From: Microcaecilia unicolor | Lineage: Eukaryota | NCBI RefSeq assembly: GCF_901765095.1 | Contig: NW_021963017.1 | Span: 302,253 to 366,252 of the forward strand | Direction of reading: 5' to 3' | Length of the DNA: 64,000 nt | Shown here: positions 1-64,000 of the stretch, piece by piece | How the letters are laid out: each line of letters opens with the position of its first letter | Numbering within the stretch: the stretch's first letter is position 1 | Notes under the pieces: model-generated | What the model was told of the DNA's origin: nothing | The model's input: the letters and a program-made list of their open reading frames with translations, nothing else | The model's database searches: none | Made by a program: the position numbers and the translations under genes

Positions 1-207
1 TCAGATGGAATTGACGGCTCTCAGGAGCAGGATTGTTGGATTCCTGGAGAGGATCCTTCAGTAGTGCGGATTTTCCATAAAGATGAGCTGTCAGAACTCA
101 TAGATCAGGTGTCGTCCACCCTTCAGTTTGGTCCTGAGGTGGCTTTGGGGGAAACTGTCCAGGATCCGTTGGTGAAGGGCATTCAGCGTCAGGCGTGATC
201 CTTCCCT

Positions 208-672
208 ATGAACAAGGATCTCCGGGAGATGATTTGTCAGGAATGGGATTTGCCGTGTAAGGTGGCAAAGGCAATGGCGAGGCTTTATCCCCTCCCTCAG
301 GACGATAGGGATTCCTTTAAGGCTCCCATGGTAGATGCAGTAGTGACGGCAGTAATTATAGCTACGGCTATTCCGGTTGATGGAGGAACGGCCCTCCGTG
401 ATCCTCAGGATAGGAGGTTGGGATCTTTTCTCAAGCGTAGTTTTGTTTTGTCGGCTCTAGCCCTGCAGGCCTTGGTTTGTGGGGGTCTGGTAGCTCGGGC
501 ATGTTTTCGTTGGGCCGAGAAGCTCCTGGATGATTCGGTAGATGTTGGTTCATCCTTTTTGTCTGAGGCTTTTATGATTTGTTGCGTACTTCAGACAAAA
601 AATATGGCTATGGTTGTGGGTCTCTGCCACTTAAGGGAGCTATGCTCTTTGGAGAAGATTTGGACAAGTTAG
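208..672 (+). pseudogene. Gag C-terminal fragment of DIRS copy A
   Basis: A 154-aa ORF lies immediately upstream of pol. It has weak similarity to the C-terminal part of the 702-aa Gag of the main copy, including a KAxRKxLARG-like stretch. There is no independent domain evidence. Confidence 0.35.
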
Positions 673-1193
673 TGTGAGGTCTTAGTGATACCAAGGTTCT
701 ATGGCTTCCAGATTTTCGGTTCAAGGCAGGGGCCAGAACTAGTTCCTCTCGGGGACGGTTTAGGGAGGCTCAGCGGTATAGGCCGGGCAGATCGAGTGGG
801 ACCTACCCCTAGCTGTCTGTTCGTCTGTCCAATTTAGATTGTAAGCTCTGTTGAGCAGGGACTGTCTTTTCATGTTAATTTGTACAGCGCTGCGTAAGTC
901 TAGTAGCGCTATAGAAATGTTTAATAGTAGTAGTAGTAGGACCTCTAGGGGTCGGTTTTTCCAGCGCACACAGTTCTTTCGTGAGAGTCGTCGCGGAGGG
1001 CGTGGCTTTTCCGCGGGAGGTTAGTATTCAGGCCGCAATTCCCAATGAAGGTGTGGCGGCTTAGGCTCTGTTGCATGTTGGGGCTTGGCTGAGTCTGTTT
1101 TACCAGAGCTGGGCCCAAATCAGGTCAGATCAGTGGGTTCTCAAGGTGTTTCGAGGCGGATATGCGCTGTAATTCGAAAGCTGTTCTCCCGAA

Positions 1194-2650
1194 GTGTTTC
1201 TGGAATCCCTCTGTCGGTCTTGGAGCAAGAGGGCAGCAGTGAGGGACACTCTGCGGTGGCTGCTCGCGTTGGGAGCCGTGGTTCCTGTTCCTTCAGATCA
1301 GCAACGCTCAGGGTGCTATTTGATCTATTTTGTGGTCCACAAGAAAGAGGACACTTTTCGTCCCATTTTAGATCTCAAAAGGGTCAATGCGGCACTCAAG
1401 GTGCCCTCTTTCCGGATGGAGACGTTGCGGTCGGTCACTGGTGCGGTCCGGAAAGGAGAGTTTCTCACTTCCCTGGATTTGACGGAAACTTATCTTTACT
1501 TTCCTTCGTGCGGCCTTTTGGTTCCAAGTTACAGGGTCCGATTCGTCGGTTCCTTGCAGAGAAGGCGCCGACGGCCCATACTTATCGTCAGGTCCTGGGC
1601 CTGATGGCGGCGACCATAGAGGTAGTTCTGTGGGCCAGGGCGCACATGCGTCAGGTACAGTCAGCTCTGCTCAGTCGTTGGTCCCCTCTGTCGCAGGACT
1701 TGGAGAGGTGTTGTCCGCTGTCGGTGGCCCCTCGTCTCAGTCTCCGATGGTGGCTCAACCCGCGCAATTTGGGAAAAGGAATGCCGTTGGAGTCCCCACA
1801 GGGGCTGGTAATGGTCACGGATGCCAGTCTGCAAGGTTGGGGGGCCACATTGTCTCGGTCAGGTAGCTCAAGGCCGGTGGTCTCGGGCAGAAGCAGAGTG
1901 GTCCATCAACCGGCTGGAACTCGGGCCATTCGGGTGGCGCTCCAGGCCTTGCCGTCGGTGGTTCGCCACAAGGCAGTCCGAGTGCTCTGCGACAACGCCA
2001 TGGCAGTAGCGTATGTCAACCGTCAAGGGGGACGAAGAGCCTTGGCGGCGCAGTTGAACTCATCTTCAGGCTCTCTTGGCAGCGCATGTGGCCGGGGTAG
2101 GTCACATAGATGCAGATTATCTCAGCAGGCACACTCTAGATCCCAGAGAGTGGTCTTTTCTTCGGTCAGTGTTCCAGCGAGTTGTGTCGGTCTGGGGACT
2201 TTCGGTGATAGATCTTAGGGCAACGGCTCGCTATGCGCAAGTTCAGAGATTTTTTTTTTCAGTCGCTGAAGAGACCCTCGAGCGGAGGGAATCGACGCTC
2301 TTCTGTTGCCTTGGCCTCGGGAGTGGCTGTATGTGTTTCCTCCGTGGCTGTTAGTCGGTCGAGTAATATAGCGCATCGAACATCACTCCGGTCGGGTGAT
2401 TCTGGTGGCTCCGGATTGGCAGCGTCGACCATGGTACAGAGACCTGGTGCGGTTGGCAGGGGCGGCGGCCCTGCCTTTGTTGGGATCAGTTCTGTGTCAA
2501 GGCCCGATAATCATGCCGGATCCGGCTCGGTTTTCGCTTACGGCTTGGCTCTTGAGCGGCACAAGTTGAAGAAGAAGGGGCTTTCGTCCAGTGGCTTTGC
2601 TACGATGTTGAGTTGCCGTAGACGATCCACTTCCTTGGCGTAGGTCCGGG
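1194..2650 (+). pseudogene. Pol of DIRS copy A, split across at least two reading frames. It comprises RT fingers/palm, RT thumb with RNase H, and a C-terminal tail.
   Basis: ORF 1194-1604 carries FRPILDLKRVNAAL and LTSLDLTETY. ORF 1085-2218 carries YRQVLGLMAATIEVV (thumb) and LVMVTDASLQGWGATL (RNase H). This C-terminal tail is collinear with ORF2 of the main copy (32675-34600), but the frames switch. Confidence 0.65.
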
Positions 2651-2895
2651 TTTGGAGAATCTTTGAGCACTGGTGTGAAGACCATCGAGTTCGGCCGGTT
2701 AGCTCTTCGGTGGCGGAAGTTTTGGAATTTTTGCACGATGGTGTTGATAGGGGTCTGGCCTTGTCTACACTGAAGGTTCAGGTGGCAGCTTTGTCATGTT
2801 TTCGTGGGAAGCTTCAGTGAAAGTCCTTCGCTTCTGTGCCTCAGGTAGTGCGTTTTTTGAAGGGTGTTAAGTTGCTGCGTCCGCCTCAGTGACGG

Positions 2896-3606
2896 ATGGT
2901 GCCTCCGTGGGATTTGAAGCTAGTTTTGAATGCTTTGATCAGGCCTCCGTTTGGGCCTCTGGTATCGGCATCTTGTAAGGATTTATCTTTAAAGACGGTC
3001 TTGTTGGGGGCGATTACTTCAGCACGGAGGGTTTCAGAGCTTCAGGCTTTGTCTTGTAGGGAACCATTTTTGTCCTTTCTGAGGGAAAGGTTTCGTTGCG
3101 GACGGTGCTTTCCTTTTTTGCCCAAGGTGGTTTCCGAGTTCCATGTTAATCAGGTCATCTCTCTGCCAGTGTTGGGTGATATGGCTGGAGATTCGGAGCA
3201 ACGTGGTATTGCCAAGCTGGATGTCAGGAGAGTTTTGAGTTGTTATCTCTCTGGAACTCAGGACTTCAGAGCCTCTGACCGTTTGTTCGTTCTTCATGGT
3301 GGCCCAAAGAAGGGTGCAGCGGCTCCTAAGGTGACCATAGCACGGTGGTTGAAGGAGGCGGTTGCATCTGCTTACTTGGTGAAGGGTCCTGTGGTGCCTA
3401 GGGGCTGGTCTGCTCATTCCACTAGGGGAATGGCAGCCTCGTGGGCGGAGAATAGTATGATTTCTCCATTAGATATTTGTCGGGCTGCGGTTTGGTTTTC
3501 GTTGCATTCCTTTGTGAAGCATTATAGGATTCCTGTGCATGCGAAGGACGAGGTGCGCTTTGGGGCAGCTGTTTTGACCTCTGGCCTTAGTAGGTCCCTC
3601 CCGTAA
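2896..3606 (+). CDS. Tyrosine recombinase (integrase-type YR) of DIRS copy A, an uninterrupted 236-aa ORF
   Basis: It contains box I ARRVSELQAL, box II HSTRGMAASWA (His-x-x-Arg) and a C-terminal KHYRIP that is the candidate catalytic Tyr. It is collinear with the disrupted YR of the main copy. Confidence 0.7.
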   Translation: MVPPWDLKLVLNALIRPPFGPLVSASCKDLSLKTVLLGAITSARRVSELQALSCREPFLSFLRERFRCGRCFPFLPKVVSEFHVNQVISLPVLGDMAGDSEQRGIAKLDVRRVLSCYLSGTQDFRASDRLFVLHGGPKKGAAAPKVTIARWLKEAVASAYLVKGPVVPRGWSAHSTRGMAASWAENSMISPLDICRAAVWFSLHSFVKHYRIPVHAKDEVRFGAAVLTSGLSRSLP

Positions 3607-3639
3607 GTTAGTTACTGCTCTGGTACGTCCCACGCGTCT

Positions 3640-3737
3640 TGACCGGTCTGGAGGGTCGCTGAGGAAGGTGAAATTAGATCTTACCTGCTAATTTTCTTTC
3701 CTCTAGACCCTCCAGACCGGTCAAGAGCCCGCCCTGT
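3640..3737. repeat. ICR-like hairpin of DIRS copy A
   Basis: The sequence cttgaccggtctggagggtc (3640-3659) is followed at 3670-3737 by the exact reverse complement of the right terminus at 4128-4186. Confidence 0.6.
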
Positions 3738-4127
3738 CTGTATTGGAGGCCAGGAGGTGTGTTTGTTGGATAATTCTTGGCTGCTGTAGATTGTTGTTTC
3801 TCTAATTGCAGACTCTGTTTATTTCTGTTTTGTGATAGGAGTCTGGGACAGGTGAGGCTCTTCTTTGATAGTCCACCTGTAGAAGCCCAACTGTTTTATC
3901 AAAGGCAAAGGAACATGTTTCCGTAAGAGCAAGCGGAAGATGTTTCTTGTTTTTGCAGTTTACTGTGTCCATGTACAGGGTTGCTAGTTGTTGTTAGTGT
4001 TTTTTGTTTCTCTGCTTTGTCAGGGTTATACTGGCTAGTGGAGGTTCTGCACAGGTTATATATACAGGCTTCAAAAGCTTAGTGTTTTCTCAGTCTCCCT
4101 CTGCTGGTAGGAGGACATAACCCACGC

Positions 4128-4186
4128 GTCTTGACCGGTCTGGAGGGTCTAGAGGAAAGAAAATTAGCAGGTAAGATCTAATTTCA
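4128..4186 (+). repeat. Right terminal repeat of DIRS copy A
   Basis: The sequence is cttgaccggtctggagggtc plus tagaggaaagaaaattagcaggtaagatctaatttcacc. It is complementary to 3670-3737. The same architecture recurs at 8910-8960 and 19858-19920. Confidence 0.55.
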
Positions 4187-6626
4187 CCTTTCAGTACAAA
4201 GCCCTTCCCTCCCCCCCCCCCCTACCAGCCTCAAGGTATTCACCAAATGCATTGTGGTTGTGGCAGCCTACCTACACAAGCAAATACTCCTTGATGTTTC
4301 CGTACTTCAAAGAATGACTTCTACTTCACCACCAGATCTAAATCTATCTTTGCCCATACATTTTCCAGCAAAATTGTGTCTATAGAAAAAGCAGGTGCAA
4401 GTGACCTTATTTTCTACCTGTGGTAAATGTAAAGGCCATGTATACACTTCCACTTTAAGAACTCATGCAAAGTCCACAGTAAAAGTTATGCACAATCTTT
4501 GTCCCAGTGTGAACAGTTTGAAAACTGCCCCCCTATTTTGCATTATTAGGCATCATATTTTATACAAGCTACAATATATATCCTAACAAGTAGAAAGACT
4601 GAAGGCACTTTTCCTAACTAGTTTCACAGTGTACACCAATTGTTCTTTGGCATCCTTACCAGACCAGTCCAGAACCTGTGGGCTGTACAAATTGACCAGC
4701 AAATGGGGACATCCTTAATTGCTCTGGCAGATGGTGACAGGCAGACTCTTCAGCTCCTGATCTGGTTACTGAAGCATCTCTTGCAAAGTGGTACCTCACT
4801 TGGTTGTAAACTTTAAAAAAAAAAGTTAAGGACATATAGCAAATTTAATTTAATCTGGAGCAAGGATTATAATTGGAGGAGTGCAAGTTCTTCTTCCCAT
4901 CCCCTTCCCTTTCCCCTCCATTGTTCACTGCTGTTTGTTTTTTCTTTCCCTTGAAAGGGGTTTAAATAATTGGATGGGAAGTTGTTTCCTCACCTTAAGA
5001 CATCATAAGAATTGTTGTGCAGCATTTGTTTCAAGCTACACTAGTGGTTAGAGGAAGCAGTTGGGAATATACACCAGTACCATGAGAAGGGATGATTCCC
5101 TTCAACTAGTCCTTAGGGATCCTGCATTAGAGGCCACGTGCTCATTCCAGCAGCAGTGCTTCTTTCAGAGTGCCTAAGCTAAAGCACCTGTCTTGCTTTC
5201 CAGCTTGGCCTGTGCACCTGAGGTAATTTTCAGGGTACGCTATAGGATGCAAACCTCAGTAGAAGAGGATAACTTGGAGGAGACTGTGACAAAACAGTGG
5301 GTTTGTAAGCCTGTAAACTGTATTATTTCTTGAAGTGTATTTCTCTAGTTTGGCCAGCAGGTGGTACATGTTTTATGTTTAAAGCTGTTAAAGAGAAATG
5401 ACTGTACCTTGTTTAGTTTAACACAAAGAAGTAGTACCCTGCAGTGATAAGGCCAGCTACTTTTAAAAAATGTTGTTCTGGGCTCTGGCCCAGGAGCTCA
5501 AATTCAGTCTGGAAATACTGGATTTTTCTCCAGTCTCAGTTTGGAAGTAGAGAGAGAGTGACCATTTTACTGAGACCCTGTGAACAGTTATATTCTGTAT
5601 CCTGTGAGCAGCTATATTTCCTGTACTTCCCAGGCTCTATCCAGTTAGTGATAAAATGTTTAGATAGTTTTATAATTGATCCTTATTCAGTTACCTGTTG
5701 TTTTCCATCTGTTTTTATAGTTCACTGTTCAGTATTTTTATAACCATAAAACCTTTTTAGATTATTGCCTCTGCTTGTCTGGACTGACTAAGAAGGTAGT
5801 TTGTGTGTTGGGGCTGTGACTGCTTTCTAGGAACTGTGGGAACACTGGGTCCCAGCAACCTAGAAATCACTGGGGATAACTTGAGAGCAGGAGACTTGCC
5901 AGGTGGGACCCAGTCGGTGGGAGAAGGATGCTAGCGCAGAGCACATACCCAGGTGCAGGCAGACCTGAGCTGTGCTGGGGATAGACCCTCTAAGTGGCCG
6001 CAAAGTTAGCCCCAGATGAGTGGCTAGTTGTTTCATGACAGAGTCCAAATAACCCTCCCCCCTCCCCCCGCTGGTTCATTTTCCTTCTTCCAAAATTTCT
6101 AACATTTAACTCTAAAGCCAAGACACAAGCCTTGTGCAAATCTATATTTTTTGGTGTGCCATTATAGGTGAGGTTCTAGCACCGCAAGTAACAAGGGATG
6201 ACTTTTCGTACCCTTGGCCTGGGGGAGTTCAGGTTGTAGCCACTTTCCTTTGCTGGCAGAAGCAGCATCTTGATCAGCATTTAAGCACAGTTATTCTCTC
6301 TGTAGTAGTGTGGCCCATGCCGCTGAGGAGTTCCTCGGGGCACATTTTGGAGGGAGCCCCCAGCAGACTGCATTTAGCATGGGCAGCAGCTCTTTTGGTT
6401 CCAGCAGCCTCTAGTTGACTGTTGTCCGCAAAACAAGCCAGGACCCAACTTACCAACTATCTTTTGAGTAAAATGAAAAAGTGACATTTAGTGGTGCTTT
6501 GCAAACCTGTGGGTCATGAATATAAGCTTGGGAAGACTGGCTACCTTGAGCAACCTTCTGAAGTAACTCTGGTCTCTGAGTCTTTAGTACAGTATTTTGG
6601 CTTCCTGCCTTCGTTGCTAATGGGAG

Positions 6627-6812
6627 TGGAGGAGTGGCCTAGTGGTTAGGGTGGTGGACTTTGGTCCTGAGGAACTGAGTTCAATTCCCACTTCAGGCAC
6701 AGGCAGCTCCTTGTGACTCTGGGCAAGTCACTTAACCCTCCATTGCCCTATGTAAGCCGCATTGAGCCTGCCATGAGTGGGAAAGCACGGGGTACAAATG
6801 TAACAAAAAAAA
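6627..6812 (+). mobile_element. tRNA-derived SINE
   Basis: It has an A-box-like tagtggttag head and a tail motif gtaagccgcattgagcctgc...gggaaagcacggggtacaaatgtaac. Related copies lie at 17342, 51925 and 24536 (minus strand). Confidence 0.6.
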
Positions 6813-8507
6813 CCCAAATTCTTAAAGGAAGGTCTTGTCTCTGGTGAACAGCTTATCTGCCTGAAGGGGATGACTGAGTTCCAATGGTTTTCACAGAGAT
6901 CACCATAACAGCAGGGTTCTTTGTTCTATGGATTTGGGCAATTGTTCCTGAAGCATTCTCTGAGAGAGTTTTATTGGTTGTACCTTTTTATTTGCAAAAA
7001 GGTATTTGGAGTGCATCCATTTTCAATCCCTGTGCTTTAAGACACTGAAGAGATGGCAGCCCAAAGTTTGGTTTTCTGTTCTTCTGCATAATATTTGAGT
7101 TGCTTTTCTGTCTGTGTTAGTGGCATTCTTTTCCTTTCTCTGGTTTTATTGTAAACTGTTTTGGCCTGCCTTTAGATTAGGTGATGAAGCAAGTTGAAAT
7201 GGACATAAACATACTATACTTCTTCTAACCTCTTGGCTAAGTGGTCAGTCTCTTCTAGGGCAGCCAAGTTTCCTGTTGAGGCTTACTCTTCTTAGGTGAG
7301 AGACTCCATCACCAAGTCATTGTAAATTTTCCTTCAAGTTCAAGGAGTATTCCAATTTAATTCTACATCCGATTGCTTCTGCACCACATGGAGCCTTAGT
7401 CATGGGGCTAGATAAAGGTGCAGGAATCAGTGCAGTGTCCATAAATTCAGTCTCATGGCCTTGGATTCAAATAACGTCCTTAACGGAGTTTTCTGTTTTC
7501 TCACTAGTTGATACACTCTTAGATCTATGCGTGTAGTGTTCTCTTGGAGTTCTAGCATGGTGCAGTATAACGTAATGGCTTTGGTTCAGCATTGTGTTCT
7601 GAGATGTCAACCTTGAAACTACCATTTGGAAAATAACAGCATCAGGTACTGGCCCATTGACTGGGATGCTCTGGATCAGGTGACACAAGAGGTTTAGTTT
7701 TGGTCCACAGTTTTGTGATCCTTCAACTCTCTGGAGCTTTCTGCCATTTGACTACTGCTATAGGCCTTTCTCCTTCCTCTTCATGGAAGAGCATTGAGGG
7801 CGTTTCTACCAAAGAGAGAGCTTAGTGCAGTCAACAGATAAGGAGGTATAAGAAGCATTTTCTTTTTCTATCTTCAGTGCTGATTGCTAGTATACAAACC
7901 ATTTCTCCAACCCTGAATGTATGGAAACTGAAGTATATGTTCTAGTCATCTCCATGTTAGATTGGGTGCTCCAGAGGTTCTCTCTCTCTACCACTATTTT
8001 CCTATAGCACCAAACTAACCATGGAGGTTTTGGTTATTCAGTTTTAACCTGAGACATTTCAACATCTTTGGATTTCCCATTAGATGATATTTTACTGCAA
8101 GAAATGTCTCTTATGTTTCTATTACAGATTGGCTCTTGAGTGGTCATGCTTCAAATGCTGTAGATTTCCAGGAGCATATCTTAGTCATGCTTTTTCAGTC
8201 TTAGAACTGCCTTCCTTCTTTAGCATACTTGAGAGTTTGCAGAGGAGGCAGTTCTTCCTCTGTTGAATCTTTCTTTTCTTTAGGATAGAATCCAGGTAGA
8301 AATAACTTGGGATACCTTATAAGTTCAAGTTGCAGCTTTATCATGCTTTCAAGGCCTCCTGAAAGGTTTTATCAAGCATTAAATCCACATGTAGGTCGCC
8401 TTCTCTAAGGTGGGATGTTGTACATCCTCCTATGCTTTTCTCCTGTCCTGAGTGGATATTCTGGAGTCCCACCCATCTTGGGAACTACTTTAATACATCC
8501 CACAGGT

Positions 8508-8960
8508 TTTGGACTGGTCTGATGAAGAAGCTAAGGAAGGAGAAATGTGGCCTTTCCTGCTAATTTTCTTTTCTTTAGTTCCACCAGACCTCTCCAGATG
8601 CCCTCCCTAATATATTTCTAGTTCTTAAATTAATTTAGTATGCTTTAATATTGCTCTTCTGACTCTTTTTATCAACAGTTAAACTTCAGTTTTCTCTAAC
8701 AGTTTAGCTTTTTGAAGTTTTTATTAGCAGTATGTTAAATGAATATTTTTATTACAACAACTTGAGCGAAAAAGAAAACAGATGGTCCACTGTTTTGTCT
8801 TTCAAAATACTGAGCATTTAAGGCTGCACGGTGCCCTTATTAGGTGAAGCATGCAGAACTTCTTTTTTTTTCTCTGTCTCCATCTGCTGGTTGGCGGGCA
8901 TAGCCCACAGGTTCTAGACTGGTCTGATGGAACTAAAGGAAAAAGAAGTATGAGGTAAGA
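8508..8960 (+). mobile_element. Solo DIRS 3' terminal module, made of an ICR-like hairpin, a spacer and a right terminus
   Basis: The hairpin spans 8508-8598, with ggactggtctgatgaag... pairing to ...ttccaccagacctc. The terminal unit at 8910-8960 (actggtctgatggaactaaaggaaaaagaagtatgaggtaagaccctaattt) parallels 4128-4186 of copy A. Confidence 0.5.
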
Positions 8961-9141
8961 CCCTAATTTTTCCATGCTGCCATTTTAAAAAACCCATTTA
9001 GCTTTGTCAGTTTTGCATAGACGTAGTAGCAATAAATCTCTCTCTTCAGATTTCTGCGTCCTCACCCCCCTCCCCCAATCCTATCACTGTTTACAAGTAC
9101 CATGGAAATGTTTGACAATTATTTGAAACAATTGTTTATAG

Positions 9142-9228
9142 GTGAAGGAAAAGGACCAGGCTCACCAGGAATACAGACAAGCTGTCAGTGAAGGCCATGG
9201 AGCTTACTTGATGGATCAGGATGCACCG
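9142..9228 (+). CDS. PARP4: PARP4 exon, the region upstream of the VIT domain
   Basis: It translates to VKEKDQAHQEYRQAVSEGHGAYLMDQDAP, which matches human PARP4 ...KEAHQEYSQAVSEGHGAYL.SQDAP. It has an AG acceptor (tttatag) and a GT donor (ccg|gtgtgt). Confidence 0.75.
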
Positions 9229-11914
9229 GTGTGTATTTCTGTAAATGTGTTGATTTTTTACATTGTTGAGATAAAATCCTAATCTAAGATTGTGATCTGA
9301 ACCGATACCTGTTTTGGAACTAGAGCTGTAATAGGGCAACGATATTGAGATTGTACCACTGGAAAACATTTTTGTCTGTAGTTGATGCTTTCAATTAGTA
9401 GATTGTGGAGATCATTTCAGAAGCTTTGAACAGCATCTACACATGTCAATTGTTGTTTACCTATATGTACAATCTAGAAGTATAAATATAACTATCTTAG
9501 AATGCCACTGTTTACATGTATAGATGGCCCAGGATGCCAAGATTCAAAGCGGTTGTGTTAGGTGTGGTTTGGAAAAATATGCACATACCATATATACTCT
9601 ATTAGAAGTCAGTGTCATGTAAAAGTCAAATTTTAAAACTAAAAATATAGACAGAAACGCTGTGACCCAAGTATACATAGAGGCTCCCCTCCAGCCCTTC
9701 CTCCCTCACCTGGATCAGCACCTCTCTCTCTCTCTCTTCTACCTCCAGGATCCAGAATTTTTTTTTTCTCTCTCTCTGAATAAAGTTACATGGATGAGAT
9801 ATGTTCAACTTTAAAACTTGCTATTTGTGCAGAACCACTAAAACAGATAAGTTTAGCTGCTATGGGGCTGGCTACTAAGCCGCATTAAAATCTTGCATTT
9901 TACTGCAGCTCAATTTAACATGAAAGTTACTAACTTGCGGCAACTTAGTACCAAGGTTAGTGACTCTAGTGATAATTGCAAATTGCTGTATTTATTTAAC
10001 TTTACAAGCTGTGTTATTCTTCTTCCAGGAGTATTGGTCTGGTAGCACGTGGCCCAGTGTTCCCAGAAAGCCTTTCTTAAAGGAGCCAGTGCCTTTCTAA
10101 ATCATTGCTGACCACCCTGCCCCCTAGTCAAGACCTCCAATTCCACCAGGACATACTTCCAGTCTGGATTCTCCCCCCCCCCCCCTCACGTGTCACCCCA
10201 TAGACTCTCTTTTCCTCCAAGAAGTCCACCCAATTCCCCCCCCCCCATCCCACCACAGGCCTACCTCAAGAACTCTGGTGGTTTAGGGTTATGGGAACAG
10301 GAGCAATATCCAGGTTTTCCTGCCCCCTCCAGCACCAGGTTCAAAATGACACTAGTTGAACCCTAGCAGTAGTACCATGGTAGCATGAACCTCTTGTAGT
10401 AGTACTGCTACACTACCACTAAGGTTCTGCTGGCACCATTTGGAACCCAATGCTGGAGGGGACAGGAGTGGCTGGAGATCACGCCTACCCTATAACCGTA
10501 GGCCACCAGGGAGTTCTTTAGGTAGGCCTGTGGGTAGGGTTGGGGAGGTTCTTCTGTAGGGGTTGAGGGGGGAGGAGAGTCCATGTGCTGAATTCATATA
10601 GGGGTAGGAGGCTTTGGACTGGGGGTTTGGAGAGGAAGTATTCTGATAGGGTGGGATTTTTAACGGGAGGGGGGGAGGAGTTAAAAATTTGTAAAGATAT
10701 TGGGCCATATGTTAGCAGCCCAGTGCTCCTAGACAGGATATAAGGCCAGCTTTGAGCAGGGATTATTTTTCTAGAAATAATTAAGACTGTGAAGTACTTC
10801 AAGCTGTGTTATTCAATTTGCATAATAATGAGGCATTTTGTATGCTTTGCATTTCATTATGCAACCTTTGATGACTTAACCTAATGTGCCTTATGGCAAA
10901 ATAACACATGCTTTTGCTATTAACACACAAGAGGCAAATATGTGTTATACAGCTACCTTACTTAAAAAGATAATTTTTTAGCTAGCCCCAGAATGCCCAC
11001 AGCTATGTGTAGGGTAATTTTACAATGGCATTTTTGCATGCGTATGCCAGTATACATGCAAAAATGCCGTTTATAAAATTGCCTTGCATGTACAAGTAGG
11101 CACATACTTGTATGCAACACTGATGTAGGTGTGTACTGTGGCAAGAGTGGGTGGAACATAGTCAGAGTTAGTTTGCATATGTCATTTTTAAAATGCCTGA
11201 GATCAGGCCTATTATATGTATGTGCATTTACACTAGCTCTCGAGCTGTGTAAATGTATGCACATTAATTTTTCTCACAATGTCTGCAGGATTTCTGCTAG
11301 TATTTTTATAAAGACACATAGGTTCCTATGAGCCTTTATAAAGTAGGCTACAAAAGAGGTGCCTGCTTGGCCTTCGCATATAAACAACTTTTAATAATAT
11401 TACCTTGTTAATGATTTAAATGATTAAAGTTATCTGTATAAGTAGCATTTTTTTTCAAATGCAGTCAACCACGCTGCCGACCGTATACGTGATTTTAAAT
11501 ATTGCCCCCATGATGCCCAGTTATTCATTTCACAGAATTGTTCTGGGAGGAATGAGGTTGAGGTGATTGTGATTAAATTTAATTATCAAAATCTCAGGGG
11601 GAGGACCTGGTGATTTAAAAATTGAAGCATTGGTGCAAGGCTATAGGTTTGCTTAGAGTGCCAAATACCCTTGCACTAGCTCTGTGTATTCTTAAGTTGA
11701 ATGATTATATCTTCAGGAGGTCAGGCGTGGGTTTTTTTTGTTGTTTTTTTTAGCCTGCCTTCACAGGGTGTTAATGGAAAAAAATCAGAATTTTGAGAAA
11801 AACTTTCTACATACAAGGCCATTGACATTGATTATAACATAAGCAGATAAATCATACTGGTTTGGTAGTACTGTGCTAAAATGTGAAATCTTTAAGCAAG
11901 TTCTTGTTTTGTAG

Positions 11915-12079
11915 GATGTTTTTACTGTAAGTGTTGGAAACTTGCCAGCAGAAGCTACAGTTCTGATCAAAATCACTTATATCACTGAGCTGAGTATGCA
12001 GCATGGATCTGTATGTTTCCACATACCTGCTGCTGTGGCACCTTGGCAACAGGACAAAGCACTGAAGGAAAATACACAG
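11915..12079 (+). CDS. PARP4: PARP4 exon in the VIT domain
   Basis: It translates to DVFTVSVGNLPAEATVLIKITYITELSMQHGSVCFHIPAAVAPWQQDKALKENTQ. The splice junctions are tttgtag| and cag|gtttgt. Confidence 0.85.
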
Positions 12080-12383
12080 GTTTGTGTAATGTGGAACTAG
12101 GGAGGTAATTTCTACAGGAAGACCTTTTGTAGCTGCAGGACTGTCTGATTGGAGGCAGCAAGATGGCTTACTGTGCCATTTTGTTTTATGTTTCTTTGAT
12201 GAAGTTTTGCTCCCAAGTCACGGCCTGGCACCTAATTACTTTTATCACTGACTGTGTGTCAATCTCTTTATTTGTTTGAAAACCTTAAAACTATTCTTAG
12301 TCATGTAGCAAAACCCTCTGTTCTGAAGTGACTTCTGCTGCTTTAGGGTAATTGATTAAACATTGGTGTATTATTTTTCACAG

Positions 12384-12430
12384 GACACTGTAGAGAAGGT
12401 TTATATTAAAGAAGGATGGGCACAAAAAGG
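12384..12430 (+). CDS. PARP4: PARP4 exon that ends at a probable GC donor
   Basis: It translates to DTVEKVYIKEGWAQK plus the first two nucleotides of a Gly codon. Only the donor aag g|gcaagt keeps the frame into the next exon. A conventional GT donor 5 nt downstream gives a stop. Confidence 0.65.
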
Positions 12431-12568
12431 GCAAGTAATTAAAAAAAATATATGTATTTACATGCTGTGACAGTTTGTCACTATTTCAAAATAATGTATA
12501 TTGTGAATAGTTCAGCCAAATGATTTGGCGCTTTGTGAGTTATATGTGTTTTCTCTTTTGCTGTTCAG

Positions 12569-12650
12569 GGCATTCTCTTTGGATATGTCTGTTGAAATGC
12601 CGTACAAGATTGAATTCATTTACAGCCTAACACACAACATCAAAATAAAG
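12569..12650 (+). CDS. PARP4: PARP4 exon in the VIT domain
   Basis: It translates to (G)AFSLDMSVEMPYKIEFIYSLTHNIKIK, matching the human SFSLTMSIEMPYVIEF. The junctions are ttcag| and aag|gtaagt. Confidence 0.8.
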
Positions 12651-13285
12651 GTAAGTGAAGATCCTTTGCAACTGCAAAATAACTATTTCTAAGCATATTC
12701 TACCTTGATATTTTTACATAATTTAAGATTGTGGAAAACACTGATAAAATTATTAGAAAATGTGTTCAGTTAGAATTGTTGGGCCTGACGTTCATCCTGT
12801 GGTAGTCAGCGTTTTTTAAGCCACTGAAAGCTGTGGGCAGAGTTAAGACTGGATATTCATTGCTGGACTGTCAAGTCTTTAGAGGAGGAGGAGTAGGCTA
12901 ATGGTTAGTGTAATGGGCTTAGAACCAGGGGAACCCTGCGATGCAGCTCCTGAGCACATACACTTATCTAGGCAGGACATTTGCATCTTCTAATTTATGT
13001 GTTTACTTGCAAACTCCATAATCATGTAATTGCATGTACTTTTATGCCACTCCGTATTTTATAAGAGGCTTGTTACTTGCATATGTGGCCACATATGCTT
13101 GGAAATTACTTTACAAATTTACCTCCAAAGTGTGCTTCTCAGTTATTAACATCAGAATTAGCACATCTCTGTTGTTTGCATACCAGCTATATTATATAAG
13201 GAAGTCTCGTGGAAAATCACATAATACGCAGAAAGTTATCATTTTGTGAAAGTTATTCAGTTTTATTCCTCATTTGTTCTTTTAG

Positions 13286-13423
13286 AAAACAGAGTGTAAA
13301 GCTGTGATCAGCACCTGCAAGGACTCTTCATTAGACAGTGATGGCTTTGATTTACGTATATGCATGTGTAAAGCCCACCCTCCCAGAATGTGGGTGGAAA
13401 AGCACCCAGAGCATGAGAGTGAG
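13286..13423 (+). CDS. PARP4: PARP4 exon
   Basis: It translates to KTECKAVISTCKDSSLDSDGFDLRICMCKAHPPRMWVEKHPEHESE, matching the human KTDCKAVIST...LPRMWVEKHPEKESE. Confidence 0.85.
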
Positions 13424-13884
13424 GTAATACTTATTCTTGACAAGATCTTCAGTGTATAAATTGGATTAGCTCACTTGGTCTATGATGCTGTTCTCAGAAA
13501 TTGCTGAGGTGGGGACTGTGAGTAAATATTATTAATCCCAGGTTTCCTGTAAGCCTCTCATATGGTAAATGATTACTTCGTCCTGAGAGTAAAGTTGCAG
13601 AAAATTTTTGCATCCACCATGCATTAACTGCAAAAGGTAAGGCATATTAGGTGCACCCCTCTGTGGTTTTCAGCTTTTTTGGGGAGGGCTTCTGTGCAGT
13701 GGCATGGTAGATAATGTGGATTATAGTTATCTGTGCAACAGTTAATATTGCAGGGTCATCCACTATGTTAAGTACCTCAAGAAAACTGCCCATTCCCCCA
13801 CCCCAAAATGACATTTCCCATGTTAGCTGTTTACTGTGGCAATTAGCATGGGGTGCTTCCTGCATTAATCAGCTAACTCAGCTT

Positions 13885-14185
13885 CAGTGGCGTACCAAGG
13901 TGGGGGCAGTCCACCCCGGGTGCACGCTGCTGGAGGGGTGCCGCGCGCCTGTCGGCTCCGCTCGTTCCGTGCTCCCTCTGCCCGGGAACAGGTTACTTCC
14001 TTTTCTGGGGCAGAGGGAGCATGGAACGAGCGAAGCCGACAGGCGCGCAGCACTCTTCTTCCCCCCTCCCCCCAGCAGGTAAAAATGCACCCGGGGGGAG
14101 GGGGTGTCCTTTCGCCGGGGTGGTGGGGGTGTCGCACCCGGGGGGGGGGGCACATTGGCGATCTGCCACCCTAGGAACGCCACTG
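13885..14185. mobile_element. hAT-like MITE (301 bp) flanked by an 8-bp TSD, ctcagctt
   Basis: Its terminal inverted repeats (TIRs) begin cagtggcgtacc... and end ...ggaacgccactg. Identical 8-mers ctcagctt lie at 13877-13884 and 14186-14193. The body is GC-rich with an internal palindrome. That palindrome explains the overlapping ORFs on both strands here. Confidence 0.65.
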
Positions 14186-15539
14186 CTCAGCTTAGTAAAG
14201 AGCTCTCTAAAAGTGCCTGAGATGTTTGCTATGTCCTGGCCTTTTTGTTGTCTGTTTGTATGCAAATAAAGCACTGCTTAGCGTGTGCCTCTCTGCATTG
14301 GTAAATATTAGTGGACCTCTGACACTGTGAGGCAGATGCATGAAAGAAACTTAGAAGAACCGAAAACGTAAAGGTCCACGTTACAAGATACCGATTATGA
14401 AAAATTGACAGATGCTCATAACAAATTGCATGCAAATGAGTCGCTCGGTAATACAAAAAGGTCGATGCATGAAAGTCTCGCTAACCTGTTGAAATTCAAG
14501 GTAGCGGTGTAGCAAACACATGTGCACAATAGTCATTCGCTAAGCACACAGCAAATACTATAGCTGTTGTACGCATGTCTAAGTAGATCGCATCATAGAC
14601 GTGCATCCTGGGCATGTGAGATAGACGTCACTTGTAAGCAGAGCCTTATAGGCCACGGTCCGTGCGTGATTTTTTAATAGCTGTGCAGATGGTTACCGTA
14701 TGCTGTGCCACATTGCTTGCATCCCGTTTTTTTGAGGTGGTTTCACATTTTCATTGGTGAGTGTGGAGGGAGGGAGGAAGGGACAAAAAAATGGCAAAAA
14801 TACTTACAGATCTCGGGTACGAAGACCGCCTATTGAAGAGGTGCTGCAGCACTTCCCAGCCCTCGTCTATTCTTATTATGTTTCTCCTCTTCCCCTGTTG
14901 GGGGAAGAGGCACTTCTCATTTATATAACTATGAGCTGCGTAAGCCAGAGCACATCTGTGTTGGAGAAGTTGGGCTTTCTCCTGCAGGGACCATGTGCAG
15001 CCATGGCTTCTCCAAGACGGATGTACACATACGCACATATGCGTGAATGTCAATGACAGTGCTTATGCACGCACTTTATGGATGTGTTTATGTTGACGGC
15101 AGATGACAGCTCTCTGGAGTTATCGGCAGCCCCTGAGCACCCATTAAATATATCACGTTAAAGGTATGCAGACCTTTCTGTGCATTGCCTGTAAATGGCT
15201 GTGCATCATGCGTTGCCATCATTTAAATGAGAACCACATAATTGCAATACATTTGCACAGCTTTTTTGTTGCGCATTTGCGAGTGTGGTAAACAGGTTAC
15301 TGTAGACTTTTGCACATTCATCGCTAGATACCGTGGTCACTAAGCCAGTTGAAACTGGCTCAAAACAATTGTCCCGGCACGGTGAGTTTGATGCAAAATT
15401 ACAAATAATGAAGCATGGGCCATCGTATGGCATAGCTGTGATCCACCACAGCACAGGAGGCCTGTGTTTTGGGCTCTAGTTCATCAGGGTAAACAGCCAA
15501 AATGTATACTTCCATTAAGTTACTTCCCACTATTTCAGG

Positions 15540-15640
15540 ACGTGTGGGCAGTTCTGTCCATCGACCAGCAGGTGGAGATAGAAAACTCAGAACTGAGCTG
15601 TCCCATATACACTCAGCCAGCCAGCCCAGTTCTCCAGTAT
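15540..15640 (-). repeat. Fragment homologous to the spacer of the DIRS 3' modules
   Basis: It shares ccatcgaccagcag.tggaga.agaa...ctgagctgtcccatata.actca with 19790-19857, in the opposite orientation. Confidence 0.3.
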
Positions 15641-16959
15641 TTTCTGTTTCCATCAGGAAAAATGGACATGCATACTTTTCTGCTCCTGGTTCTGAGGCCC
15701 TGCTCCTGGCCAGTTAGTCAACTGGTCTCCCAGTCAAGCTTGGCGGGTAAAGGTCTAGTGGGAGTCATATCTGGTGGTTCCAGATCCCTGTCTCTGTTCC
15801 CCATAGAACCCTCCCCTCTCTGATTTGCCCTCTTCTCTCTCTGGTCCCGCAGAACCCTGCCCTCTTTGTTTTCCTCTCTGCTCTCTAGTGCTGCCGGACA
15901 ACATTAAAGCGGTATTAAAAAAAAAAATAAAGAAAAAAGGGCTCTCTTTATCACAGCAGCTTCCTGGGACACGGAGCAGGCATTGCAGGACTGTACTCCT
16001 GTGCAGCTCTGGGACAGCCCCCAGTCGGGGGGCTGTGAGGTGAGAGGTTTTTCAGGGGTGACAGTGGACTGGGGGGTACCCTGTATTGGAACGGCAGTGG
16101 AGAAGCACTGGGGGCCGGTTTCGGCAGTTTGAAAGAAAAGAAAGGCATGATGTCTGCTCTCCTGGCGTTTTCTACCACGGTGGGGGAAGTGCTCCTGACG
16201 GTCAAGGACTGCAGAGGCTGGGTGTGGCTTCCATCTAGCATGCTTCTGTTTGCTCCTGGCCTGGGGCTACAGTTGAGTGGCTGCTTCTTCCATGGGCTGC
16301 GGCTCCCCTGCCTTTGGCAGTGCTGGGTCAACGCTGGGATCAGTCCCGGTAATGCCGTGTCCCTGCCTTATTTGCTTGCCCTCCTCGGTGTGCCTTGGAG
16401 GGCTGGCGTGCCACTAGTTCTAGTTAAAAAAACAAAAAAACAAACACCCTCAAGATAGTCGCGTGAGCTGGGCTGCTTGTCTCCATCCGGCACTTTGTCT
16501 GGGTTCTTTGGGGGCTGTTGGCATTCCTGGAGGTTTGCTCTGCTGGTCCCCTTTGGGTCACTAAGTCAACCCGTTGCACCTCCCCCCCCCCCCCCCTTTT
16601 GGACCACTTGAAGTGTCTGTGCCTTCTCCTGGTCTGTCTATGCAGTCGCCCTCTGGGGCTGCGGTAGTCGCACAAGGGCTTCAGCCTCTTGTAATTTGTC
16701 CCCGATGTGGTCTTCTCCTTGGTCTTCAGGGGTCCTTGTTTCTTCGTTGTGAAGGTCTCTGACCACCGGCAGTCTCTTTGCTCAGGGCTGCCGTGGTCTC
16801 TTAGAGCTTAGGTCACAGACCTCTCATACTTTTCGGGATAGCAGCAGTAGCCTCCTTTCTGGGGACATTTTTTTTTCCTGTATGTGTCTGTGGCAGCAGC
16901 CACTTCTATTCCACAGAGTGTACTTCTCTGCACCTCTAGGGTGTTTTTTTTCTGGAGAG

Positions 16960-18190
16960 TCTCAGCAGCTTCAGCTGTTTTCTCTGTTGAGAGTTGCAGA
17001 TGCCTCCTGGTTTTCACCGGTACGGCAGTCTCCTCTCTTTGGGATTGCGGGCGCCTCCTGGGCTTTGCAGCCTTGGCAGTCTCCCCTCTGCAGAGTTGCA
17101 GATGCCTTTGGGGCTGCACTGCTGCGGCAGTCTCCTTGCTTCTGAGTGGCGTACCTCTCCTGGTCCTCTCGGCCACAGCAGCCTCCTTTTGGGTGGAGTT
17201 GCAGATGCCTAGGGGCATCACAGCTGCGGCAGTCTCCTCTTCGGAATTGCAGACGCCTATAGGGCTTCATAGCCACAGCAATCTCCTATATGAAGTTGCA
17301 GACACCTCCCGGGCGTCACAGCCATGGCAGTCTCCTCCTTTGGAGTAGCCTAGTGGTTAGTGCAGTGGACTTTGATACTAGTGAACTGGGTTCAATTCCC
17401 AGTGCAGCTTCTTGTGACTCTGGGAAAGTCACTTAACCCTCCATTGTCCCAGGTACAATAAGAACCTGTATATACTATGTAAACCGCTTTGAATGTAGTT
17501 GCAAAATCCACAGAAAGGCGGTATATCTGGTACCAGTCCCTCCCTCCCGGTATTCACAGCCACGGCAGTCTCCTCTTCACAGTTGCAGACACCTCCCGGG
17601 CTTCACAGTCACGGCAGTCTTCTCTTTGGTTTCAAATGCTTCCCGGGCTTCACAGCCACAGCAGTCTTCTCTTCGGAGTTGCAGAGGCCTCCTGGGCTTC
17701 ACAGCCACGGCAGTCTCCTCTTTGGAATCTTAGATGCCTCCTGCACTTCACAGCTACGGTGGTCTTTCCTTCGGAGTTGCAGTCACCTCTTGGCCTTCGC
17801 AGCCGAGGCAGTTTCTCCTTTTCAGGATTGCAGTCACCTCTTGCATTCACAGTCCTGGCAGTCTCCTCTCCAGAGATGCAGTTGCCTCCTGGTCTTCTAG
17901 CTGCTGTTTTCTCCACACTTTGGGGTTGCAGTCACCTCCTCAGCTTCACCATTATGGTAGTCTTTTCTCTTTGGAGTGGTTGTCACCTTTGGGCTTTCCA
18001 GCTATGACGGGCCTCTGTCTTCGGAGTTGCAGGTCACTCTGGTAATCCGTAGTCTTGGCAGTCTCCCTTCCTGGAATCCAGTGGTTTTCTTCTCCAGGGC
18101 TACACACTTCTTGGGGGCAACATACAGCTCTGGAGGTCCTCACTGTTTGCAGTCTCCTCTCTTCTGAGTTGCAGTCTCTTCTCTTGGGAG
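16960..18190. repeat. 48-bp minisatellite array of about 25 units, interrupted by a SINE
   Basis: The unit is cacggcagtctcctcttcggagttgcagacacctcccgggcttcacagc, with variants. A SINE sits at 17342-17527. Six-frame ORFs across the array show repeated peptides and are artefacts. Confidence 0.8.
17342..17527 (+). mobile_element. tRNA-derived SINE inserted into the minisatellite
   Basis: The sequence ggagtagcctagtggttagtgcagtggactttg...gtcacttaaccctccattg...gtaaaccgctttgaatg interrupts the 48-bp periodicity. Confidence 0.6.
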
Positions 18191-19546
18191 TTGAGGTCCC
18201 AGTTTCTGTGGTTGCTGCTGTTCTGAATTGATGCCATTGGGGGTATTTTCTCGGCTACAGGCTTCCCAGTCGGCTCCAGTAGTTCAGTGTTACTGCGGCA
18301 GTCTGCTTTCTCTGGAGTGGCGGACATCTTACAGCTGGAGGTTCGGTCAGCTTCTGCAGTCTTTGGACTTGGGATCTCGTTGGGAATGGCTGATTCATGC
18401 CACAGCGGCGGCCAGAATGTTGAGCTCCTGCCAACACTTGGGGAGAGCAAGTTTCCTCACGGCTCAGCAACGTTGCTGTTGGTGAGGTGGATTTGCCTAA
18501 TCCTCAGTGTGCTCATCCTAGAGCATGGACTCAGTGCAGGTCCTGGAACCTATGTCTGTGGCCAGGGAAGTGGTTCCTGGTGGGGAGGGATAGCTTCTGT
18601 CTATGGCAGTTCTCCCTTCTCTTTCGGTGATCCCCAGCCCCCCAGAGTTGACGCCGGCAGTGGCCTTGGTCCGCCAGGCAGGGCATGCACTGGGAGTTGT
18701 TCCCACAGCCGCCCTCCCTCAAGAGTTCCGCTTCCTATTTTGTATTGGGGCTGGCTACGGCATTCTTCCTTGACTTTCCATACAGAGGAGGTCCCTTCTG
18801 GAAAGAGGTTCGCCTTTGGAACCCCTTTCGAACTTTGTGTTCGGTTTGATTTGTCTGCCTTGTGCTGCGGACTCTGCCACATCTGTCCTTTGGCCCTCTC
18901 CGGAAGGCCAACAATATGGTTCATACGTTGCGTGAGGTGTTTTTGATGTCTCTTACCTCTGGAGTGCGGATTTCTGGGCGCGGTAGTGCTGGGACCTGTT
19001 CCTCTGTTGCCGGAGGCTGGGGTCTCAGTTCTGTCCGTCCCTCTCTGCCTCAGTTGGTTTCAGTATTCCAAGTCAGTTGGTTGGCGTATCATCTGGTGTT
19101 TCGCCGGGATGTTGCATTTCGCCTCACTGAGGCTTCTGGGTGGCCGTTGGAGTTGTTTGCACTTTCTTGAGGCTTCTCCTTCCTTCTGATGTTTGGTTCG
19201 TCTGTTCAGCCCTTTTAGGGATGACAGAGGTTGAGTCTCATGGCGTCCTTGGTCACCTTTGCCTCTTGGTTGGTAGGGACGCTTACTTCAGCTGTCTCTA
19301 CGTGCTGGATAGCAGCATCCTGTGCAGCATCCATCTTGTTGGCCCGGTGGCTTTTGGCAGAGCAGCAACATGGTTGTTATTGTATGCGTTTGCTGGGCTT
19401 CTCAGTGGATATTGTGGCCGTTCGGCGGGGGTGGTCAGGGCTTCGGTTCTCCAGGCAGCGGAGCTGGGGTCCCACCCTGTTAGGATTGCTTTTGAATATC
19501 CCATGTGTCCTGGAATTGTGGGAAGTAACATAATGAAGGAGAAATT

Positions 19547-19920
19547 AGGGCTTACCTGATGATAATTTTCTTTCCATTAGTTCTTCACAGTATTCCAGGA
19601 GCCCACCCCTGGACCTGTTTTGGTGGCAGGCTTTACAGCTTATGCACGGGCTGTCACTCTTTTGTCTATCTCTAAAGATACCGGGGACCTTCCGAGAGTC
19701 CGATTGTTTGGTCGTTTACAGTTGTAGAGGTTTTTGGTTTTATTCCTTCTGCTTGTTTAGGCAAATACTGGAGAACTGGGATGGCTGGCTGAGTATATAT
19801 GGGACAGCTCAGTTCTGTCTCCATCTGCTGGTCGATGGACAGAACTACCCACACATCCTGGAATAGTGTGAAGAACTAATGGAAAGAAAATTATCAGGTA
19901 AGCCCTAATTTCTCCATAGA
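19547..19920 (+). mobile_element. Solo DIRS 3' terminal module, made of an ICR, a 252-bp spacer and a right terminus
   Basis: Positions 19547-19605 are the reverse complement of 19858-19920 (cctggaatagtgtgaagaac plus taatggaaagaaaattatcaggtaagccctaatttctcc). The layout is the same as copy A at 3640-4186. Confidence 0.55.
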
Positions 19921-20513
19921 AATCAAATAGAAGAATAATGCAGATGTACACTGAGATCTGAGGTGTATGCCTAGTGGTGCTATTGAAATATAAAATAGTA
20001 GACGTTATAGGCAGTATTGACTTATATGTGGCACACATTCTTAAACTTTTGAAACTTTAAAAGTGTATATTTTTCACATTCTGATGTCTAAAAAGTACAA
20101 TTCAAAATGCATGAAAGTATGAGCTTGCTTTACTGATTTACACTGCATACTCTACATTTTCAATGTAAAAGAATAATTATAGAAATATTCAAAGGTCTTA
20201 GGCAACTGTGTAGCCTGGTGATTGGGTAAGCAGGCCCCTCCTGTACCCACTGCTTGAGTGAAAGTACCCATGCTCTCAGGGGGGGGGGGGGCAGTTTTTG
20301 GTGCCTCATTTTTCACAGGTAGGCAGGTAGGTGTTTACCCATGGAAAAAGATTTGAAAAACTGCTCTCTTGAAGTTTCTGGTTGAGTAAATTTAGGGGGA
20401 CTTTATTTCATGACCCATCTGGTTGCCATCTGGGAACCAGATCAATATCTTGTATACAATATAGGGTAGGTTCGTCATTGCTGATGGGGCTGTTTTGTTT
20501 TTTCTTCCTGTAG

Positions 20514-20712
20514 GCATGTATGCTGGTGTTTCAACCCTATTTTGAACCATCCACTTTATTTGAAGTGGATGATTCCAGTGAGATTGTTATTTGTTTGGAT
20601 TGCTCTACCTCCATGGAGGGCTTGATATTCCAGCAGGCCAAGCAGATTGCTCTTCTTGTGCTGAAGTCTCTTAGTGACCGTCACCAAATAAACCTTATCA
20701 GGTTTGGCACAA
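20514..20712 (+). CDS. PARP4: PARP4 exon at the start of the vWA domain
   Basis: It translates to ACMLVFQPYFEPSTLFEVDDSSEIVICLDCSTSMEGLIFQQAKQIALLVLKSLSDRHQINLIRFGT. The human counterpart is ACMLVFQP...EVIICLDCSSSMEG..FLQAKQIAL...NIIQFGT. The donor is a|gtaagt. Confidence 0.85.
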
Positions 20713-20989
20713 GTAAGTTGGTTCTTTCTGTTTTCTGCCAGAGTATTTGGTTACATATTTTCATAATGGTTAAGTTGAAAGATGACCTGTTTTAACTTAC
20801 AGCGATAGCTCTCTCAAAGAGCTATCACTGTTAATTCCATATAATCTACCTGCATCATGATGTCTACCAGTCCCTTTTCCCTCATAAAATGTGTTAAGAT
20901 TTCTTTTGAAAACATTTCAAGTCAAATGGGTACAGAACAAGTGAATAGGAGTTAGGAATTAAAAGCAGTTTCAAAAAGGTAAGCTTTTA

Positions 20990-21365
20990 GCCTAGATTTG
21001 AAGACAGCCAGAGATGGAGCTTAACGCATTGATTCAGGAAGTCTATTCCAGGCATATGGTGCAGCAAGATAAAAGGAGCAGAGTCTGGAGTTGACAGTGG
21101 GGGAGTAGGGCTCAGATAAGAGAGATTTACCCAGTGAAGGAGTTCCCAGGGAGGATTGTAGGGAGAGATAAGAGTGGAGAGGTACTGAGGAGCTGCAGAC
21201 TGAATACACTTATAAATCAGCAAGAGGAATTTGAACTGTATGCGGAAACAGATGGGGAGCCTGTGAAGTGACTTGAGGAGAGGGCTAATATGAGCATAGC
21301 AACACTGGTGGAATAGCCGCTTTCTTAGACTTTCAGCATAGGCATTGCATCCTGTTATAAAATTA
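20990..21365. repeat. Unclassified interspersed repeat
   Basis: It shares a motif block of about 75 bp, gaactgtat.cgg...agccagtgaagtgacttgaggagaggg..atatgag.ata, with 37330-37620. The remaining sequence is related more loosely. Confidence 0.3.
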
Positions 21366-21429
21366 CCCCCCATATAGGTACTCTATCTTTTTTGTTGTGG
21401 TATGATTTGGTTTCCATTCTTTTATGTAG

Positions 21430-21497
21430 ATTATCAAGAATTATTTTCCTATCCAAAGAGCACAACAAACCGATCCTTATTGGAAGAATATATTAAA
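21430..21497 (+). CDS. PARP4: PARP4 exon in the vWA domain
   Basis: It translates to (N)YQELFSYPKSTTNRSLLEEYIK, matching the human YKELFSYPKHITSN. The junctions are tttatgtag| and aaa|gtgagt. Confidence 0.8.
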
Positions 21498-21829
21498 GTG
21501 AGTTACAATTGTTCCTTTCAGTGTGCAACTGATTTTATTATTTGTCTCCATTCCCCTAACACAAGTTCCCTCCTTTATTTTTCTCAACCCTCTTTATTCT
21601 TCTAGGCCCCCACCAATCACTCACTGATTTCTTTTAGCCATAAAAACCATTCTTACAAAAAGAATTCTGCATTTGTCTGAGAGGTCATAAGAAATCCCCA
21701 TTGTAAATGAAGAAAAAAGACACAAACTCTGTTTATTTTCTAAATTAAAGAGCTGATCTGCTATTGGGAGAAAAAATAAGATTCAGATTATTCAGGTGTT
21801 TGTTTTTTTCACTGTTTTTTTTTTCTCAG

Positions 21830-22017
21830 ATTGCCACACCCACGATGGGTAACACTGACTTGTGGAAACCTTTGCGCTCTTTGAGTTTGTTAGCACCTTC
21901 CGACCGTCTGCGCAACATTCTGCTAATATCTGATGGCCACATTCAGAATGAGAGCCTTACTTTCCAAATTATAAAGAAGAGTATCAAGCACACAAGGTTA
22001 TTTGCCTGTGGTGTTGG
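21830..22017 (+). CDS. PARP4: PARP4 exon in the vWA domain
   Basis: It translates to IATPTMGNTDLWKPLRSLSLLAPSDRLRNILLISDGHIQNESLTFQIIKKSIKHTRLFACGVG. The human counterpart is ATPTMGNTDFWKTLRYLSLL...NILLVSDGHLQDESLTLQLVKRSRPHTRLFACGIG. The donor is gg|gtaggt. Confidence 0.85.
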
Positions 22018-22778
22018 GTAGGTACAAAGTAAATCTTCTCTTTCTGAGTAAAGGATCATGGATTTGATATACTGCCTTTGTGGTACAGTCAGTGGTTTAC
22101 ATTTATTATAAAACAATGACAGTGGCTCCCTTAACTGTATATGTTCACTGTGGGACCTCAGATAGTATCCACTTATATTATAAATCAGCTCCCACTATCT
22201 TCTGTCAGTGTCAGTTCAAACAATCATTAATCAATATATTTCTCTTGGTGACCTCAGCTGTGCACATTACCAGTTTTACTGAATGGCAATGGGTTCTGCC
22301 CACCTTTCTTCATTGGTTCACACTATTAATGCATTTATTTTTTATCATTATTATTAACATTTAATTTTTGTAGTCAAATGCTCATCTTATATAGATATAT
22401 CGGACCCAGGGGTTGATGTTACTGTCCGACATGCATGTTTCACCCTTGTCAGGGCTGTTTCAAGGACTACCCCCTATGAAAAATACATAAAGATTAACTT
22501 CAACGGTATAGTGACAGAGATATAAAGTTAATTTCTCATACCACCCCACCGCTATATACCGCTAAACGGTAGAGGGGATGTATATAGCGGTGGGGTGGTA
22601 TGAGAAATTAACTTTGTATCTCTGTCACTATACTGTTGAAGTTAATCTTTAAGTATTTTTCGTAGGGGGTAGTCCTTGAAACAGCCCTGACAAGGGCGAA
22701 ACATGCATGTCGGACAGTAACATCAACCCCTGGGTCCGATATATCTATATAAGATGAGTATTTGACTACAAAAATTAA

Positions 22779-23828
22779 ATGTTACCTAGAGCCCTCTTAT
22801 ATAAGAGTAGACGGGAGGGAGGGTTGGGGATGCCCAACCTTCAATGGTATTATTGTGCAGCACAGTCTAGGGCGGCAGTAGATTGGTTTCGACGAGAGGA
22901 CCACAAGCTGTGGGTTGACATTGAACAAAATCTGGTGGGTTCTCGTAAGTTGGGACATCTAATGTGGATCGCAGGTAATGATAGGGGTCGGGTGGATAAA
23001 TTTCCACCTACAGTACAAGCTACTTTTCACTACTGGGACCTCCTGTTTCCCCAGCAGCAACCTTTGGTGTCAGGACTAGCCCCGATAGTGGATAACCCTC
23101 TGTTTGCCCCGGGTATAGGAAACACTACATTCTGTAAATGGGCGGAGGCGGGTTTGGACATGTTGGGTCAATTACATGTGGGGGAGACTATTGTACCCTT
23201 CGAGACTCTTGTGACTGACTTCGGTCTTTCACGGGGGGATCGATACGCCCACTTGCAACTACAACACTTTTTGAAAGGGAAGGCGTATATGGGATGCCTG
23301 AAATGGGATACTCACCCGTTGGAGGAGGTATGTGTAGACCCCAAGGGCACGAAAGGATTGATTTCCAAACTGTACACTTACTTAGTGAAAGGCTCCAAAA
23401 CATCCCTATTGCATAGAAAACGGTGGGAACAGGAGCTACAGTTCTCGTTACCGGAGACGGGTTGGCTGACCTTAGAGAGGAGTCTGTTGCGGGTCTCTCG
23501 TGCAGTGGACATGCAGGAGAATGCTGTAAAGGTATTCTGTAGATGGTACCTGACCCCGGTTAGATTACACCATATGTTTCCGCAGGTTTCAAAGGGCTGC
23601 TGGAGGAATTGTGGGGGGGAGGGGACTATGGGTCACATATGGTGGCTATGTCCTAAGGCACAGGCCTATTGGAGGGGTGTGCACTCTCGACTTCAAGTAT
23701 GGCTCGGCAGTTCTGTGCGGTGGCATCCTTTGATCTTCCTATTAGGACAGAGACCTGAGGGCATTACATCTGATCAGTGTGGATTGGTAAGACAGTCCTT
23801 GGTGGCGGCCCGAGTCCACTTGGCCTGA
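22779..23828 (+). CDS. C-terminal part of LINE ORF2, comprising the post-RT region and a Cys-rich CCHC-like domain
   Basis: The 349-aa ORF reads KSRREGGLGMPNLQWYYCAAQ...CRWYLTPVRL...CWRNCGGEGTMGHIWWLCP, which is the L1-type C-terminal cysteine motif. Its ATG is supplied by the target-site duplication. Confidence 0.65.
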   Translation: MLPRALLYKSRREGGLGMPNLQWYYCAAQSRAAVDWFRREDHKLWVDIEQNLVGSRKLGHLMWIAGNDRGRVDKFPPTVQATFHYWDLLFPQQQPLVSGLAPIVDNPLFAPGIGNTTFCKWAEAGLDMLGQLHVGETIVPFETLVTDFGLSRGDRYAHLQLQHFLKGKAYMGCLKWDTHPLEEVCVDPKGTKGLISKLYTYLVKGSKTSLLHRKRWEQELQFSLPETGWLTLERSLLRVSRAVDMQENAVKVFCRWYLTPVRLHHMFPQVSKGCWRNCGGEGTMGHIWWLCPKAQAYWRGVHSRLQVWLGSSVRWHPLIFLLGQRPEGITSDQCGLVRQSLVAARVHLA

Positions 23829-24283
23829 AATTGGAAAAGACCACAGGTACCCTCAATGAGTGGTTGGCTTACTAAAGTGAGTTACATATGTGAAATGGAG
23901 AGACTGACTGCAGCGAAAGGGAGAAATTTGCCAAAATGGCAAAAGATATGGACTCCTTTTGAAAGCACACAAAGGGAACTGGATAACAAATGTAATTTTA
24001 GCAGTCTTTACTGATAAGGATGGGAAGACGGGGTGGGGGGGAGGGTAGAGGGGGGGGAGGGTCAAGGCAGGTGAAGGGAGGGAGGATCTGTTGTATAAAA
24101 TTAAAAATGATAGAAGTAACATAAGCTACTGTTAAAGCATTGTGTTGGTGATGGTGCATTTCTTTACTAGATACCCAATGTTAGATTCATATTGTGTTAA
24201 GAAAGTGTAAGGTCTCTCATTGAGTTTGGACTGGTTATCCTATGCAATGATCAATAAAATCTTCTAAATATTAAAAAAAAAAA
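22785..24283 (+). mobile_element. 5'-truncated L1/Tx1-like LINE 3' fragment with a poly-A tail and TSD
   Basis: It contains an ORF2 C-terminal domain. A poly-A run lies at 24273-24283. A direct repeat attaaatgtta flanks both ends (22774-22784 and 24284-24294). Confidence 0.7.
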
Positions 24284-24535
24284 ATTAAATGTTAATAATG
24301 TTAAAAAATAAATGCATTAATAGTGTGAACCAATGAAGAAAAGTGTGCAGAACCCATTGCCATTCAGTAAAATTGGTAATGTGCAAAGCTGAGGTCACCA
24401 AGAGAAATATATTGGTTAATGATTGTTTGAACTGACACTGACAGAAGATAGTGGGAGCCGATTTATAATATAAGTGGTTACCTTTATTATATGCAGGTAC
24501 TTTCTCTGTCTCTACTGGGCTGACAATCTTAGTTT

Positions 24536-24658
24536 GTGTACCTGGGGCAAGGGAAGGTTAAGTGACTTATCCAGGATCACAAGGAGCTGCAGTAGGAATT
24601 GAACCCATTTCTCCAGGTTCTCAGCTCACTGCTCTAACCATTAGGCCAGTCCTCCACT
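24536..24658 (-). mobile_element. tRNA-derived SINE on the minus strand
   Basis: The reverse complement reads agtggaggactggcctaatggttagagcagtgag...gggttcaattcctactgcagctccttgtgatcc...gtcacttaacc. Confidence 0.5.
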
Positions 24659-25926
24659 CTGTTTACAAGCTGTTAAATAAACCAGAGGGGGATAAATGTT
24701 GAGAGTCAGAATAGAAGAGAAAGAAGAAACAATTTAGGAGAGTGAGACAGTTTTGGTGGGCAACAGGAAGAAGGCTGAGAGACACCCAGATAAGAGGAGA
24801 GATAAAAATGGGTATGGGAAGAGACTGCTTTTGGAGAAGTGAAGGGTGAAAGGGAAAAATATTAGTGAGGATTTGGTGAGACAGAGCATGAGAAAGAAGC
24901 GAGATGTTTTTGCAGATCAGGAATTAATGGGAAGAGAAACATATTATGTTGTGAAGTGAAGGAGGAGAAACAGGCAGGAGAAAGTCAATTGTAAAAGACT
25001 GGGAGAGAGAATAGGAGACAAGTTGATGAAGAAGGGAAATGGTGGAAAAAAAGAGACTGAGGAGTAAAGTAACTAAGAACAAGAAATTGAAGAGAAAAAC
25101 TTATCCAGTGGAAAAGAAGGCTACTCGGGAAAGAGACGATAAAAGCATATGAGACCTTGTGAGATACTCTTATACTGATTGATAGAAAGACTAGCTGAAG
25201 AGTGACAGACAAGGGACATACAATATTTGAGCCTACACAAAGAAATATAGGGACTGAGATTCAAAGTGTTAAACAAAACCAGAGAGGCTCCTGCCCAGTT
25301 AAACCATTCTGAATGGGCTGGGAGGGGATATTCAGCAGCACTTAACTGGACAGTGCTGCTGAATATCAACTCCTCTGACTGTCTAGTTAGTGCCAAGCGA
25401 GGTCTGAGGTCAGAGCTGGGATTTAATTGCTAACCAGGTAAGTAAGCAGCTAAAATTAGGGCAGCAAAAAACTATTTAACTTGCCTTCTCAGCCATCCAG
25501 ATGCTGATGCTTGGGTTATACATGCCTACTAAAAGATGGAGACAGAAACAAACATGGGCGCTAGAGGCCAGTAGTGCCATACTAGTGCCTGTGTTTGTGC
25601 CTGCCCGATGATCAGAGCCGGTGAGCATGTGTAATAATGCGATTGCCAGCTCTGAACGCTAATTGCATGCAAATGCATGTAAACAAGAGTCTCCCGCATT
25701 CATTCATCCCTCCTGATCAGCGGGCAACGTGCCAAACAAGGGCACTGCTACCGCTGCAAACCTTATGCCAGCTAGGACCTGGCGTTAAGGTTTGCTAGCG
25801 AGGGAGACCCACTGAAGAGGTTTGACAGGTCTGGGATTTTCTCCTGGACCTGTTAAACCTAAGCCTGCCCCCCCCCCTCCCAAACACAATATCTGGAGGG
25901 CCGGTTGACCTCCAGGTCCCCCACCC

Positions 25927-26096
25927 CCAAAGCACAAAAAAACCCTGGTGGTCCAGTGGGACCACTAGCTTCCCCCCACCCCACCGCAGAACAAAAACAC
26001 CCTGGTGGTCCAGTGGGACTGATAGCTTCCCCCCTCCCTCCCCCCCACCAAACAAAAATGCCCTGGTGGTCCAGTGGGACCGCTATCTATCAGCCC
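25927..26096. repeat. Minisatellite of three units of about 60 bp
   Basis: The unit caaa.caaaaa.accctggtggtccagtgggac..ctagcttcccccc.cccc is repeated three times in tandem. Confidence 0.6.
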
Positions 26097-27825
26097 TCCT
26101 TTACCCCCAGCAGCCTTACCTCATGGTCGTGATAGTGGGAGGAGGGAGGGACTAGCATTCCCTCCCTCCTCTTCAGGGGCTTTCCCAAAATGGCAGCGTC
26201 CCACCCTGCCTGGTGCATCCTGGGGTGTGTCGGGTGGTGCATAACCCAAAGATACCAGTTTGGGCGGGGAGCATGCAGCACGGGTGAAAGATGCATCATA
26301 TCTCTGGGATCCCAGAGGCGCACCAGTTGAAAAATGCTGATTTAGCAGTTTGTGGAACTGCTTAAGGTTCTGTTTTGTCTTTATTTTTCAAGAGCATTCT
26401 AACTGTTGGACTCGTGTGGCAGGTGTTAAACCAAAACACGGCCCTTGTCAGGTCTTTAAGAATAAAGGACTCTGATTTGTCACAGTCTTGAAGGCCCAGC
26501 TGTGCTTTTTTTCTTTTGTTGCCTGTGTTTGTGTACTTTTGAACCCTCTCTTTTGTCACCGAGTTTCTATACTATTGTAACTCTGTCTTGGCATTCCTTA
26601 GCAGCTTATATTGAGACTATGGTTGATTCAACATACTGCTGCTTATATTGGTCATTTAGGAAGATTTGATAATGTGTCTCTTATATAGTGTGAATTTCAC
26701 TGCCCTTCAATTTAAATTGTTAACTCTGGTTTTGACACTTAGGCAGGGTCAGTGTCTTGAGTGTGATAAAATCATTAGCTGTTCCTTATATTTCTTATAC
26801 ACTGAACATGCGGAACTGTTGATCCATCATCTGTTCGTGATTTGCGGTTGGATGGCTATCATAAGAGAACATTTTCTGTATTGCCTGCTATTTTTATGTA
26901 GTGAGCTTCCATTGTCTATGCTGTTGGAGAGGAACAATCTTAGTTTTAGGAAATTGTTGAAAGCTTATTTTTTGAGTTGCTTTTCACTGGATAAATGCAT
27001 AATGTATTTTATTTATTTGATGTGGCCATTCATTTTTGGATTGTTGTATGGTTTATGGCATGTGTATATGATTGTTGGTTGGGGGAATTGTGTAGATAGA
27101 GAGAATGAGTATTATTGTAATGATTATTTATCTCTACTGTGATTTTTATTTGATATAATCAACAGTATGAAAGCTTGTTTAAATAAATAAATGAAATGAT
27201 ATAATGTTAATGTGAATTACCCACATATCATTTACCCTCTTATACTTGGGGCCTACTATTAAGCACCAAGTGCGCACCTGGTTTATCAAAGACTAGCACT
27301 AATGCATGTCAGAGGCACCACTAATTGGCATTTATGTGATGTATTCCCGCTTATGTGGAAACAGGAAGTTGCATCAGAAGGAAGGCTGTGGGGCCAACAT
27401 GAGCAGTGTATTAGTTGCTGCTCGCTGCAGGTGAAAATCTGCTATTTAAAAGGTATGCGGGGGAGGGGGCATGTTTGAGAGACCGTATGGTATGCAGGTG
27501 AGAGATGGAGAGACCAAATCACTTGTGGGACAGGGCGGAGTTCTTCTGCCCACCCATCTTGGGCCCAAACTCACCCAAAATTGGATGTCTGGCTACGCCC
27601 ATGGCGTTTTTGTATAGCCCTGTTTGATTTATGGGCACTTCATATTATCTGCTCATAAGACCGTGATTACTCTTTACTGATACCCTTCCATTCACATATA
27701 ATTTAGCTTTTCGCTCTTTCCTGTGTGTTATTTTGGGCGGATTTTGTGCAGATAGTATACATGGAAAATGTTTGACAGATATCCAAATTATAATCATTTG
27801 TAAATTAATGTTAAAATTTGATCAG

Positions 27826-27925
27826 TCCCACAGCAAATCGGCATATGCTCAGATCTTTGGCGCAGTATGGAGCTGGAGCATTTGAATATTTTGAAACAAA
27901 ATCTAAGTATAACTGGAAGGATAAA
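27826..27925 (+). CDS. PARP4: PARP4 exon
   Basis: It translates to (G)PTANRHMLRSLAQYGAGAFEYFETKSKYNWKDK, matching the human STANRHVLRILSQCGAGVFEYFNAKSKHSWRKQ. The donor is aaa|gtaagt. Confidence 0.8.
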
Positions 27926-28342
27926 GTAAGTGAGATATATTACTTTTGCTTTTTCTATAGCATTGATATCCTTAACCACAACTTGCATGATTTCTTAGGG
28001 GATAATTTTATAAGGCATTTTCCACTTCAAAAGTGTGTGTAAAATGTAGAAAATGACTCTCGTGAAATTGTGTGGGTACCTATGCGTTTACAAGTGTGCA
28101 AGCCAATAAGAGCAGACATACTTTTATGCAATTTGCGCATAGATGTTCACAGAGGTAGCGCTGTGGAACTGGGAGTTAAGAGGTATGTGCAGCTGAATAA
28201 GTGGTGCAGTGGTTAGAACACAGAATTTATAAGATACGTGTGTAACCGCAGAGAGTACAAGCACATAGTTGCACCTCAGAGCAAGTATTACTTTGTGCCT
28301 GAGTATTTGTGTACTCTTGGGAATGAATCCAGGAGCTTATTT

Positions 28343-28979
28343 CAGTGGCGTAGCTACGGGTGAGCCTGGGTGGGCACAGGCCTAGCCATTCTTGCCTCAG
28401 GCCCATCGTTTAGTGGCCCATATGGCCCCCAAAGCACCTCAGTGGTGGCATCTCACGCTCCTCTCTCCCTCTTCTCCGTTCATAGCACGGTATCCCTCTC
28501 TGAAACCCCCATCCCCACCCCACCATCCCTCCAGGCCTATCTCAGAGCCGTCACTGGTGGCGATTCCTATAGGCAGCCTGCGTTGGCCCTGCAGGCTTCC
28601 CTCTACCGTGTCCCACCCTCGACGATGTCACTTCCTGTTTTTTTCACTGGCGGGGACACGGTAGAGGGAAGTCTGCAAGGCTAGCGCAGGTTGCCAGTAG
28701 GAATCGCCGCTGGTGACAGCTCTGAGATAGACCCCCGTGGGAGGATTCAGAGAGAGATGGCGGGGAGGGGGGAAGGAGCAGATGCTGGATCTGGGACAGC
28801 GGAGAGGGAGAAAGATGAAGATATGTGAGTAGGGGCAGAGAGGATGGAAGGAAAGACAGAGGGAGAGATGGATGCAAGGGCAGAGGGGAAGGGTATGTAT
28901 GTATAGGGGTGTGGGCGGGAAGGGCCCACCCAGGTTAACTCTGGGCCCACCCAAAATGAGAGGTCTGGCTACGCCCGTG
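28343..28979. mobile_element. hAT-like MITE of about 637 bp with an 8-bp TSD, gcttattt
   Basis: The TIRs are cagtggcgtagc...gctacgcccgtg. The TSD gcttattt lies at 28335-28342 and 28980-28987. It is related to the MITE at 13885. An end fragment of the same family is at about 27490-27606. Confidence 0.55.
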
Positions 28980-29990
28980 GCTTATTTTATAAAGACATAT
29001 CCATGTGTATTTTGGGGCTCTTTTACTAAAGTGAAGTAAGTTTTTTTTTTTTTTTTTTTTGAGGAGGGGGTTTGCACTTACCACACATTAACAGCCAAAT
29101 TTAGTGCATGATAAGTGCACAGGCTTTGTCTGTGCAATAACTGTTGGGGCGTATCCAACATGCCTTCTGCAGTTTCTGCGTAGACACATTTTCTACTAAG
29201 CCTTAACATCAAGTGTGATCAGCAAAGATGCACCTAATGCCACCTCTTGCGGAGACATTAAGTTCACCAGTGCTAACTGCACATTTGACAGCTTTGCTAC
29301 TCACTATGCGCATGCACTCCTACCAGCAGAGGGAGACTGAGAACACTAAACGTCTTATACAAGTAGCCTGTGTAGACCTTCTATTAACCAGTATTTTCTC
29401 AGTCTCAGGAAAGGGTAGATGTGTGCAGCCTGTGCAGTGTACTCAGTCTGGTAGGCCCGTTTGGGGTTTCTAGGTTGGGTTGTAAATGTTAGAGAACCCA
29501 CACTTGGATCTCTATTACAGGGTGTAAGTCCTAAGGGGCTTCTTATTCCCTGTGGGGTGTCACACCCGGGTGGCCGGGTCCCTCCCCCTGTGCTCTTCCT
29601 CTGGAGGACTGCTTGACCTCGGCTACAGACCTCGTTCTGTACCCTTAAGACATTTAGGCATCAGCAACGAGGTTTAAAAAAAAAAAAAAAAATAAACGTT
29701 TTTAAAAGGCGGCTATTTTGGCCGTTCTTGTGGCAGTCCAGAGATAAAACGTCTTCAAGGGCGTTCTTGCCTTAGGCGGTTTTGCCTATTAGTCTGTCAG
29801 AGCACAAAGCAACTGTTTGGTTTTATTGTGTTCGCGGCCATTATGTCTAAGCCGGCGAGGTGTCGGTTTTGCGCGAAGCGCAGCGTTGAAGTGAAAGGTG
29901 ATCTTATATTTAATGTTAATTTCCAATCAAATTACTTAAAAAAGGAGAAAAAAGACTCGTATGTCCCAGCTTGGCAGCATGTAATACATT

Positions 29991-30172
29991 CTTCTCCGAG
30001 GACAAGCAGGCTGCTTGTTCTCACTGATGGGTGACGTCCACGGCAGCCCCTCCAATTGGAAACTTCACTAGCAAAGGCCTTTGCTAGTCCTTGCGCGCCC
30101 ATGCGTACCGCGCATGCGCGGCCGTCTTCCCGCCCGAACCGGCTCGTGTTCGTCAGTCTTCTTTTGTCCGCG
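29991..30172 (+). repeat. Left inverted terminal repeat of the main DIRS copy
   Basis: It reads ttctccgaggacaagcaggctgcttgttctcactgatgggtgacgtccacggcagcccctccaattggaaacttcactagcaaaggcctttgctagtcc.... Its reverse complement is found at 35925-36131. Confidence 0.7.
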
Positions 30173-30569
30173 CTCGGGACGGTCGTGTTTTGCGCCGTTT
30201 CGTGCCCCTCAAAGTTGACCTTCGCGTGTCTTCGCGATTTCGTTTAAAAAAAAAAAAAAAAAAAAGAGAAGACCTCGGTCTTGTCCCTTCCCGTGTGTCC
30301 AGTTTGTTTCCCCGACCTAAGTTTCCTTTCGCTTTCGGGGTAGGCCTTTTTTGGAGCCTCAGTACGGGTTTTTTCTCTCCCTATTTTTGGTGCCCTTAGT
30401 CGCCATTACGAATTTTGATTTCGCCGGCGTGATTTTTCCGCCCATGTCCGAAGTCTCCCAGCGGCTTCAAGAAGTGCACCCAGTGCGCCCGGGTAATCTC
30501 GCTCACTGATAGGCACGCGTCGTGTCTTCAGTGTCTGGGGGCTGGGCACCGCCCGCAGGCCTGTAGTCT

Positions 30570-32678
30570 TTGCGCTCTTTTACAGAAGAGGACTCAGGTT
30601 GCGAGATTGGCCCAGTGGAACGTGTTGTTCTCGGGCTCTTCGTCGACAACAGCACCGGAGTCATCGAGTGCATCGATGTCGGCAGCATCAAGACCTTCGA
30701 CCTCGGCATCGACTGCATCAAGGTATCGACCCTCTGCATCGTCGGTACCGAAATGTCGGTGTCGGTGGTACCGGGACCTCCACTGTTGCTGATGTCGTCG
30801 GACGGTGGTGCTTCGACTGGAGTGCAGGTGAGGGCTGTCCATTCCCCTGCTGGTGGCGGTGAGCCTTCGGGTGGGTCTCCCCCTACCCTGAGGGCTCCTG
30901 CGGTACAGCCCCCCCCCCGAGACCGACCTTCTTCAGCCTCGGCCCCGAGGAAGAGACGGCTGGATTCTACGTCCTCCTCGTCGGTACCGAGAAGCTCCAG
31001 TGACATGCTTCGTTTGAAAAAATCAAAGAAGCATCGACACCGGTCTCCTTCCCGCATCGGTACCGAGAGCTCTGGGTCGCCGAGGGAGTCGGCACCCAGT
31101 AGGCATCGGCACCGGGAGGACCGCTCACCCTCTGTTCAGGAGGTGTCGATGCACTCCACCTTGGACAGCCCGGAACAGCCTCCACGCCCGGAACAGACTC
31201 TGACCTCGACGCCTGCATCGGCTTCCATGTCTTTCTCCACAGCCGCTCTGTACGAGAGTCTCCGGGCCGTTCTCCCGGAGATCCTGGGAGAGCTGTTGCG
31301 CCCTTCCCCTCCGGTACCGGGGGTGCTTGCGCCTCCGGTACCGTTGAGTGAGGCGCCAGCTGGCCCCTTGCCCGGGGTGAGGTCTCCGACATCAGTGCCG
31401 CTTGCGGTACCGACTGCGGCCGCCTCCCAGGAAGGCTCCCCGACGACGTCGGCGGAGGGAGCTTCGCCGGTGCTGGCGAGGGAGTCTACCTCTCGACGCT
31501 CCCACCGTGGCCGTGTTTCCACGGAGTCGAGTCGGGCACGGCTTCAGACACAGGTTCATGAACTTGTGTCTGATACCGATGGTGAGGCCTCGTGGGAGGA
31601 GGAGGAGGACATCAGATATTTCTCTGACGAGGAGTCTGATGGCCTTCCTTCTGATCCCACTCCCTCCCCTGAAAGGCACCTTTCTCCTCCCGAGAGTCTG
31701 TCTTTTGCGGCCTTTGTCCGGGAGATGTCTACGAACATCCCCTTCCTGGTGATTGTGGAGGATGAGCCCAGTGCTGAAATGTTTGAGCTCTTGGACTATC
31801 CTTCTCCACCTAAGGAAGCGTCCACAGTACCCATGCATCATGTCCTAAAAAAGACATTGCTGGCGAACTGGACCAAGCCTTTAACTAATCCCCACATTCC
31901 CAAGAAGATCGAGTCCCAGTACCGGATCCATGGGGACCCAGAGCTGATGCGCACTCAGTTGCCTCACGACTCTGGTGTGGTGGATCTGGCCCTAAAGAAG
32001 GCTAAGAGTTCTAGGGAGCATGCTTCGGCGCCCCCGGGCAAGGACTCTAGAACCTTAGACTCCTTTGGGAGGAAGGCCTACCATTCTTCTATGCTCGTGG
32101 CCAAAATTCAGTCTTACCAGTTCTACACGAGCATCCATATGCGGAACAATGTGCGACAGTTGGCGGGCTTGGTGGACAAGCTCCCTCCTGAGCAAGCCAA
32201 GCCATTTCAGGAGGTGGTCAGGCAGCTGAAGGCGTGCAGAAAATTCCTGGCCAGAGGGGTATATGATACCTTTGATGTTGCGTCCAGGGCCGCTGCTCAA
32301 GGTGTGGTGATGTGCAGACTCTCATGGCTGCGTGCCTCCGACCTGGAGAATAGGATCCAGCAGCGGATTGCGGACTCCCCTTGCCGAGCGGACAACATTT
32401 TTGGAGAGAAAGTCGAACAGGTGGTAGAGCAGCTCCACCAGCGGGATACCGCTTTCGACAAATTCTCCCGCCGGCAGCCTTCAGCATCTACCTCTTCAGG
32501 TAGACGTTTTTATGGGGGAAGGAAGACTGTTCCCTACTCTTCTGGTAAGCGTAGGTACAATCCTCCTTCTCGACAGCCTGCGGCCCAGTCTAAGCCCCAG
32601 CGCGCTCGCTCTCGTCAGCAGCATGCGCCTCAGCAAGGCCCCGCGGCTCCCCAGCAAAAGCAGGGGACGAGCTTTTGA
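30570..32678 (+). CDS. Gag-like ORF1 of the main DIRS copy (702 aa, Ser/Pro/Arg-rich)
   Basis: It is the longest ORF upstream of pol. Its C-terminal part is more than 90 percent identical to the Gag fragment of copy C (61841-62428). It ends at TGA 32676-32678. The first ATG is not certainly the true start. Confidence 0.55.
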   Translation: MRSFTEEDSGCEIGPVERVVLGLFVDNSTGVIECIDVGSIKTFDLGIDCIKVSTLCIVGTEMSVSVVPGPPLLLMSSDGGASTGVQVRAVHSPAGGGEPSGGSPPTLRAPAVQPPPRDRPSSASAPRKRRLDSTSSSSVPRSSSDMLRLKKSKKHRHRSPSRIGTESSGSPRESAPSRHRHREDRSPSVQEVSMHSTLDSPEQPPRPEQTLTSTPASASMSFSTAALYESLRAVLPEILGELLRPSPPVPGVLAPPVPLSEAPAGPLPGVRSPTSVPLAVPTAAASQEGSPTTSAEGASPVLARESTSRRSHRGRVSTESSRARLQTQVHELVSDTDGEASWEEEEDIRYFSDEESDGLPSDPTPSPERHLSPPESLSFAAFVREMSTNIPFLVIVEDEPSAEMFELLDYPSPPKEASTVPMHHVLKKTLLANWTKPLTNPHIPKKIESQYRIHGDPELMRTQLPHDSGVVDLALKKAKSSREHASAPPGKDSRTLDSFGRKAYHSSMLVAKIQSYQFYTSIHMRNNVRQLAGLVDKLPPEQAKPFQEVVRQLKACRKFLARGVYDTFDVASRAAAQGVVMCRLSWLRASDLENRIQQRIADSPCRADNIFGEKVEQVVEQLHQRDTAFDKFSRRQPSASTSSGRRFYGGRKTVPYSSGKRRYNPPSRQPAAQSKPQRARSRQQHAPQQGPAAPQQKQGTSF

Positions 32679-34600
32679 CTGGCTCCACAGAGCATAGCCG
32701 ACATCAACGTATCAGTGCCGGGCGATCTGCCGGTCGGGGGGAGGTTGAAAGTTTTTCACCAAAGGTGGCCTCTCATAACCTCCGACCGTTGGGTTCTTCA
32801 AATAGTCCGGCAAGGATACACCCTCAATTTGGCCTCGAAACCTCCAAATTGCCCACCGTGAGCTCAATCCTACAGCTTCCAGCACAAGCAGGTACTTGCA
32901 GAGGAACTCTCCGCCCTTCTCAGCGCCAATGCGGTCGAGCCTGTGCCATCTGGGCAAGAAGGGCTGGGATTCTATTCCAGGTACTTCCTTGTGGAAAAGA
33001 AAACGGGGGGATGCGTCCCATCCTAGACCTAAGGGCCCTGAACAAATATCTGGTCAAGGAAAAGTTCAGGATGCTTTCCCTGGGCACCCTTCTTCCCATG
33101 ATTCAGGAAAACGACTGGCTATGCTCTCTGGACTTGAAGGACGCCTACACGCACATCCCAATACTGCTAGCTCACAGGCAGTATCTGCAATTTCAGCTGG
33201 GCACACGTCACTTCCAGTACTGTGTGCTACCCTTTGGGCTCGCCTCTGCGCCCAGAGTGTTCACGAAGTGCCTGGCTGTAGTAGCAGCGGCGCTTCGCAG
33301 GCTGGGAGTACACGTGTTCCCCTATCTCGACGATTGGCTGGTGAAGAACACATCCGAGGCAGGAGCTCTACAGTCCATGCAGATGACTATTCGCCTCCTG
33401 GAGCTACTGGGGTTTGTGATAAATTATCCAAAGTCCCATATTCTCCCAGTACAGAGACTGGAATTCATAGGAGCTCTGCTGGATTCTCGGATGGCTCGTG
33501 CCTGTCTCCCAGAGGCGAGAGCCAACAACTTGTTGTCCCTCGTCTCTCGGGTGCGAGCGTCCCAGCAGATCACAGCTCGGCAGATGTTGAGATTGTTGGG
33601 CCACATGGCCTCCACAGTTCATGTGACTCCCATGGCCCGCCTTCACATGCGATCTGCTCAATGGACCCTAGCTTCCCAGTGGTTTCAGGCTGCTGGGGAT
33701 CTAGAAGACGTGATCCACCTGTCCACGAGTTTTCTCAAATCCCTGTATTGGTGGACGATTTGGTCCAATTTGACTCTGGGACGTCCTTTCCAAATTCTTC
33801 AACCACAAAAAGTGCTGACTACGGATGCGTCTCTCCTGGGGTGGGGAGCTCATGTCGATGGGCTTCACACCCAGGGAAGCTGGTCCCTCCAGGAACGCGA
33901 TCTGCAGATCAATCTCCTGGAGTTACGAGCGGTCTGGAACGCTCTGAAGGCTTTCAGAGATCGGCTGTCCCACCAAATTATCCAAATTCAGACAGACAAC
34001 CAGGTTGCCATGTATTACATCAACAAGCAGGGGGGCACCGGATCTCGCCCCCTGTGTCAGGAAGCCGTCAGCATGTGGCTCTGGGCTCGTCGTCACGGCA
34101 TGGTGCTCCAAGCCACATATCTGGTACGCATAAACAACAGTCTGGCCGACAGGTTGAGCAGGATCATGCAACCTCACGAGTGGTCACTCAACTCCAGAGT
34201 AGTGCGCCAGATCTTCCAGGTGTGGGGCACCCCCTTGGTAGATCTCTCTGCATCTCGAGCCAACCACAAAGTCCCTCAGTTCTGTTCCAGACTTCAGGCC
34301 CACTGCAGACTGGCATCGGATGCCTTCCTCCTGGACTGGGGGGAAGGTCTGCTGTATGCTTATCCTCCCATACCTCTGGTGGGGAAGACTTTGTTGAAAC
34401 TCAAGCAAGACCGGGGCACCATGATTCTGATTGCTCCTTTTTGGCCGCGTCAGATCTGGTTCCCTCTTCTTCTGGAGTTGTCCTCCGAAGAACCGTGGAG
34501 ATTGGAGTGTTTTCCGACCCTCATCACACAGGATGAGGGGGCGCTTCTGCATCCCAACCTCCGGTCCCTGGCTCTCATGGCCTGGATGTTGAGAGCATAG
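32679..34600 (+). pseudogene. Pol of the main DIRS copy, comprising RT, RNase H and a C-terminal domain. It is in frame with Gag beyond the TGA. It carries an internal TGA at 32859 and a -1 frame change at a G6 run (33003-33008).
   Basis: Frame 0 reads SVPGDLPVGGRLKVFHQRWPLITSDRWVLQIVRQGYTLNLASKPPNCPP*...LVEKKTGG. Frame 2 then reads MRPILDLRALNKYL...YLDDWLV...TTDASLLGWGAHV.... Confidence 0.7.
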
Positions 34601-34611
34601 ACTTTGCCTCT

Positions 34612-35614
34612 TTGGGTCTGTCAGAGGGTGTCTCCCGTATCTTGCTTGCTTCCAGGAAAGATTCCACTAAGAGGAGTTGCTTCTTTTTATGGAGGAGGTT
34701 TGCCGTCTGGTGTGACAGCAAGGCCCTAGATCCTCGCTCTTGTCCTACACAGACCCTGCTTGAATACCTTCTGCACTTGTCTGAGTCTGGTCTCAAGACC
34801 AACTCTGTAAGGGTTCACCTTAGTGCAATCAGTGCATACCATTACCGTGTGGAAGGTAAGCCGATCTCAGGACAGCCTTTAGTTGTTCGCTTCATGAGAG
34901 GTTTGCTTTTGTCAAAGCCCCCCGTCAAGCCTCCTACAGTGTCATGGGATCTCAATGTCGTTCTCACCCAGCTGATGAAACCTCCTTTGAGCCACTGAAC
35001 TCCTGCCATCTGAAGTACTTGACCTGGAAGGTCATTTTCTTGGTGGCAGTTACTTCAGCTCGTAGAGTCAGTGAGCTTCAGGCCCTGTAGCCCAGGCCCC
35101 TTACACCAAATTTCATCATAACAGAGTAGTCCTCCGCACTCACCCTAAGTTTTTGCCGAAGGTAGTGTCGGAGTTCCATTTGAACCAGTCAATTGTCTTG
35201 CCAACATTCTTTCCCCGTCCTCATTCCTGCCCTGCTGAACGTCAGCTGCACACATTGGACTGCAAAAGAGCATTGGCCTTCTATCTGGAGCGGACACAGC
35301 CCAACAGACAGTCCGCCCAATTGTTTGTTTCTTTCGATCCCAACAGGAGGGGAGTGGCTGTGGGGAAACGCACCATATCCAATTGGCTAGCAGATTGCAT
35401 TTCCTTCACTTACGCCCAGGCTGGGCTGGCTCACAATGTCAGAGTAATGGCTGCGTCAGTGGCCCACTTGAAGTCAGCCACTATTGAAGAGATCTGCAAA
35501 GCTGCGACGTGGTCATCTGTCCACACATTCACATCTCATTACTGCCTGCAGCAGGATACCCGACGCGACAGTCGGTTCGGGCAGTCAGTGCTTCAGAATC
35601 TGTTCGGGGTTTAG
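34612..35614 (+). pseudogene. Tyrosine recombinase of the main DIRS copy, disrupted by a frameshift near 34985 and a TAG near 35095
   Basis: ORF 34612-34998 and ORF 35153-35614 are collinear with the intact YR of copy A. A shifted frame in between reads FEPLNSCHLKYLTWKVIFLVAVTSARRVSELQAL*. Confidence 0.6.
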
Positions 35615-35774
35615 AATCCAACTCCACCCCCCTAGTCCCATGTTTATTCTGTTCCAGGCTACACTCTCAGTTAGTTGGATAAATTGTTAGGTCAATCTCA
35701 GTTATGTCCTCGCCGTTGCGAGGCCCAATTGACCTTGTTTGTTGTTTTTGAGTGAGCCTGGGGGCTAGGGATAC

Positions 35775-35873
35775 CCCATCAGTGAGAACAAGCAGCCTGC
35801 TTGTCCTCGGAGAAAGCGAATGCTACATACCTGTAGAAGGTATTCTCAGAGGACAGCAGGCTGATTGTTCTTA
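35775..35873 (+). repeat. Internal complementary region (ICR) of the main DIRS copy
   Basis: The sequence ccatcagtgagaacaagcagcctgcttgtcctcggagaa is the reverse complement of the left-ITR start. The sequence agcgaatgctacatacctgtagaaggtattctcagaggacagcaggctgattgttcttac is the reverse complement of the right-ITR end. Confidence 0.75.
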
Positions 35874-35924
35874 CAAACCCGCCCGCCTCCCCTTTGGAGT
35901 TGTGTCTTCCCTTGTCTTTGTCTT

Positions 35925-36131
35925 GCTACATATGAGACTGACGAACACGAGCCGGTTCGGGCGGGAACACAGCCGCGCATGCGCGGTACGCATGGGCGCA
36001 CGCGGACTAGCAAAGGCCTTTGCTAGTGAAGTTTCCGATTGGAGGGGCTGCCGTGGACGTCACCCATCAGTGAGAACAATCAGCCTGCTGTCCTCGGAGA
36101 ATACCTTCTACAGGTATGTAGCATTCGCTTT
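35925..36131 (+). repeat. Right inverted terminal repeat of the main DIRS copy, with a 3' extension of about 30 nt
   Basis: It is the reverse complement of 29991-30172. It ends ...ggagaataccttctacaggtatgtagcattcgcttt. Confidence 0.7.
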
Positions 36132-37157
36132 TGTGCCAGCATTCAATGGACTCCAGCCTTATCGGTTTAGAAAAAAAAATCCTCCTTTCTAAAACATTTT
36201 ATTATGATTTATTTTGGGGTATAGGGCACTTTAAAAATGTCTTTATCATGATGTATTCAAACATTAAAGAATATATTTAAGAGCACTTAGCTTTTGAGGT
36301 TGACACCCCAACCGGGCTCTCCGTTTCACTATTACTCAAGCTTCTTCAGGGTACTAAGTACTGTACGTTCTGAATAAACCTAAAAAGATGATATAAAATA
36401 CATCAATGTTGATAATATATGTGAGAAATTGTGTTTTTTAGAAAGGAGTTTTTTTCTAGACCGATGATAAGACTGAAGTCCGTTGAATGCTGGCACAAAC
36501 AATGTTATTACTTGCTGCCCAGCTGGGACATATGAGATCTTTTTCCTCCTTTTTTTTTTTTAAGTAGTTTGTTTGGAAATGAACATTAAATATAAGGTTT
36601 ACAATCATCTACACTCTTCAGCTGTATAGATTGTTCACACGTTGGATATTTCGCTGAAGTATTTGCTTATTTAGAAGTTTGTACACTAATGGCAAAATTG
36701 TTGCATGAGAAAGGCACAGCGAAGGTAACAAGGTGGATGATGTCGATGAAACTACTACTGGACTCAAAAAAAGTTCACAGCAAGAGTTATTGATAAAGAC
36801 TGGACTCGACACGATCGTTGTTTCGGCCGCTCTGGCCTGCTCAGGGGTCCCTGTCTATTGATGTTCAGTTAGTCCCTGAAGAGAAAATCTGAAATATTTA
36901 GTAAAGCCAAAGTACGCTCTGGTGAAGAAACTTCACTGTAGCACTTAAGTACGAGCGGCACTCTTCAGTGATTGTCATCATTGCTGCATGTCCATTAATG
37001 CAAAAAAAAAAAAAAAGGAAATCAGCCATTTTACTGCTGTGGTTAAAATGGCCTTAGCGTGAGGGGAAAACCTGTGTAAGGGTGCACTAAGGACAGTTTC
37101 TACTGCAGCTTAGTAAAATGACCCCCTAATGAAAGCCTCACAGTCAGCTATTAAAAA

Positions 37158-37320
37158 ATAAGGGCCCTGTTTACTAAGCTGCGCTGTAGGCGCGCTATTT
37201 AGCGTGCACTAAAAATTAGCATGCGCTAGTGATAGAGACACCCATTATATTCCTATGGGTGTGTCTTATCATTAGTGTGAGCAAAGTTAGCGTACCTACA
37301 GGGCGGTTTAGTAAACAGGG
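37158..37320. mobile_element. Short MITE with TIRs ccctgtttactaa...ttagtaaacaggg
   Basis: The termini at 37160-37172 and 37306-37318 are perfect 13-bp inverted repeats. The body is about 165 bp. Confidence 0.45.
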
Positions 37321-37329
37321 TACTGAAAG

Positions 37330-37620
37330 GAGGGATTTGTCTTGAGAGCGGAGGTTACGGGTAGGAACGTAAGGGGAGATGAGGGTAGAGAGGTAAGGAG
37401 GGGCTGCAGATCGAGTGCATTTGTAGATTAGTAGGAGAAGCTTGAACTGTATTCGGTACCTGATCAGAAGCCAGTGAAGTGACTTGAGGAGAGGGGTGAT
37501 ATGAGTATATCGGTCCAGGCAGAAGATAAGACGTGCAGCCGAGTTCTGAACGGACTGAAGGGGGATAGATGGCTAAGTGGGAGGACTAATTCCTTTCCTT
37601 GACTTTCAGAGCTCCAAATA
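37330..37620. repeat. Unclassified interspersed repeat, related to 20990-21365
   Basis: It shares the gaactgtat.cgg...gtgaagtgacttgaggagaggg block. Confidence 0.3.
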
Positions 37621-37720
37621 CAGTCTTACTCTCCAAGAGTAAGCATAGATAGAGGAGGGAATTGTTTTAATATAGTGCTTTATTATGTGAAAACGAGCTG
37701 GCTACATTTATCTTTCTCAG

Positions 37721-37891
37721 GTAAGCGCCCAGGTTTCACGAATGGAATCCCCAGGATGCAGCTCCATTTCTGTGAAGTGGCAACAGTTTAATCCAAATGC
37801 TCCAAGAACCAATGCAAGCGCCTTTTCAAATACAGTCTCTGTTTCGCTGCGAGAGGGTTCTGTTTATGGCTTTATTCCTCATTGCACACAA
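37721..37891 (+). CDS. PARP4: PARP4 exon
   Basis: It translates to VSAQVSRMESPGCSSISVKWQQFNPNAPRTNASAFSNTVSVSLREGSVYGFIPHCTQ. The human counterpart is ...CSPSCHSVSVKWQQLNPDAP...LLVYGFIPHCTQ. The upstream acceptor was chosen because it conserves segment length against human. A second AG 12 nt downstream is also possible. Confidence 0.7.
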
Positions 37892-40097
37892 GTAAGTGAA
37901 CATCATAGGTTTTGTGATGTAAGACTTGTCAGAATAGAGGCTTTTATTTTTTAGCCTCCTGTCAACTAGAGAGTATTCACTTGGGGTCCCCTTTTACCAA
38001 GCTGCTGCAGAAGGGGGCAGACTCTGACATTAGTGCTTGTTTTACACACGCGCCAAGGCCCCCTTTACCGCAGCTGGTAAAAGGGAAGTGCCACCTTCTT
38101 GCAGGAAATGGCCGTTACGGCCATTGAGGTGGCGGTAAGGGCTCCCACGTTAACCCGGCGGTAACCGGACAGTGATTACCGCGGGTACACTCCGATGCTA
38201 CAAAAATAAATTTTTGTAGAGCCGGAAATGATGGCACCTCTTAGGGGTGAGAAGTACCGCTGGGCTGCTGTGCTGTTGCCTGGCGATGCGAGCAGTAAGC
38301 CCACGTGTGGGCTTATCCACGCTTAGTAAAAGGAGCCCTTAGATCTTTGTCAATGGCTCCCATCTGGACATGATACAACTTCTACGTAATTTAAAAAGTA
38401 AATGGCTGCAGTTAAAGACAAGCATGGCTCATCTAGTCTGCCAGGAAGAAGACTATGGTAATACCTGCCACTTCATGCAGGTTATCCTTCTCTGTGCCTT
38501 TAACATAGTAGATGATGGCAGATAAAGACCTGAACAGTCCATCCAGTCTGCCGTACAAGATAAACTCATAGCATAAAATATAATGCGATACTACATATGC
38601 ATACATGATTTTGATGCATACTTTATTTAGAGTTGTACCTGGTGCTCTGTGCCCCCATTTTTTGTTTATTTTATATGTATTATTGTGTTTATATTCTTTT
38701 TTTTAATGCTTGTATTATAAAATAAACTTGTCTATAAACTGCAGTGAACGTGTGAGGGGATATAGCGGTATATAAGAGAAACATTTCCATTGTTTATAGG
38801 GTTGTCCCTTAGCATGGAATTTTGGCAGGCGTCCTGAAAGGAAGGCAAGGATTAAGGCATGGGCAAACTAGGAGTGTCTCTAGGGCCCAAATGTTTAGGA
38901 GGGGGTTCTCACAGATGTTTAATTCAGTAGCTTCCAAGTCCAATTTTTGCCATGGTCAGTTGCTACCAGAGAGAAGAGTGTCCACCGAGATCTGTCTGTT
39001 CCAGTCCCCTGTGCGTTGCTCTCTATTTGCCACAAGTAAGCAAGCCACACTTGTTACCTCCTGTTTCCTCCTCTGCTAGTTTTCCTCTGCAGTCAGAGCC
39101 ACATAGGGCCCTGTTTGTGGGAACTGGGCTAAATTCATTTCCTTAGGGTCCATTAGCGGATTAATCTTTCCTGCTTCCCTTCACAGCATGTCAGGTCATT
39201 GCTTTCTGTCCCATAGCTGGTACGCTGGAGTTGATCTCTGCTTCCTGGCTCCCAAGATCAGTTAATTAAGGAATAGGCATTTTTATAGTACATATCAACT
39301 AAGCTACTTGGGTTGACATTAAAATCTTGACAAAGTTCTGCAAACAGGTTGTTGAGTTTGCTTGTAGAACTGATGCATCCAGATCAGTCCAGGTTCATTC
39401 CAGGTAGACAGACCTCAGATAACATCATAGGATTTTAAGTCTTATTTGTAATAAACAGAAATAAAACAAAATAAAGAAAATAAAACAAAATGATACCTTT
39501 TTTATTGGACTAAATTAATACATTTTGATTAGCTTTCGAAGGGATAATTAGCCTGCCTTGGCAGTTTTCAGTTACCTCACATTCGATTACACAACCTGGA
39601 AGCCCTAGAGGGCATAGTTTCTTATTATACCGTTCTTATTTATAAGTTCTTATTATATAGGAATGCAAGGGTCTGAGCTAGGGCCACGCCTCTTCCCTAG
39701 AACTCCCCTCGGGTACAGCAGCCAAGCCAGAACTCCTTGGGAGGATCCTTGCTCAGGGCGGCTCCTGGAGACTTCTTCCCTCAGGGCTTCCTGATCCATT
39801 CTGCTCCAGGACATTTAACCACCTCCTGGCCTCAGCCCTGCCTCTCTGACTCTGCTTCTGACGTGGCAGGTTAGTGCCATCTGCCGTAAGGCGGCTTAAC
39901 TACAACCTCGGTGAGGGAGTGTTCTCAGGGACACCTGCTGCTATATCGCTCACTCCCTCACAAGGAATGTACTATATATTCAGAATTTGCTCTTAGTATA
40001 GTAAGTTATTTAAAGTGACTGTAAAGGAGAAAACAGAGAGAGGACAAAATATGAAAGTAAAAACACACCTAACAAGCGTTTTCTTTTGAACTTGCAG

Positions 40098-40177
40098 GCC
40101 ACTCTCAATGCTTTATTGATGACGAAGAACTGAGCACAATGGTGTCAACTACTGAATTACAGAAGACCACTGGAACA
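40098..40177 (+). CDS. PARP4: PARP4 exon with an apparent 1-bp deletion. The expected frame is lost after ATLNAL and a premature TGA follows.
   Basis: Frame 0 from the acceptor reads ATLNALLMTKN*. The +1 frame reads HSQCFIDDEELSTMVSTTELQKTTGT. Human PARP4 reads ATLCALIQEKEFCTMVSTTELQKTTGT. Together these imply one missing nucleotide near 40118-40121. The exon is 80 nt against an expected 81. Confidence 0.7.
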
Positions 40178-41093
40178 GTAAGATTCTTTTATTTGTTAAG
40201 AACATAAAATAATGCCAAGTTCCCTCGATCCCTGGCATTTTGTATTTGACAGCGGACAATCCGTTTCACAAGTACCTGGAAAATCTCAAATAATCAAATT
40301 GCTCTTAGCTCATTTCAAGAGCTAAGCAATGGTTTATCATTTTTTTGGACTTTTTCTACAGATTATCCAGACCTCTTTTAAATCCTGCCATGTTAGTTAC
40401 CTTGATAATATACTTCAGCAGCAGAATCTGCAGCTTACTTATACACTGCATGAAAAAAGCTTCTTGTTTTGTTTTCTTGAAAAGGAAATAAAAAAACACC
40501 TACTTCACCCCAGTCATGATTTTATAAATCTCTCTTATATCCCCCTCATAGTTGTTTTCTTTTATAACTGAAGAGGCTTAATCTGTTAGCTTCCTTCATA
40601 AAGGAGGCTTCATCCTCTTCTCTCATTTTTGTCACTCTTCTCTAGTTCTGTAATATTCAATTTTGAACTAGAGTGACCGAAACTATACACAACACTGAAG
40701 ATGTGGTCACATATTGATATTCTTAGTTTTTGTTCTCCATTTCTTTTCAAATAATCCCTAAAATTGTATTTTTTTTATTGGCAGTCGTGACTACAGGGCT
40801 GAGAATTTCAACTTATGTCCACAGTGACTCAAAGCTCTTTTCTTGTGTAGGATTCTAAGTCCGCTCATACACAGCGTTTATACCTGTAGTTGGGATTATT
40901 TTTCCCTTGTGCAAACATCAGATACTGGTGAAAGCGTCTTTTAGTTTGTTTTTTAATATTATTTCTTCATTTTATCATAGTCTCTTTTTGAAAATTAAAT
41001 GCTACAGCAGCAGTTTTCTTTAGTTTCTTTGTTCTAATGATTAGGATCATTTTGATCACATTGAATGGTAATTTCATAAAAAGCTGCCTATCC

Positions 41094-42572
41094 AGCTTAT
41101 TTTCGAAAGTGAAAGACGCCCATATTTCAACCAAATCAGTATAATCGGAAGCCGATTTTGGGCGTCCCCAACTGCAGTCTGTCACGGGAACGGACAAAGT
41201 TGATGGGGGCGTGTTGGAGGCGGGGTGAAGGTGGGACTGGGGCGTGTTTATCGGCGAGGAGAGATGGGCGCACTTGCCCGATAATGGAAAAAAGAAGGGC
41301 GCCAGAAGCGAGAATTTGGGTCACTTTTTCTGACTCTTTTTTCCCATGAACAAGTCCCCAAAAAGTGCCCCACATGCCCAGATGACACAGAGGGAATCGG
41401 GGATGACCTCCCCTGACTCCACCCCTGTGGTCATTAACCCCCTCCCACCAAAAAAAAAAAGAACTTTAAAACTTTTTTTTCCAGCCTGTATGCCAGCCTC
41501 AAATGTCATAAAAAGCTTCCTCCGCAGATCACTGAAGAACCATCTTTTCGAAAAGATTTATGGAAAGAACCAAACACATAAAGTCCACACTACTGTTCAT
41601 TAATGCATCCATACATTCACCTCTGACTTCTCATTCCCGTATTATCACATCATTCATACCTTTTAATCACAGAAAGATATATACCATATGTCTTCATGCC
41701 TTTTTATCGCCCTCTAAGCTCCCATTGTTCCTTCCAAAGTTTTAATGTTTGTGTCCATTGTTTACATTCCTTAACGACACCTCAATTGTTTCGCATAACT
41801 ATGCAAAATGTAATCCATAACCAATCTGTAACAAATTGTATTTCCAACATTAACTCATATTGTAAGCCACACTGAACCCGCAAAAAGGTGGGAAAATGTG
41901 GGATACAAATGCAATAAAATAAAAAAATAAAAAAAATACCCAGCTCCATGACAGCAGTATGTAGGTCCCTGGAGCAGTTGTTAGTGGGTGCAGTGGACTT
42001 CAGGCAGGGGACCCAGGCCCATCACCCCCTAACCTGTTACACTTGTGCTGGTAAATGGGAGCGCTCCAAACCTGCCCCCAAAACCCCACTGTACCCACAT
42101 CGAGGTGAACCCTTCAGCCATAAGTGCTATGGTAATAGTGTAGAGTTCGGGGCAGTGGGTTTTGGGGGGGGGCTCAGCACCCAAGGGAAGGGAGCTATGG
42201 ACTTGGGAGGTATTTTAATTTTTTTTTTAATTGTTACAAGTGCCCCCCTAGGGTGCCCGGTTGGTGTCCTGGCACGTGAGGGGGGACCAGTGCACTACGA
42301 ATCCTGGCCCCTCCCACGACCAAATGCCTTGGATTTGTTCGTTTTTGAGCTGGGCACCTTCGGTTTCCATTATCGCTGAAAAACGATACCGCCCAGCTCA
42401 AATCCGCACAAATCCGATGCATTTGCTTGGCACAAACCGTATTATGGAAAAAAAAAGGTGGACGCCCATCTTTTTCGAAAATACGGTCTGTCCCGCCCCT
42501 TTCACGTACCCGTCCTCGGAGATAGACGCCCATGGAGATGGGCGTTCGTGGTTCGATTATGCCCCTCCACGT
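41094..42572 (+). repeat. Unclassified composite interspersed repeat, copy R1. It has a part A and a part B, separated by an internal 400-bp insertion that carries a SINE-tail fragment.
   Basis: It starts cagcttattttcgaaag and ends ttcgattatgcccctccacgt. It is homologous to 59683-60988 and 55781-56832. Confidence 0.5.
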
Positions 42573-45467
42573 GTGATATGTTTATATTGTCAATATGTCA
42601 ATATGTCAAGAGCATATTGAACAAGGCTGGACTTCCTAAGCATTTACATATTGAGATAAGTACTCTTGCCAAGCTTTAATGTATATGAAAATAGTGTCTC
42701 TTATGCATCTGCTTGTTGGGACTTGAAATTTATGAGAAATTTAGTTGTGAGTGGAGTTTTTTTTAAGACCCATGATTGATAAGGCTCCTCATTATACAAA
42801 AGGCTTGTCCTTTAAGAACGAGGAACAGCCGAATGACCTGAGTCTTTTTTCTCCACTTTTTTGTATTTTTACTAGAGTGTTCCCTCAAACACGTTGCATA
42901 ATAGGTAGGATAGTGATAATATTATTGAAAAGTAGATCCTACTTATTCCCGAATTACTACAGGGTAAATGAAATCTCTCATTATTGTGTTATGTATTGCA
43001 CATATGTAATATGTAAACTGCTTTGGTTGTACCACAGAAAGGCAGAATATCAAGAACCTCATAAATACAAACCATAATTCCACTCCCCAAAGAGATTGGG
43101 TATTTTATATTTTTTTGGTGTATTTTTTTTGTAATTTTTTATAAATGTATTGAAAATTTTTTTTCAAGTATACAACAAAAGGGCAAAATAACAATATACA
43201 GAACTAAAAAGATCCATCAGATACAGTACAAAAACTGTTATACTGCATAGCTAAAAGTGAGACGATATAGGGGATAGGTGATAGGTAAATCTAAAACATG
43301 ATGACCTATGCACTAGTGCAGTTGTTAGCTGAACAGTAAGAGTCTAATGGTGCCGAAGACTGGAGAATGTGTGTTTTTATGGGATTAAAAAAAAATCTGG
43401 CTGATTATTCAAAGCAATTTAAGCAGACAGGAGAGGCTCCTGCCTGCTTAAATTGCCTGTTGCCACCTAACCAGGGGCTGAATATCGCCTCTGACCGGCC
43501 CCAGGAAAAGTAGGCAGGTCAGGAGTGGTACAGGGGTGGAGTTAGAGAGGAGCCCAGGGTTATGCGGATGTCGGCACCCGCATAGCTAAGAGAGCAAATT
43601 TAGGACACCTTAAAAGCTGTCTTAATTTGACTCACTTAGCAATGCAGGTGCTGGCACTTAATATTGGCAGGCACTGAATATTGGGTGGGGCCTGCTCAAC
43701 TTGTTTTGTAGTGCTGCAGTCCCTCTCCTGGGACCCCCCAGAAAAATGAATATAGAGAGTTCTAAGATTAAGCTTCCACTGTTAGAAACTCGCCTGAGGA
43801 ATGTTTGTTTATGTTGTTGTCTAAATGCTCTTAATTGTTTAGATGAAACCAAGAGATTTTATAAGAGGAATTTTTGAAAAGAAGATTTATACCTTTGAAG
43901 TAAGGTGAATAAAGAAATGACATTTTGCCTGAATTTAAGAGCATAGTCTTTTATTTGGTGTAGAGGAAACTTGTGGACAGATAGCAGCCTAGGATGAAAA
44001 GATGGAGGGCCTGCCATTACAGGGGGCAGGGTGAAGTGCAAACAGAGGTCCTCCTTCTGGACAGCACCCATGTTGACCCCAGTATGGGAAATCAGGGCCG
44101 CCGAGAGACTGAGCCAGGGCAGGGCCACCGCCCTTCCCCCCCCCCCCCCCCCCCCCAGGATCACCATCTCTGCCTCCATACCTTGGCTGGCTGGGCTCCT
44201 GGGCCCCGCCAGCAGGTGGCCTTCCTTTAGCGCTGCTTAATGCTCTGCCGCATTGCCTGCCCCTGCGGCTGCTTTTTTTTTTATCATGTTGAGCATGCTG
44301 GGTTTCAAAACTGAGCATGCGCAGCCTGATGGCCCAGCAGCCACTTGGCAGGCAGGCAGTGTGGCAGAGGAAAGAGCAACGCCTGCTGTGTCTGCTCCTT
44401 CGGGTCCTCCCCAGCCTCCAAGGGGGGCCCAGCTCCATAGTTTTCTCTCCTGCTCCTGTCGGACGCAATCACCCAGGTCCCGTCAGGAGCAGGGGAGAGA
44501 GAGAAAGGGAGACACTGGTGCCAGGCCCCCCTTGGAGGCCCAGGGATTTTGCTCCCCCTGCCCCACCTGTCAGTGGCCCTGTGGGAAATCATTGCCCAGA
44601 CAACAGAGTGAACCTGCAAACAGACACCAGGGTGGCCCCTAGCTGTGATAGCTTACATAGATAGAGTGAAGTTGTTCCCAGAGGTGGGTTATGGTTAGCA
44701 TTTACACACAGACCATAGTCTTTTACGCAGCTTAGTGGTTAACTCCCTTTGAGGGTTTGAGGGCGTACGATGTACTATAAAGCACAGTCTCCTTGTAAGT
44801 AGATATTTTGTTCTCCTACACACGGTGTTTATCATTTCAAAGAGATTGGGTATGGGTGGGATGGGTTGGGTCAGTGTGGAGGGAGAACGGGGTACATTAT
44901 GTCAGCAGTGGTAGTGATGATTAGATGGGGGATCTTAGTTGCTCCAAGCTTGATGACTGTGTAAGTCAGTTCAATTGCATGTTTTTTGTATTGATCACTG
45001 ATACTTTGCATCTTTTATTGTTGGTACAGTCTACTATGGGAGTTAGAGGATAGTTATCATGCGTATATAGTGGGATGGGGGGTGGGGATTTGATGACAGA
45101 TTATTTTTTCCCTTTCCTTCTCTGTTGTATGTTCCTCATGTTTATCTTTGTATATGCATTTGATTGGATGTACTCTTTCATATGGTCATCAATAAAAAAT
45201 TTTGAACCATACACACAGACTGAAAAAACAAAATACATGTGTATCCGTGTAGATTAAGTCAGAAAAATTATGTGTGCTAAAGGGCAAGTGTAAATGAAAG
45301 TGCATAAATTATCTGGAGTAGGTTTTCAAAGTGCGTACTTTGACTTTGAAAATTTACCGGTTCTTGCACAACAAAGGATATGTGTACTATTAATATGTTC
45401 ACACAGTTATTAAATTATTCCTGAATACTATTTAAGGATTGCTCTTTATATTTGTATTTTATTCTAG

Positions 45468-45548
45468 CTACTTCACAAGCTTACAGCACGAGCAATAATT
45501 AAAGATTATGAGCATGGAATTCTTCATGAGAATGAGGCTGAACATGAG
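45468..45548 (+). CDS. PARP4: PARP4 exon
   Basis: It translates to LLHKLTARAIIKDYEHGILHENEAEHE, matching the human MIHKLAARALIRDYEDGILHENETSHE. The junctions are ttctag| and gag|gtctgt. Confidence 0.85.
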
Positions 45549-47662
45549 GTCTGTATAACATCTTCAGATTTTGTAAAATAAATCTCTGAAAGCACTGATT
45601 TTGGGAAAATGGAGTTCTATACCAATACAGTTACTGCTAAATAAGAACAAGTTAAATATGGAGTAATACTAATATTTTGGTGTCTTCAGATGCATGGACA
45701 GAGCCTTCATAATTTGCTGTGAAATAGATGCCTTTATGAAAGACAACCAGCAGTCATATAATATACAGTATTTTATATGTACAGTGTGGGTTCTATTTGC
45801 ACCAAATACGTGGGACATTGAATATCTGGAACTAATTCTTTAGGTGCTGGCCACTAGAACCCACATAAAGAATTCTGGCCAGGTAACGATTATCCCCTCC
45901 CAAAACTTCAGAATCTTGCCCACCTATTTCCTGAAGAAAATCTAAGCCGGCGCTGGCCCCCTCTGAATATAATGGGTCCTGCCAGCGCAGCTTGAGCAGC
46001 AGAAGCCATGGGCTTTCTACTATCCTGAGAAGGATTGCAGGTTCCCTCTAAATACTTAATTACCCCAACCTTGTATCTGCTCATGACAGTTTTACACAGT
46101 CTGGCAGTAGCAAACTACATAATTAGAAAGAAACCCAATAGTCAGTAGATATAGCAAGATAGTTTATTAGCATCAGTATCTTACCCAAAGGCAGCACAAG
46201 GCAAATCCGGCAGCTCAGATATTCACATAGTGGAGCAGCACTTCACGACGGATGACATGTGCCTTCAAAGGTTACTGGCTTCTCTCTGGCACTGCTTAGT
46301 TAGCAGACCTTTTATACTTTTTTGATCCCATTGATCCCTATGAGCCACCTGCAATTTCATCATAATTGGCACACACATCCAATTATGCCCAAGTTCCAAC
46401 TTTCTTATCTCTCATCCAATTATGACCAAGTTTCAACTTTATCTCCAAGCTTCGCTCATCCTTACATTTAACTTTTCTGCACCTGGCCCAATTATTTTAT
46501 ATTTTCTCAGCATGCCTATGTCCAGCTGTACACAACCCTTGCCAACTCTGTATCTCTGCCAAGCTTAATTGGGCTGTCACATTTCTTCAGTGAAGTATCA
46601 GGACTGAGAGATGCTATGATTTTACAGGCCTAGTTTGCTTTAGGAAGCCTGAACCTGTTTTTCACTGCATTCAATTTGTGACAATTATTTACATTTCCCC
46701 TCTTGCCGGGCCCCTAAGGGGGGGGCCGGCACACATGACTACACGTGTGTGTGGCCATCCTTTCCAGAGGGCTCTTAGGCATTCAATTTGTGACAATTAT
46801 TTACACCTCCTCCTCCCCCCCCCCCCTTCGGACCTACCTTTGTGAGTCCTTGGTGGTTTAGGGGGGAAACAGGCAGGAGTGATGCCCACCTACTCCTGCC
46901 AGGCACATCCTGAAGTAATCGCAACACTTGAAATACTGCGAGGCTTCTGCTAGATGTGGCAGAAATTTTGAAGAGCATGTGTTAAGTGCTTCCACATTAA
47001 CTGAAGCAGGAAGTGCGCATTAATGTGAAAGTTAATATATGTCCTGCATGGAAAATACTGGGAATGGCCCCAATAGGTGCCTTTTTAAATTTGTAGCTAC
47101 TGTGTGGTGAAGTCCTTTGCTAAGCTGCAGCTTTTACCATACTTTAGAAAAAGGGCCCTTAAAGCTACATAAATATTATTTGGGTGTGTGTATTTTTTTT
47201 TCCCAAGTACTTTACCTATAGCTTTATAGATATCTGAAGGGGTATTTTATAATGAGACTATTAAGGTACCTAGGTGCAAATGCTCATTTGTTCCTTTATA
47301 AAATTACCCCAGGAAAAATTGGTGTACACATTTATACCTATTCTGAGGCAGAGTATGTATCTGTATGCTGGATAATTTAGGGGCATATGAGCATATTCTA
47401 TAAGGTGTGAACATAAGTGACAGTTCTGCCCCTGCTCTGCTCATTTTGTGCCTTCAAAACACATGTATATCATATAAAACAAAATGTTATATTGCTGTGC
47501 AGCTGCTTTATGGCTGTAGAAATGCTAAATAGTAGTAGTAGTAGTTCAGTATCTATAAGCTCAGATCCCCTTATAAAATTATCACAAAGCTACTGTATAG
47601 CATATAATTTATTGTATTAAGTACATTAAATTGAAAATACGTTTTATTTCATTTTATTCTAG

Positions 47663-47758
47663 ATGAGGAAACAAGAATTAAAGTCACTTATAATTGAGCT
47701 TAGCAAGGAGTACTCCATTGTGACTCAGTTCACAAGTTTTGTAGCCATTGAGGAAAGG
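47663..47758 (+). CDS. PARP4: PARP4 exon
   Basis: It translates to MRKQELKSLIIELSKEYSIVTQFTSFVAIEER, matching the human MKKQTLKSLIIKLSKENSLITQFTSFVAVEKR. The junctions are ttctag| and agg|gtatgt. Confidence 0.85.
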
Positions 47759-47877
47759 GTATGTATTAAACTAGATAACTTTAAAATCTACTGTTTTATA
47801 AATTGGGCCATAGGCTTTACTGTATTATTTTCTTCTATGGTTAATAATTTATGACGCTGCACTGTAAAAGAACAGTT

Positions 47878-48012
47878 TTGAAAATGAAGCGGAGGTGTGG
47901 CCTAGTAGTTAGAGAAGCAGGTTGTGAACTAGAGTAAAAATCCTGCTTCTCCCTCTGATGCTTAACAAGTTACACTTCACCCTCCTTTGCCTCGGGTGCA
48001 ATTATCTAGATC
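47878..48012 (+). mobile_element. Divergent tRNA-derived SINE-like element
   Basis: It has the head gcggaggtgtggcctagtagttagagaagcagg and gttacacttcaccctcctttgcctcgggtgcaat. Confidence 0.4.
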
Positions 48013-48122
48013 TTAAATTTAAAATGTTCAGTTTCACTGAATTTCAAACGTCTAAAATTTGTAACATCCAAAAAATGAAAGAAACATAAATGTGAAAATA
48101 GACCCTTATCTATTGTGCATGA

Positions 48123-50420
48123 TTATGCTTGTACTGTGTACATAATCAGATCTCTTTCGCAATTCTGATCCTGTGTCTTGTACATTTTATCATAAAGCTT
48201 TTCGGTCACTATAACAGATCCCCATACATCATTGGAAAAAGTATTGGAGAGCTTTGCTGAGTATGGGGATTTTGCAGGATTTAAATGAAATCTGCTGAAG
48301 TCTGAGGCATTACCTTTGAGGCAACTGTGGGATGCCCTGTTCCCTTTAAAGGGACAATACAGAATCTGCCTAGGAATCCTCAGAGGCTGCCGCCTCCAAA
48401 TATATGAAAAGATTTTACTTTGAAGGCCCTTCAATCTAGTAGGATGTATCCTAACAGGAAGAGTTTGAAATAAATGCAAAAGCTTAGGAAGGGCCATCAT
48501 TTTGCACACACTGATTCTCCCCAACCAAGTATTATTAAGCCTATGCCACCTATCTAAAGCAGTAGATAATTCAGAGAGAAGCTGTCCAGAATTCAATTGA
48601 AACAAAGAAATAGGTTTGGTGGGGAGTTTTACCCCCAGGTACAAAATATACTTCTTAGCCCATCCAAAGGGAAGCTGAACCTGTAAAGCAAGGACTTCTG
48701 TTGCAGGCAAGTTTATATTCATCAATTTAGACTTAAATGGCATTCATTTTGAACCCTGGCAATATGCTATAATCTTCCAACACATCCAAAATTTGGGGGA
48801 GTGACTGCCCAGGAGATCCCACAGTAAGAAGAATATCATTGGCAAAAAGAGAAATTGTACACTCCTCCCCATCTACTCTAATCCCTTTAATGCATTTTGC
48901 CAAATAATGGCCACTAAAGGTTCCACTACCAGGGCGAACAGCGGGGAGAGAGGGCAACCCTGCCAAGTCCTTCAAGATAAACTAAATTCACTAGAATACC
49001 CCCCATTTACCCTAACTTCGGGCTCTAAGGGAGTCATATAAAGATAAAATTGTCCTTGAAATTAGGCCCAACCCCCATTAGTCAACACTTGTTGCATGAA
49101 AGCCCACTCTACTCTGTCAAAGGCTTTTTCAGCATCAACAGTGAGGAGTGTCATAGGGGTCTTTGAGGCATGAGCAAGCCAGATCAAATCTAAGGTCCTC
49201 CTAACATTGTCACCAGTAGTCCACCCTGGTATGAAACCCAACTAGTCCTCCCCCCACTAAAATGCCAATAACCAGGTTCAATCTATTGGCCAGTACTTTG
49301 ACAAGAAGCTTCACATCCTGATTCAACAGAGAGTTTGGTCTGTAGGACCCGCACAATGCAGGGTCCTTCCCCAGTTTACAGAACCGTTGTCCCTGCCACC
49401 AGCATAGAAGCAGGCAGATAGCCGCCCTTAAGAACCGAATTAAAGACTTGCATCAAAATTGTGGCCAAAGTCCCTACAAATGTTTTATAGAAAGTACCAG
49501 TCAGGCCATCCAACCCTGGCGGTTTGCCAGGTTTGAGCGAAGCAATGTCCCTTTTCACCTCCTCAACTGTATGGGCTCCTCCAAAAGAGAGCAGTGTTCC
49601 TATCAACTTAGGCAACAAAGTTGCAGGTAGGTATTGCTCAACAGCATCCATAGAACGGTATACTCCTGTGTGTACAAATTTTGATAAAAGTGGAGAAGTG
49701 CCTGTCTCATATGGTCTGAATCCCTAGTAAGGCACCCCATTCCCCCTTGAAGGTAGTTATATTTGCTTGTGTATACTTCGTTTTAATTGATGGGCCATAA
49801 ATCTGCTAGTTTTATTGCCTTCCTCAAAGTAAATTTGTTGGGCCACTTTCAGGTCAAATGATATCTTATCCGCCCACAGGTTCTGTTATTGAGCCCTCTG
49901 CTGGCCCAGCTTCTTATGGAGCTTGAAGTGGGAGATGAAAAAACCTCTGCTCATATAAAGCAATTTCACTCCTCCGTTGGCATTCAGCCTGGGCTCACTG
50001 TTTCTTAAACCTACTAGTCCACTTTACAAGATAACACCTAACGTATGCCTTAAACCCATACCTGTAAGCATTCATCATGATGTCTGGAGTTTGATTTAGA
50101 GAGAGAGAGAGATTCCTGCATTGCCTGATAAGGATTTTTCACTTCCTCTGATCCTCCGGAAGAGTCATGAGTCTGAGTCCCCTAAATGGTAAGATGCCCA
50201 AACTGGAGCATGATCAGAGCAGACAATTGCTTCAGCCTCCGTTCTGGAGACCCAAGTTCAATAAGATCATATCAAAGAAGAGGTAGTCAATGTGAGAATA
50301 ACAATTGTGAGGTGCAGAGAATAAATTATATTGAGTAGTGCTAGGATGAAGCTCCTGCCACACATCAGTCACCCCCCAAGTGAAGAGTAACATTTCGAGA
50401 GCCATCCTATCTTCCTCCAT
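48123..50420 (-). mobile_element. Degraded LINE on the minus strand, with ORF2 fragments in several frames
   Basis: The minus-strand ORFs show the C-terminal end of the endonuclease (50232-50420: SHIDYLFF), the RT N-terminus (49376-49651: KPGKPPGLDGLTGTFYKTF), the RT FADD-like core (48733-48975: LFANDILL), and a post-RT region (48123-48743: KYILYLGVKL...WLGRISVCKMMALPKLLHLFQTLP). Confidence 0.6.
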
Positions 50421-50643
50421 TAGTGAGCATTGCTGGAATTATCTAATGGTGGAAAGAGTGTAACATATAAACCCCCCCCCCCCCCCAAAAAAAAAAAAAT
50501 ATATATATATATTCAGTTGAGAAAGTTGGTGTTCCAAGTCCAAAAAAGTCCTTTTGATGTTTGTTAGATGCGCAAACAGAAACTAAATTATATTTCTGCC
50601 CATAAGTTCAACATGTAGTGCTATAAATCTATCCAAAGAATCT

Positions 50644-50858
50644 GTAATATACTCTAATACAGTGTTTTCCAAGCCCTGTCCTGGAGTACCCCTTGCCAGT
50701 CAGGTTTTCAGGATATCCACAATGAATATGCGTGAAAGAGATTTGCATATAATGGAGGCAGTGTATACAAATCAAGTTCATTCATATTCATTGTGGATAT
50801 CCTCAAAACCTGACTGGCAAGGGGTACTCCAGGACTGAACTTGGGAAACACTGCTGTA
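50644..50858. mobile_element. Hairpin MITE-like element
   Basis: The sequence cagtgttttccaagccctgtcctggagtaccccttgccagtcaggttttcaggatatccacaatgaatatg pairs with its reverse complement at 50770-50858. The flanks ctgtaata.actcta appear on both sides. Confidence 0.45.
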
Positions 50859-51924
50859 ATACTCTAGGCTAAACTCTACTAGACATACAAATGCTCATTC
50901 CTTTCTTTTTTTCTTATTGGCGTGAGAGGAGAAAAAGCAAAATGGAAAGTGCCTGTTCTGGAGGAGCCCCTCTGCACCTCTCCATAAATGTGTTTCTTGA
51001 ATAAAGCAAATATCTGCAGATAGGCAGGGTGACTCTTGAAACATACACTGTCCTTTTAAAGGGGACTTCAGCCCCTTAACATATTAATTTTAAAAGGAGT
51101 AGCTCCCATGGAAATCAGAAGGTCCAGGCCATCCAATGAACAGGCAAAAGTACCACCTTATAGTTTATTAAAACTTGCTACTTCTCAAACCGACAAAGCA
51201 ACGTACAGACTAAAAGTCAAAGGTAGGAAAGAAACTCATAATTGACAGGACAGTAACAGATAATGAAGTATGTAGAAATAAAAATAAAGATATTAGGAAG
51301 GAAGGGGGTGATGCAAAAGGTGGGCATATCAGACAAGGCAAGGATAAGACTAATGCTTGGGGTTGCTGGCACCATTTTGAATCTGGCAGAGGCAGGAGTG
51401 ACTGGAGGATCATTCCTGTGTAAACCTCAGGGAAACATCAAGGTAGGCCTGTAGGGGTGAATTTCCAGTAGGGGTCTTCAGCTGGGGGAGCCTTGAAGTC
51501 AGGGTGCTGTTGTGAGGGGGTATTACATATGGGGGGGGGGGGGGGGAGGAGGATTTGTGGTTTGGGGGAGGAGGCTGAGGGGGAAGCTTATTTTTACTGT
51601 GGCTGGCCCCTTAAGCAGTGCCCAGGAGTAAAGCCACGGGGTGAGGAATTCAAGGAAGGGAAGAGATAGGGAAGAAGCTGGATATGAGGAGGGACAGGGA
51701 CACAAGGAGAGGGATAAGGACACATAGGAAGTATGGTGAATATGGAGGGAGAATAGGGACAGTGAGAGGGCAGATGCTGAACATGGTGGGAAGTTAGAGA
51801 CAGAGAGACATAAGGAAGACAGTGGACAAGAAGGATAGGGGGATGGGGAAGATGAATGGTGGACATAGATAAGAAATGTCAAAAGGACAGGACATCCTGG
51901 AAAAGGAAAAAACAAAGCAAAGCA

Positions 51925-52112
51925 GAGTGGAGGAGTGGTCTAGTGGTTAGGGTGGTGGACTTTGGTCCTGGGGAACTGAGGAACTGAGTTCGATTCCCGG
52001 CACAGGCAGCTCCTTGTGACTGGGCAAGTCACTTAACCCTCCATTGCCTGCCGCATTGAGCCTGCCATGAGTGGGAAAGCACGGGGTACAAATGTAACAA
52101 AAATAAAATAAA
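51925..52112 (+). mobile_element. tRNA-derived SINE
   Basis: It is near-identical to the copy at 6627-6812. Confidence 0.6.
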
Positions 52113-52639
52113 CTGAGGTGAAAGCAATGCTCAGACAATAAAGCTAGAAAAAACATTTTCTGCATTTATTAATTGGAATATGTCACCTTTGGGGAATGTG
52201 TATCTATGATATCTTGATTTGGATTTGCTATGACGGATTTTCTTTATAGGGTTTATTTACTGGCGCTCTGAAGGTATTCCTCCCCTCTCATTTACCCCCC
52301 GCCCCCCCCCCCCCCATTTACTAAGCTGCGCAGCAGTGCCACATTAGTGCGTGGCTTTAGTAAATGAGGGTTAATGAGATAGCTAATTAAATGGGTGGGA
52401 CATTTTTGAAGGCAGGAAAAAAAGATGCTAGTACTCCATACCAGTGTGTGCCTGCTGGAAAAAGAAGCCTGTTTATTTCACTAAAACTCAGCATAAAACC
52501 AAAATGTTGCACTTTTAACAAAGCGTGTTGCTTTAGATTGTAAGTATTCATAGTTTCATTGTAATATACTTACAAAATCTTTCCAGTATCAAATAGCCTT
52601 GAAACCTCTATTCTTGTAATGAGTTTGCTTTTGAACTAG

Positions 52640-52822
52640 GGTTCCGAGATAACGCCACAGCCTGACATTCCAAACATTAAAGAACTTATAGCCAAAGAAG
52701 ATATAGATCTCCTGCCTTATATGGACTGGGAAATGAATGCTAATAAATACGGGAACTTGGCAAATGATTTATGTGTTAAAGACGACTCTCTGGATGGATT
52801 TGATGACAACTTCTTTACAGAG
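52640..52822 (+). CDS. PARP4: PARP4 exon
   Basis: It translates to GSEITPQPDIPNIKELIAKEDIDLLPYMDWEMNANKYGNLANDLCVKDDSLDGFDDNFFTE, matching the human ...PFPDIPKVSELIAKEDVDFLPYMSW.... The junctions are aactag| and gag|gtaaat. Confidence 0.8.
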
Positions 52823-53788
52823 GTAAATATATGTTGAAGTATGTTTATTAAAGATAATTCAGAACAAGTACTAGTAATGTGCAATATTCCCAAAATTTTG
52901 CTACAGCCTTAAAAGAGGTAGTCTTCCAAGAACAGCAAGATAAATCTGAGAAAATAAGTGATCATAATATCTATAATCCTCCCATTCTTACATCCACTAT
53001 CCTTGTCCCACCCCGTCCCCCCTCAAGTCATTCATCCCTCTATACCCCTTGGCAGTGCGGGATCTGTCAATTAGATGATACACTAGTCCATATTTAAGAT
53101 TATGCTGCCGCATGCGTTCCACATCAATCAATGAGTTTTAACTACTGCAGCAATTTGTTTTTATGATATACGTAGAAATAAAGGTAATGTTTGGGCATTT
53201 ACTTACCTGAAGCCTTTGACCACCACCCATCCCTGATGATTCCAGTTTAAAGCTTTCTTCATTAAGTTAGCCCCTCTGTTCTGGAGATGCTTCACCCTTT
53301 CTTTGATAAGTTGACAGCATCTCCTTGGGATATCATGCTGTCATCAGCGGAGCCATGCATTTATCTCAATAATGTGAGCTTTGCTGCCTCAGTCTGTATC
53401 ATCTTAGAAATATTTGGTAGTCTTGAGTCTTTCCTCATATAGCTTCATTTACACCTGAAAATGACTTTCTCAAATTACCCCTGGAAAGTGCTTTATAAAT
53501 TGCACCCACTTTGTTGATTTATTTGATAGTTTAATTGTAAACTGCTTAGCTGTCTTTGACATGAGTGGTACATAAAGCGAATAAATCAAATCAAAGGAAT
53601 ATTAGGAGAGAAATGTAGAATAGTCATAGTTTTTCAGAGTACAAGTTCAGGCACAATGTGATTTATAAATTAATATATTTAATGAAGAAAGGTATCCCAT
53701 TATATAATCAGAGTTTCTGTTCCTTACAGAGAAAGTATTTATATTCTGGATTTCTGTTAATGTCTGTTCTCCTAATTTGTCTCACTAG

Positions 53789-54506
53789 GATTATGAAGAT
53801 TCAGATGCAATGTCACTTGGAATATCAGATGAAAGCTTCGTGTTTACACGTGGCCTAGTAAACAGTCCAGCGCCACTTATTTTGGATGATATGTTGCAAT
53901 CAGCAGCCTTTCCTCCCTCTGTTAGTTCTCCTTTTTCCTCCTCCTCCTCCTCCTGGTCTTCCACTAATCCGTCCAATTTGTTTAGCAGCCTCTCCTCCCT
54001 GTTCTGGTTCTTCTGCTGCTGCTGCTCCTCCTCCTCCTCCTCTTCCTCCCTGTGCTGGTTCTCATGTTGTTGCTGCTCCTGCTCCTCCCTGTCCTGGTGC
54101 TCCTGCTGCTCCTCCTCCTCCTCCTCTTCCTCCCTGTGCTGGTTCTCCTGTTGCTGCTGCTGCTGCTCCTGCTCCTCCCTGTCCTGGTGCTCCTGCTGCT
54201 CCTCTTCCCCTTCCCTCTCTTGATCTTCCTAAATTTATGGTGGCTCCTCCTCCTCCTCCTCCTTTTCCTCTTCTTTCTCTTGATCTTCCTAAATTTATGG
54301 TGGCAGAAAGTGACAAGATGCCTGAATTTCCAGAAGTGTCATTTTCCTCAAAAAAGAAAATACGGAAATATGTTCAGTTGCCATCTGAATATCAAGTTTC
54401 CAAGTCCAGTGATTTTGATAAGGAGTCAAATTTCTCTGCTCCTCCGCCTCTTCCTGCACATCTTGTTTTGCCTGGCTCGAAAACTAAACATACTAGTCTA
54501 CGAATG
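53789..54506 (+). CDS. PARP4: Large PARP4 exon containing a CT-rich coding tandem repeat that encodes a Pro/Ala-rich low-complexity tract. Its start and end are in different reading frames.
   Basis: The acceptor ctcactag| gives DYEDSDAMSLGISDESFVFTRGLVNSPAPLILDDMLQ... in frame 2. The donor cgaatg|gtaaga closes ...KFMVAESDKMPEFPEVSFSSKKKIRKYVQLPSEYQVSKSSDFDKESNFSAPPPLPAHLVLPGSKTKHTSLRM in frame 0. The exon length of 718 nt is not a multiple of 3. Confidence 0.6.
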
Positions 54507-55780
54507 GTAAGATGCTTAATTTCTGATAGTTTTACTTGAAATTCTTTTCAGCTTAAATGTTGGTCTCATTAGGGATCTAGTGTATCAAGTACCATCGAAG
54601 TGCAGTGATTAATGCTTGACAGAATGTTTTCTTGCCACAGTTAGCAAGCCTATAGGGGGAATGATTGAATAATCTACTGTGTTTCAAGCTACATGTACAC
54701 TTTTACACACGTGTATCTTGTAGCTGGTTTTCAGAGCATGGCCATCTGAATACTTTGCACCTGCTTGGACAAGACCCCCCTAGCAGTAGTAGCTTGATAC
54801 TGCCACTAGGGGCACCATTTTGAGGGCGGTGCTGGACAGGCCAGGAGTGACTGGGCATCACTTCCTATTTTTATATTGCTAATTTGCTGTTGTAGGGTTT
54901 TTATGTTTATGTAAATCATTTGCTCTTTATTGCAAACCTTTCTAAAGCCAAATGGACCAGATGGTGTATGAATACCGTCCCTCCTGATATTCAGCACTAT
55001 TTAACCAGTCAGAAGCGGCAGCTGACCGGTTAAATACTGTTTGTTGGTTAATCCTGTATATTCAGCAGGAGATAACCAGTTATCTCCACTGAATATTCGC
55101 AGTTAGTGCCTACCACTAAACTGGCTATGTCGCGCGATTTATCCAGTTAGGCATGGATATTCAGTTCCAGACTGGATAAGATTAGCAGTTAAATTGGGCC
55201 ATGTAGATAGCAGTTTAACCGCTATGACTTAACCTGAATATCGGCTTAACTGTTTGTGTTTAGCACCCCAAAACCCCCTCGGATATTTAATGCAAGTCAT
55301 TGGAAACTGTCTGGAATTGAATAATCTGGGTTTAACACCAGCTTGTTTATTATTATTGTTTTTTTCAGGGAGGGGGGGATAGTGACTTCTAACTCAGAAG
55401 CCAGCATTTTGTAGGTGTAGTTGGGATTATTTTTCCCTATGTGCATCACTTTGCACTTGTCCACTATCTTCTACTGTTTTAACAAATTTTGAGTAGTTTT
55501 TTCATTTGAAAATTTTATCACCTCACTTGTCATTCTTTTCTCCAGGTAATTTATAAGTACATTGAACAACACAGGTCCCAATGGAGACGCTTGAGCCACT
55601 CCATTAGTGACAACCATTTGGAAAATTGACCATTTAGTCCTCGTTTCCTGTCTTTTAGCCAAATTCCAATCCACAATAGGGCATTGACTTCTATCCCATG
55701 ACTTTATACTTTCCTGAGGAGTCTTTCATGAAAGAGTTTGACAAATGACGTCTGAAAATTGAGCATACACCTTGGGGCTC

Positions 55781-56832
55781 GTTTTCAAAAGAGAAAACAG
55801 TCTAAAAAGTGGCATAAAGCAGCATTTGAATGTTTTTCTCGTCAAAATGTCCAAATTGGTATTTTCAAAACCCATTTGCCAGACGTTTTTCTATGCTGTT
55901 TGTTTGCAGTGGGTGCTAATCTCAAGAGGGCGTGTTAAGGGCGGGATTTAGGTGTTCCTAAGACTTGGACGTTTTTCAGCCATAATGGAACAAAACGAAA
56001 AATGTCTAGGACTAAAATTAAGACGTTTTGAGCTAGACCCGTTTTAATAACTAAGCCACAAAAAAGTGCCCCAAATGACCAGATGACCCCCAAGAGGAAT
56101 AAAGGAATGACCCCCCTTACTCCCCTGTGGCTACTAACCCCTCCCACTGGAGGAATAAAGGAATTACCCCTCCCTTACTCTGCCTGTGGTCACTGACCCC
56201 CTCCCACCTCCCCAAAGATGTGAAAGAGACGGTACATATCAGCCTCCATGACAGCCTCAGACATTATGGCCAGTTCTATTCAAGCAGCAAGCAGGTCCCT
56301 GCAGTAGCCTAGTGGTCTGTGCAGTGCACTGTGGAGAAGGAGACCTAGGCCCATAACTCACTCTGTTATACTTGTTGTGGAATGTGTAAGCCTTCAAAAC
56401 CTACCAAACAACTACTATACCCACATATAGGTGACCCTGCAGTCATAAGGGCTATTGTTGTGGTGTACAGTAGATATAGGGAGCAACGGTGAGATGTGTA
56501 CCTGGAAGCTTTTATGTGGTCTACTGCAGTGCCCCCTAGGGTGCCCCACTACTCTGCTGGGATGTTTGTGTGGCCAATCTACTAAGAATGCTGGCTTCTT
56601 CATCCCAATGGCTTGATTTTGTGTGGTTTTTACTTGGAAGGGTTTTTTTTTTTTTTTTTGGAAAATAGATCAAAAAGATAAACACGCAGAGCACAAAAAC
56701 ATCTATCAAATGGCCATTTTTGAAAAAAAAGGTTAAACGTTTTGCTGTTTCAAATATCACTATATTTGCTATTCAATGAGCAAAACGTCCAAAATCAAAC
56801 TTAGATGTCATATCTAAATTGCCCCTCCACGT
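55781..56832 (+). repeat. Unclassified composite interspersed repeat, copy R2 (more divergent)
   Basis: It is collinear with R1 and R3, sharing the motifs caaaaagtgcccca.atg.ccagatgac, ccatgacagc, ggtccctg.ag, tagggtgccc and the end gcccctccacgt. Confidence 0.45.
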
Positions 56833-59682
56833 TGGCCTACTTGCCCTTTTACAGTTTATTACACCTTAAAAAAATTAAAATTAATTGGAAAAGGCAATAT
56901 TTGCCTTTGCTAAACCCATGCTTTCTCTTTCCCATTAAGCTTTGAGAAGGTCCCAAGCAACAGTGACTAGTTGAAAGTTGCATGCATGCACAGTGTGCTT
57001 CTCAAAAGTGTATTGAAATAGTCTTAAGCTGAGGAGTAGAGAATGACCCTAGGATAGCATTTGGCCCCACCCTGTCCCCACGAGCTCTCTCCCCCATAAG
57101 CTCTCTCCCCTGTTCCCCGCTTCATTCTTGCAAGCTCTGTTTTTTCCCAGCTTCACACACCTCGAACAGTTATGATTTTATATTTAAATCATTTTCTTAA
57201 AGTATAAAAGAAACAACATTCTGTACAACTGTCATTTTATAAATCACAAACAATACAGAACAGGGATCAACAAAACCCCATCTGCCCTTCTCCCCACAAA
57301 TATGCCCTCCACTATCAGGAAAACTGAACAGTAAAATTACTGCAGAATGCTACATAGAAAATTCATGCTAAACAGAATACCTCGATCACACACACATAGA
57401 ACACAAATGCCAAATACATAATAGCTGACCAAAAATGATAAACATGTAGTAAACCAAAACCCCAAGAAGCCACACCAAAGAAACTTAAACATTTCCTCCT
57501 GTACTGTGCAAAATTTAAAGATCACGCATGCCAGGGATGGTGTTAGGTGAGTGTAACTAGGACTACTGCCTCCTGGCCAGAGAAGCCCTAAGCCTGCTGG
57601 AAACTGGTAGTGAGCTTTGGGTTCCCCTCCCAAATTTCTGCCCTGGGCCCCAGCCATGTCTAAAACTAGCTCTGGCAGGATACACATTTCAAATCTGATG
57701 TATTCTAGTCATATAATAGAAAATCAATTTTTTTTATACCTTTTGTTGTCTGGTCATTTTATTTTTCAAATCATGTTGGTCCCAGGCTCTGGTTTCTGTT
57801 TCCCTCTGTCTTCTAACATGCTCACCAGGGTTTCCTGCCCATTTGAAAATTTGAAATTATCTTCTTTCTTCATGCTCACCATCCATCTTCCATCTCTGTG
57901 AAACTATCTTTCCCCATGTTCAGCATCTCCTTTCTCTGTGTCCCCTATATTGCCTTGTCTAGCATCTCCGTGTCCATCTCCCCACAGGAAGTTTCATCGG
58001 AAGGTGAGAGCTAGAAGAGGGAGGTCCTGGACTAGGCCTGTGGGAATCCTCCTCGTGGTTGCATAAGAGAGAGATGCGGCAGGGATGGGGAGGGAGGAAG
58101 GAAGGAAGGAAGACAGACAGAGATTGTGGACCCGTGGTAATCGTTTTTCTTTTTTACTGCTCCTGTAGAACAGTAAAACGCTTTTCTCCCGCACCTGCGG
58201 TAAATTTATTTTGTTACCATGGATTTACTGAGAAGGCTTCTCCATGTGAGCTCTGTCAGTTGATGTTACCCATCTGTAAGGACAGTATCCAAAGAACTCC
58301 TGTTACAGATAATTAGCTTGGTTCTCAGTGGTGGCAAAAAAGTGTTACTTTCTGGAAAGTTGTACCTGTCCTTTTGTATATAGTTGGATAAATGTTAGAA
58401 ATTTAAGGAGATGGAAAGGATCACAGCAGATACATTAGACATGTTGTATATATAGGCAGACCAATTAGGTATTTTGAGTATTGATATGTCTATTACCTCA
58501 GATGGTCTTGTAAAATTGTAGTGTTTTCTTATAAACCTGTCTGATAGTGATGATGGTGATGCAAATATAAGATCCAAACCGTGTATATTTTTTTTCAGCA
58601 CAACATCCAGTGGGTCCAGAAGTAATTCCACTGTAACTCTTATTAAATTATTACCTGATGTGATCCACGTTTCGCCCACTTATGGGCTGATTCAGGGGTA
58701 TTATACTACAAACAAATGAGAAAACAAAAGACATAAAACACAGCACTTCATTTGAAATACAAATAAAAAAAAAAATATATTATAATGTGAGGGAATCAGA
58801 AAAGTATATGTGCACTTACAACACAGAGGACGATAAATTGCAGCACTTATGCAAAGCTACAAAAATGCACACGTGATAAATGGTATTCATAAAAGAAGTG
58901 CTATATAAGCATATGGACTAGTCTGTGCGGTGCATAAAAGGTGTGCAAATGTACAAAAATTCAGTGAGTGTGACCATCAGTTCTCTTCATATTAGTGGAG
59001 ACAAGCCATCTATAGTGCATCATATGAGACTGAATGTGCAAAGCAAAGTGATATGCTCTAAAGCAGGAGTACTTAAGCCATTACGTACAAATATTGGGAG
59101 TGTTCAAGAAATCACAATCCCAGAGCCAAATGCGGAAAATGCTCAGCACAACTGAAGAAGCAAATGCAAAAATGTTACATTTCATTGATCAAAACATAAA
59201 TCTATATAAACATAAGATACACACTTGGTGGCTCTTTTGCTGCCAAGCAACAATGGTTACCAAACTTTTAATCTTAAAGCCAGCAAGTGTGTAAATTAAA
59301 TTTATAAAGATTCATGTTTTGATCAATGAAATGTAACATTTGCTCGTTTCTAATCTAGAGAAGAAAGGTTACCTACGAAAACTAATAAAAAAATGTATTG
59401 TTAGTCCAATAAAAAAGGTATCATCTTATTTCATTTTCTATGTTTTATTTTATTTCTGTTTATTACATGTAAGTGAATAAGTCCTATCCAAACTCCCTGC
59501 ACTCTTATTATATGGTGGTGCTGCTGGCGGAGTGTGGTGGTGGGAGGGAGGGCATGATCTATGATTGGAGTGTTGGCAGCAGGTCAGTTCAATATCAGCT
59601 AAAATCACTACTAAGCCCAACTTTACATTGTTTTACTACTGTTTATTAAAATTCTATTAACTTTGTATTTCAAATTACTATC

Positions 59683-60988
59683 AGCTTATTTTCGAAAGAG
59701 AAAACGCCTATAGTGCGACCTAAATCGGGAGATAGACGTTTGTCTCGCAAAGGCGCCCAAATCGGTATAATCGAAAGCCGATTTGGGGCGTTTCCAACTG
59801 CACTCCGTTGCGGAAACGAATAAAGTTGATGGGGGCGTGTCGGAGGCGTGGTGGAGGTGGAACTGGGCGTGGTTATCAGCCGAGGAGAGATGGGTGTCTT
59901 TAGCTGATAATCGAAAAAAAAAAAGGCGTTTTTACCGCAATTTTGGGTCACTTTTTTTGGACCCTTTTTTTTCATGAACAAGTCCCAAAAAAGTGCTCCA
60001 ACTGCCCAGATGACCACTGGAGGGAATCGGGGATGACCTCCCCAGACTCCCCCAGTGGTCACTAACCCCCTCCCACCAAAAAAACCCCACTTTAAAAACT
60101 TTTTTCCAGCCTGTATGCCAGCCTCAATGCCGTACCCACCTCCATGACAGCAGAATGTGTTTGATCCTGTCACAGCCTTTCCCTGAGTCAGATGTGGCTC
60201 TCAGGTGCAGTACAGGGTCACATCAGCATTGCATTGTGGTGGGTGTACAGCATTCTGCCAGCTCTGACCCACTGCTCATCTCAGTACCAGGGAGACTCGT
60301 TGCCAGTGGGGCACAACCTCTGATCTGCAGTTAACTGTGAGTAAATGTGGTTATTCCAATAAAGGACATTTTTGGAGAGATTAGTCTTCAGGTGTCAACT
60401 GGTGTGCCAATGTTATATAGCAGCAACCAGTCCTAGAGGCCTGCGTGTATGCAGGTCCCTGGAGCACTTTTAGTGGGTACCGCAGTGCACTTCAACAGGT
60501 GGCCCCAGGCCCATCCCCCCCTACCTGTAACACTTGTGCTGGTAAATGGGAGGCCTCCAAAACCCACTGTACCCACATGTAGGTGCCCCCTTCACCCCTA
60601 AGAGCTATGGTAGTGTTGTACATTTGTGGGTAGTGGGTTTTGGGGGAGGGGGGTTGGGAGCTCAACACCCGTGGTAAGGGAGTTATGCATGTGGGAGCTT
60701 TTTCTGAAGTCCACCACACTGACCTCTAGGGTGCCCAGTTGGTGTCCTGGCATATCAGGGGGGCCAGTGTACTACCAATCCTGGCCCCTCCCACGACCAA
60801 ATGGCTCGGATTAGGACGTTTTTGAGCTGGGCGTTTTTAGTTTCCATTATCGCTAAAAAAACAAAAGCCCAGCTCAAAAACGTCCATTTTTTTCGAAAAT
60901 ACGGTTCGGCCCGCCCCTTCACAGACCCGTTCTCGGAGATAAACGCCCATGGAGATAGGCGTTTCCGTTCGATTATGCCCCTCCACGT
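59683..60988 (+). repeat. Unclassified composite interspersed repeat, copy R3, directly followed by a SINE 3' tail at 60988-61045
   Basis: It starts cagcttattttcgaaagag and ends gattatgcccctccacgt. Its part A (59683-60140) and part B (60440-60988) match R1. Confidence 0.5.
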
Positions 60989-61192
60989 AAGCCGCATTGA
61001 GCCTGCATTATGTGGGAAAGCGCGGGGTACAAATGTATTAATAATAATAATATACCAATTAATTAAAATCCACCCCAGCACTTATCCACACATTATGTAA
61101 AAGTGTCTTTTGGAGTATTTCCATGAAGAATGATGTGCTGTTAACATGTATTCTTTGAGTCAACATGGCAGCATTTTTGTTTGTAATACTAG

Positions 61193-61328
61193 AAAGCAGT
61201 TACTACTGATGAAGAAGCATCTCAAGTCGGTATAAAAAGCTTCCAGGAACCACAGGATTTAGATGTAGCTGCATCTTATTCTTTCACGTCTGCTATATGT
61301 AACAAGAAGCTACAAACTGCTGGAGCAA
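61193..61328 (+). CDS. Candidate downstream PARP4 exon. Its assignment to PARP4 is not verified.
   Basis: An open frame reads KAVTTDEEASQVGIKSFQEPQDLDVAASYSFTSAICNKKLQTAGA. It is bounded by tactag| and a|gtaagt. Its composition is acidic and exon-like, but I have no direct homology anchor for it. Confidence 0.3.
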
Positions 61329-61828
61329 GTAAGTACTGGTCTAAATTCTAACAATATTATTGTGTTAGAAATTCTGTTGACAGTTATATGACAAAGATCT
61401 TTGTCTCTATCACAGGATCTCAAGAATGTTAATCTTTTAGATACATTAACTAACTTGAATCAATACCACTACCAACTGTATACACATCAAGGAACTTGAA
61501 ATAGTGTCCAAATGCATTGTATCGTAGATCAAATGTTTCATTTTGTGAATTATAAACAATGCACAGGTATGTCATAAATACAAGTCATACTGATTTTGTA
61601 GTTGGGTGAGGATCCTGTCCCAAAGTGCTTACCATTTAACTAGGAAGAAAGGGTGACATACAAAAGATGGTTTTAAGAGTAGTACCTTGAGCACAAAGGT
61701 GGGTTTTCTAGAGGTTATTAGAATGCTTGTTTGAAGAAGCATTTTTTCAGATAGGACTTCCCATGAGGGGCTTCTTGCATATTGTAAAAGAGAGAAAATT
61801 TAGAAGGTATTTTGAGTATTGATATGTC

Positions 61829-64000
61829 TACCATTCCTCTATGCTCGTGGCCAAAATTCAGTCTTACCAGCTCTACATGAGCATACACATGCGGAACAAT
61901 GTGCGGCAGTTGGCGGGCTTGGTGGACAAGCTCCCTCCTGAGCAAGCCAAGCCATTTCAGGAGGTGGTCAGGCAGCTGAAGGCGTGCAGAAAATTCCTGG
62001 CCAGAGGGGTGTATGACACCTTTGATGTTGCGTCCAGGGCCGCTGCTCGAGGTGTGGTGATGCGCAGACTCTCATGGCTGCATGCCTCCGACCTGGAGAA
62101 TAGGATCCAGCAGCGGATTGCGGACTCGCCTTGCCGTGCGGATAATATTTTTGGAGAGAAGGTCGAACAGGTGGTAGAGCAGCTCCACCAGCGGAATACC
62201 GCTTTCGACAAGTTCTCCCGCCAGCAGCCCTCAGCTTCTACCTCCACAGGTAGACGTTTTTATGGGGGAAGGAAGACTGTTCCCTACTCTTCTGGCAAGC
62301 GTAGGTACAATCCTCTTTCTCAACAGCCTGCGGCCCAGGCTAAGGCCCAGCGCGCTCGCTCTCGTCAGCAGCGTGCGCCTCAGCAAGGCCCCTCGGCTCC
62401 CCAGCAAAAGCAAGGGACGAGCTTTTGACTGGCTCCAGCAGAGCATAGCCGCCATCCAAGTGTCAGTGCCGGGCGATCTACCGGTCGGAGGGAGGTTGAA
62501 AGTTTTTCACCAAAGGTGGCCTCTCATAACCTCCGATCAGTGGGTTCTTCAAATAGTCCGGCAAGGATACACCCTCAATTTGGCCTCCAAACCTCCAAAC
62601 TGCCCACCGGGAGCTCAGTCTTACAGCTTCCAGCACAAGCAGGTACTTGCAGAGGAACTCTCCGCCCTTCTCAGCGCCAATGCGGTCGAGCCCGTGGGCC
62701 GGGCAAGAAGGGCTGGGATTCTATTCCAGGTACTTCCTTGTGGAAAAGAAAACAGGGGGATGCGTCCCATCCTAGACCTAAGGGCCCTGAACAATATCTG
62801 GTCAAGGAAAAGTTCAGGATGCTTTCCCTGGGCACCCTTTCCCCATGATTCAGGAAAACGATTGGCTATGCTCTCTGGACTTGAAGGACGCCTACACGCA
62901 CATCCCGATACTGCCAGCTCACAAACAGTATCTGCGATTTCAGCTGGGCACACGTCACTTCCAGTACTGTGTGCTACCCTTTGGGCTCGCCTCTGCGCCC
63001 AGAGTGTTCACGAAGTGCTTGGCTGTAGTAGCAGCGGCACTTCGCAGGCTGGGGGTACACGTGTTCCCATATCTCGACGATTGGCTGGTGAAGAACACAT
63101 CCGAGGCAGGAGCTCTACAGTCCATGCAGATGACTATTCGCCTCCTGGAGCTACTGGGGTTTGTGGTAAATTATCCAAAGTCCCATCTTCTCCCAGTACA
63201 GAGACTCGAATAGGAGCTCTGCTGGATTCTCGGACGGCTCATGCCTATCTCCCAGAGACGAGAGCCAACAACTTGTTGTCCCTCGTCTCTCGGGTACGAG
63301 CGTCCCAGCAGATCACAGCTCGGCAGATGTTGAGATTGTTGGGCCACATGGCCTCCACAGTTCATGTGACTCCCATGGCCCGCATTCACATGAGATCTGC
63401 TTCAATGGACCCTAGCTTCCCAGTGGTTTAAGGCTGCTGGGGATCTAGAAGACGTGATCCACCTGTCCACGAATTTTCTCAAATCCCTGTATTGGTGGAC
63501 GATTTGGTCCAATTTGACTCTGGGACGTCCTTTCCAAATTCCTCAGCCACAAAAGTGCTGACTACGGATGCGTCTCTCCTGGGGTGGGGAGCTCATGTCG
63601 ATGGGCTTCACACCCAGGGAAGCTGGTCCCTCCAGGAACGCGATCTGCAGATCAATCTTCTGGAGTTACGAGCGGTCTGGAACGCTCTGAAGGCTTTCAG
63701 AGATTGGCTGTCCCACCAAATTATCCAAATTCAGACAGACAACCAGGTTGCCATGTATTACATCAACAAGCAGGGGGGCACGGATCTCGCCCCCTGTGTC
63801 AGGAAGCCGTCAGCAGGTGGCTCTGGGCTCGCCGTCACGGCATGGTGCTCCAAGCCACATATCTGGCAGGCGTAAGCAACAGTCTGGCCGACAGACTGAG
63901 CAGGATTATGCAACCTCACGAGTGGTCGCTCAATTCCCGAGTAGTGCGCCAGATCTTCCAGGTGTGGGGCACCCCTTGGTAGATCTCTTTGCATCTCGAG
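61829..64000 (+). mobile_element. DIRS-like retrotransposon copy C. It is 5'-truncated in mid-Gag, degraded, and runs past the window end.
   Basis: It is about 90-95 percent identical to 32068 onward in the main copy. The Gag tail is at 61841-62428, RT fragments at 62262-63431 (with deletions and frame changes), and RNase H at 63492-63982. Confidence 0.8.

What the first reader, a model, noticed from the sequence alone, without database searches (positions are those of the whole stretch)
8508..19920. Solo DIRS 3' terminal modules, each an ICR plus spacer plus right terminus, recur as independent units
Three loci share one architecture. They are 3640-4186 attached to copy A, 8508-8960 and 19547-19920. 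Each has a hairpin (ICR) containing the reverse complement of a downstream terminal unit of the form ...ggtaag..ctaattt.., separated by a spacer of 250-390 bp. A spacer fragment also lies at 15540-15640. Such 3' modules without a coding body suggest either non-autonomous derivatives mobilised in trans or products of ICR and ITR recombination. The latter is the step proposed for forming the DIRS circular intermediate.
Basis: partly seen in the sequence, partly recalled or inferred. Interest (0 to 1): 0.5.

Follow-up and report, generated by a model that had tools for sequence, protein, structure and literature searches.

The report
Degenerate DIRS elements, not solo ends

Summary
The repeated architecture is real. 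In all three places an ICR lies 255-402 bp upstream of the right terminus it complements, and the terminus carries ..AGGTAAG..CTAATTT.. .

The modules are not solo. Each observable one has its own left inverted terminal repeat 4.2-4.4 kb upstream:
- C: 15510-15642 is the reverse complement of 19763-19884.
- B: 4643-4711 is the reverse complement of 8875-8941.
- In both, the left half of the ICR complements that left terminus specifically.

So B (about 4643-8974) and C (15510-19918) are complete ITR-body-ICR-ITR DIRS1-like elements. A runs off the window start.

The bodies are degenerate:
- B keeps only faint, collinear RNase H and recombinase traces.
- C keeps a 40-residue recombinase remnant and recombinase 3'-end homology. 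The rest is non-coding, GC-rich DNA with a 49-bp tandem array.

C's paired cis sequences differ by only about 7%. Its recombinase signal matches 20-30% decay in simulation. C was therefore probably non-coding when it inserted, which implies trans mobilisation.

An ICR x ITR deletion origin is not supported. The features are ordinary for DIRS1-like elements, and non-autonomous DIRS-order elements are already known (TOC1).

The parts
1074..2593 (+). Element A: decayed RT/RNase H region. It is split over two reading frames, and profile positions 148-270 (the RT core) are missing.
   Evidence: hmmsearch with a profile built from 109 DIRS RT/RH proteins; tblastn to D's RT.
2602..3582 (+). Element A: tyrosine recombinase (YR) region, matched by one continuous profile alignment in a single reading frame (the listed ORF itself spans 2896-3606).
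   Evidence: YR profile positions 3-329, 392 bits. Best database identity is 54%, to a Rhinatrema bivittatum protein.
3624..3735 (+). Element A: ICR. The left half is 3628-3664. The right half is 3665-3726.
   Evidence: Right half matches 4129-4190 at 62/62 as reverse complement. Left half is a direct copy of 4121-4167 at 88%. Hairpin z -9.3.
4028..4190 (+). Element A: right ITR plus right extension (..GCAGGTAAGATCTAATTTCACCTT). A's left ITR lies beyond the window start.
   Evidence: The inner limit is taken from the match to fragment 29312-29394.
4643..4711 (+). Element B: left terminus and left ITR.
   Evidence: Reverse complement of 8875-8941, 53/69 aligned bases. nhmmer minus-strand hit 4657-4711, E 4e-8. 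4643-4687 is the reverse complement of B's left ICR half 8494-8538 at 82%. It matches B's own partners better than those of A or C.
6624..6812 (+). tRNA-derived SINE inserted in B's body. It is secondary and not part of the DIRS element.
   Evidence: 86% identical to 51925-52106; other copies exist in the window.
7716..7889 (+). Element B: faint RNase H remnant (..NSLELSAI..AVNRxGGIRS..).
   Evidence: RT/RH profile positions 396-454. E 0.03 in the small search and 0.15 in the whole-window six-frame search. It is on the + strand and collinear with the other B remnants. A sub-threshold RT piece lies at 7226-7372.
8269..8358 (+). Element B: faint YR N-terminal remnant.
   Evidence: YR profile positions 43-72, E 0.04-0.19. 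This is weak. Its position implies about 0.7 kb of the YR region is deleted.
8494..8608 (+). Element B: ICR. The left half is 8494-8538. The right half is about 8534-8598.
   Evidence: The hairpin has decayed (z -0.4).
8865..8974 (+). Element B: right ITR plus right extension (..TGAGGTAAGACCCTAATTTTTCCAT).
   Evidence: nhmmer E 1e-33; pairs with the right ICR half at 49/64.
15510..15642 (+). Element C: left terminus and left ITR (starts CTTCCATT..).
   Evidence: Reverse complement of 19763-19884, 86.5% over 133 columns. That is 115 of 122 aligned bases plus three indels. nhmmer E 2e-12. 15513-15548 is the reverse complement of the left ICR half 19500-19535. It has no right-extension complement, so it is a true left end.
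15643..16965 (+). Element C: 5' body. It is GC-rich and A-poor, with no recognisable coding signal.
   Evidence: No RT, YR or gag profile hit. No nucleotide match to other DIRS sequences. Composition.
16966..18082 (+). Element C: array of 49-51 bp tandem repeats, interrupted by a SINE at 17342-17455.
18856..18975 (+). Element C: YR remnant (LVLRTLPHLSFGPLRKANNMVHTLREVFLMSLTSGVRIS). By my reading (not tested against a catalytic-residue annotation) it includes the position of the first catalytic Arg box.
   Evidence: YR profile positions 108-147. E 1e-4 in the small search and 4e-4 in the whole-window six-frame search. Its distance to the ICR is collinear with A.
19354..19493 (+). Element C: sequence homologous to the 3' end of a DIRS YR gene.
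   Evidence: blastn 19354-19608 vs Rhinatrema L007:11292-11549, 62% over 267 columns, E 1e-9.
19496..19608 (+). Element C: ICR. The left half is 19500-19537. The right half is 19538-19600.
   Evidence: hairpin z -3.4.
19763..19918 (+). Element C: right ITR (19763-19884) plus right extension (..ATCAGGTAAGCCCTAATTTCTCCAT).

Best explanation
The three modules are the ordinary 3' ends (recombinase 3' end, two-part ICR, spacer, right ITR with right extension) of three separate, co-oriented DIRS1-like retrotransposons of related families.

The elements:
- A runs from before position 1 to 4190. Its left end lies outside the window.
- B spans about 4643-8974 (4.3 kb).
- C spans 15510-19918 (4.4 kb).
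- B and C each carry all the cis elements. These are a left ITR, an ICR whose left half complements the left terminus and whose right half complements the right terminus plus extension, and a right ITR.

Established knowledge: in the DIRS1 replication model, the ICR is the template or bridge that restores and joins the two termini of the cDNA. The encoded tyrosine recombinase then integrates the element without a target-site duplication. The model is Cappello 1985, as described in PMC7192593 and PMC3266345. ICR necessity and trans action of the RT were shown in PMC7192593.

Shown here:
- The full cis architecture is present in B and C.
- Neither has functional genes.
- A's RT lacks its core.

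Inferred:
- C, whose paired cis sequences are still about 93% identical, was already non-coding when it last inserted. It was therefore copied by proteins supplied in trans.
- B is much older. It is either the same kind of thing or a once-coding copy eroded in place.

The 3' module looked 'solo' for two reasons. It is the best-conserved nucleotide stretch between families. The distinctive AGGTAAG..CTAATTT motif lies in the right extension, which the left end lacks by design.
For: Left partners:
- (I10, I11, I15), and one search show C's ITR pair at 86.5% over 133 columns.
- One search gives nhmmer minus-strand hits at 15509-15585 (E 2e-12) and 4657-4711 (E 4e-8). Both stop before the right-extension positions of the profile.
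- One search aligns B's three cis pairs at 77-82%.
- One search shows 15513-15548 against 19500-19535.
- One search shows each left end scores best with its own right end and own left ICR half. C scores 196 against 60-73. B scores 65 against 38-59.

Coding content:
- Searches used profiles from 109 RT/RH and 108 YR proteins.
- They give A 397 and 392 bits, and D 833 and 379 bits.
- B has only an RNase H trace at 7716-7889 and a YR trace at 8269-8358.
- C has only a YR trace at 18856-18975.
- In the whole-window six-frame scan, only one other hit below E=1 falls outside known DIRS bodies.
- One search shows nucleotide homology of 19354-19493 to a YR 3' end.

Age argument:
- mutated a Rhinatrema element in silico.
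- At 7% change per site it still gives 312-452 bits for RT and 149-280 bits for YR.
- The signal falls to C's level (0 and 12 bits) only at about 20-30%.
- C's cis pairs are 208/223 identical at aligned bases.

Reference element:
- L007:6180-11974 of Rhinatrema bivittatum belongs to the same terminal family.
- It is 5.8 kb, with ITRs 98% identical and both ICR halves 100% complementary to their termini.

Geometry:
- C has a right extension of about 34 nt (19885-19918), ICR halves of about 38 and 63 nt, and ITRs of about 130 nt.
- This resembles the published Anolis and Xenopus DIRS1-like elements. Those also include the start CTT and end CAT seen in C (PMC3266345).
Against: - The copy number of B-type and C-type elements in the source genome could not be measured. 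Trans mobilisation of a family is therefore inferred from one copy each.
- B's remnants are individually at or below significance. Its cis pairs are short and only 77-82% identical.
- The age argument assumes the two ITRs and the ICR-terminus pairs are identical at insertion. That is the model's prediction and matches the young Rhinatrema copy. It also assumes no later gene conversion.
- The outer 'divergent ITR' part is known not to be perfectly paired (PMC3266345).
- The origin of C's 3.2-kb body is unknown.
- Frameshifts in A, D and the Rhinatrema copy could partly be assembly errors.
Confidence: 0.8

Rival explanations
1. The units at 8508-8960 and 19547-19920 are free-standing 3' modules. 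They arose either by recombination between ICR and ITR sequences or as minimal non-autonomous units made only of ICR, spacer and right terminus.
For: - No intact ORF lies upstream of either module.
- The 3' module is the only part of B and C with clear nucleotide similarity to other DIRS copies.
- DIRS structure does contain a short direct repeat, between the left terminus and the distal part of the right ICR half, that could mediate such a deletion (inference; the general idea is raised in PMC8498967).
Against: - Both modules have a cognate left ITR at element-sized distance.
- Both retain the left ICR half and recombinase-derived sequence upstream of it. A left-terminus x right-ICR-half deletion would have removed these.
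- In the Rhinatrema loci, the same kind of module is attached to a full body in all four cases.
Confidence: 0.03
2. B and C are simply old, once-autonomous DIRS1-like copies that decayed and were partly deleted where they sit. No trans mobilisation of non-coding elements is involved.
For: - B has background GC (0.43), CpG o/e of 0.12 and cis pairs of only 77-82%.
- B has collinear RT/RNase H/YR traces, as expected for an ancient full copy with deletions.
- Both elements carry later SINE insertions.
Against: - For C, the cis pairs are about 93% identical, which is about 3-4% change per lineage. The recombinase region keeps its length but has only 12 bits of signal.
- Simulation gives 149-280 bits at 7% change. 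It needs 20-30% change to reach C's level.
- The RT/RNase H region is entirely absent from C.
- C's body still has GC 0.54.
- For B, the expected RT signal at about 12% change per lineage is 150-216 bits, against 2.7 observed.
Confidence: 0.2
3. C is a chimera made after insertion. It was a normal DIRS1-like copy whose gag-RT-RNase H region was replaced by an unrelated nested insertion or tandem-repeat expansion plus deletions.
For: - The 3.2-kb body (15643-18855) matches nothing DIRS-like.
- It contains a 1.1-kb tandem array and a SINE.
Against: - No terminal repeats or other hallmarks of a nested element were found inside C.
- The body has the same A-poor, GC-rich strand composition as DIRS bodies A and D.
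- Replacement would not explain why the recombinase region, still of normal length, is far more decayed than the ITRs.
Confidence: 0.08

Closest known systems
DIRS1-like retrotransposons of tetrapods (AcDIRS1/2 of Anolis, XtDIRS2/3 of Xenopus; Piednoel et al. 2011, PMC3266345; Xenopus families in PMC9210276)
   Same: - ITRs of about 100-150 bp.
- A right extension of about 26-34 bp present only at the right end.
- A two-part ICR of about 40 + 60 bp, complementary to the left and right termini.
- ICR located just downstream of the recombinase gene.
- Start CTT and end CAT, as in AcDIRS1.
- gag with a LAP2alpha-like region, RT/RNase H and YR in related full copies.
   Different: B and C have no functional genes and are about 1.4 kb shorter than the 5.8-kb full-length relative. 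C's body is largely non-coding with a tandem array.
Rhinatrema bivittatum (caecilian) DIRS1-like element at LR584389.1, locus L007:6180-11974, and its neighbours in L007 and L008
   Same: - Same terminal family, with junction ..GAAAATTA..AGGTAAG..CTAATTTTCC|TTTCCCTG.. .
- Same module order.
- Its recombinases are the closest found to A's, at 52-54%.
   Different: - It is a young copy with a full 5.8-kb body.
- Its ITRs are 98% identical and its ICR pairs 100%.
- Nucleotide similarity to A, B and C is limited to the terminal modules, at 62-78%.
TOC1 of Chlamydomonas, called a non-autonomous DIRS retrotransposon in PMC9940879
   Same: It is a DIRS-order element without its own enzymes that nevertheless varies in copy number. 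This is a precedent for trans-mobilised DIRS-order derivatives.
   Different: From my own knowledge, TOC1 belongs to the algal PAT-like branch with split direct repeats. It is not an ITR + ICR DIRS1-like element. It shares no sequence with C.
Solo LTRs, and LARD/TRIM non-autonomous LTR elements
   Same: LARD and TRIM elements parallel C: cis termini are kept and the coding body is lost.
   Different: Solo LTRs arise from long direct repeats. DIRS1-like termini are inverted, and the structures here are not deletion products.

Membership tests
DIRS1-like retrotransposon (DIRS order, ITR + ICR type) | Inverted terminal repeats bounding the element | tested here: met
   - C: 15510-15642 vs 19763-19884, 86.5% over 133 columns.
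- B: 4643-4711 vs 8875-8941, 53/69.
- nhmmer E 2e-12 and 4e-8.
- A's left end is outside the window and could not be tested.
DIRS1-like retrotransposon (DIRS order, ITR + ICR type) | Internal complementary region with two abutting halves, complementary to the left terminus and to the right terminus | tested here: met
   - A, right half: 62/62.
- C, right half: 93.7% over 63 columns. C, left half: 83% over 36.
- B, halves: 77% and 82%.
- Each left half is specific to its own left terminus.
DIRS1-like retrotransposon (DIRS order, ITR + ICR type) | Right extension present at the right end and in the ICR but absent from the left end | tested here: met
   Left-ITR profile hits stop at profile positions 80 (C) and 67 (B) of 112. 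Right ends and right ICR halves reach position 112. Alignment.
DIRS1-like retrotransposon (DIRS order, ITR + ICR type) | Encodes a tyrosine recombinase upstream of the ICR | tested here: inconclusive
   - A: continuous YR-profile match of 392 bits.
- C: only a 40-residue remnant (E 4e-4 window-wide) plus nucleotide homology to a YR 3' end.
- B: sub-threshold trace.
- The feature is met for A. Only relics remain in B and C.
DIRS1-like retrotransposon (DIRS order, ITR + ICR type) | Encodes RT/RNase H (and a methyltransferase-like domain) | tested here: not met
   - A: RT/RNase H present but the core (profile positions 148-270) is missing.
- B: only a faint RNase H trace.
- C: none.
- The methyltransferase domain was not tested.
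- B and C are therefore structural members or derivatives, not autonomous members.
DIRS1-like retrotransposon (DIRS order, ITR + ICR type) | No target-site duplication; element begins and ends with an NTT-type trinucleotide matching the circle junction | tested here: inconclusive
   - C starts CTT and ends ..CAT, as published for AcDIRS1. A ends CTT. D is flanked by CTT at both ends.
- No longer flanking repeat was found. A suspected repeat between left flank and right terminus is not above shuffles.
- The boundaries of the decayed copies are uncertain by a few bases.
Non-autonomous (trans-mobilised) DIRS derivative | Complete cis elements, with a body that was already non-coding at the time of insertion | tested here: met
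   - Met for C. Its cis pairs are 208/223 identical, against a recombinase signal equivalent to 20-30% decay and no RT.
- For B the same comparison points the same way but is weak.
Non-autonomous (trans-mobilised) DIRS derivative | Several genomic copies with the same boundaries and body but different flanks, plus an autonomous partner with matching termini | not testable with these tools
   - The source genome is not searchable here.
- The window holds no second copy of B's or C's body.
- C's longest ORF has no homolog among 1.8 billion representative proteins.
- Exact look-ups of window ORFs found nothing.
Solo terminal module (recombination remnant) | Terminal module with no partner terminus, and loss of everything upstream of the recombination point | tested here: not met
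   Partner left ITRs are present. The left ICR half and recombinase-derived sequence are retained upstream.

The most novel reading that the evidence does not exclude
Element C represents a vertebrate family of non-autonomous DIRS1-like elements. Its structure would be ITR, a GC-rich non-coding body with a 49-bp tandem array, a recombinase pseudogene, ICR and ITR. Such a family would propagate using the RT and recombinase of autonomous relatives. This would show that ITR + ICR are sufficient cis signals in animals. Element A, with its RT core deleted yet a perfect 62/62 ICR-terminus pair, may be a second example.
Probability: 0.45. Interest if true: 0.35.

Novelty: new member of a known kind. 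Interest (0 to 1): 0.2.

Why it matters
This mainly corrects the record. It removes a would-be new class of 'solo ICR modules' and shows these are standard DIRS1-like termini. For annotation, decayed DIRS copies are best recognised by pairing the ICR halves with both termini, not by the 3' motif alone. If C-type copies prove to be multi-copy, they would give natural evidence in a vertebrate that DIRS1-like proteins act in trans on elements keeping only ITRs and ICR. That would complement the Dictyostelium experiments (PMC7192593) and bear on how DIRS elements inflate large amphibian genomes.

Tried and rejected
I replaced it with local profiles built from database homologs.
2. I suspected that C's and D's left flanks repeat the last 25 nt of the right terminus, which could mark the integration core or insertion into an older DIRS end. 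Local alignments are no better than shuffles, so I dropped this.
3. I considered whether the circle junction is a mini-intron (AG|GTAAG .. CTAAT .. polypyrimidine .. CAG), or whether the right extension forms a priming hairpin with AGGTAAG in the loop. The motif is conserved. The small hairpins are not more stable than shuffles (z -1.0 to +1.4). No supporting literature was found. It is left as an unexplained side observation.
4. I looked for other copies of C through its longest ORF (18287-18946). There is no homolog among 1.84 billion representatives.
5. I tried to identify the source contig through exact ORF look-ups. Nothing is on record.
6. Neither A nor D is a plausible autonomous partner of B or C. 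Termini are only 65-77% similar between A, B and C. D belongs to a different terminal family.
7. Two further ITR-like fragments have no ICR partner and are old fragments, not 3' modules. They are 25453-25600, which is the right end of a minus-strand element, and 29312-29394.


Full report
**What the window is.**
The window is vertebrate-like DNA rich in DIRS elements and tRNA-derived SINEs.
- A full DIRS1-like element, D, lies at 29992-36131. It has 155-bp ITRs, a two-part ICR at 35775-35874 and a Pfam-confirmed RT ORF.
- A second copy of that family runs off the window end at 61828-64000.
- The finding concerns a different terminal family, marked by ..AGGTAAG..CTAATTT.. at the right end.

**Checking the observation.**
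The three modules are real.
- Profiles built from the three right ends and the three ICRs recover each other at E 1e-30 to 1e-35. They also recover each ICR's right half as the reverse complement of the downstream terminus.
- Complementarity is 62/62 in A, 93.7% over 63 columns in C and 49/64 in B.
- The arms are 402, about 310 and 255 bp apart.
- The ICRs are hairpins, because the left half pairs with the distal part of the right half. The hairpin is strong in A (z -9.3) and D (z -9.2), weaker in C (z -3.4) and lost in B (z -0.4).
- C's ICR begins near 19496, not 19547.

**The modules are not solo.**
- The repeat scan shows that 15523-15642 is the reverse complement of 19763-19873, and 4660-4711 is the reverse complement of 8875-8926.
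- Alignment extends C's pair to 15510-15642 vs 19763-19884. That is 86.5% over 133 columns, or 115/122 aligned bases plus three indels.
- B's pair is 53/69.
- The right-terminus profile hits both places on the minus strand (E 2e-12 and 4e-8). In both, the match stops before the right-extension positions, as expected for true left ITRs.
- The left half of each ICR is the reverse complement of that left terminus. In C this is 19500-19535 vs 15513-15548 at 83%. In B it is 8494-8538 vs 4643-4687 at 82%.
- Each left end matches its own right end and own ICR better than those of the other two elements.
- So B (about 4643-8974, 4.3 kb) and C (15510-19918, 4.4 kb) are complete lITR - body - lICR/rICR - spacer - rITR - rE units.
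- A's left end lies beyond position 1.

**What is inside the elements.**
I built profiles from 109 DIRS RT/RNase H proteins and 108 DIRS tyrosine recombinases collected with the homology searches. I scanned all six frames of the whole window with them.

| Element | RT/RNase H | Recombinase (YR) |
|---|---|---|
| D | Full RT/RNase H | Present, split over three frames |
| A | RT/RNase H in alternating frames; RT core (profile 148-270) missing | Continuous profile match, 2602-3582 |
| B | Faint RNase H trace at 7716-7889 (..LELSAI..NRxGGIRS..); sub-threshold RT piece at 7226-7372 | Faint N-terminal trace at 8269-8358 |
| C | None | Remnant at 18856-18975 (..FLMSLTSGVRIS..; E 4e-4 window-wide); 19354-19493 aligns at nucleotide level to the 3' end of a caecilian DIRS recombinase gene |

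- C's nucleotide match is.
- All B and C traces are on the + strand. B's are in the right order. C's recombinase remnant is at the right distance from its ICR, but B's YR trace lies much closer to its ICR than in A, implying a deletion of about 0.7 kb.
- Only one other sub-E=1 hit occurs elsewhere in the 64 kb.
- The rest of C's body (15643-18855) is GC-rich (0.54) and A-poor, like DIRS bodies. It carries a 1.1-kb array of 49-51 bp repeats split by a SINE.
- That body matches no DIRS DNA or protein available to me.

**Related sequences from elsewhere.**
- The closest recombinases to A's are from the caecilian Rhinatrema bivittatum, at 52-54%.
- Two 21-kb Rhinatrema loci carry the same terminal family.
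- One young copy, L007:6180-11974, is 5.8 kb. Its ITRs are 98% identical and both ICR halves are 100% complementary to their termini.
- All four 3' modules seen in these loci sit on full bodies.
- The junction sequence ..GAAAATTA..AGGTAAG..CTAATTTTCC|TTTCCCTG.. is conserved across these families, while the coding regions differ by about 35% at the nucleotide level.
- Between families, nucleotide similarity is confined to the left ITR, the recombinase 3' end, the ICR and the right ITR.
- The right-extension motif occurs twice in the 3' module and never at the left end. Together these facts explain why an unaided reader saw only 'solo' 3' modules.

**How it most likely works.**
- In the DIRS1 model, the ICR restores and joins the two termini of the cDNA. 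The recombinase then integrates the product without a target-site duplication.
- The model is Cappello et al. 1985, as summarised in PMC7192593 and PMC3266345. In Dictyostelium the ICR is essential and the RT can act in trans (PMC7192593).
- B and C keep exactly these cis parts.
- The geometry matches published Anolis and Xenopus elements. C has a right extension of about 34 nt, ICR halves of about 38 and 63 nt, and ITRs of about 130 nt. C also has the start CTT and end CAT of AcDIRS1 (PMC3266345).

**Was C already non-coding when it moved?**
- I mutated the Rhinatrema copy in silico.
- At 7% change per site it still scores 312-452 bits for RT and 149-280 bits for the recombinase.
- Signals as low as C's (0 and 12 bits) appear only at about 20-30%.
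- C's three cis pairs are 208/223 identical at aligned bases, which is about 3-4% change per lineage since insertion.
- C's recombinase region still has normal length.
- The simplest reading is that C's lineage had lost its genes well before its last transposition. It was therefore copied with enzymes supplied in trans. This step is inferred, not shown.
- For B, the same comparison gives pairs at 77-82% and an expected 150-216 RT bits against 2.7 observed. That points the same way, but B is old, short and noisy. In-situ decay with deletions remains a live alternative.

**Why the recombination idea fails.**
- The only direct repeat that could delete a DIRS body is between the left terminus and the distal part of the right ICR half.
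- Its product would lack the left ICR half, the complement of the right extension and everything upstream.
- B and C keep all of these, plus their left ITRs.

**Comparison with what is known, and novelty.**
- These are DIRS1-like elements by structure.
- B and C fail the enzymatic criteria, so they are degenerate or non-autonomous derivatives rather than autonomous members.
- Non-autonomous DIRS-order elements are already known (TOC1 of Chlamydomonas, PMC9940879). Degenerate DIRS families are common in Xenopus (PMC9210276).
- Nothing here is a new kind of element.
- The modestly interesting residue is C as a possible vertebrate non-autonomous DIRS1-like family. That needs a genome-wide copy count, which I could not run.

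**Limits.**
- The source genome could not be identified or searched.
- B's remnants are individually marginal.
- The age argument depends on the model's prediction that paired cis sequences are identical at insertion.
- Frameshifts in A, D and the Rhinatrema copy may partly be assembly errors.

Noticed in passing
window 4167-4185, 8954-8972, 19895-19912, 36111-36120; ICR loops 3684-3692, 19551-19559; L007, L008, L006, L001: AGGTAAG (GGTATG in D) lies about 20-25 nt from the right end, and appears as CTTACCT in the ICR hairpin loop. I saw it in almost every DIRS1-like element examined; B's ICR copy is decayed and L004's is only GTAAG-like. The flanking mini-stems differ: GAAAATTAG/CTAATTTTC, CTACA/TGTAG, CAGTTT/AAGCTG and ATTAC/GTAAT. 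Read across the circle junction, the sequence also resembles a splice donor, branch point, polypyrimidine tract and CAG. The small hairpins are not more stable than shuffles, and no literature explanation was found.
   Followed up: partly
window 1074-4190 (element A): A has a perfect 62/62 ICR-terminus pair, a strong ICR hairpin and a continuous recombinase match. Its RT lacks the catalytic core (profile positions 148-270) and is frameshifted. It may be a recently moved RT-defective copy, which would be a second hint of trans mobilisation.
   Followed up: partly
window 4190-4643; L007 4806-6180; L008 4852-6258: DIRS1-like elements of this terminal family sit head-to-tail close to each other. 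A and B are 450 bp apart. The Rhinatrema pairs are about 1.4 kb apart. This fits the reported tendency of DIRS elements to insert near or into other DIRS copies.
   Followed up: no
window 25453-25600 and 29312-29394: These are two old ITR-like fragments of the same terminal family with no ICR partner. The first includes the complement of the right extension, so it is the right end of a minus-strand element. The second is an inner-ITR piece, 74% identical to A's. They are the only truly isolated terminal fragments in the window.
   Followed up: partly
window 29992-36131 and 61828-64000: D is a full-length DIRS1-like element of a different terminal family. Its ITRs are 95% identical and it has gag and RT/RNase H ORFs. 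Its recombinase is split over three frames. A second copy, 93-99% identical, is cut by the window end.
   Followed up: partly
window 22165-24481: An element has 189-bp terminal inverted repeats (96%), an adjacent 205-bp near-perfect palindrome (22355-22784) and a 349-aa ATG ORF (22779-23828). It is probably a DNA transposon. I did not characterise it.
   Followed up: no
window 6624-6812, 17342-17455, 24539-24659 (-), 51925-52106, 60987-61047: These are copies of a tRNA-derived SINE (GGCCTAGTGGTTAGGG..). Two of them are inserted inside DIRS elements B and C. Related sequence at about 75% identity occurs in the Rhinatrema loci.
   Followed up: no
window 53983-54304: A CTC/CTG-rich imperfect 9-bp-phased repeat lies inside ORFs on the + strand (53886-54539). 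It is either a low-complexity coding-like tract or a microsatellite-derived array.
   Followed up: no

Follow-up and report, generated by a model that had tools for sequence, protein, structure and literature searches.

A 5′-truncated L1 insertion nested in an 807-bp palindrome within a PARP4 intron of Microcaecilia unicolor

In Microcaecilia unicolor, an intron of the PARP4 orthologue contains an 807-bp palindrome, into the right arm of which a 5′-truncated L1-clade LINE has almost certainly retrotransposed. The locus is read as a two-step nested repeat of ordinary configuration, for which no function is indicated, and the probability of this reading as a whole is roughly 0.5. The sequence under analysis, called the window throughout, is a stretch of 64,000 nt from assembly GCF_901765095.1 (contig NW_021963017.1, positions 302,253-366,252, forward strand); its features are listed in Table 1, and all coordinates are those of the window.

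The exons of the PARP4 orthologue lie on the + strand of the window, and both the palindrome and the L1 fall within a single intron of this gene. In particular, the palindrome begins about 148 nt downstream of the splice donor (5′ splice site) of the 21830-22017 exon, and the L1 is in the sense orientation with respect to PARP4. A search of protein collections with PARP4 exon sequence retrieved no close orthologue; the best PARP4 matches had identities of 60-68% and covered single exons only.

Table 1. Features of the palindrome, the L1 insert and their surroundings.
Feature	Position	Strand	Remarks
PARP4 (vault poly-ADP-ribose polymerase) exons, VIT and VWA domains	11915-12097, 12540-12600, 13286-13420, 21830-22017, ~47663-47760, 52640-52830, 53789-53900	+	
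PARP4 exon upstream of the palindrome (VWA domain)	21830-22017	+	Matches human PARP4 residues 970-1005, E=1e-12
Palindrome, left arm	22165-22559		395 nt, 36% G+C; from the alignment
Terminal motif (GTA)TCCACTTATATTATAAATC	starts 22165/22168		End of the left arm
TA dinucleotide outside the left terminus	22166-22167		Together with 24479-24480, the only TSD candidate of the palindrome; weak
Palindrome, spacer CGCTAAACGGTAGAGGGGAT	22560-22579		20 nt, non-palindromic
Palindrome, right arm, inner part	22580-22784		205 nt, 97% complementary to 22355-22559; its end is the LINE 5′ junction
Left TSD copy of the L1, AAAAATTAAATGTTA	22770-22784	+	11 nt unambiguous, up to 15; holds the ATG at 22779-22781
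5′-truncated L1-clade LINE: body, 3′UTR and A tail	22785-24279	+	Border between tail and TSD ambiguous within the A run 24273-24284
ORF2 C-terminal remnant	22785-24012	+	409 codons; single in-frame TGA at 23826-23828
CCHC zinc knuckle CWRNCGGEGTMGHIWWLC	23598-23651	+	C-X3-C-X7-H-X4-C; L1 ORF2 C-terminal domain
G-rich polypurine tract	24029-24085	+	LINE 3′UTR; runs of 3-8 G
AATAAA polyadenylation signal	24253-24258	+	14 nt upstream of the A run
Right TSD copy of the L1, AAAAATTAAATGTTA	24280-24294	+	
Palindrome, right arm, outer part	24295-24481		187 nt, 96% complementary to 22165-22353
TA dinucleotide outside the right terminus	24479-24480		
MIR-core SINE copy, right flank of the palindrome	24537-24660	+	At least four more copies in the window
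Other MIR-core SINE copies	6624-6754, 17342-17457, 51920-52048, 12887-12933	− (all)	
DIRS-like pieces, LAP2alpha-like (DIRS gag-like) segment	61823-62425		
DIRS-like pieces, YLDDWLV reverse-transcriptase motif	in ORF 62791-63210		
DIRS-like pieces, RT_RNaseH domain	63432-63872		

The palindrome becomes continuous when the insert and one copy of its target site duplication (TSD) are deleted together (22785-24294), which joins 22165-22784 to 24295-24481. A repeat scan detects two inverted pairs, one formed by 22355-22559 and 22580-22784 (205 nt, 97%) and the other by 22165-22353 and 24293-24481 (189 nt, 96%). When the right arm is rejoined (22580-22784 plus 24295-24481) and its reverse complement is aligned globally with the left arm, 395 nt pair with 392 nt, and 378 matches stand against 14 mismatches and one 3-bp indel (96.4%). 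Calculated with RNA parameters, the reconstructed 807-nt element folds into a single hairpin in which 96% of the bases are paired, with an energy of −671.5 kcal/mol, and its inner 620 nt alone yield a z-score of −31 in comparison to dinucleotide shuffles. The palindrome is real and stands far above chance. An earlier note on this DNA had placed it correctly to within a few bases, and the segments it had proposed as reverse complements (22169-22558 and 24295-24478) do align as such, through the 96% outer pair and the continuous arm alignment; its arms of about 385 bp and loop of about 22 bp are corrected to 392-395 bp and 20 nt. With the L1 in place, the locus retains a hairpin with 205-bp arms and, at a distance, the 189-bp inverted pair.

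The outer boundaries of the palindrome are sharp and symmetric, reading G-TA-T-CCACTT... on the left and ...AAGTGG-T-TA-C on the right. In DNA as AT-rich as this, chance alone would place a TA dinucleotide on both flanks in about one case in ten, and, TA being its own reverse complement, the same bases can also be taken to prolong the inverted repeat (GTA...TAC). The arms contain no ORF of note and no coding capacity. Two copies of the heptamer ACCGCTA, 10 nt apart, are found where the left arm meets the spacer (22548-22565); the pair could be a microhomology left by a template switch or by a rearrangement of the centre, or it could be a chance repeat.

The insert itself is an L1-clade LINE of which the 3′ 1.5 kb are present. 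Its 349-aa ORF (22779-23828) has 3352 relatives at E<=1e-3 in a library of 1.8 billion proteins, and those of full length (about 1250-1270 aa; P0005, P0010, P0015 and P0031) carry Exo_endo_phos and RVT_1 domains. One of them, P0005, aligns end to end with human LINE-1 ORF2p (E=7.7e-167), and the ORF in the window matches residues 858-904 and 1035-1184 of the human protein with the CCHC motif included (E=1.2e-17). The L1 identity was set through these relatives and through PDB sequences rather than through Pfam, where the 349-aa ORF alone matched only zf-RVT, below threshold. On this homology, the insert is a member of the L1 superfamily, an assignment that does not distinguish L1 proper from the Tx1 subgroup. 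It entered an AT-rich stretch of the palindrome arm that has no other copy in the window and that is not known as a Tx1-group target.

Comparison with a 1268-aa Xenopus tropicalis L1 ORF2 places the remnant at residues 863-1252, with 31% identity over 399 aa. The alignment runs for 45 more residues past the in-frame TGA, ending 16 residues short of the C-terminus, and the TGA stands opposite an Arg in the X. tropicalis relative; the stop is plausibly a nonsense change from CGA to TGA. The 349-aa ORF, which had been taken as the ORF2 remnant, is therefore too short a description: the coding remnant extends over 409 codons to 24012 and is broken by the TGA. This copy is truncated at about ORF2 residue 860 and has no ORF1, endonuclease or reverse transcriptase, and together with the nonsense codon these absences make it inert. 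The closest ORF2s come from X. tropicalis, Leptobrachium leishanense and Hyla sarda, all of them anurans, and their identity is only about 30%; as this is the best identity found among 1.8 billion representatives, the L1 lineage of the insert is not represented there.

Beyond its coding homology, the insert has the hallmarks of an L1 insertion. The repeat AAAAATTAAATGTTA flanks it as exact 15-bp direct copies, of which 11 bp (ATTAAATGTTA) are unambiguous, and the four further leading A's, part of a run of five, are inseparable from the A tail. The A run is 12 nt long (24273-24284), leaving a tail proper of 7-11 A, and ATTAAATGTTA is the only 11-mer in the window that is repeated at this offset. 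At the left edge of the TSD, the bottom-strand sequence is 5′-TAATTTTT/GTAG-3′, which is near the L1 endonuclease consensus nick of TTTT/A and not identical to it. Target-primed reverse transcription typically leaves an A tail, a TSD of variable length and a 5′ truncation. Moreover, deleting the insert and one TSD copy restores the arm alignment exactly, so that the LINE must have entered a palindrome that already existed. Retrotransposition of the L1 into the right arm by this mechanism is thus close to certain, and no evidence against the step was noted.

The interpretation in the earlier note is supported in part. Its 5′-truncated L1-type LINE with poly-A is upheld by the homology to L1 ORF2s, the AATAAA, the A tail and the TSD; the direct repeat it saw around the LINE is present at 22770-22784 and 24280-24294, with a length of 11-15 bp in place of the proposed 11-13 bp; the target agrees with an L1-type endonuclease in having a bottom-strand T run (5′-TTTTT/G); and the claim that the LINE landed in a palindrome holds, as the arm alignment is continuous through the junction. 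It was also right that the duplicated target supplies the ATG of the 349-aa ORF: the left TSD copy contains this codon (22779-22781) in the ORF2 frame, a coincidence that has no evident consequence. The note's further suggestion, a foldback transposon, gained no support from the analysis and was not refuted by it.

The same TSD bears on two other ways in which the palindrome might have come about. Formation of the palindrome by the L1 event is ruled out by the presence of an ordinary L1 TSD inside one arm. Fold-back chimeras do occur in long-read and amplified libraries, and a chimeric fold-back read or a missed hairpin adapter could in this manner have introduced the palindrome as an assembly or library artefact. 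However, the arms differ at 14 positions and by an indel, with a biological bias toward transitions and CpG sites, and the LINE occupies one arm only and has a clean TSD, where an artefact would have duplicated the LINE or produced arms that are identical over kilobases; an artefact is accordingly very improbable.

The origin of the palindrome is a separate question, for which a foldback-like or MITE-like mobile element is put forward tentatively, at close to even odds. The sharp symmetric ends, the TA flanks and the commonness of foldback-like and MITE-like elements in lower-vertebrate genomes are the grounds for leaning this way, and the lack of coding capacity and an organization in which the whole sequence is inverted repeat plus short spacer also count in its favor. 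Against it stand the chance frequency of the TA flanks and the results of the copy searches: blastn, sensitive blastn and nhmmer detected no second copy of an arm elsewhere in the window (62 kb), and a search there with mismatches allowed detected no second copy of the 14-28-nt terminus. Further, a 26-mer that is identical in both arms had no match in a metagenome collection. The flanks were also inspected for TSDs: no 3-, 4- or 8-bp direct repeat borders the palindrome at any choice of boundary, and a TSD longer than 2 bp is absent.

Both the copy searches and the TSD result would also be expected if unique intron sequence had been duplicated locally in inverted orientation, through fold-back priming or a template switch in the course of replication or break repair, with the L1 following later. 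In such a duplication, the 20-nt asymmetric centre would be either the switch junction or a later stabilizing rearrangement, and the ACCGCTA pair would be a possible microhomology. The 14 arm mismatches comprise 9 transitions and 5 transversions, and 4 of the 14 are at CpG sites; these differences (about 3.6%) look like the neutral decay, CpG decay included, of two copies that were once identical or nearly so. Such decay is listed in support of the duplication, though the pattern fits a young palindromic MITE and a de novo inverted duplication alike. However, both outer boundaries are sharp and symmetric with a TA on each side, a template switch would need a second switch back exactly at the end of the arm, and the single-copy argument is limited by the size of the window, as 62 kb is far too short for ruling out a family whose copies number up to tens of thousands. 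On balance, a local inverted duplication is a doubtful origin that nevertheless deserves serious weight.

Vertebrate introns often contain interspersed repeats in inverted pairs, and the two arms could accordingly be two independent insertions of one repeat of about 395 bp (a SINE or a MITE monomer), tail to tail and in opposite orientation. This would require that both copies be full length to the same outer base and abut within 20 nt. A monomeric copy is absent from the window, the inner ends have no A-rich or simple-repeat tail, and a tRNA scan gave no match, leaving the arms without a tRNA-derived SINE head. Two such insertions are improbable.

Several other candidate identities for the palindrome were considered and rejected. 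A 13/14 direct repeat, TTACNTTTATTATA (22097 and 24478), does not serve as a long TSD, as its left copy is 55 bp away from the left terminus, it is accompanied by no A or T tail, and about 20 similar short AT-rich chance repeats occur in the region. Insertion of the palindrome into the neighboring MIR-core SINE is contradicted by a five-copy alignment and a search with the left flank as query, according to which the SINE starts at or just to the right of the palindrome and is not split; it consequently offers no paralogous empty site. An Rfam scan of 20000-27000 gave no match above threshold in the arms, and the miRNA matches that it returned (mir-3179 with 45 bits versus a gathering score of 90, mir-253 and mir-8364) are generic hairpin matches centered on the tip of the palindrome.

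The putative mobile element has features of several known systems. Palindromic MITEs with TA target sites include human MADE1 and zebrafish Angel. Similar to such MITEs (Stowaway-like, Tc1/mariner-derived), the palindrome is non-coding, intronic, nearly all inverted repeat with a short spacer, and flanked by TA; unlike them, it has a length of 807 bp, several times the typical one, only one copy of it is known here, its TA flanks are only a candidate TSD, and its termini are unlike the usual Tc1/mariner ends, which counts against the transposon reading. The origin of palindromic MITEs is discussed in PMC3814204. Drosophila Foldback (FB) and Galileo elements likewise consist for the most part of very long terminal inverted repeats. 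However, FB arms consist of tandem subrepeats, and Tandem Repeats Finder detected none in the arms here (22000-24700, score threshold of 30). FB and Galileo create TSDs of 7-9 bp; the palindrome has no TSD of that length, and its host is a vertebrate.

The palindrome also shares near-identical arms and a short asymmetric centre with fold-back inverted duplications and centre-modified palindromes, but differs in being small, sharply bounded and located inside otherwise normal sequence. Inverted-duplication models have reportedly been proposed for vertebrate palindromes, and a centre-break mechanism, by which long palindromes relax to asymmetric centres, is said to have been described by Cunningham et al. 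2003. The 20-nt spacer is compatible with a centre-break route to stabilizing asymmetric centres, for which a source is cited in the reference list of PMC7680136. The longest spacer-less palindrome in the human reference is 618 bp (PMC7680136); at 807 bp, the palindrome described here is longer, but it has an asymmetric 20-nt centre and is not spacer-less.

For the L1, the closest parallel is with other 5′-truncated LINE-1 insertions, which it resembles in its homologous ORF2 C-terminal domain with CCHC motif, its AATAAA and A tail, its 11-15-bp TSD and its T-rich nick site. Mammalian L1 3′UTRs carry a G-rich tract that is prone to form G-quadruplexes. The polypurine tract in the 3′UTR of the insert (24029-24085) resembles it, in a lineage whose closest relatives are amphibian. 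The insert is unlike the sampled LINE-1s in being only about 30% identical to the closest ORF2.

The proposed sequence of events would begin with the arrival, about 150 bp downstream of a PARP4 exon, of a non-coding and near-total inverted repeat of about 800 bp, possibly a foldback-like or MITE-like element and perhaps of a TA-targeting cut-and-paste type. Its arms, at that time identical or nearly so, would then have accumulated their differences of about 3.6%. In the second step, which is close to certain, an L1-clade LINE entered the right arm at a point 205 bp away from the centre: the bottom strand was nicked in the T run of 5′-AATTTTT/G-3′, where the A tail primed. Reverse transcription stopped or disengaged after about 1.5 kb, near ORF2 residue 860, resulting in the 5′ truncation, and cleavage of the second strand 11-15 bp away generated the TSD.

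Beyond annotation, the locus carries little weight. It provides a clean relative dating of a retrotransposon and its target, with the palindrome first and the L1 second, and an example of a long palindrome that persists in a vertebrate germ line. If the arm sequence belongs to a family, it would add one more non-autonomous DNA element to the inventory of a poorly curated genome. In principle, the processing of the PARP4 pre-mRNA could be influenced by the sense-oriented L1 with its AATAAA and by the hairpin, which lies about 150 nt from a splice donor. A more specific possibility, which is rather unlikely, is that the palindrome is one copy of an uncharacterized TA-target foldback-like transposon family and a source of dsRNA in the PARP4 pre-mRNA that the L1 has partly dismantled; if so, a hairpin with a 395-bp stem would have provided a substrate for editing or for small-RNA production.

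The remainder of the window contains several other repeats. The MIR-core SINE copies are 72-80% identical to the one at 24537-24660 and have a MIR-like core, GGTTAAGTGACTTGCCCAG...GGGAATTGAACCCAG...CTAACCACTAGGCCACTCC, which as a text string had no match in a literature search. A GC-rich minisatellite occupies 17055-17900 (possibly about 16800-18300), with a unit of about 49 bp and a higher-order period of 96-102 bp, and yields long spurious ORFs in several frames. Adjoining the PARP4 C-terminal exon, a long CT/CTG-rich stretch of low complexity (53800-54500) gives poly-Pro, poly-Leu or poly-Ser, depending on the frame. Lastly, a DIRS-like retroelement is represented by ORF-rich pieces at each end of the window (1-3600 and 61800-64000).

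What the first reader, a model, noticed from the sequence alone, without database searches (positions are those of the whole stretch)
29899..36610. DIRS inserted into one arm of a pre-existing foldback element, and the opposite arm preserves the empty site
Sequence 29899-29990 plus 36133-36195 is the reverse complement of 36436-36610. The DIRS therefore splits the left arm of a palindromic element of about 570 bp. The intact right arm reads ...gtaataacattg|tttgtgccagc.... The interrupted arm reads ...gtaatacattc[DIRS]ttttgtgccagc.... This pins the element termini to plus or minus 1-2 bp. It also shows that integration made no target-site duplication, as expected for YR-mediated recombination rather than integrase or TPRT.
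Basis: seen in the sequence. Interest (0 to 1): 0.55.

Follow-up and report, generated by a model that had tools for sequence, protein, structure and literature searches.

The report
DIRS retrotransposon inside an older foldback repeat
A dead 6.1-kb DIRS-type retrotransposon sits inside one arm of an older 556-bp hairpin repeat; the intact arm shows it inserted at a TT without duplicating or losing host DNA, as the published DIRS model predicts, so this is a clean but ordinary example.

Summary
Window 29903-29993 plus 36130-36194 is the reverse complement of 36436-36596 (BLAST E 5e-24 and 1e-14). The two matches abut in the intact arm and share only 2 nt (TT).

The interrupting DNA (29992-36131) is a DIRS1-like retrotransposon:
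- 168-nt inverted terminal repeats (ITRs), 95% identical;
- a 30-nt right extension;
- an internal complementary region (ICR) pairing with both termini (40/40 and 60/62);
- gag (LAP2alpha-like), RT/RNase H/Dam-like pol, and a Cre-like tyrosine recombinase.

The copy is dead: pol carries a stop and a frameshift, and the recombinase needs two frame changes.

The ICR reads GGAG-AAA-GCGA, so the predicted circle junction is CGC-TTT-CTCC. The empty site is CATTG-TTT-GTGCC. The occupied junctions are CATTC-TT-CTCC and CGC-TTTT-GTGCC. The extra DNA is exactly 6138 nt, which equals the ICR-predicted circle. There is therefore no net target duplication. The TT seen at both ends is crossover identity carried by the element, not a target-site duplication.

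The limits are minor: the arm ends are 29903 and 36596, and transposon status of the foldback is unproven (no target-site duplication, no second copy found). This is a new member of a known kind and of low-to-moderate interest.

The parts
29903..29991 (.). Foldback left arm, outer part (host sequence up to the DIRS left junction)
   Evidence: Pairs with 36500-36596 on the opposite strand. Ends ...GTAATACATTC.
29992..36131 (+). DIRS1-like retrotransposon, degenerate copy. The net inserted DNA is 6138 nt; the TT at 29992-29993 and the TT at 36130-36131 are the two copies of the crossover dinucleotide.
   Evidence: Termini are set independently by ICR complementarity and by the empty-site alignment.
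29992..30159 (+). Left inverted terminal repeat (ITR)
   Evidence: Pairs with 36101-35935, 160/167 identical with 1 gap. Contains the 22-nt palindrome ACTAGCAAAGGCCTTTGCTAGT at 30067-30088.
30570..32678 (+). ORF1, gag-like (702 codons)
   Evidence: Open frame. Weak match to Pfam LAP2alpha, E 0.003, below the curated cutoff. The LAP2alpha-specific domain is reported to derive from DIRS gag (PMC4495291). Several homologues carry PF11560.
32706..34600 (+). pol: RT, RNase H and Dam-like methyltransferase domain. It is broken by an in-frame stop at 32859-32861 and a frameshift near 33006-33026.
   Evidence: RVT_1 E 5e-19 and RT_RNaseH E 5e-4. Frame change seen in tblastn and translations. 8 of 17 collinear homologues match PF05869 Dam. 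YLDDWL lies at 33323-33340.
34612..35614 (+). Tyrosine recombinase gene, readable only through two frame changes (near 34990 and near 35090)
   Evidence: The repaired product is 50-56% identical to 330-340-aa proteins of coelacanth, turtles and salamanders. A profile of 25 of them matches Cre/Tre recombinase at E 6.5e-8, including the H-x-x-R, W and Y region. Here SARR lies within 35052-35078, HNVR within 35429-35458, W within 35504-35518 and Y within 35531-35548.
35775..35874 (+). Internal complementary region (ICR). The left ICR is 35775-35814, the right ICR is 35813-35874, and they overlap at AA 35813-35814. It reads ...CCTCGGAG-AAA-GCGAATGC...
   Evidence: 40/40 complementary to the left terminus 29992-30031 and 60/62 complementary to the right terminus 36070-36131.
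35935..36101 (+). Right inverted terminal repeat (ITR)
   Evidence: Inverted copy of 29992-30159.
36102..36131 (+). Right extension: terminal 30 nt that pair with the right ICR but are not part of the ITR
   Evidence: The ITR match stops at 36101, while the ICR match runs on to 36131. The length falls within the 26-34 nt reported for vertebrate DIRS1-like elements (PMC3266345).
36132..36194 (.). Foldback left arm, inner part (host sequence resuming after the DIRS)
   Evidence: Pairs with 36436-36497. Starts TGTGCCAGC.
36195..36435 (.). Foldback central loop region, AT-rich
   Evidence: Lies between the arms and is only weakly self-complementary. No Rfam family matched.
36436..36596 (.). Foldback right arm, uninterrupted. 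The empty site is AAA at 36497-36499, which reads CATTG-TTT-GTGCC on the other strand.
   Evidence: The left-flank and right-flank alignments meet here and overlap by 2 nt, at 36498-36499.

Best explanation
An AT-rich 556-bp inverted-repeat (foldback) sequence existed first. A DIRS1-like retrotransposon later integrated into its left arm.

The inferred pathway is the standard DIRS route. The element's cDNA was completed and closed on the internal complementary region (ICR), giving a 6138-bp circle whose junction reads CGC-TTT-CTCC. The element-encoded Cre-like tyrosine recombinase then carried out conservative, reciprocal strand exchange between that junction and a TT in the target (CATT[C/G]-TT-TGTGCC).

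This produced CATTC-TT-CTCC... at the left junction and ...CGCT-TT-TGTGCC at the right junction. No host nucleotide was gained or lost. The copy has since decayed by stops and frameshifts.

Shown directly:
- the nested structure;
- the exact termini;
- the exact conservation of length;
- the TT shared by target, circle junction and both product junctions;
- the coding content.

Inferred:
- the circular intermediate;
- catalysis by the tyrosine recombinase;
- that the left arm originally read C where the right arm reads G.
For: - The arms align across the junction with no gap, and four equally good joins each remove exactly 6138 nt.
- The ICR pairs 40/40 with the left terminus and 60/62 with the right terminus. 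The two halves overlap by AA, so the predicted circle is 29994-36128 plus TTT, which is 6138 nt.
- There is no similarity between target and circle junction beyond the TT: 0/12 and 1/12 matches on the two sides, by hand comparison of the sequences.
- The element encodes RT/RNase H, a Dam-like domain by homology and a Cre-like recombinase.
- Arm divergence (8% plus indels) exceeds ITR divergence (4%).
- Three related turtle copies have the same architecture. Their termini overlap in their own ICR by only TT, TT and T, and their flanks are unrelated and unduplicated.
- The literature describes a 3-bp circular junction, termini of the form NTT, AAA junctions in XtDIRS2/3 and AcDIRS2, and integration without target-site duplication (PMC3266345). 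The ICR is essential for retrotransposition (PMC7192593). Lack of target-site duplication is treated as diagnostic for DIRS (PMC8969392).
Against: - The empty site is a paralogous arm about 92% identical, not the true pre-insertion allele, so the junction is known only to +/-1 nt. The base 5' of the TT differs in all three sequences (C in the left arm, G in the right arm, T in the circle).
- The strict 3-bp model predicts TTT at both junctions, whereas TT and TTTT are seen. This requires either a 2-nt crossover, a tolerated mismatch, or a later substitution or slip.
- Neither a circular intermediate nor recombinase activity can be shown from sequence. Experimental work on Dictyostelium DIRS-1 found mostly linear single-stranded cDNA (PMC7192593).
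- This is a single event.
Confidence: 0.85

Rival explanations
1. The TT at both junctions is a genuine 2-bp target-site duplication made by staggered cleavage. The element proper would then be CTCC...CGCT.
For: Under that parse the empty site has TTT and the occupied site has TT plus TTT, an apparent gain of TT.
Against: - The element's own ICR carries AAA between the complements of the two termini, so TT(T) is part of the replicated element.
- The extra DNA equals the ICR-predicted circle to the base.
- No DDE integrase or endonuclease was seen among the ORFs examined; a Cre-like recombinase is present.
- Related turtle copies show the same overlap within their ICR.
- The published model agrees (PMC3266345).
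Confidence: 0.04
2. The DIRS was there first. The region was then duplicated in inverted orientation, and the DIRS was precisely lost from the right arm, for example by recombinase-mediated excision.
For: Tyrosine recombinases can in principle catalyse the reverse reaction. Nothing in the window supports this directly.
Against: - It needs two extra events.
- The arms are about twice as diverged as the ITRs, so the inverted repeat is older than the insertion.
- The DIRS termini are inverted repeats, so host recombination between them would invert rather than delete.
Confidence: 0.03
3. The host sequence is not a mobile foldback or MITE family member. It is a one-off local inverted duplication (palindrome). 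The DIRS conclusions are unchanged.
For: - No target-site duplication of any standard length flanks 29903 and 36596.
- No second copy occurs in the 64-kb window.
- No true copy was found in the metagenome scan.
Against: - The window contains about nine other, unrelated palindromic repeats of 43-430 bp. At least one has Tc1-like CAGTG termini, so hairpin-type repeats are common in this genome.
- The sequence is 33% GC, has no long ORF (longest stop-free stretch 79 codons) and forms a near-perfect hairpin, as MITEs typically do.
- At 8% arm divergence a short target-site duplication could have decayed.
Confidence: 0.35
4. The arm similarity is due to chance, or the inverted repeat is an assembly artefact (a chimeric foldback read).
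For: None.
Against: - E-values of 5e-24 and 1e-14 were obtained within the 64-kb window.
- The arms differ by 12 substitutions and 5 indels, unlike the near-identical arms produced by read artefacts.
- The two matches are exactly collinear.
Confidence: 0.01

Closest known systems
Vertebrate DIRS1-like retrotransposons with an AAA circular junction (XtDIRS2 and XtDIRS3 of Xenopus tropicalis, AcDIRS2 of Anolis carolinensis; PMC3266345, Table 3)
   Same: - Size about 6 kb.
- ITRs of 100-170 nt.
- Right extension of about 30 nt.
- ICR halves of about 40 and 60 nt.
- AAA junction with T-rich NTT termini.
- gag, RT/RNase H/MT and tyrosine recombinase genes.
- No target-site duplication.
   Different: Protein identity to any named sequence found here is only about 50-56%, so this is a distinct family from an unidentified host. 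This copy is non-functional.
DIRS-1 of Dictyostelium discoideum (Cappello et al. 1985 model; tested in PMC7192593)
   Same: - Inverted terminal repeats.
- An ICR that templates both termini.
- An encoded tyrosine recombinase.
- A tendency to lie within other repeats.
   Different: - The gene order and overlaps differ.
- DIRS-1 preferentially inserts into other DIRS-1 copies.
- Here the target is an unrelated AT-rich hairpin repeat.
Cre/loxP and lambda Int type conservative site-specific recombination
   Same: - The recombinase family is the same: a profile match to Cre at E 6.5e-8, with R, H-x-x-R, W and Y conserved.
- The product conserves every nucleotide of both partners.
   Different: - The identity shared by the partners is only 2 nt, against 6-8 nt overlap regions.
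- No recognisable recombinase-binding repeats are present in the target.
- The biochemistry is untested.
MITEs and foldback-type repeats
   Same: The host sequence is short, AT-rich, non-coding and almost entirely self-complementary.
   Different: - No target-site duplication.
- No further copies found.
- The termini do not match any superfamily signature that I could recognise from memory.

Membership tests
DIRS1-like retrotransposons (order DIRS) | Reverse transcriptase plus RNase H of the Ty3/gypsy-related type | tested here: met
   RVT_1 E 5e-19, above the curated cutoff. RT_RNaseH E 5e-4, just below its cutoff; 13 of 17 homologues match it.
DIRS1-like retrotransposons (order DIRS) | Encodes a tyrosine recombinase instead of a DDE integrase | tested here: met
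   After two frame repairs the product has full-length homologues at E 1e-121. The family profile matches Cre/Tre at E 6.5e-8. R, H-x-x-R, W and Y are present. The gene is not intact in this copy.
DIRS1-like retrotransposons (order DIRS) | Inverted terminal repeats | tested here: met
   29992-30159 pairs with 36101-35935, 160/167 identical.
DIRS1-like retrotransposons (order DIRS) | Internal complementary region whose two halves pair with the start of the left terminus and the end of the right terminus and overlap by a few bases | tested here: met
   35775-35814 pairs 40/40 and 35813-35874 pairs 60/62. The overlap is AA within AAA.
DIRS1-like retrotransposons (order DIRS) | Methyltransferase (Dam-like) domain downstream of RNase H | tested here: inconclusive
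   The window copy alone does not reach any Pfam threshold. However, it aligns collinearly with homologues, 8 of 17 of which match PF05869 (best E 4e-9), and it shares their conserved LYAFPP / APxWP motifs.
DIRS1-like retrotransposons (order DIRS) | Integration without target-site duplication, at a short sequence identical to the circle junction | tested here: met
   The paralogous empty site shows zero net gain or loss (6138 nt equals the ICR circle) and a shared TT.
MITE / foldback transposable element (host sequence) | Long terminal inverted repeats and no coding capacity | tested here: met
   About 155-161-nt arms at 92% identity. Hairpin dG is -136 kcal/mol against -44 for shuffles. The longest stop-free stretch is 79 codons.
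MITE / foldback transposable element (host sequence) | Flanking target-site duplication | tested here: not met
   The flanks ...AAGGTGAT and GTTTACAA... share no direct repeat of 2-10 nt at the repeat boundary. The duplication could have decayed.
MITE / foldback transposable element (host sequence) | Multiple dispersed copies in the genome | not testable with these tools
   There is no second copy in the window. The metagenome scan gave only a 23-nt chance match. The source genome is not available.

The most novel reading that the evidence does not exclude
The DIRS recombinase may need only a T or TT of identity, and the crossover register may float within the T-rich junction tract rather than sit at a fixed 3-bp core.

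In the window copy and three turtle relatives, the termini overlap in the ICR by TT, TT, TT and T. Among the turtle copies these overlaps lie at different positions of the TTTTCTTCTT tract. The base 5' of the TT at the left junction is always target-type.

The ICR would then serve to rebuild termini that integration leaves variable.

A second nest at window 1556-4190 extends this reading. It is the 3' part of a DIRS, flanked by CCTT on both sides, inside another DIRS RT gene. It could mean that sub-genomic circles, or 5'-truncated intermediates, are also integrated by the recombinase.
Probability: 0.2. Interest if true: 0.5.

Novelty: new member of a known kind. Interest (0 to 1): 0.25.

Why it matters
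Empty sites for DIRS insertions are rarely available, because these elements leave no duplication and often sit in repeats. Here a paralogous arm gives a base-level view. The insertion adds exactly one ICR-defined circle length, and the only sequence shared with the target is TT. That is direct, if single-case, support for the conservative-recombination model of DIRS integration. It also suggests the '3-bp junction' may in practice be a dinucleotide. It does not change the model. Practically, it gives exact termini for annotating this DIRS family and places the window in a region with several DIRS-type elements.

Tried and rejected
Beyond 29903 and 36596 only 6/15 bases match, by hand alignment of the flanks.
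- I looked for a target-site duplication around the foldback (TA, TWA, TTAA, 8 bp, 9-10 bp) and found none.
- A crossover within the CATTC motif shared by the left flank and the element's right end does not reproduce the observed junctions. This was reasoned from the sequences.
- Extended homology between target and circle junction is absent (0/12 and 1/12 matches).
- Other copies in public data were not found. The DIRS left terminus gave 0 hits in metagenome contigs. The foldback arm pattern gave one contig that shares only the 23-nt seed.
- Rfam gave no match anywhere in the window.
- Look-ups of coelacanth and Pleurodeles relatives returned no DNA.
- The other DIRS-type elements in the window gave no base-level target motif. 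Copy 61828-64000 lacks termini. Elements D and E are too decayed. Element B lacks its left end.
Full report
**1. The observation**

The sequence is as described. BLAST of the flanks against the window gives two matches. 29903-29993 matches 36596-36498 (E 2e-23 to 5e-24). 36130-36194 matches 36499-36436 (E 1e-14).

The two matches are adjacent on the right arm and overlap there by 2 nt. I re-joined the left arm and aligned it globally with the reverse complement of 36436-36596. This gives 138 identities in 150 ungapped columns, 15 gap columns in 5 indels, and no gap at the join.

Four joins score equally (29990|36129 through 29993|36132). Each removes exactly 6138 nt.

The reconstructed element is 556 nt and 33% GC. 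It folds into a single long DNA hairpin, dG -136 kcal/mol against -43.7 +/- 4.4 for shuffles.

**2. The inserted block is a DIRS1-like retrotransposon**

The non-coding architecture is as follows:

| Feature | Coordinates | Evidence |
|---|---|---|
| Left and right inverted terminal repeats (ITRs) | 29992-30159 and 35935-36101 | 160/167 identical |
| Right extension | 36102-36131 | follows the right ITR |
| Left half of the internal complementary region (ICR) | 35775-35814 | 40/40 complementary to 29992-30031 |
| Right half of the ICR | 35813-35874 | 60/62 complementary to 36070-36131 |

The coding content is as follows:
- ORF1 (30570-32678) is gag-like, with a weak LAP2alpha match. That domain is reported to derive from DIRS gag (PMC4495291).
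- pol has RVT_1 (E 5e-19) and RNase H. Its C-terminal part is collinear with homologues, 8 of 17 of which match Pfam Dam.
- The third gene (34612-35614) is a tyrosine recombinase. After two frame repairs it is 50-56% identical to 330-340-residue proteins from coelacanth, turtles and salamanders. A profile of 25 of these matches Cre/Tre recombinase at E 6.5e-8, over both the core-binding domain and the H-x-x-R...W...Y region.

The copy is dead. pol has an in-frame stop at 32859-32861 and a frameshift near 33006-33026, and the recombinase has two frameshifts.

The best pol homologues are only about 50% identical (Pleurodeles, Chrysemys). The host species is therefore not identified.

**3. The junction at base level**

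The ICR reads ...CCTCGGAG-AAA-GCGAATGC.... The four relevant sequences are:

| Sequence | Reads |
|---|---|
| Predicted circle junction | ...CATTCGC-TTT-CTCCGAGG... |
| Intact arm (empty site) | ...AACATTG-TTT-GTGCCAGC... |
| Occupied left junction | ...ATACATTC-TT-CTCCGAGG... |
| Occupied right junction | ...CATTCGC-TTTT-GTGCCAGC... |

T residues are conserved: 3 in the target plus 3 in the circle equals 2 plus 4 in the product. The ICR-predicted circle is 29994-36128 plus TTT, which is 6138 nt. That equals the extra DNA measured against the empty site.

The simplest reading is reciprocal exchange within a TT. The target is CATT[C]-TT-TGTGCC and the circle is CATTCGCT-TT-CTCCGAGG. This reading needs only one difference between the two arms (C versus G, 5' of the TT).

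The strict 3-bp version (TTT with TTT) needs one further change.

Outside the TT the target and the circle junction are unrelated: 0/12 and 1/12 matches, by hand comparison.

The TT at both ends could be mistaken for a 2-bp duplication. The ICR shows that one copy is brought by the element.

**4. Order of events**

The arms differ at 8% of aligned sites plus indels. The ITRs, which the ICR/ITR repair model predicts to be identical at integration, differ at 4%. The foldback is therefore older than the insertion.

The reverse scenario (duplication after insertion, then precise loss from one arm) needs extra events and contradicts these divergences.

**5. Relatives and literature**

Three related elements in the assembly GCA_018859375.1 have the same layout. 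name this assembly as Chelydra serpentina.
- Each copy's termini overlap within its own ICR by TT (L001), TT (L003) and T (L004).
- Their flanks are unrelated and unduplicated.
- The overlaps lie at different positions of the TTTTCTTCTT junction tract.
- The base 5' of the overlap at the left junction differs from the ICR in every case.

Piednoel et al. (PMC3266345) describe the following: the ICR halves overlap on a 3-bp circular junction; 23 of 28 elements begin and end with NTT; XtDIRS2, XtDIRS3 and AcDIRS2 have AAA junctions; and integration is by recombination with an identical genomic trinucleotide, without target-site duplication.

Malicki et al. (PMC7192593) showed experimentally that the ICR is essential. 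They found mostly linear single-stranded cDNA, so the circular double-stranded intermediate remains a model.

Goubert et al. (PMC8969392) list lack of target-site duplication as a curation criterion for DIRS.

**6. The host sequence**

I could not show that the foldback is a transposon.
- No target-site duplication flanks it.
- There is no second copy in the window.
- The one metagenome hit is a 23-nt chance match.

On the other hand, the window holds about nine other unrelated palindromic repeats, one with Tc1-like CAGTG ends. A MITE-like origin is therefore plausible. I put the one-off local palindrome rival at 0.35, leaving a MITE-like origin somewhat more likely.

**7. Verdict**

The mechanism is the known DIRS pathway.

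What this case adds is a base-exact empty site. It shows zero net change of host DNA and only a TT of shared identity. This is a good textbook example, not a new kind of system.

Interest is 0.25. Novelty is a new member of a known kind.

Noticed in passing
window 1-4320: A second DIRS nest from a different family (junction ...TTTCACC-TTC-...).
- The right ICR at 3665-3726 is 62/62 complementary to the right terminus at 4129-4190.
- pol homology runs to 1553 (RFVGS), then jumps about 110 residues ahead.
- The missing RT stretch begins right after the terminus (4186-4283: TFQYKALPS...KVFTKCIVVVAAYLHKQ).
- Removing 1556-4190 restores an in-frame RFVGS|FQYKALP.
- CCTT lies at both junctions (1552-1555 and 4187-4190).
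- No left terminus is present.

This looks like the 3' 2.6 kb of a DIRS inserted into the RT gene of another DIRS.
   Followed up: partly
window ~4643-8962 and ~15513-19915: Two further DIRS-structured elements of about 4.3-4.4 kb. Both have ITRs and an ICR (76-98% complementarity) but almost no detectable coding sequence; the only remnant is a 32-residue recombinase fragment at 8269-8364. They are either old or non-autonomous derivatives. Their junctions are too decayed for base-level analysis.
   Followed up: partly
window 61828-64000: A partial copy of the same DIRS family as the main element. It is 95% identical to 32078-34259. Homology begins within the gag region and the copy is cut off by the end of the window. 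It has more frameshifts than the main copy.
   Followed up: partly
window 10240-10548, 13938-14053, 22355-22784, 28534-28733, 42321-42425, 43414-43456, 50660-50853, 59170-59341, 60814-60885: Nine other palindromic (self-reverse-complementary) repeats of 43-430 bp. They are unrelated to each other and to the foldback in the finding. 22355-22784 has arms 94% identical. 50660-50853 has CAGTG...CACTG ends like Tc1/mariner-derived MITEs.
   Followed up: no
window 30247-30266 and 29676-29692: A 20-nt A run inside the DIRS 5' untranslated region, between the left ITR and gag. A 17-nt A run also lies about 210 nt upstream of the foldback. Neither is explained.
   Followed up: no
L001 3058-9406, L003 58560-64923, L004 2757-9040 (assembly GCA_018859375.1, named as Chelydra serpentina): In three related turtle DIRS copies the crossover inferred from each copy's own ICR lies at different positions of the TTTTCTTCTT junction tract. 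This hints at a floating register rather than a fixed cleavage site.
   Followed up: partly

What the first reader, a model, noticed from the sequence alone, without database searches (positions are those of the whole stretch)
29991..36131. Near-complete DIRS-like retrotransposon with textbook ITR and ICR geometry, killed by three small lesions
The complete DIRS architecture is readable from the sequence alone. There is a left ITR of about 180 bp, then Gag, RT-RNase H and a tyrosine recombinase. The ICR consists of the complement of the left-ITR start immediately followed by the complement of the right-ITR end. The right ITR has an extra extension of about 30 nt. Coding capacity is nearly intact, but three lesions are present. 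Pol has a GGA to TGA change at 32859, where copy C has GGA. A one-base frame change sits in a G6 run at 33003-33008. The YR has a frameshift near 34985 and a TAG near 35095. Few differences from copy C suggest recent activity. It is the best available template for reconstructing an active consensus of this family.
Basis: partly seen in the sequence, partly recalled or inferred. Interest (0 to 1): 0.6.

Follow-up and report, generated by a model that had tools for sequence, protein, structure and literature searches.

The report
Dead full-length DIRS1-like retrotransposon copy

Summary
The repeat geometry is real. The left inverted terminal repeat (ITR) 29992-30159 pairs with the right ITR 35935-36101 (168 nt, 95%). 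A 30-nt right extension runs to 36131. The internal complementary region (ICR) 35775-35874 is the complement of the first 40 nt of the element (100%) abutting the complement of its last 62 nt (97%). The coding order is Gag (zinc knuckle plus LAP2alpha-like domain), RT, RNase H, Dam-like methyltransferase, then a Cre-like tyrosine recombinase with its conserved catalytic residues in place. The host flank is itself an inverted repeat. Its other arm reconstructs the empty site and shows insertion at a TTT with no target-site duplication. All dimensions match published Anolis and Xenopus DIRS1-like elements.

The lesion list is an undercount. TGA 32859 is real and absent from copy C. The G-run frameshift sits at 33005-33010, and copy C is also frame-broken there. 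The recombinase has two 1-nt deletions, and the TAG is a by-product of the second. It also has a 21-nt in-frame deletion. Gag has two further frameshifts.

Copies A and C differ by 4.1% in substitutions plus indels, which is not "few". Those differences are biased to third codon positions (pN/pS about 0.25), so the family evolved under selection. The ITR/ICR mismatches (1.6-3.2%) imply an insertion millions of years old. This is a new member of a known kind, and interest is low.

The parts
29903..29991 (.). Host left flank: outer part of the left arm of a host inverted repeat into which the element inserted
   Evidence: With the element removed, 29903..29991 plus 36132..36194 aligns continuously as a reverse complement to 36596..36436 (82%, 165 bp).
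29992..30159 (+). Left terminus (left ITR). The outer 'divergent' part, about 29992-30014, matches the left ICR half. The conserved part is 30015-30159. It contains a perfect 22-nt palindrome at 30067-30088. CpG observed/expected is 1.05.
30160..30443 (+). 5' leader between the ITR and the Gag ATG; contains an A20 run at 30246-30265
   Evidence: sequence.
30444..32678 (+). Gag (ORF1), broken. The ATG at 30444 is in frame 0. The zinc-knuckle N-terminus (GFKKCTQC...H..C..CLG..H....C..C) is in frame 1. The LAP2alpha-like C-terminal domain is in frame 0 (about 31584-32520). The stop is TGA at 32676-32678.
   Evidence: Frames. The N-terminus matches a Rhinatrema protein, P0226 (MSKKQSGFKPC...), at E 2e-9. 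The C-terminal domain has 225 relatives, the best E 3.5e-66, named 'lamina-associated polypeptide 2-like'. Pfam LAP2alpha scores 0.003.
30455..30460 (+). Lesion: inferred 1-nt insertion (TCTCCCAGC) that puts the Gag ATG out of frame with the zinc knuckle
   Evidence: Removing one base gives MSEVSSGFKKC, which has the same spacing as P0226 MSKKQSGFKPC.
30567..30789 (+). Lesion: a second Gag frameshift (frame 1 back to frame 0) somewhere in this low-complexity stretch; the exact site is not resolvable
   Evidence: Frame 1 ends at 30789 and frame 0 opens at 30567. Intact relatives carry both domains in one ORF.
32679..34600 (+). Pol, broken: RT about 32991-33472 (YLDD present), RNase H about 33812-34150, methyltransferase-like domain about 34178-34597, stop TAG at 34598-34600
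   Evidence: Pfam RVT_1 1.3e-19 and RT_RNaseH 5e-4. 1157 homologues, the best 50% identical. Alignment A3 gives the invariant catalytic columns. For the methyltransferase region, 12 of 14 homologues weakly hit Pfam Dam.
32859..32861 (+). Lesion: in-frame TGA (GGA in copy C)
33005..33010 (+). Lesion: 1 nt missing at the G6 run, between the conserved KKTGG motif (frame 0) and MRPILDL (frame 2). Copy C (ACAGGGGGATG) is frame-broken at the same place.
34612..35614 (+). Tyrosine recombinase ORF, broken, read in frames 1 to 0 to 2. It has an N-terminal core-binding (SAM-like) domain. By my assignment the catalytic residues are R (ARRVSE, 35058), K (FLPKV, 35150), H-x-x-R (AHNVR, 35429), W (ATWSS, 35504) and Y (TSHY, 35531-35542). 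The stop is TAG at 35612-35614. TTG at 34612 stands where homologues have ATG.
34984..34986 (+). Lesion: 1-nt deletion (CCTCC-TTT), frame 1 to 0
   Evidence: The repaired junction PPFEP matches the family consensus.
35085..35090 (+). Lesion: 1-nt deletion at 35086/7 (frame 0 to 2). The TAG at 35088-35090 is a by-product.
   Evidence: The repaired SELQALVAQAPY aligns without a gap to 25 homologues and to the in-window divergent DIRS.
35428..35429 (+). Lesion or family trait: 7 codons missing just upstream of the H-x-x-R box, relative to all 25 aligned homologues
35775..35874 (+). Internal complementary region. The left half, 35775-35814, is the reverse complement of the element's first 40 nt. 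The right half, 35813-35874, is the reverse complement of its last 62 nt. The junction is AAA at 35813-35815.
35935..36131 (+). Right terminus: right ITR 35935-36101 plus right extension 36102-36131. The same 22-nt palindrome is at 36006-36027.
36132..36596 (.). Host right flank: the rest of the left arm, the loop and the right arm of the host inverted repeat. It supplies a surrogate empty site, ACATT(G)TTTGTGCC.
   Evidence: (I3, I5, I6, I7).
61828..64000 (+). Copy C: a 5'-truncated second copy of the same family, equivalent to 32078-34259, running off the window end
   Evidence: 95.3% identity over 2184 bp. Details.

Best explanation
Window 29992-36131 is one full-length, inactivated genomic copy (6140 bp) of a vertebrate DIRS1-like tyrosine-recombinase retrotransposon.

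How it works. The life cycle below is taken from the Cappello model, and only the ICR requirement has been tested, in Dictyostelium DIRS-1 (PMC7192593). None of it is shown for this element.
- A sub-genomic RNA starts inside the left terminus and ends inside the right one.
- Pol (RT/RNase H) makes single-stranded cDNA.
- The missing left ITR is copied from the right ITR.
- The two termini anneal side by side on the ICR, so the element ends are rebuilt and joined. The junction here would read GCATTCGC-TTT-CTCCGAGG.
- The resulting circle is made double-stranded.
- The Cre-like recombinase crosses it over with a genomic TTT, leaving no target-site duplication.

Shown here:
- every structural part that model needs;
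- the domain set Gag, RT, RNase H, methyltransferase, recombinase;
- an insertion junction consistent with crossover in a T-run and without a duplication.

Inferred:
- the copy was probably coding-competent when it inserted;
- it has since decayed neutrally: one nonsense codon, at least five 1-nt frameshifts, a 21-nt deletion, and 1.6-3.2% mismatch between sequence pairs that the model makes identical at insertion.

It cannot make Gag, Pol or the recombinase now.
For: Repeats. ITR, ICR and right extension are present with E-values from 1e-14 to 1e-72. The two left/right ITR differences in the outer 23 nt are each mirrored in the matching ICR half. A 20-nt motif, AGCAGGCTG[C/A]TTGTTCTCAC, occurs in both termini and both ICR halves (D1, D4, I14). 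Piednoel et al. 2011 (PMC3266345) describe exactly this.

Dimensions. This element: 6140 bp, divergent ITR about 23, conserved ITR about 145, right extension 30, ICR 40-62, junction AAA. Published values: AcDIRS2 5997 / 26 / 136 / 28 / 39-60 / AAA; XtDIRS3 6196 / 11 / 123 / 34 / 41-65 / AAA.

Domains.

Insertion site. The host sequence is continuous across the insertion when compared with its own other arm. T-count bookkeeping is 3 (target) + 3 (circle junction) = 2 + 4 observed. There is no target-site duplication.

Relatives. Intact relatives on metagenome contigs have three ORFs in the same order. Those contigs also carry inverted repeats I read as an ICR / right-terminus pairing (L002) and a collapsed ITR (L003).

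Selection. A-versus-C substitutions fall 22/21/47 at codon positions 1/2/3, and pN/pS is about 0.25. The family was therefore a functional, evolving lineage.

Age. CpG observed/expected is 0.68 in the element against 0.35-0.46 in the flanks. This fits a moderately young insertion.
Against: - The empty site is inferred from the other arm of a host inverted repeat (82% similar), not from a true orthologous empty allele.
- The T-run split is 2 + 4 rather than the 3 + 3 expected from an in-register conservative exchange.
- The methyltransferase assignment for this copy rests on alignment to homologues. This copy gives no Pfam Dam hit, and a profile of the region finds nothing in the PDB.
- The frame break at the G-run might be a homopolymer sequencing error.
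- The life-cycle steps are borrowed from Dictyostelium DIRS-1, and that study found mostly linear single-stranded cDNA rather than circles.
Confidence: 0.93

Rival explanations
1. The copy is very young and almost active. Only three private lesions separate it from a functional element.
For: - The left ICR half matches the left terminus 40/40.
- Long open stretches remain: 703 codons in Gag frame 0 and 529 codons in Pol from 33011.
- The CpG content is still high.
- All indels that distinguish A from C in Pol downstream of 33011 are in copy C.
Against: - At least six frame-disrupting lesions are present, plus a 21-nt deletion and substitutions at conserved motifs.
- There are 6 mismatches in the 145-nt conserved ITR and 2 in 62 between the right ICR half and the right terminus.
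- The G-run break is also present in copy C.
Confidence: 0.05
2. The frame break at the G-run is ancestral to copies A and C. On this reading, both descend from an already RT-defective lineage that was mobilised in trans by autonomous relatives.
For: - Both copies have the same length and the same frame change at the same spot.
- The DIRS-1 RT can act in trans on another DIRS-1 transcript (PMC7192593).
- A non-coding element with DIRS-type termini lies in the same window.
Against: - A-versus-C divergence in Pol on both sides of the break shows purifying selection. That is hard to reconcile with a break that predates their split.
- Two independent adjacent 1-nt deletions from ACAGGGGGGATG are equally parsimonious: loss of the A in copy A, and loss of a G in copy C.
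- A homopolymer sequencing error in both copies is also possible.
Confidence: 0.25
3. It is a different kind of element: an LTR (Ty3/gypsy) retrotransposon, a Ngaro or PAT-like tyrosine-recombinase retroelement, or a Crypton DNA transposon.
For: The RT/RNase H domains are of the Ty3/gypsy-related type (Pfam RT_RNaseH). All these groups share either an RT or a tyrosine recombinase.
Against: - No direct repeat longer than 31 nt exists in 29500-36700, so there are no LTRs and no split direct repeats.
- The termini are inverted and an ICR is present.
- No Pfam hit to an integrase appears.
- A methyltransferase domain is present, which Ngaro and VIPER lack (PMC3266345).
- An RT is present, which Cryptons lack.
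- There is no target-site duplication.
Confidence: 0.01

Closest known systems
Vertebrate DIRS1-like elements AcDIRS1/AcDIRS2 (Anolis carolinensis) and XtDIRS2/XtDIRS3 (Xenopus tropicalis), annotated by Piednoel et al. 2011 (PMC3266345, Table 3)
   Same: - Size of about 6 kb.
- Only a right extension, of 26-34 nt.
- Short divergent ITR plus a conserved ITR of about 120-140 nt.
- ICR halves of about 40 and about 60 nt.
- T-rich terminal trinucleotides and an AAA circular junction.
- Domain order Gag, RT, RNase H, methyltransferase, recombinase.
- No target-site duplication.
   Different: I could not compare sequences directly with those references, because they are not held in the tools. The closest proteins found anywhere are only about 50-55% identical in Pol and recombinase and 37-39% in Gag. 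This is therefore a separate family. In this copy Gag and Pol are in the same frame, separated by a single TGA.
Dictyostelium discoideum DIRS-1 (Cappello model; tested by Malicki et al. 2020, PMC7192593)
   Same: - Inverted, non-identical termini whose outer ends are repeated side by side in an ICR (33 + 55 nt there, 40 + 62 nt here).
- A tyrosine recombinase instead of a DDE integrase.
- The ICR is shown to be essential for retrotransposition in DIRS-1.
   Different: DIRS-1 is 4.8 kb, with ITRs of about 330 bp and extensive overlap of the recombinase and Pol ORFs. No LAP2alpha-like or zinc-knuckle Gag similarity to DIRS-1 was tested here.
Caecilian and turtle DIRS1-like elements with LAP2alpha-like Gag (Rhinatrema bivittatum predicted proteins; turtle elements in Abascal et al. 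2015, PMC4495291; Ichthyophis DIRS/DIRS in PMC8498967)
   Same: - The Gag C-terminal domain is homologous (E 3.5e-66 to a Rhinatrema 'lamina-associated polypeptide 2-like' protein).
- The N-terminal MS...SGFK.C..C...S.TD.H..C..CLG..H....C..C knuckle is shared with Rhinatrema P0226.
- DIRS-like elements make up 26% of this window, against 26-30% of the Ichthyophis genome.
   Different: Identity is only 37-39%. The host species of the window was not identified.

Membership tests
DIRS1-like retrotransposons (DIRS superfamily, order DIRS) | Reverse transcriptase of the Ty3/gypsy-related type | tested here: met
   Pfam RVT_1 scores E 1.3e-19, 71 bits against a cut-off of 29.6. YLDD and the LPFGL..APRVFTK motifs fall in invariant columns.
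DIRS1-like retrotransposons (DIRS superfamily, order DIRS) | RNase H downstream of the RT | tested here: met
   Pfam RT_RNaseH scores 20.6 bits, below the 24.8 cut-off. The TDAS, LEL, TDN and AD.LSR motifs fall in invariant columns of alignment A3, and all are present.
DIRS1-like retrotransposons (DIRS superfamily, order DIRS) | Methyltransferase-like domain after RNase H (present in DIRS1 and PAT, absent in Ngaro and VIPER) | tested here: met
   Residues 501-640 of the repaired Pol align at 42-48% identity to the same region of 13 homologues, and all 17 invariant columns are kept. Twelve of 14 members weakly hit Pfam Dam, best E 3e-4. This copy does not hit Dam itself, and its DLFA motif reads DLSA. 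A profile search of the PDB found nothing.
DIRS1-like retrotransposons (DIRS superfamily, order DIRS) | Tyrosine recombinase with the catalytic R, K, H-x-x-R, W/H and Y residues, encoded 3' of Pol and in the same orientation | tested here: met
   The repaired ORF has 100 homologues, the best E 2e-121. R177, K209, H300, W326 and Y336 are invariant columns and R303 is nearly invariant; I take these as the catalytic residues. The profile hits Cre/Tre at about 1e-7, including the HxxR..W..Y block. The ORF itself is broken by two frameshifts.
DIRS1-like retrotransposons (DIRS superfamily, order DIRS) | Inverted terminal repeats, not direct LTRs | tested here: met
   168 nt at 95.2%. No direct repeat longer than 31 nt was found.
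DIRS1-like retrotransposons (DIRS superfamily, order DIRS) | ICR: the complements of the left-terminus start and the right-terminus end lie adjacent, overlapping at a 2-3-nt circular junction | tested here: met
   35775-35814 (40/40) and 35813-35874 (60/62), with a 2-nt overlap within AAA.
DIRS1-like retrotransposons (DIRS superfamily, order DIRS) | A terminal extension that is complementary only to the ICR | tested here: met
   A right extension at 36102-36131 (30 nt). There is no left extension.
DIRS1-like retrotransposons (DIRS superfamily, order DIRS) | Integration without a target-site duplication, at a short sequence identical to the circular junction | tested here: met
   The surrogate empty site from the host's other repeat arm reads ACATT(G)TTTGTGCC. 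The occupied site has TT on the left and TTTT on the right, and the junction in the ICR is TTT/AAA. A true empty allele was not available.
DIRS1-like retrotransposons (DIRS superfamily, order DIRS) | ORF1 (Gag) of the vertebrate DIRS1 type (LAP2alpha-like) | tested here: met
   Pfam LAP2alpha scores E 0.003, below the cut-off. There are 225 relatives, 84 of them at or below 1e-10. The top hits are named LAP2-like. The link between the LAP2alpha domain and DIRS1 Gag comes from PMC4495291.
PAT-like / Ngaro retrotransposons | Split direct repeats at the termini (Ngaro also lacks the methyltransferase domain) | tested here: not met
   Only short, chance-level direct repeats were found. The termini are inverted and a methyltransferase domain is present.
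LTR retrotransposons (Ty3/gypsy) | Direct LTRs, a DDE integrase and a 4-6-bp target-site duplication | tested here: not met
   No direct LTRs. No integrase hit in Pfam. No target-site duplication.
Autonomous (currently active) element | Intact Gag, Pol and recombinase reading frames | tested here: not met
   One nonsense codon, at least five frameshifts and a 21-nt deletion.

The most novel reading that the evidence does not exclude
The family might express Pol by unusual recoding. One route would be read-through of the in-frame Gag stop: UGA-CUG is shared by both copies, and a caecilian relative, P0222, has Gag and Pol fused in the same frame. A second route would be slippage at the G-run inside the RT. 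On that reading, the 'lesion' shared by two copies whose divergence shows purifying selection would be a feature, not damage.
Probability: 0.05. Interest if true: 0.5.

Novelty: new member of a known kind. Interest (0 to 1): 0.17.

Why it matters
The value is modest.
- The copy has base-exact ends and a surrogate empty site. It illustrates DIRS integration at a T-run without a target-site duplication.
- It is a usable scaffold for a family consensus in what looks like a DIRS-rich, caecilian-like genome.
- It does not change what is known about DIRS biology.
- Anyone wishing to resurrect an active element must repair at least seven sites, not three. They must also decide from other copies how Gag and Pol are joined and whether the G-run break is real.

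Tried and rejected
- Gag homologue search with a two-frame concatenated query. Nothing passed 1e-5, probably because low-complexity words filled the candidate list. It was replaced by an exhaustive search with the C-terminal domain.
- Host identification. Rfam and tRNA scan found nothing. Pfam on ten other long ORFs found nothing. The best protein relatives point to amphibians, sarcopterygians and turtles, with Gag closest to a caecilian. The host remains unidentified.
- Recoding signals. There is no unusually stable RNA structure after the Gag UGA (z -0.46) or after the G-run (z +0.59). Copy C lacks a slippery heptamer. Programmed read-through or frameshifting is therefore unsupported, though not excluded.
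- Methyltransferase-region profile against the PDB: no hit.
- Relative contig L001: no inverted repeats. I take the contig to be cut at its repeats.
- The extra G in copy C after the Gag stop (32687/8) was considered as a further lesion of copy A. Three intact relatives have Pol in the +1 frame relative to Gag, which favours that reading. The closest Gag relative, P0222, runs through in frame exactly as copy A does, which goes against it. This is left unresolved.
- Segmental duplication as the origin of copy C is rejected. Its flank is unrelated, and it starts abruptly at element position 32078.


Full report
**1. The observation**

- Left terminus 29992-30159 pairs as an inverted repeat with 35935-36101 (168 columns, 95.2%, E 9e-72).
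- The first 40 nt of the element (29992-30031) recur as a perfect reverse complement at 35775-35814 (E 3e-14).
- The last 62 nt (36070-36131) recur as a reverse complement at 35813-35874 (60/62, E 2e-23).
- The two internal copies abut and share 2 nt inside an AAA (35813-35815; sequence).
- The right terminus runs 30 nt beyond the end of the ITR alignment (36102-36131), which is the 'right extension'.

An explicit left-versus-right alignment shows one indel and one mismatch in the outer 23 nt. Each of these is mirrored in the corresponding ICR half. There are six mismatches in the inner 145 nt. A 20-nt motif (AGCAGGCTG[C/A]TTGTTCTCAC) is present four times, once in each terminus and once in each ICR half (D1, D4, I14). 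The element is 6140 bp.

**2. Coding content**

Stop-to-stop maps of the three forward frames and Pfam give the following order.

*Gag.*
- The C-terminal domain has 225 relatives in an exhaustive HMMER search (best E 3.5e-66).
- The best relatives are Rhinatrema bivittatum (caecilian) proteins, one of them named 'lamina-associated polypeptide 2-like'.
- Pfam LAP2alpha scores E 0.003. That domain is known to derive from DIRS1-like ORF1 (PMC4495291).
- The N-terminus is a Cys/His knuckle that matches Rhinatrema P0226 from its first residues (E 2e-9).

*Pol.*
- RVT_1 scores E 1.3e-19 and RT_RNaseH 5e-4.
- There are 1157 homologues. The best are about 50% identical and come from Pleurodeles, Pelodiscus and Lissotriton.
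- In a 20-sequence alignment, the RT motifs (YLDD, LPFGL..APRVF) and the RNase H motifs I take as catalytic (TDAS, LEL, TDN, AD.LSR) fall in invariant columns and are present here.
- The last 140 residues are the DIRS 'methyltransferase' region, 42-48% identical to homologues with all 17 invariant columns kept. Twelve of 14 members give weak Pfam Dam hits, although this copy does not.

*Tyrosine recombinase.*
- After frame repair, the ORF finds 100 homologues (best Latimeria, 55%, E 2e-121).
- The positions I assign as the catalytic residues (R177, K209, H300, R303, W326, Y336) are invariant or nearly invariant columns.
- The family profile hits Cre/Tre recombinase at about 1e-7, across both the core-binding domain and the HxxR..W..Y block.

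**3. Insertion site**

The host flank is itself an inverted repeat. With the element deleted in silico, 29903..29991 plus 36132..36194 aligns continuously, as a reverse complement, to 36596..36436 (82%, 165 bp). This fixes the element ends to within 2 nt and provides a surrogate empty site, ACATT(G)TTTGTGCC.

The occupied site reads ACATTC-TT-[CTCCGAGG...GCATTCGC]-TTTT-GTGCC. The junction encoded by the ICR is GCATTCGC-TTT-CTCCGAGG. The T counts balance: 3 in the target plus 3 in the circle equals 2 + 4 observed. No target-site duplication exists.

This is what the DIRS model predicts, namely recombination between the junction trinucleotide and an identical genomic trinucleotide (PMC3266345; PMC7192593). 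Two caveats apply. The split is 2 + 4 rather than 3 + 3, and the 'empty site' is a paralogous arm rather than an allele.

**4. Lesions**

- *(a) TGA 32859-32861.* Confirmed. Copy C has GGA.
- *(b) G-run.* It lies at 33005-33010. The conserved KKTGG motif is in frame 0 and MRPILDL is in frame 2, so one base is missing. The repaired spacing, KK-4 residues-RPILDL, matches the divergent DIRS elsewhere in this window.
  - Copy C has ACAGGGGGATG where copy A has ACGGGGGGATG. The length and the frame break are the same.
  - Two readings are equally parsimonious: a shared deletion plus one substitution, or two independent adjacent deletions from ACAGGGGGGATG. Privacy of this lesion is therefore unresolved. 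A homopolymer read error also remains possible.
- *(c) Recombinase.* One base is missing at 34985/6 (frame 1 to 0). A second is missing at 35086/7 (frame 0 to 2). The TAG at 35088-35090 is only the out-of-frame consequence of the second. Both repaired junctions align without gaps to 25 homologues.
  - The Gag ATG (30444, frame 0) is out of frame with the zinc knuckle (frame 1). Removing one base from TCTCCCAGC gives MSEVSSGFKKC, the same spacing as P0226 MSKKQSGFKPC.
  - Frame 1 closes at 30789 while the Gag C-terminal domain is in frame 0. A second Gag frameshift must therefore lie in 30567-30789.
  - Seven codons are missing just before the recombinase HxxR box, relative to all 25 homologues.
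  - TTG stands where Latimeria homologues have the recombinase ATG.
  - Conserved motifs carry substitutions: DLFA to DLSA, AHSTR to AHNVR, and 'HIPG' to LVRI.

The minimum count is one nonsense codon plus five frameshifts.

**5. Age and history**

Copies A and C share 95.3% identity over 2184 bp, with 90 substitutions (66 transitions, 19 of CpG type) and 13 indel columns. That is not 'few'.

The substitutions fall 22/21/47 on codon positions 1/2/3. There are 40 non-synonymous and 50 synonymous changes, so pN/pS is about 0.25. Much of the A-C distance therefore arose in coding-constrained, active lineages before the two insertions.

A simple two-phase split, assuming omega of 0.1 while active, leaves about 1.6% neutral divergence shared between the two copies. 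This is inference.

Independently, some sequence pairs should be identical at insertion under the replication model. Their mismatches are:

| Pair | Mismatches |
|---|---|
| Conserved ITR | 6 of 145 |
| Left ICR half vs left terminus | 0 of 40 |
| Right ICR half vs right terminus | 2 of 62 |
| Total | 3.2% |
| Total excluding CpG transitions | 1.6% |

At a neutral rate of 1-2.5e-9 per site per year, which is an assumption because the host is unknown, that is roughly 3-16 million years.

CpG observed/expected is 0.68 in the element and about 1.05-1.1 in the termini, against 0.35-0.46 in the flanks. This agrees with a moderately young but not recent insertion. Copy C carries most of the indels and is 5'-truncated at element position 32078 next to unrelated AT-rich DNA.

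**6. Gag-Pol junction**

Both copies share the Gag stop in a TGA-CTG context. In copy A, Pol continues in the same frame. Copy C has one extra G at 32687/8, which puts Pol in the +1 frame behind an ATG at 32623.

Three intact relatives on metagenome contigs have Pol in the +1 frame relative to Gag and the recombinase in the Gag frame. That favours the copy C state. The closest Gag relative, P0222, runs from Gag into Pol in one frame with E at the stop position. That favours the copy A state.

No stable RNA structure follows the stop (z -0.46) or the G-run (z +0.59). I leave the junction unresolved and do not count it as a lesion.

**7. Comparison with known elements**

The dimensions match the vertebrate DIRS1-like references tabulated by Piednoel et al. 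2011.

| Element | Length (bp) | Divergent ITR | Conserved ITR | Right extension | ICR halves | Junction |
|---|---|---|---|---|---|---|
| This element | 6140 | about 23 | about 145 | 30 | 40-62 | AAA |
| AcDIRS2 | 5997 | 26 | 136 | 28 | 39-60 | AAA |
| XtDIRS3 | 6196 | 11 | 123 | 34 | 41-65 | AAA |

PAT-like and Ngaro elements (split direct repeats), Ty3/gypsy elements (LTRs, integrase, target-site duplication) and Cryptons (no RT) are each excluded by a tested feature. The element is a member of the DIRS1-like superfamily. With at most 55% protein identity to anything retrieved, it represents a distinct family. The mechanism is the standard one.

**8. Context**

About 26% of the window has DIRS-type structure. 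This is similar to the 26-30% reported for a caecilian genome (PMC8498967). The nearest Gag proteins are caecilian. The host is probably an amphibian of that kind, but it was not identified.

**9. Verdict**

The annotation is correct and careful, and the biology is ordinary. The title claim of three lesions and the inference of recent activity need correction.

Noticed in passing
window 15513-19896: A roughly 4.4-kb element with DIRS-type geometry but no detectable coding capacity.
- ITRs 15523-15642 / 19763-19873 (90-96%).
- An internal block at about 19506-19600 is complementary to both ends (the right half about 98%).
- The interior holds 49-51-nt tandem repeats at 16980-18072.
- None of 370 DIRS Gag, Pol or recombinase proteins hits it by tblastn, and its ORFs have no Pfam hit.
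- It is a candidate non-autonomous DIRS derivative.
- The two ICR halves overlap by about 25 nt, which I did not resolve.
   Followed up: partly
window 1-4190: A second, divergent DIRS1-like family. Pol lies at 1071-2554 and the recombinase at 2536-3582, at 29-40% amino-acid identity to the element studied, with several stops. The right ICR half 3665-3726 is 100% complementary to the right-terminus end 4129-4190. The 5' part runs off the window.
   Followed up: partly
window 29903-29991 and 36132-36596: The host sequence that received the insertion is a roughly 550-bp inverted-repeat (foldback or MITE-like) structure, with arms of about 165 nt at 82% and a loop of about 240 nt. No other copy is present in the window. 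The target (CATTC-TTT) resembles the element's own right end (CATTCGC-TTT).
   Followed up: partly
window 62262-63431 (copy C): In copy C, a 2-nt deletion at 62696 and the 1-nt deficit at the G-run 60 nt downstream add up to 3 nt. A 389-codon ATG-initiated ORF therefore stays open, with about 20 residues of the conserved GFYS..KK.GG block read out of frame. This may be chance (my rough estimate, about 9%) or compensation.
   Followed up: no
window 32676-32690 and 62427-62442: The Gag stop TGA-CTG is shared by both copies. Pol is in frame with Gag in copy A, but in the +1 frame, behind an ATG at 32623, in copy C because of one extra G. Which state is ancestral is unresolved.
   Followed up: partly
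window 30067-30088 and 36006-36027; 36102-36131: A perfect 22-nt palindrome (ACTAGCAAAGGCCTTTGCTAGT) sits in both ITRs. A 6-bp hairpin (ATACCT/AGGTAT) sits in the right extension. The right terminus folds better than shuffled sequence (z -2.2). The termini are CpG-island-like (observed/expected about 1.05-1.1). A role in priming, promoter activity or recombinase binding is speculation.
   Followed up: partly
window 30246-30265: An A20 run lies in the 5' leader between the left ITR and the Gag ATG. A similar GTTTA17 run lies 570 bp upstream in the host flank (29672-29695).
   Followed up: no
whole window: About 26% of the 64 kb is DIRS-type sequence (four elements). No tRNA or Rfam family was found, and none of the ten other long ORFs tested has a Pfam domain.
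   Followed up: yes

Follow-up and report, generated by a model that had tools for sequence, protein, structure and literature searches.

Read at face value, the exon at positions 40098-40177 of the Microcaecilia unicolor stretch analysed here would imply the loss of the vault PARP in an amphibian: it belongs to a conserved part of PARP4, is one base short and runs into a premature stop codon. The question that this locus raises is whether the animal carries a truncated PARP4 or whether the base is missing only from the sequence record. We examined the whole stretch of 64,000 nucleotides (the window; contig NW_021963017.1, positions 302,253 to 366,252 of the forward strand), comparing its translation with the annotated M. 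unicolor PARP4 protein. The lesion in this exon, exon J, is most likely a consensus or assembly artefact, with nothing novel in it.

Results

PARP4 in the window and its same-species reference protein

Exons were sought by tblastn with a human PARP4 sequence, which served as a lead only; the conclusions rest on database proteins. An earlier search with a 311-residue spliced query had returned fragments only, the best of them from tuatara (61%). A HMMER search of 1.84 billion representatives, seeded with P0017, a fragment of snake PARP4, yielded numerous full-length PARP4 proteins, the closest representative being that of Rhinatrema bivittatum at 82% identity. A profile search with the frame-restored window protein and the Rhinatrema protein retrieved XP_030058252.1 (P0183), named [quoted passage not shown], which has 1976 amino acids and contains BRCT (4-92), PARP (420-597), VIT (645-762) and vWA (907-1055) domains. 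Sixteen window exons are collinear with residues 712-1562 of this protein, with PARP4 proteins as their best matches; the portion of PARP4 found in the window comprises only the end of the VIT domain, the vWA domain and the region that follows. The exons other than I and J, which are described below, are as follows.

9142-52822, plus strand: extent of PARP4 exons A-M, a 14-exon model in which the matches were read individually and the phases checked
9142-9228, 11915-12079, 12384-12430 and 12569-12650, plus strand: remaining PARP4 exons, intact
13286-13423, 20514-20712, 21430-21497 and 21830-22017, plus strand: remaining PARP4 exons, intact
27826-27925, 45468-45548, 47663-47758 and 52640-52822, plus strand: remaining PARP4 exons, intact
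53789-54506, plus strand: large proline-rich exon of PARP4, 718 nt long where XP_030058252.1 implies 726 nt
61193-61333, plus strand: next PARP4 exon after the large exon, identical to residues 1516-1562 of XP_030058252.1

The 12 remaining exons of the 14-exon model are identical to XP_030058252.1 save for an ATG at 52733-52735 (M in the window, R in the protein), and 12 of the 16 exons are perfect. Intron phases are consistent everywhere in the 14-exon model but at exon J. All acceptors are AG and all donors GT, with the exception of a single GC donor at 12431 (GG/GCAAGT, the slash marking the junction). The 47-nt exon at 12384-12430 stays in frame only with this GC donor, as a GT four bases further on breaks the frame, and this GC-AG junction is consistent with both XP_030058252.1 and the Rhinatrema PARP4.

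Exon order and intron phases are alike in the window and in the PARP4 of all three caecilians compared, with identities after frame restoration of 100% or near 100% for M. unicolor (XP_030058252.1), 86% for Geotrypetes seraphini (XP_033803644.1) and 82% for Rhinatrema bivittatum (XP_029458356.1). Unlike these orthologues, the literal window sequence has four frame breaks and does not encode the protein; it holds no uninterrupted PARP4 frame, being broken in exon J and again in the large exon.

Exon J is one base short in a run of T

The features of the flagged exon are these.

40098-40177, plus strand: PARP4 exon J, 80 nt, defined by its splice sites, its phases and the 27 amino acids present in orthologues
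40112-40114, plus strand: run of three T where XP_030058252.1 requires four; insertion of one T reproduces the protein exactly
40131-40133, plus strand: TGA stop in the splice-defined frame, ending the frame-0 reading ATLNALLMTKN

Exon J lies between the acceptor cttttgaacttgcag and the donor gtaagatt, and encodes residues about 1129-1155 of XP_030058252.1, just C-terminal of the vWA domain. Entered in phase 0, it reads ATLNALLMTKN and stops, while its +2 frame reads HSQCFIDDEELSTMVSTTELQKTTGT, with the conserved text DDEELSTMVSTTELQKTTGT beginning at 40118, one base out of frame. Because the exon before it (37721-37891) ends in phase 0 and the exon after it (45468-45548) starts in phase 0, the length of exon J must be a multiple of three. 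In the alignment of orthologues, 27 residues are present in 19 of 19 sequences, from amphibians, reptiles, mammals and others, giving an expected length of 81 nt. An ancestral length of 81 nt in turn implies that one base has been lost from the window sequence between codons 6 and 8. The second half of the exon, TMVSTTELQKTTGT, is nearly invariant across tetrapods, a match far beyond chance.

At the site of the deficit the window reads GCTTTATTG, with its three T at 40112-40114, where XP_030058252.1 requires GCT TTT ATT G (A-F-I). Inserting a T there turns GCT TTA TTG ATG into GCT TTT ATT GAT, and this is the sole single-base insertion that yields A-F-I-D. The original prediction had recognised from the sequence a conserved PARP4 exon of 80 nt in place of an expected 81, a stop in its splice-defined frame and a return to collinearity on addition of one base, and each of these points was borne out: orthologues carry the exon, it has 27 residues in all of them, the TGA stands at 40131-40133, and an added T reproduces XP_030058252.1. 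The position proposed for the missing base, within ttta-ttgat, was misplaced, as the actual site is the T-run at 40112-40114 and not beside that A. An alternative acceptor giving an in-frame exon had also been envisaged, and none restores the frame.

The annotated protein of the same species reads through the flagged site as ATLNAFIDDEEL, its exon J being ATLNAFIDDEELSTMVSTTELQKTTGT. The corresponding comparison with related species, which had been suggested alongside the prediction, found the PARP4 of Geotrypetes (P0184) and Rhinatrema (P0032, P0182) likewise intact, with 27 in-frame residues at exon J. XP_030058252.1 contains no X residues and has no LOW QUALITY prefix, which other PARP4 entries listed alongside it do bear. 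Gnomon gives a "low quality" label to models whose frameshifts had to be corrected (Merfin preprint, bioRxiv 10.1101/2021.07.16.452324), and an unlabelled, X-free XP_030058252.1 therefore implies that the genomic sequence behind the model has an 81-nt exon.

Three further single-base indels in PARP4 coding sequence

Beyond the flagged site, the window carries three more 1-nt indels, two in exon I and one in the large exon, that the original prediction had missed. Those of exon I are located as follows.

37721-37891, plus strand: PARP4 exon I, upstream of exon J, 171 nt, entered and left in phase 0, with two compensating 1-nt indels
37804-37805, plus strand: extra A in exon I, the window having CCAAGAA where XP_030058252.1 requires CCA GAA
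37861-37862, plus strand: missing base in a Leu codon of exon I, the window having GTTCT-GTT against GTT CTN GTT, by reduction of either G2 to G1 or T2 to T1

A three-frame reading of exon I gives SVKWQQFNPNAP, then EPMQAPFQIQSLFRCERVL in another frame, then VYGFIPHCTQ in the first frame again, such that 19 codons are out of frame, with RTNASAFSNTVSVSLREGS in place of EPMQAPFQIQSLFRCERVL. Tuatara, snake, human, Rhinatrema and XP_030058252.1 all follow EPMQAP...ERVL in the middle of this exon, and undoing both indels restores XP_030058252.1 exactly. The +1 and -1 changes lie 56 nt apart and compensate each other, which keeps the 171-nt length and leaves the frame open. With frames restored, the window translation of exons A-M is identical to XP_030058252.1 bar one residue, the protein having ...IPHCTQATLNAFIDDEELSTMVSTTELQKTTGTLLHKL...

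The differences in the large exon fall at 53927-53956 and about 54093-54140. Its frame is lost at 53932-53954: T5(CCT)6 stands in the window in place of the T4(CCT)8 that the protein requires, a net gain of one T and loss of two CCT units. Near 54111-54125 the window has one codon fewer than XP_030058252.1 and one P/R difference; the P/R change sits inside a 90-nt tandem repeat. The in-frame parts of these large-exon differences look like true allelic repeat-length variation. Over the 848 codons compared, the window thus differs from XP_030058252.1 by four 1-nt indels, two in-frame repeat-length differences and two amino-acid substitutions. All four indels fall at same-base runs: a gained A at 37804/5 (A1 to A2), a base lost at 37861/2 (doublet to single), a T lost at 40112-14 (T4 to T3) and a T gained at 53932-36 (T4 to T5).

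The M/R difference at 52733-52735 and the repeat-length and P/R differences in the large exon mean that the window is not the source sequence of the RefSeq model. At this locus, the window and the annotated sequence clearly come from different haplotypes, versions or individuals. At 52733-52735 the window has ATG (Met) where XP_030058252.1 has Arg; Met is also found in Geotrypetes and Rhinatrema, and the window therefore carries the ancestral state at this codon.

Splicing as a possible rescue

The end of exon I carries tandem donors at 37892-37900 (CAA/GTAA/GTGAAC), the second of which adds 4 nt and formally offsets a 1-nt deficit. The deletion in exon J could accordingly be real yet harmless, either through use of the +4 donor at 37895 (GTGAAC), which would give ...HCTQVSHSQCFIDDEELSTMV... 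and keep the frame open through exons J and K, or through skipping of exon J, which would be in frame given that exon I ends and exon K starts in phase 0. We regard either route as extremely improbable. The canonical donor CAA/GTAAGT matches the consensus almost perfectly, and the donor at +4 is a weak one; XP_030058252.1 uses the canonical junction and has the residues ATLNAF where the +4 donor would yield VSHSQCF; skipping would remove TMVSTTELQKTTGT, which tetrapods hardly vary; and neither route would repair the frameshift in the large exon.

Constraint on PARP4 and the spectrum of lesions

Whether the other exons show relaxed constraint bears directly on the reality of the lesion, and we found no sign that they do. 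The rate of protein change in the window PARP4 equals that of the Rhinatrema PARP4. Tajima-type relative-rate counts of window against Rhinatrema were balanced across 16 outgroups (e.g. 29 vs 24, 27 vs 24 and 22 vs 22), with no significant excess in 15 of the 16 comparisons and a chi2 above 3.84 only with P0038 (4.79). At sites invariant in the other 17 sequences, 1 of 123 is changed in the window, as many as in Rhinatrema.

Substitutions generally outnumber small indels several-fold, and neutral decay that had collected four frameshifts would be expected to bring tens of substitutions with it. With 10 replacements expected, the computed probability of seeing three or fewer is about 0.01, and with 20 expected it is about 3e-6. 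With four frameshifts against few substitutions, the spectrum of lesions is not pseudogene-like. The excess of indels over substitutions, together with the lack of relaxed constraint, is at odds with neutral decay and fits errors in a long-read consensus.

Unitary pseudogenes and lineage-specific losses of vault components offer a natural comparison, the shared feature being an early stop in a vault-gene exon that is otherwise conserved. The window PARP4 differs from them in its unrelaxed constraint, its indel-only spectrum and the absence of the lesion from relatives and from the annotated protein. That is, the lesion is found neither in XP_030058252.1, which reads through all four sites, nor in Geotrypetes or Rhinatrema, and neither relaxed constraint nor a substitution-dominated spectrum was seen in the window exons. 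The original prediction had offered two readings of exon J, an assembly indel or a truncating lesion. The first is favoured by the same-species read-through, the three additional indels and the constraint on the gene; the second, a truncated vault PARP, found no support.

DIRS elements and other features of the window

An intron of PARP4 houses a full-length DIRS-type retrotransposon of the tyrosine-recombinase class at about 29990-36100. Its inverted terminal repeats lie at 29992-30159 and at 35935-36101, and two of its ORFs, of 702 and 641 amino acids, are unbroken. Two further DIRS copies are present, a partial one of 95% identity at the window end (61828-64000) and a more divergent one at about 200-4200. 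In caecilian genomes, DIRS elements rank second in abundance among transposon types (PMC10195157), and their presence in the window fits a caecilian source. Two 1-nt deletions, both at same-base runs, interrupt the recombinase ORF of the intronic element, at 34985-34995 (CCTCCTTTGAG where TTTT is expected) and 35085-35095 (CTGTA where CTGGTA is expected), the expected letters being taken from frame continuity and from the divergent copy at the window start. These deletions are of the same kind as those in the PARP4 exons and could reflect either genuine decay of the element or additional errors in the consensus. They prompted us to consider a single low-quality stretch at 34.9-40.2 kb, an idea that we dropped given the further frameshift at 53.9 kb. 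A comparison of the DIRS copies at 32078-34259 and 61828-64000 gave 90 mismatches (66 of them transitions) and 9 gaps, an ordinary ratio that is uninformative either way. Another PARP4 intron contains a GC-rich block (16800-18200) with tandem repeats of 49 and 96-102 nt (17055-17897).

Discussion

We consider it very probable that the shortfall in exon J is a homopolymer-length consensus error, and that PARP4 is intact and under purifying selection in M. unicolor. In the consensus of this sequence version, a TTTT would have been called as TTT, producing the 80-nt exon; counting this site, the window would have at least four 1-nt errors of homopolymer length in PARP4 coding exons. The errors probably originated in long-read consensus calling or through insufficient polishing, as might happen in an alternate haplotig or where polishing was locally poor. 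From the sequence comparisons we infer that the indels are errors absent from the DNA of the animal rather than true variants. For the M. unicolor genome, PacBio CLR reads were assembled by FALCON and FALCON-Unzip into primary contigs and alternate haplotigs, and polishing used Arrow followed by two rounds with 10x reads (PMC10195157); the window presumably comes from this project. Residual frameshifting indels in some genes are a known feature of assemblies with a CLR backbone (Merfin preprint, 10.1101/2021.07.16.452324).

The window resembles VGP-type assemblies affected by homopolymer errors of long reads (PacBio CLR or ONT) in having single-base length changes at same-base runs. The likeness extends to the occurrence of several such changes in one gene, the predominance of indels over substitutions, their absence from an independent sequence of the same species, and the CLR-based construction. 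The window departs from the Q40 average claimed for the assembly, as four errors in about 2.5 kb of PARP4 exons are well above it. An error density of this order means that the window must be a less polished version, either locally or globally; an alternate haplotig would be one example. Homopolymer errors mixed with a few true differences between alleles (M/R, P/R and microsatellite length) are what would be expected of a less well polished haplotype or version.

Two observations weigh against consensus error. The window does differ from the annotated protein in the M/R and P/R residues and in microsatellite length, and the indels could in principle be haplotype variants as well. In addition, the density of errors would be uneven, given that two DIRS ORFs at 30.6-34.6 kb, of 2.1 and 1.9 kb, contain no break; these ORFs, together with the ordinary 9:90 ratio of gaps to mismatches between DIRS copies, indicate that the window is not indel-ridden throughout. 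That the indels are real, and represent either one haplotype whose PARP4 is a null allele disrupted several times or a non-functional duplicate of very recent origin, is nevertheless very unlikely in our judgement.

Taken separately, a genuine PARP4 null haplotype, in the sequenced individual or in another M. unicolor, seems to us very unlikely. It would place a stop after the vWA domain, with loss of the C-terminal vault-binding part, and its transcript would probably be degraded by nonsense-mediated decay. The substitutions and in-frame repeat-length changes relative to the annotated protein do look like true allelic variation. PARP4 is also not universally essential, several eukaryotic lineages having lost their vaults (PMC4038475). 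Against this, four independent frameshifts alongside two substitutions and an unrelaxed constraint would be very unlikely for real mutations, and 4/4 of the indels lie at same-base runs.

The window could instead be a second, decaying copy rather than the functional locus, either a PARP4-like pseudogene from a recent segmental duplication or a haplotig that was duplicated falsely, which we hold to be highly improbable. One source names XP_030058252.1 "PARP4-like", a form of naming that can reflect ambiguous orthology, and the window and annotated sequences are not identical. However, the 90% cluster of XP_030058252.1 has a single member, so no second M. unicolor PARP4 is found there, nor is a further one among the best 120 matches listed. 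The splice sites and 12/16 exons are perfect, and the ratio of indels to substitutions is far from that of neutral decay. Even if the window were a retained haplotig, failure of polishing would still be the simplest cause of the indels.

Our literature search found no report of PARP4 pseudogenisation in amphibians, and the caecilian genome paper (PMC10195157) does not mention PARP4. A homologue search with the intron-flanked ORFs of exons I and J, aimed at read-derived M. unicolor contigs, returned matches from other species only.

The flagged site and the three other indel sites are concrete candidates for assembly correction. They also call for caution in gene-loss scans that use CLR-based assemblies or their alternate haplotigs, where an independent sequence of the same species, the ratio of indels to substitutions and a relative-rate test are needed. 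Were the truncation true, about 820 C-terminal residues would be lost. In human PARP4, the C-terminal part includes the region that binds the major vault protein. Were the indels true, this caecilian would be a natural heterozygous knockout of the vault PARP, and a hint that PARP4 may be dispensable in the lineage.
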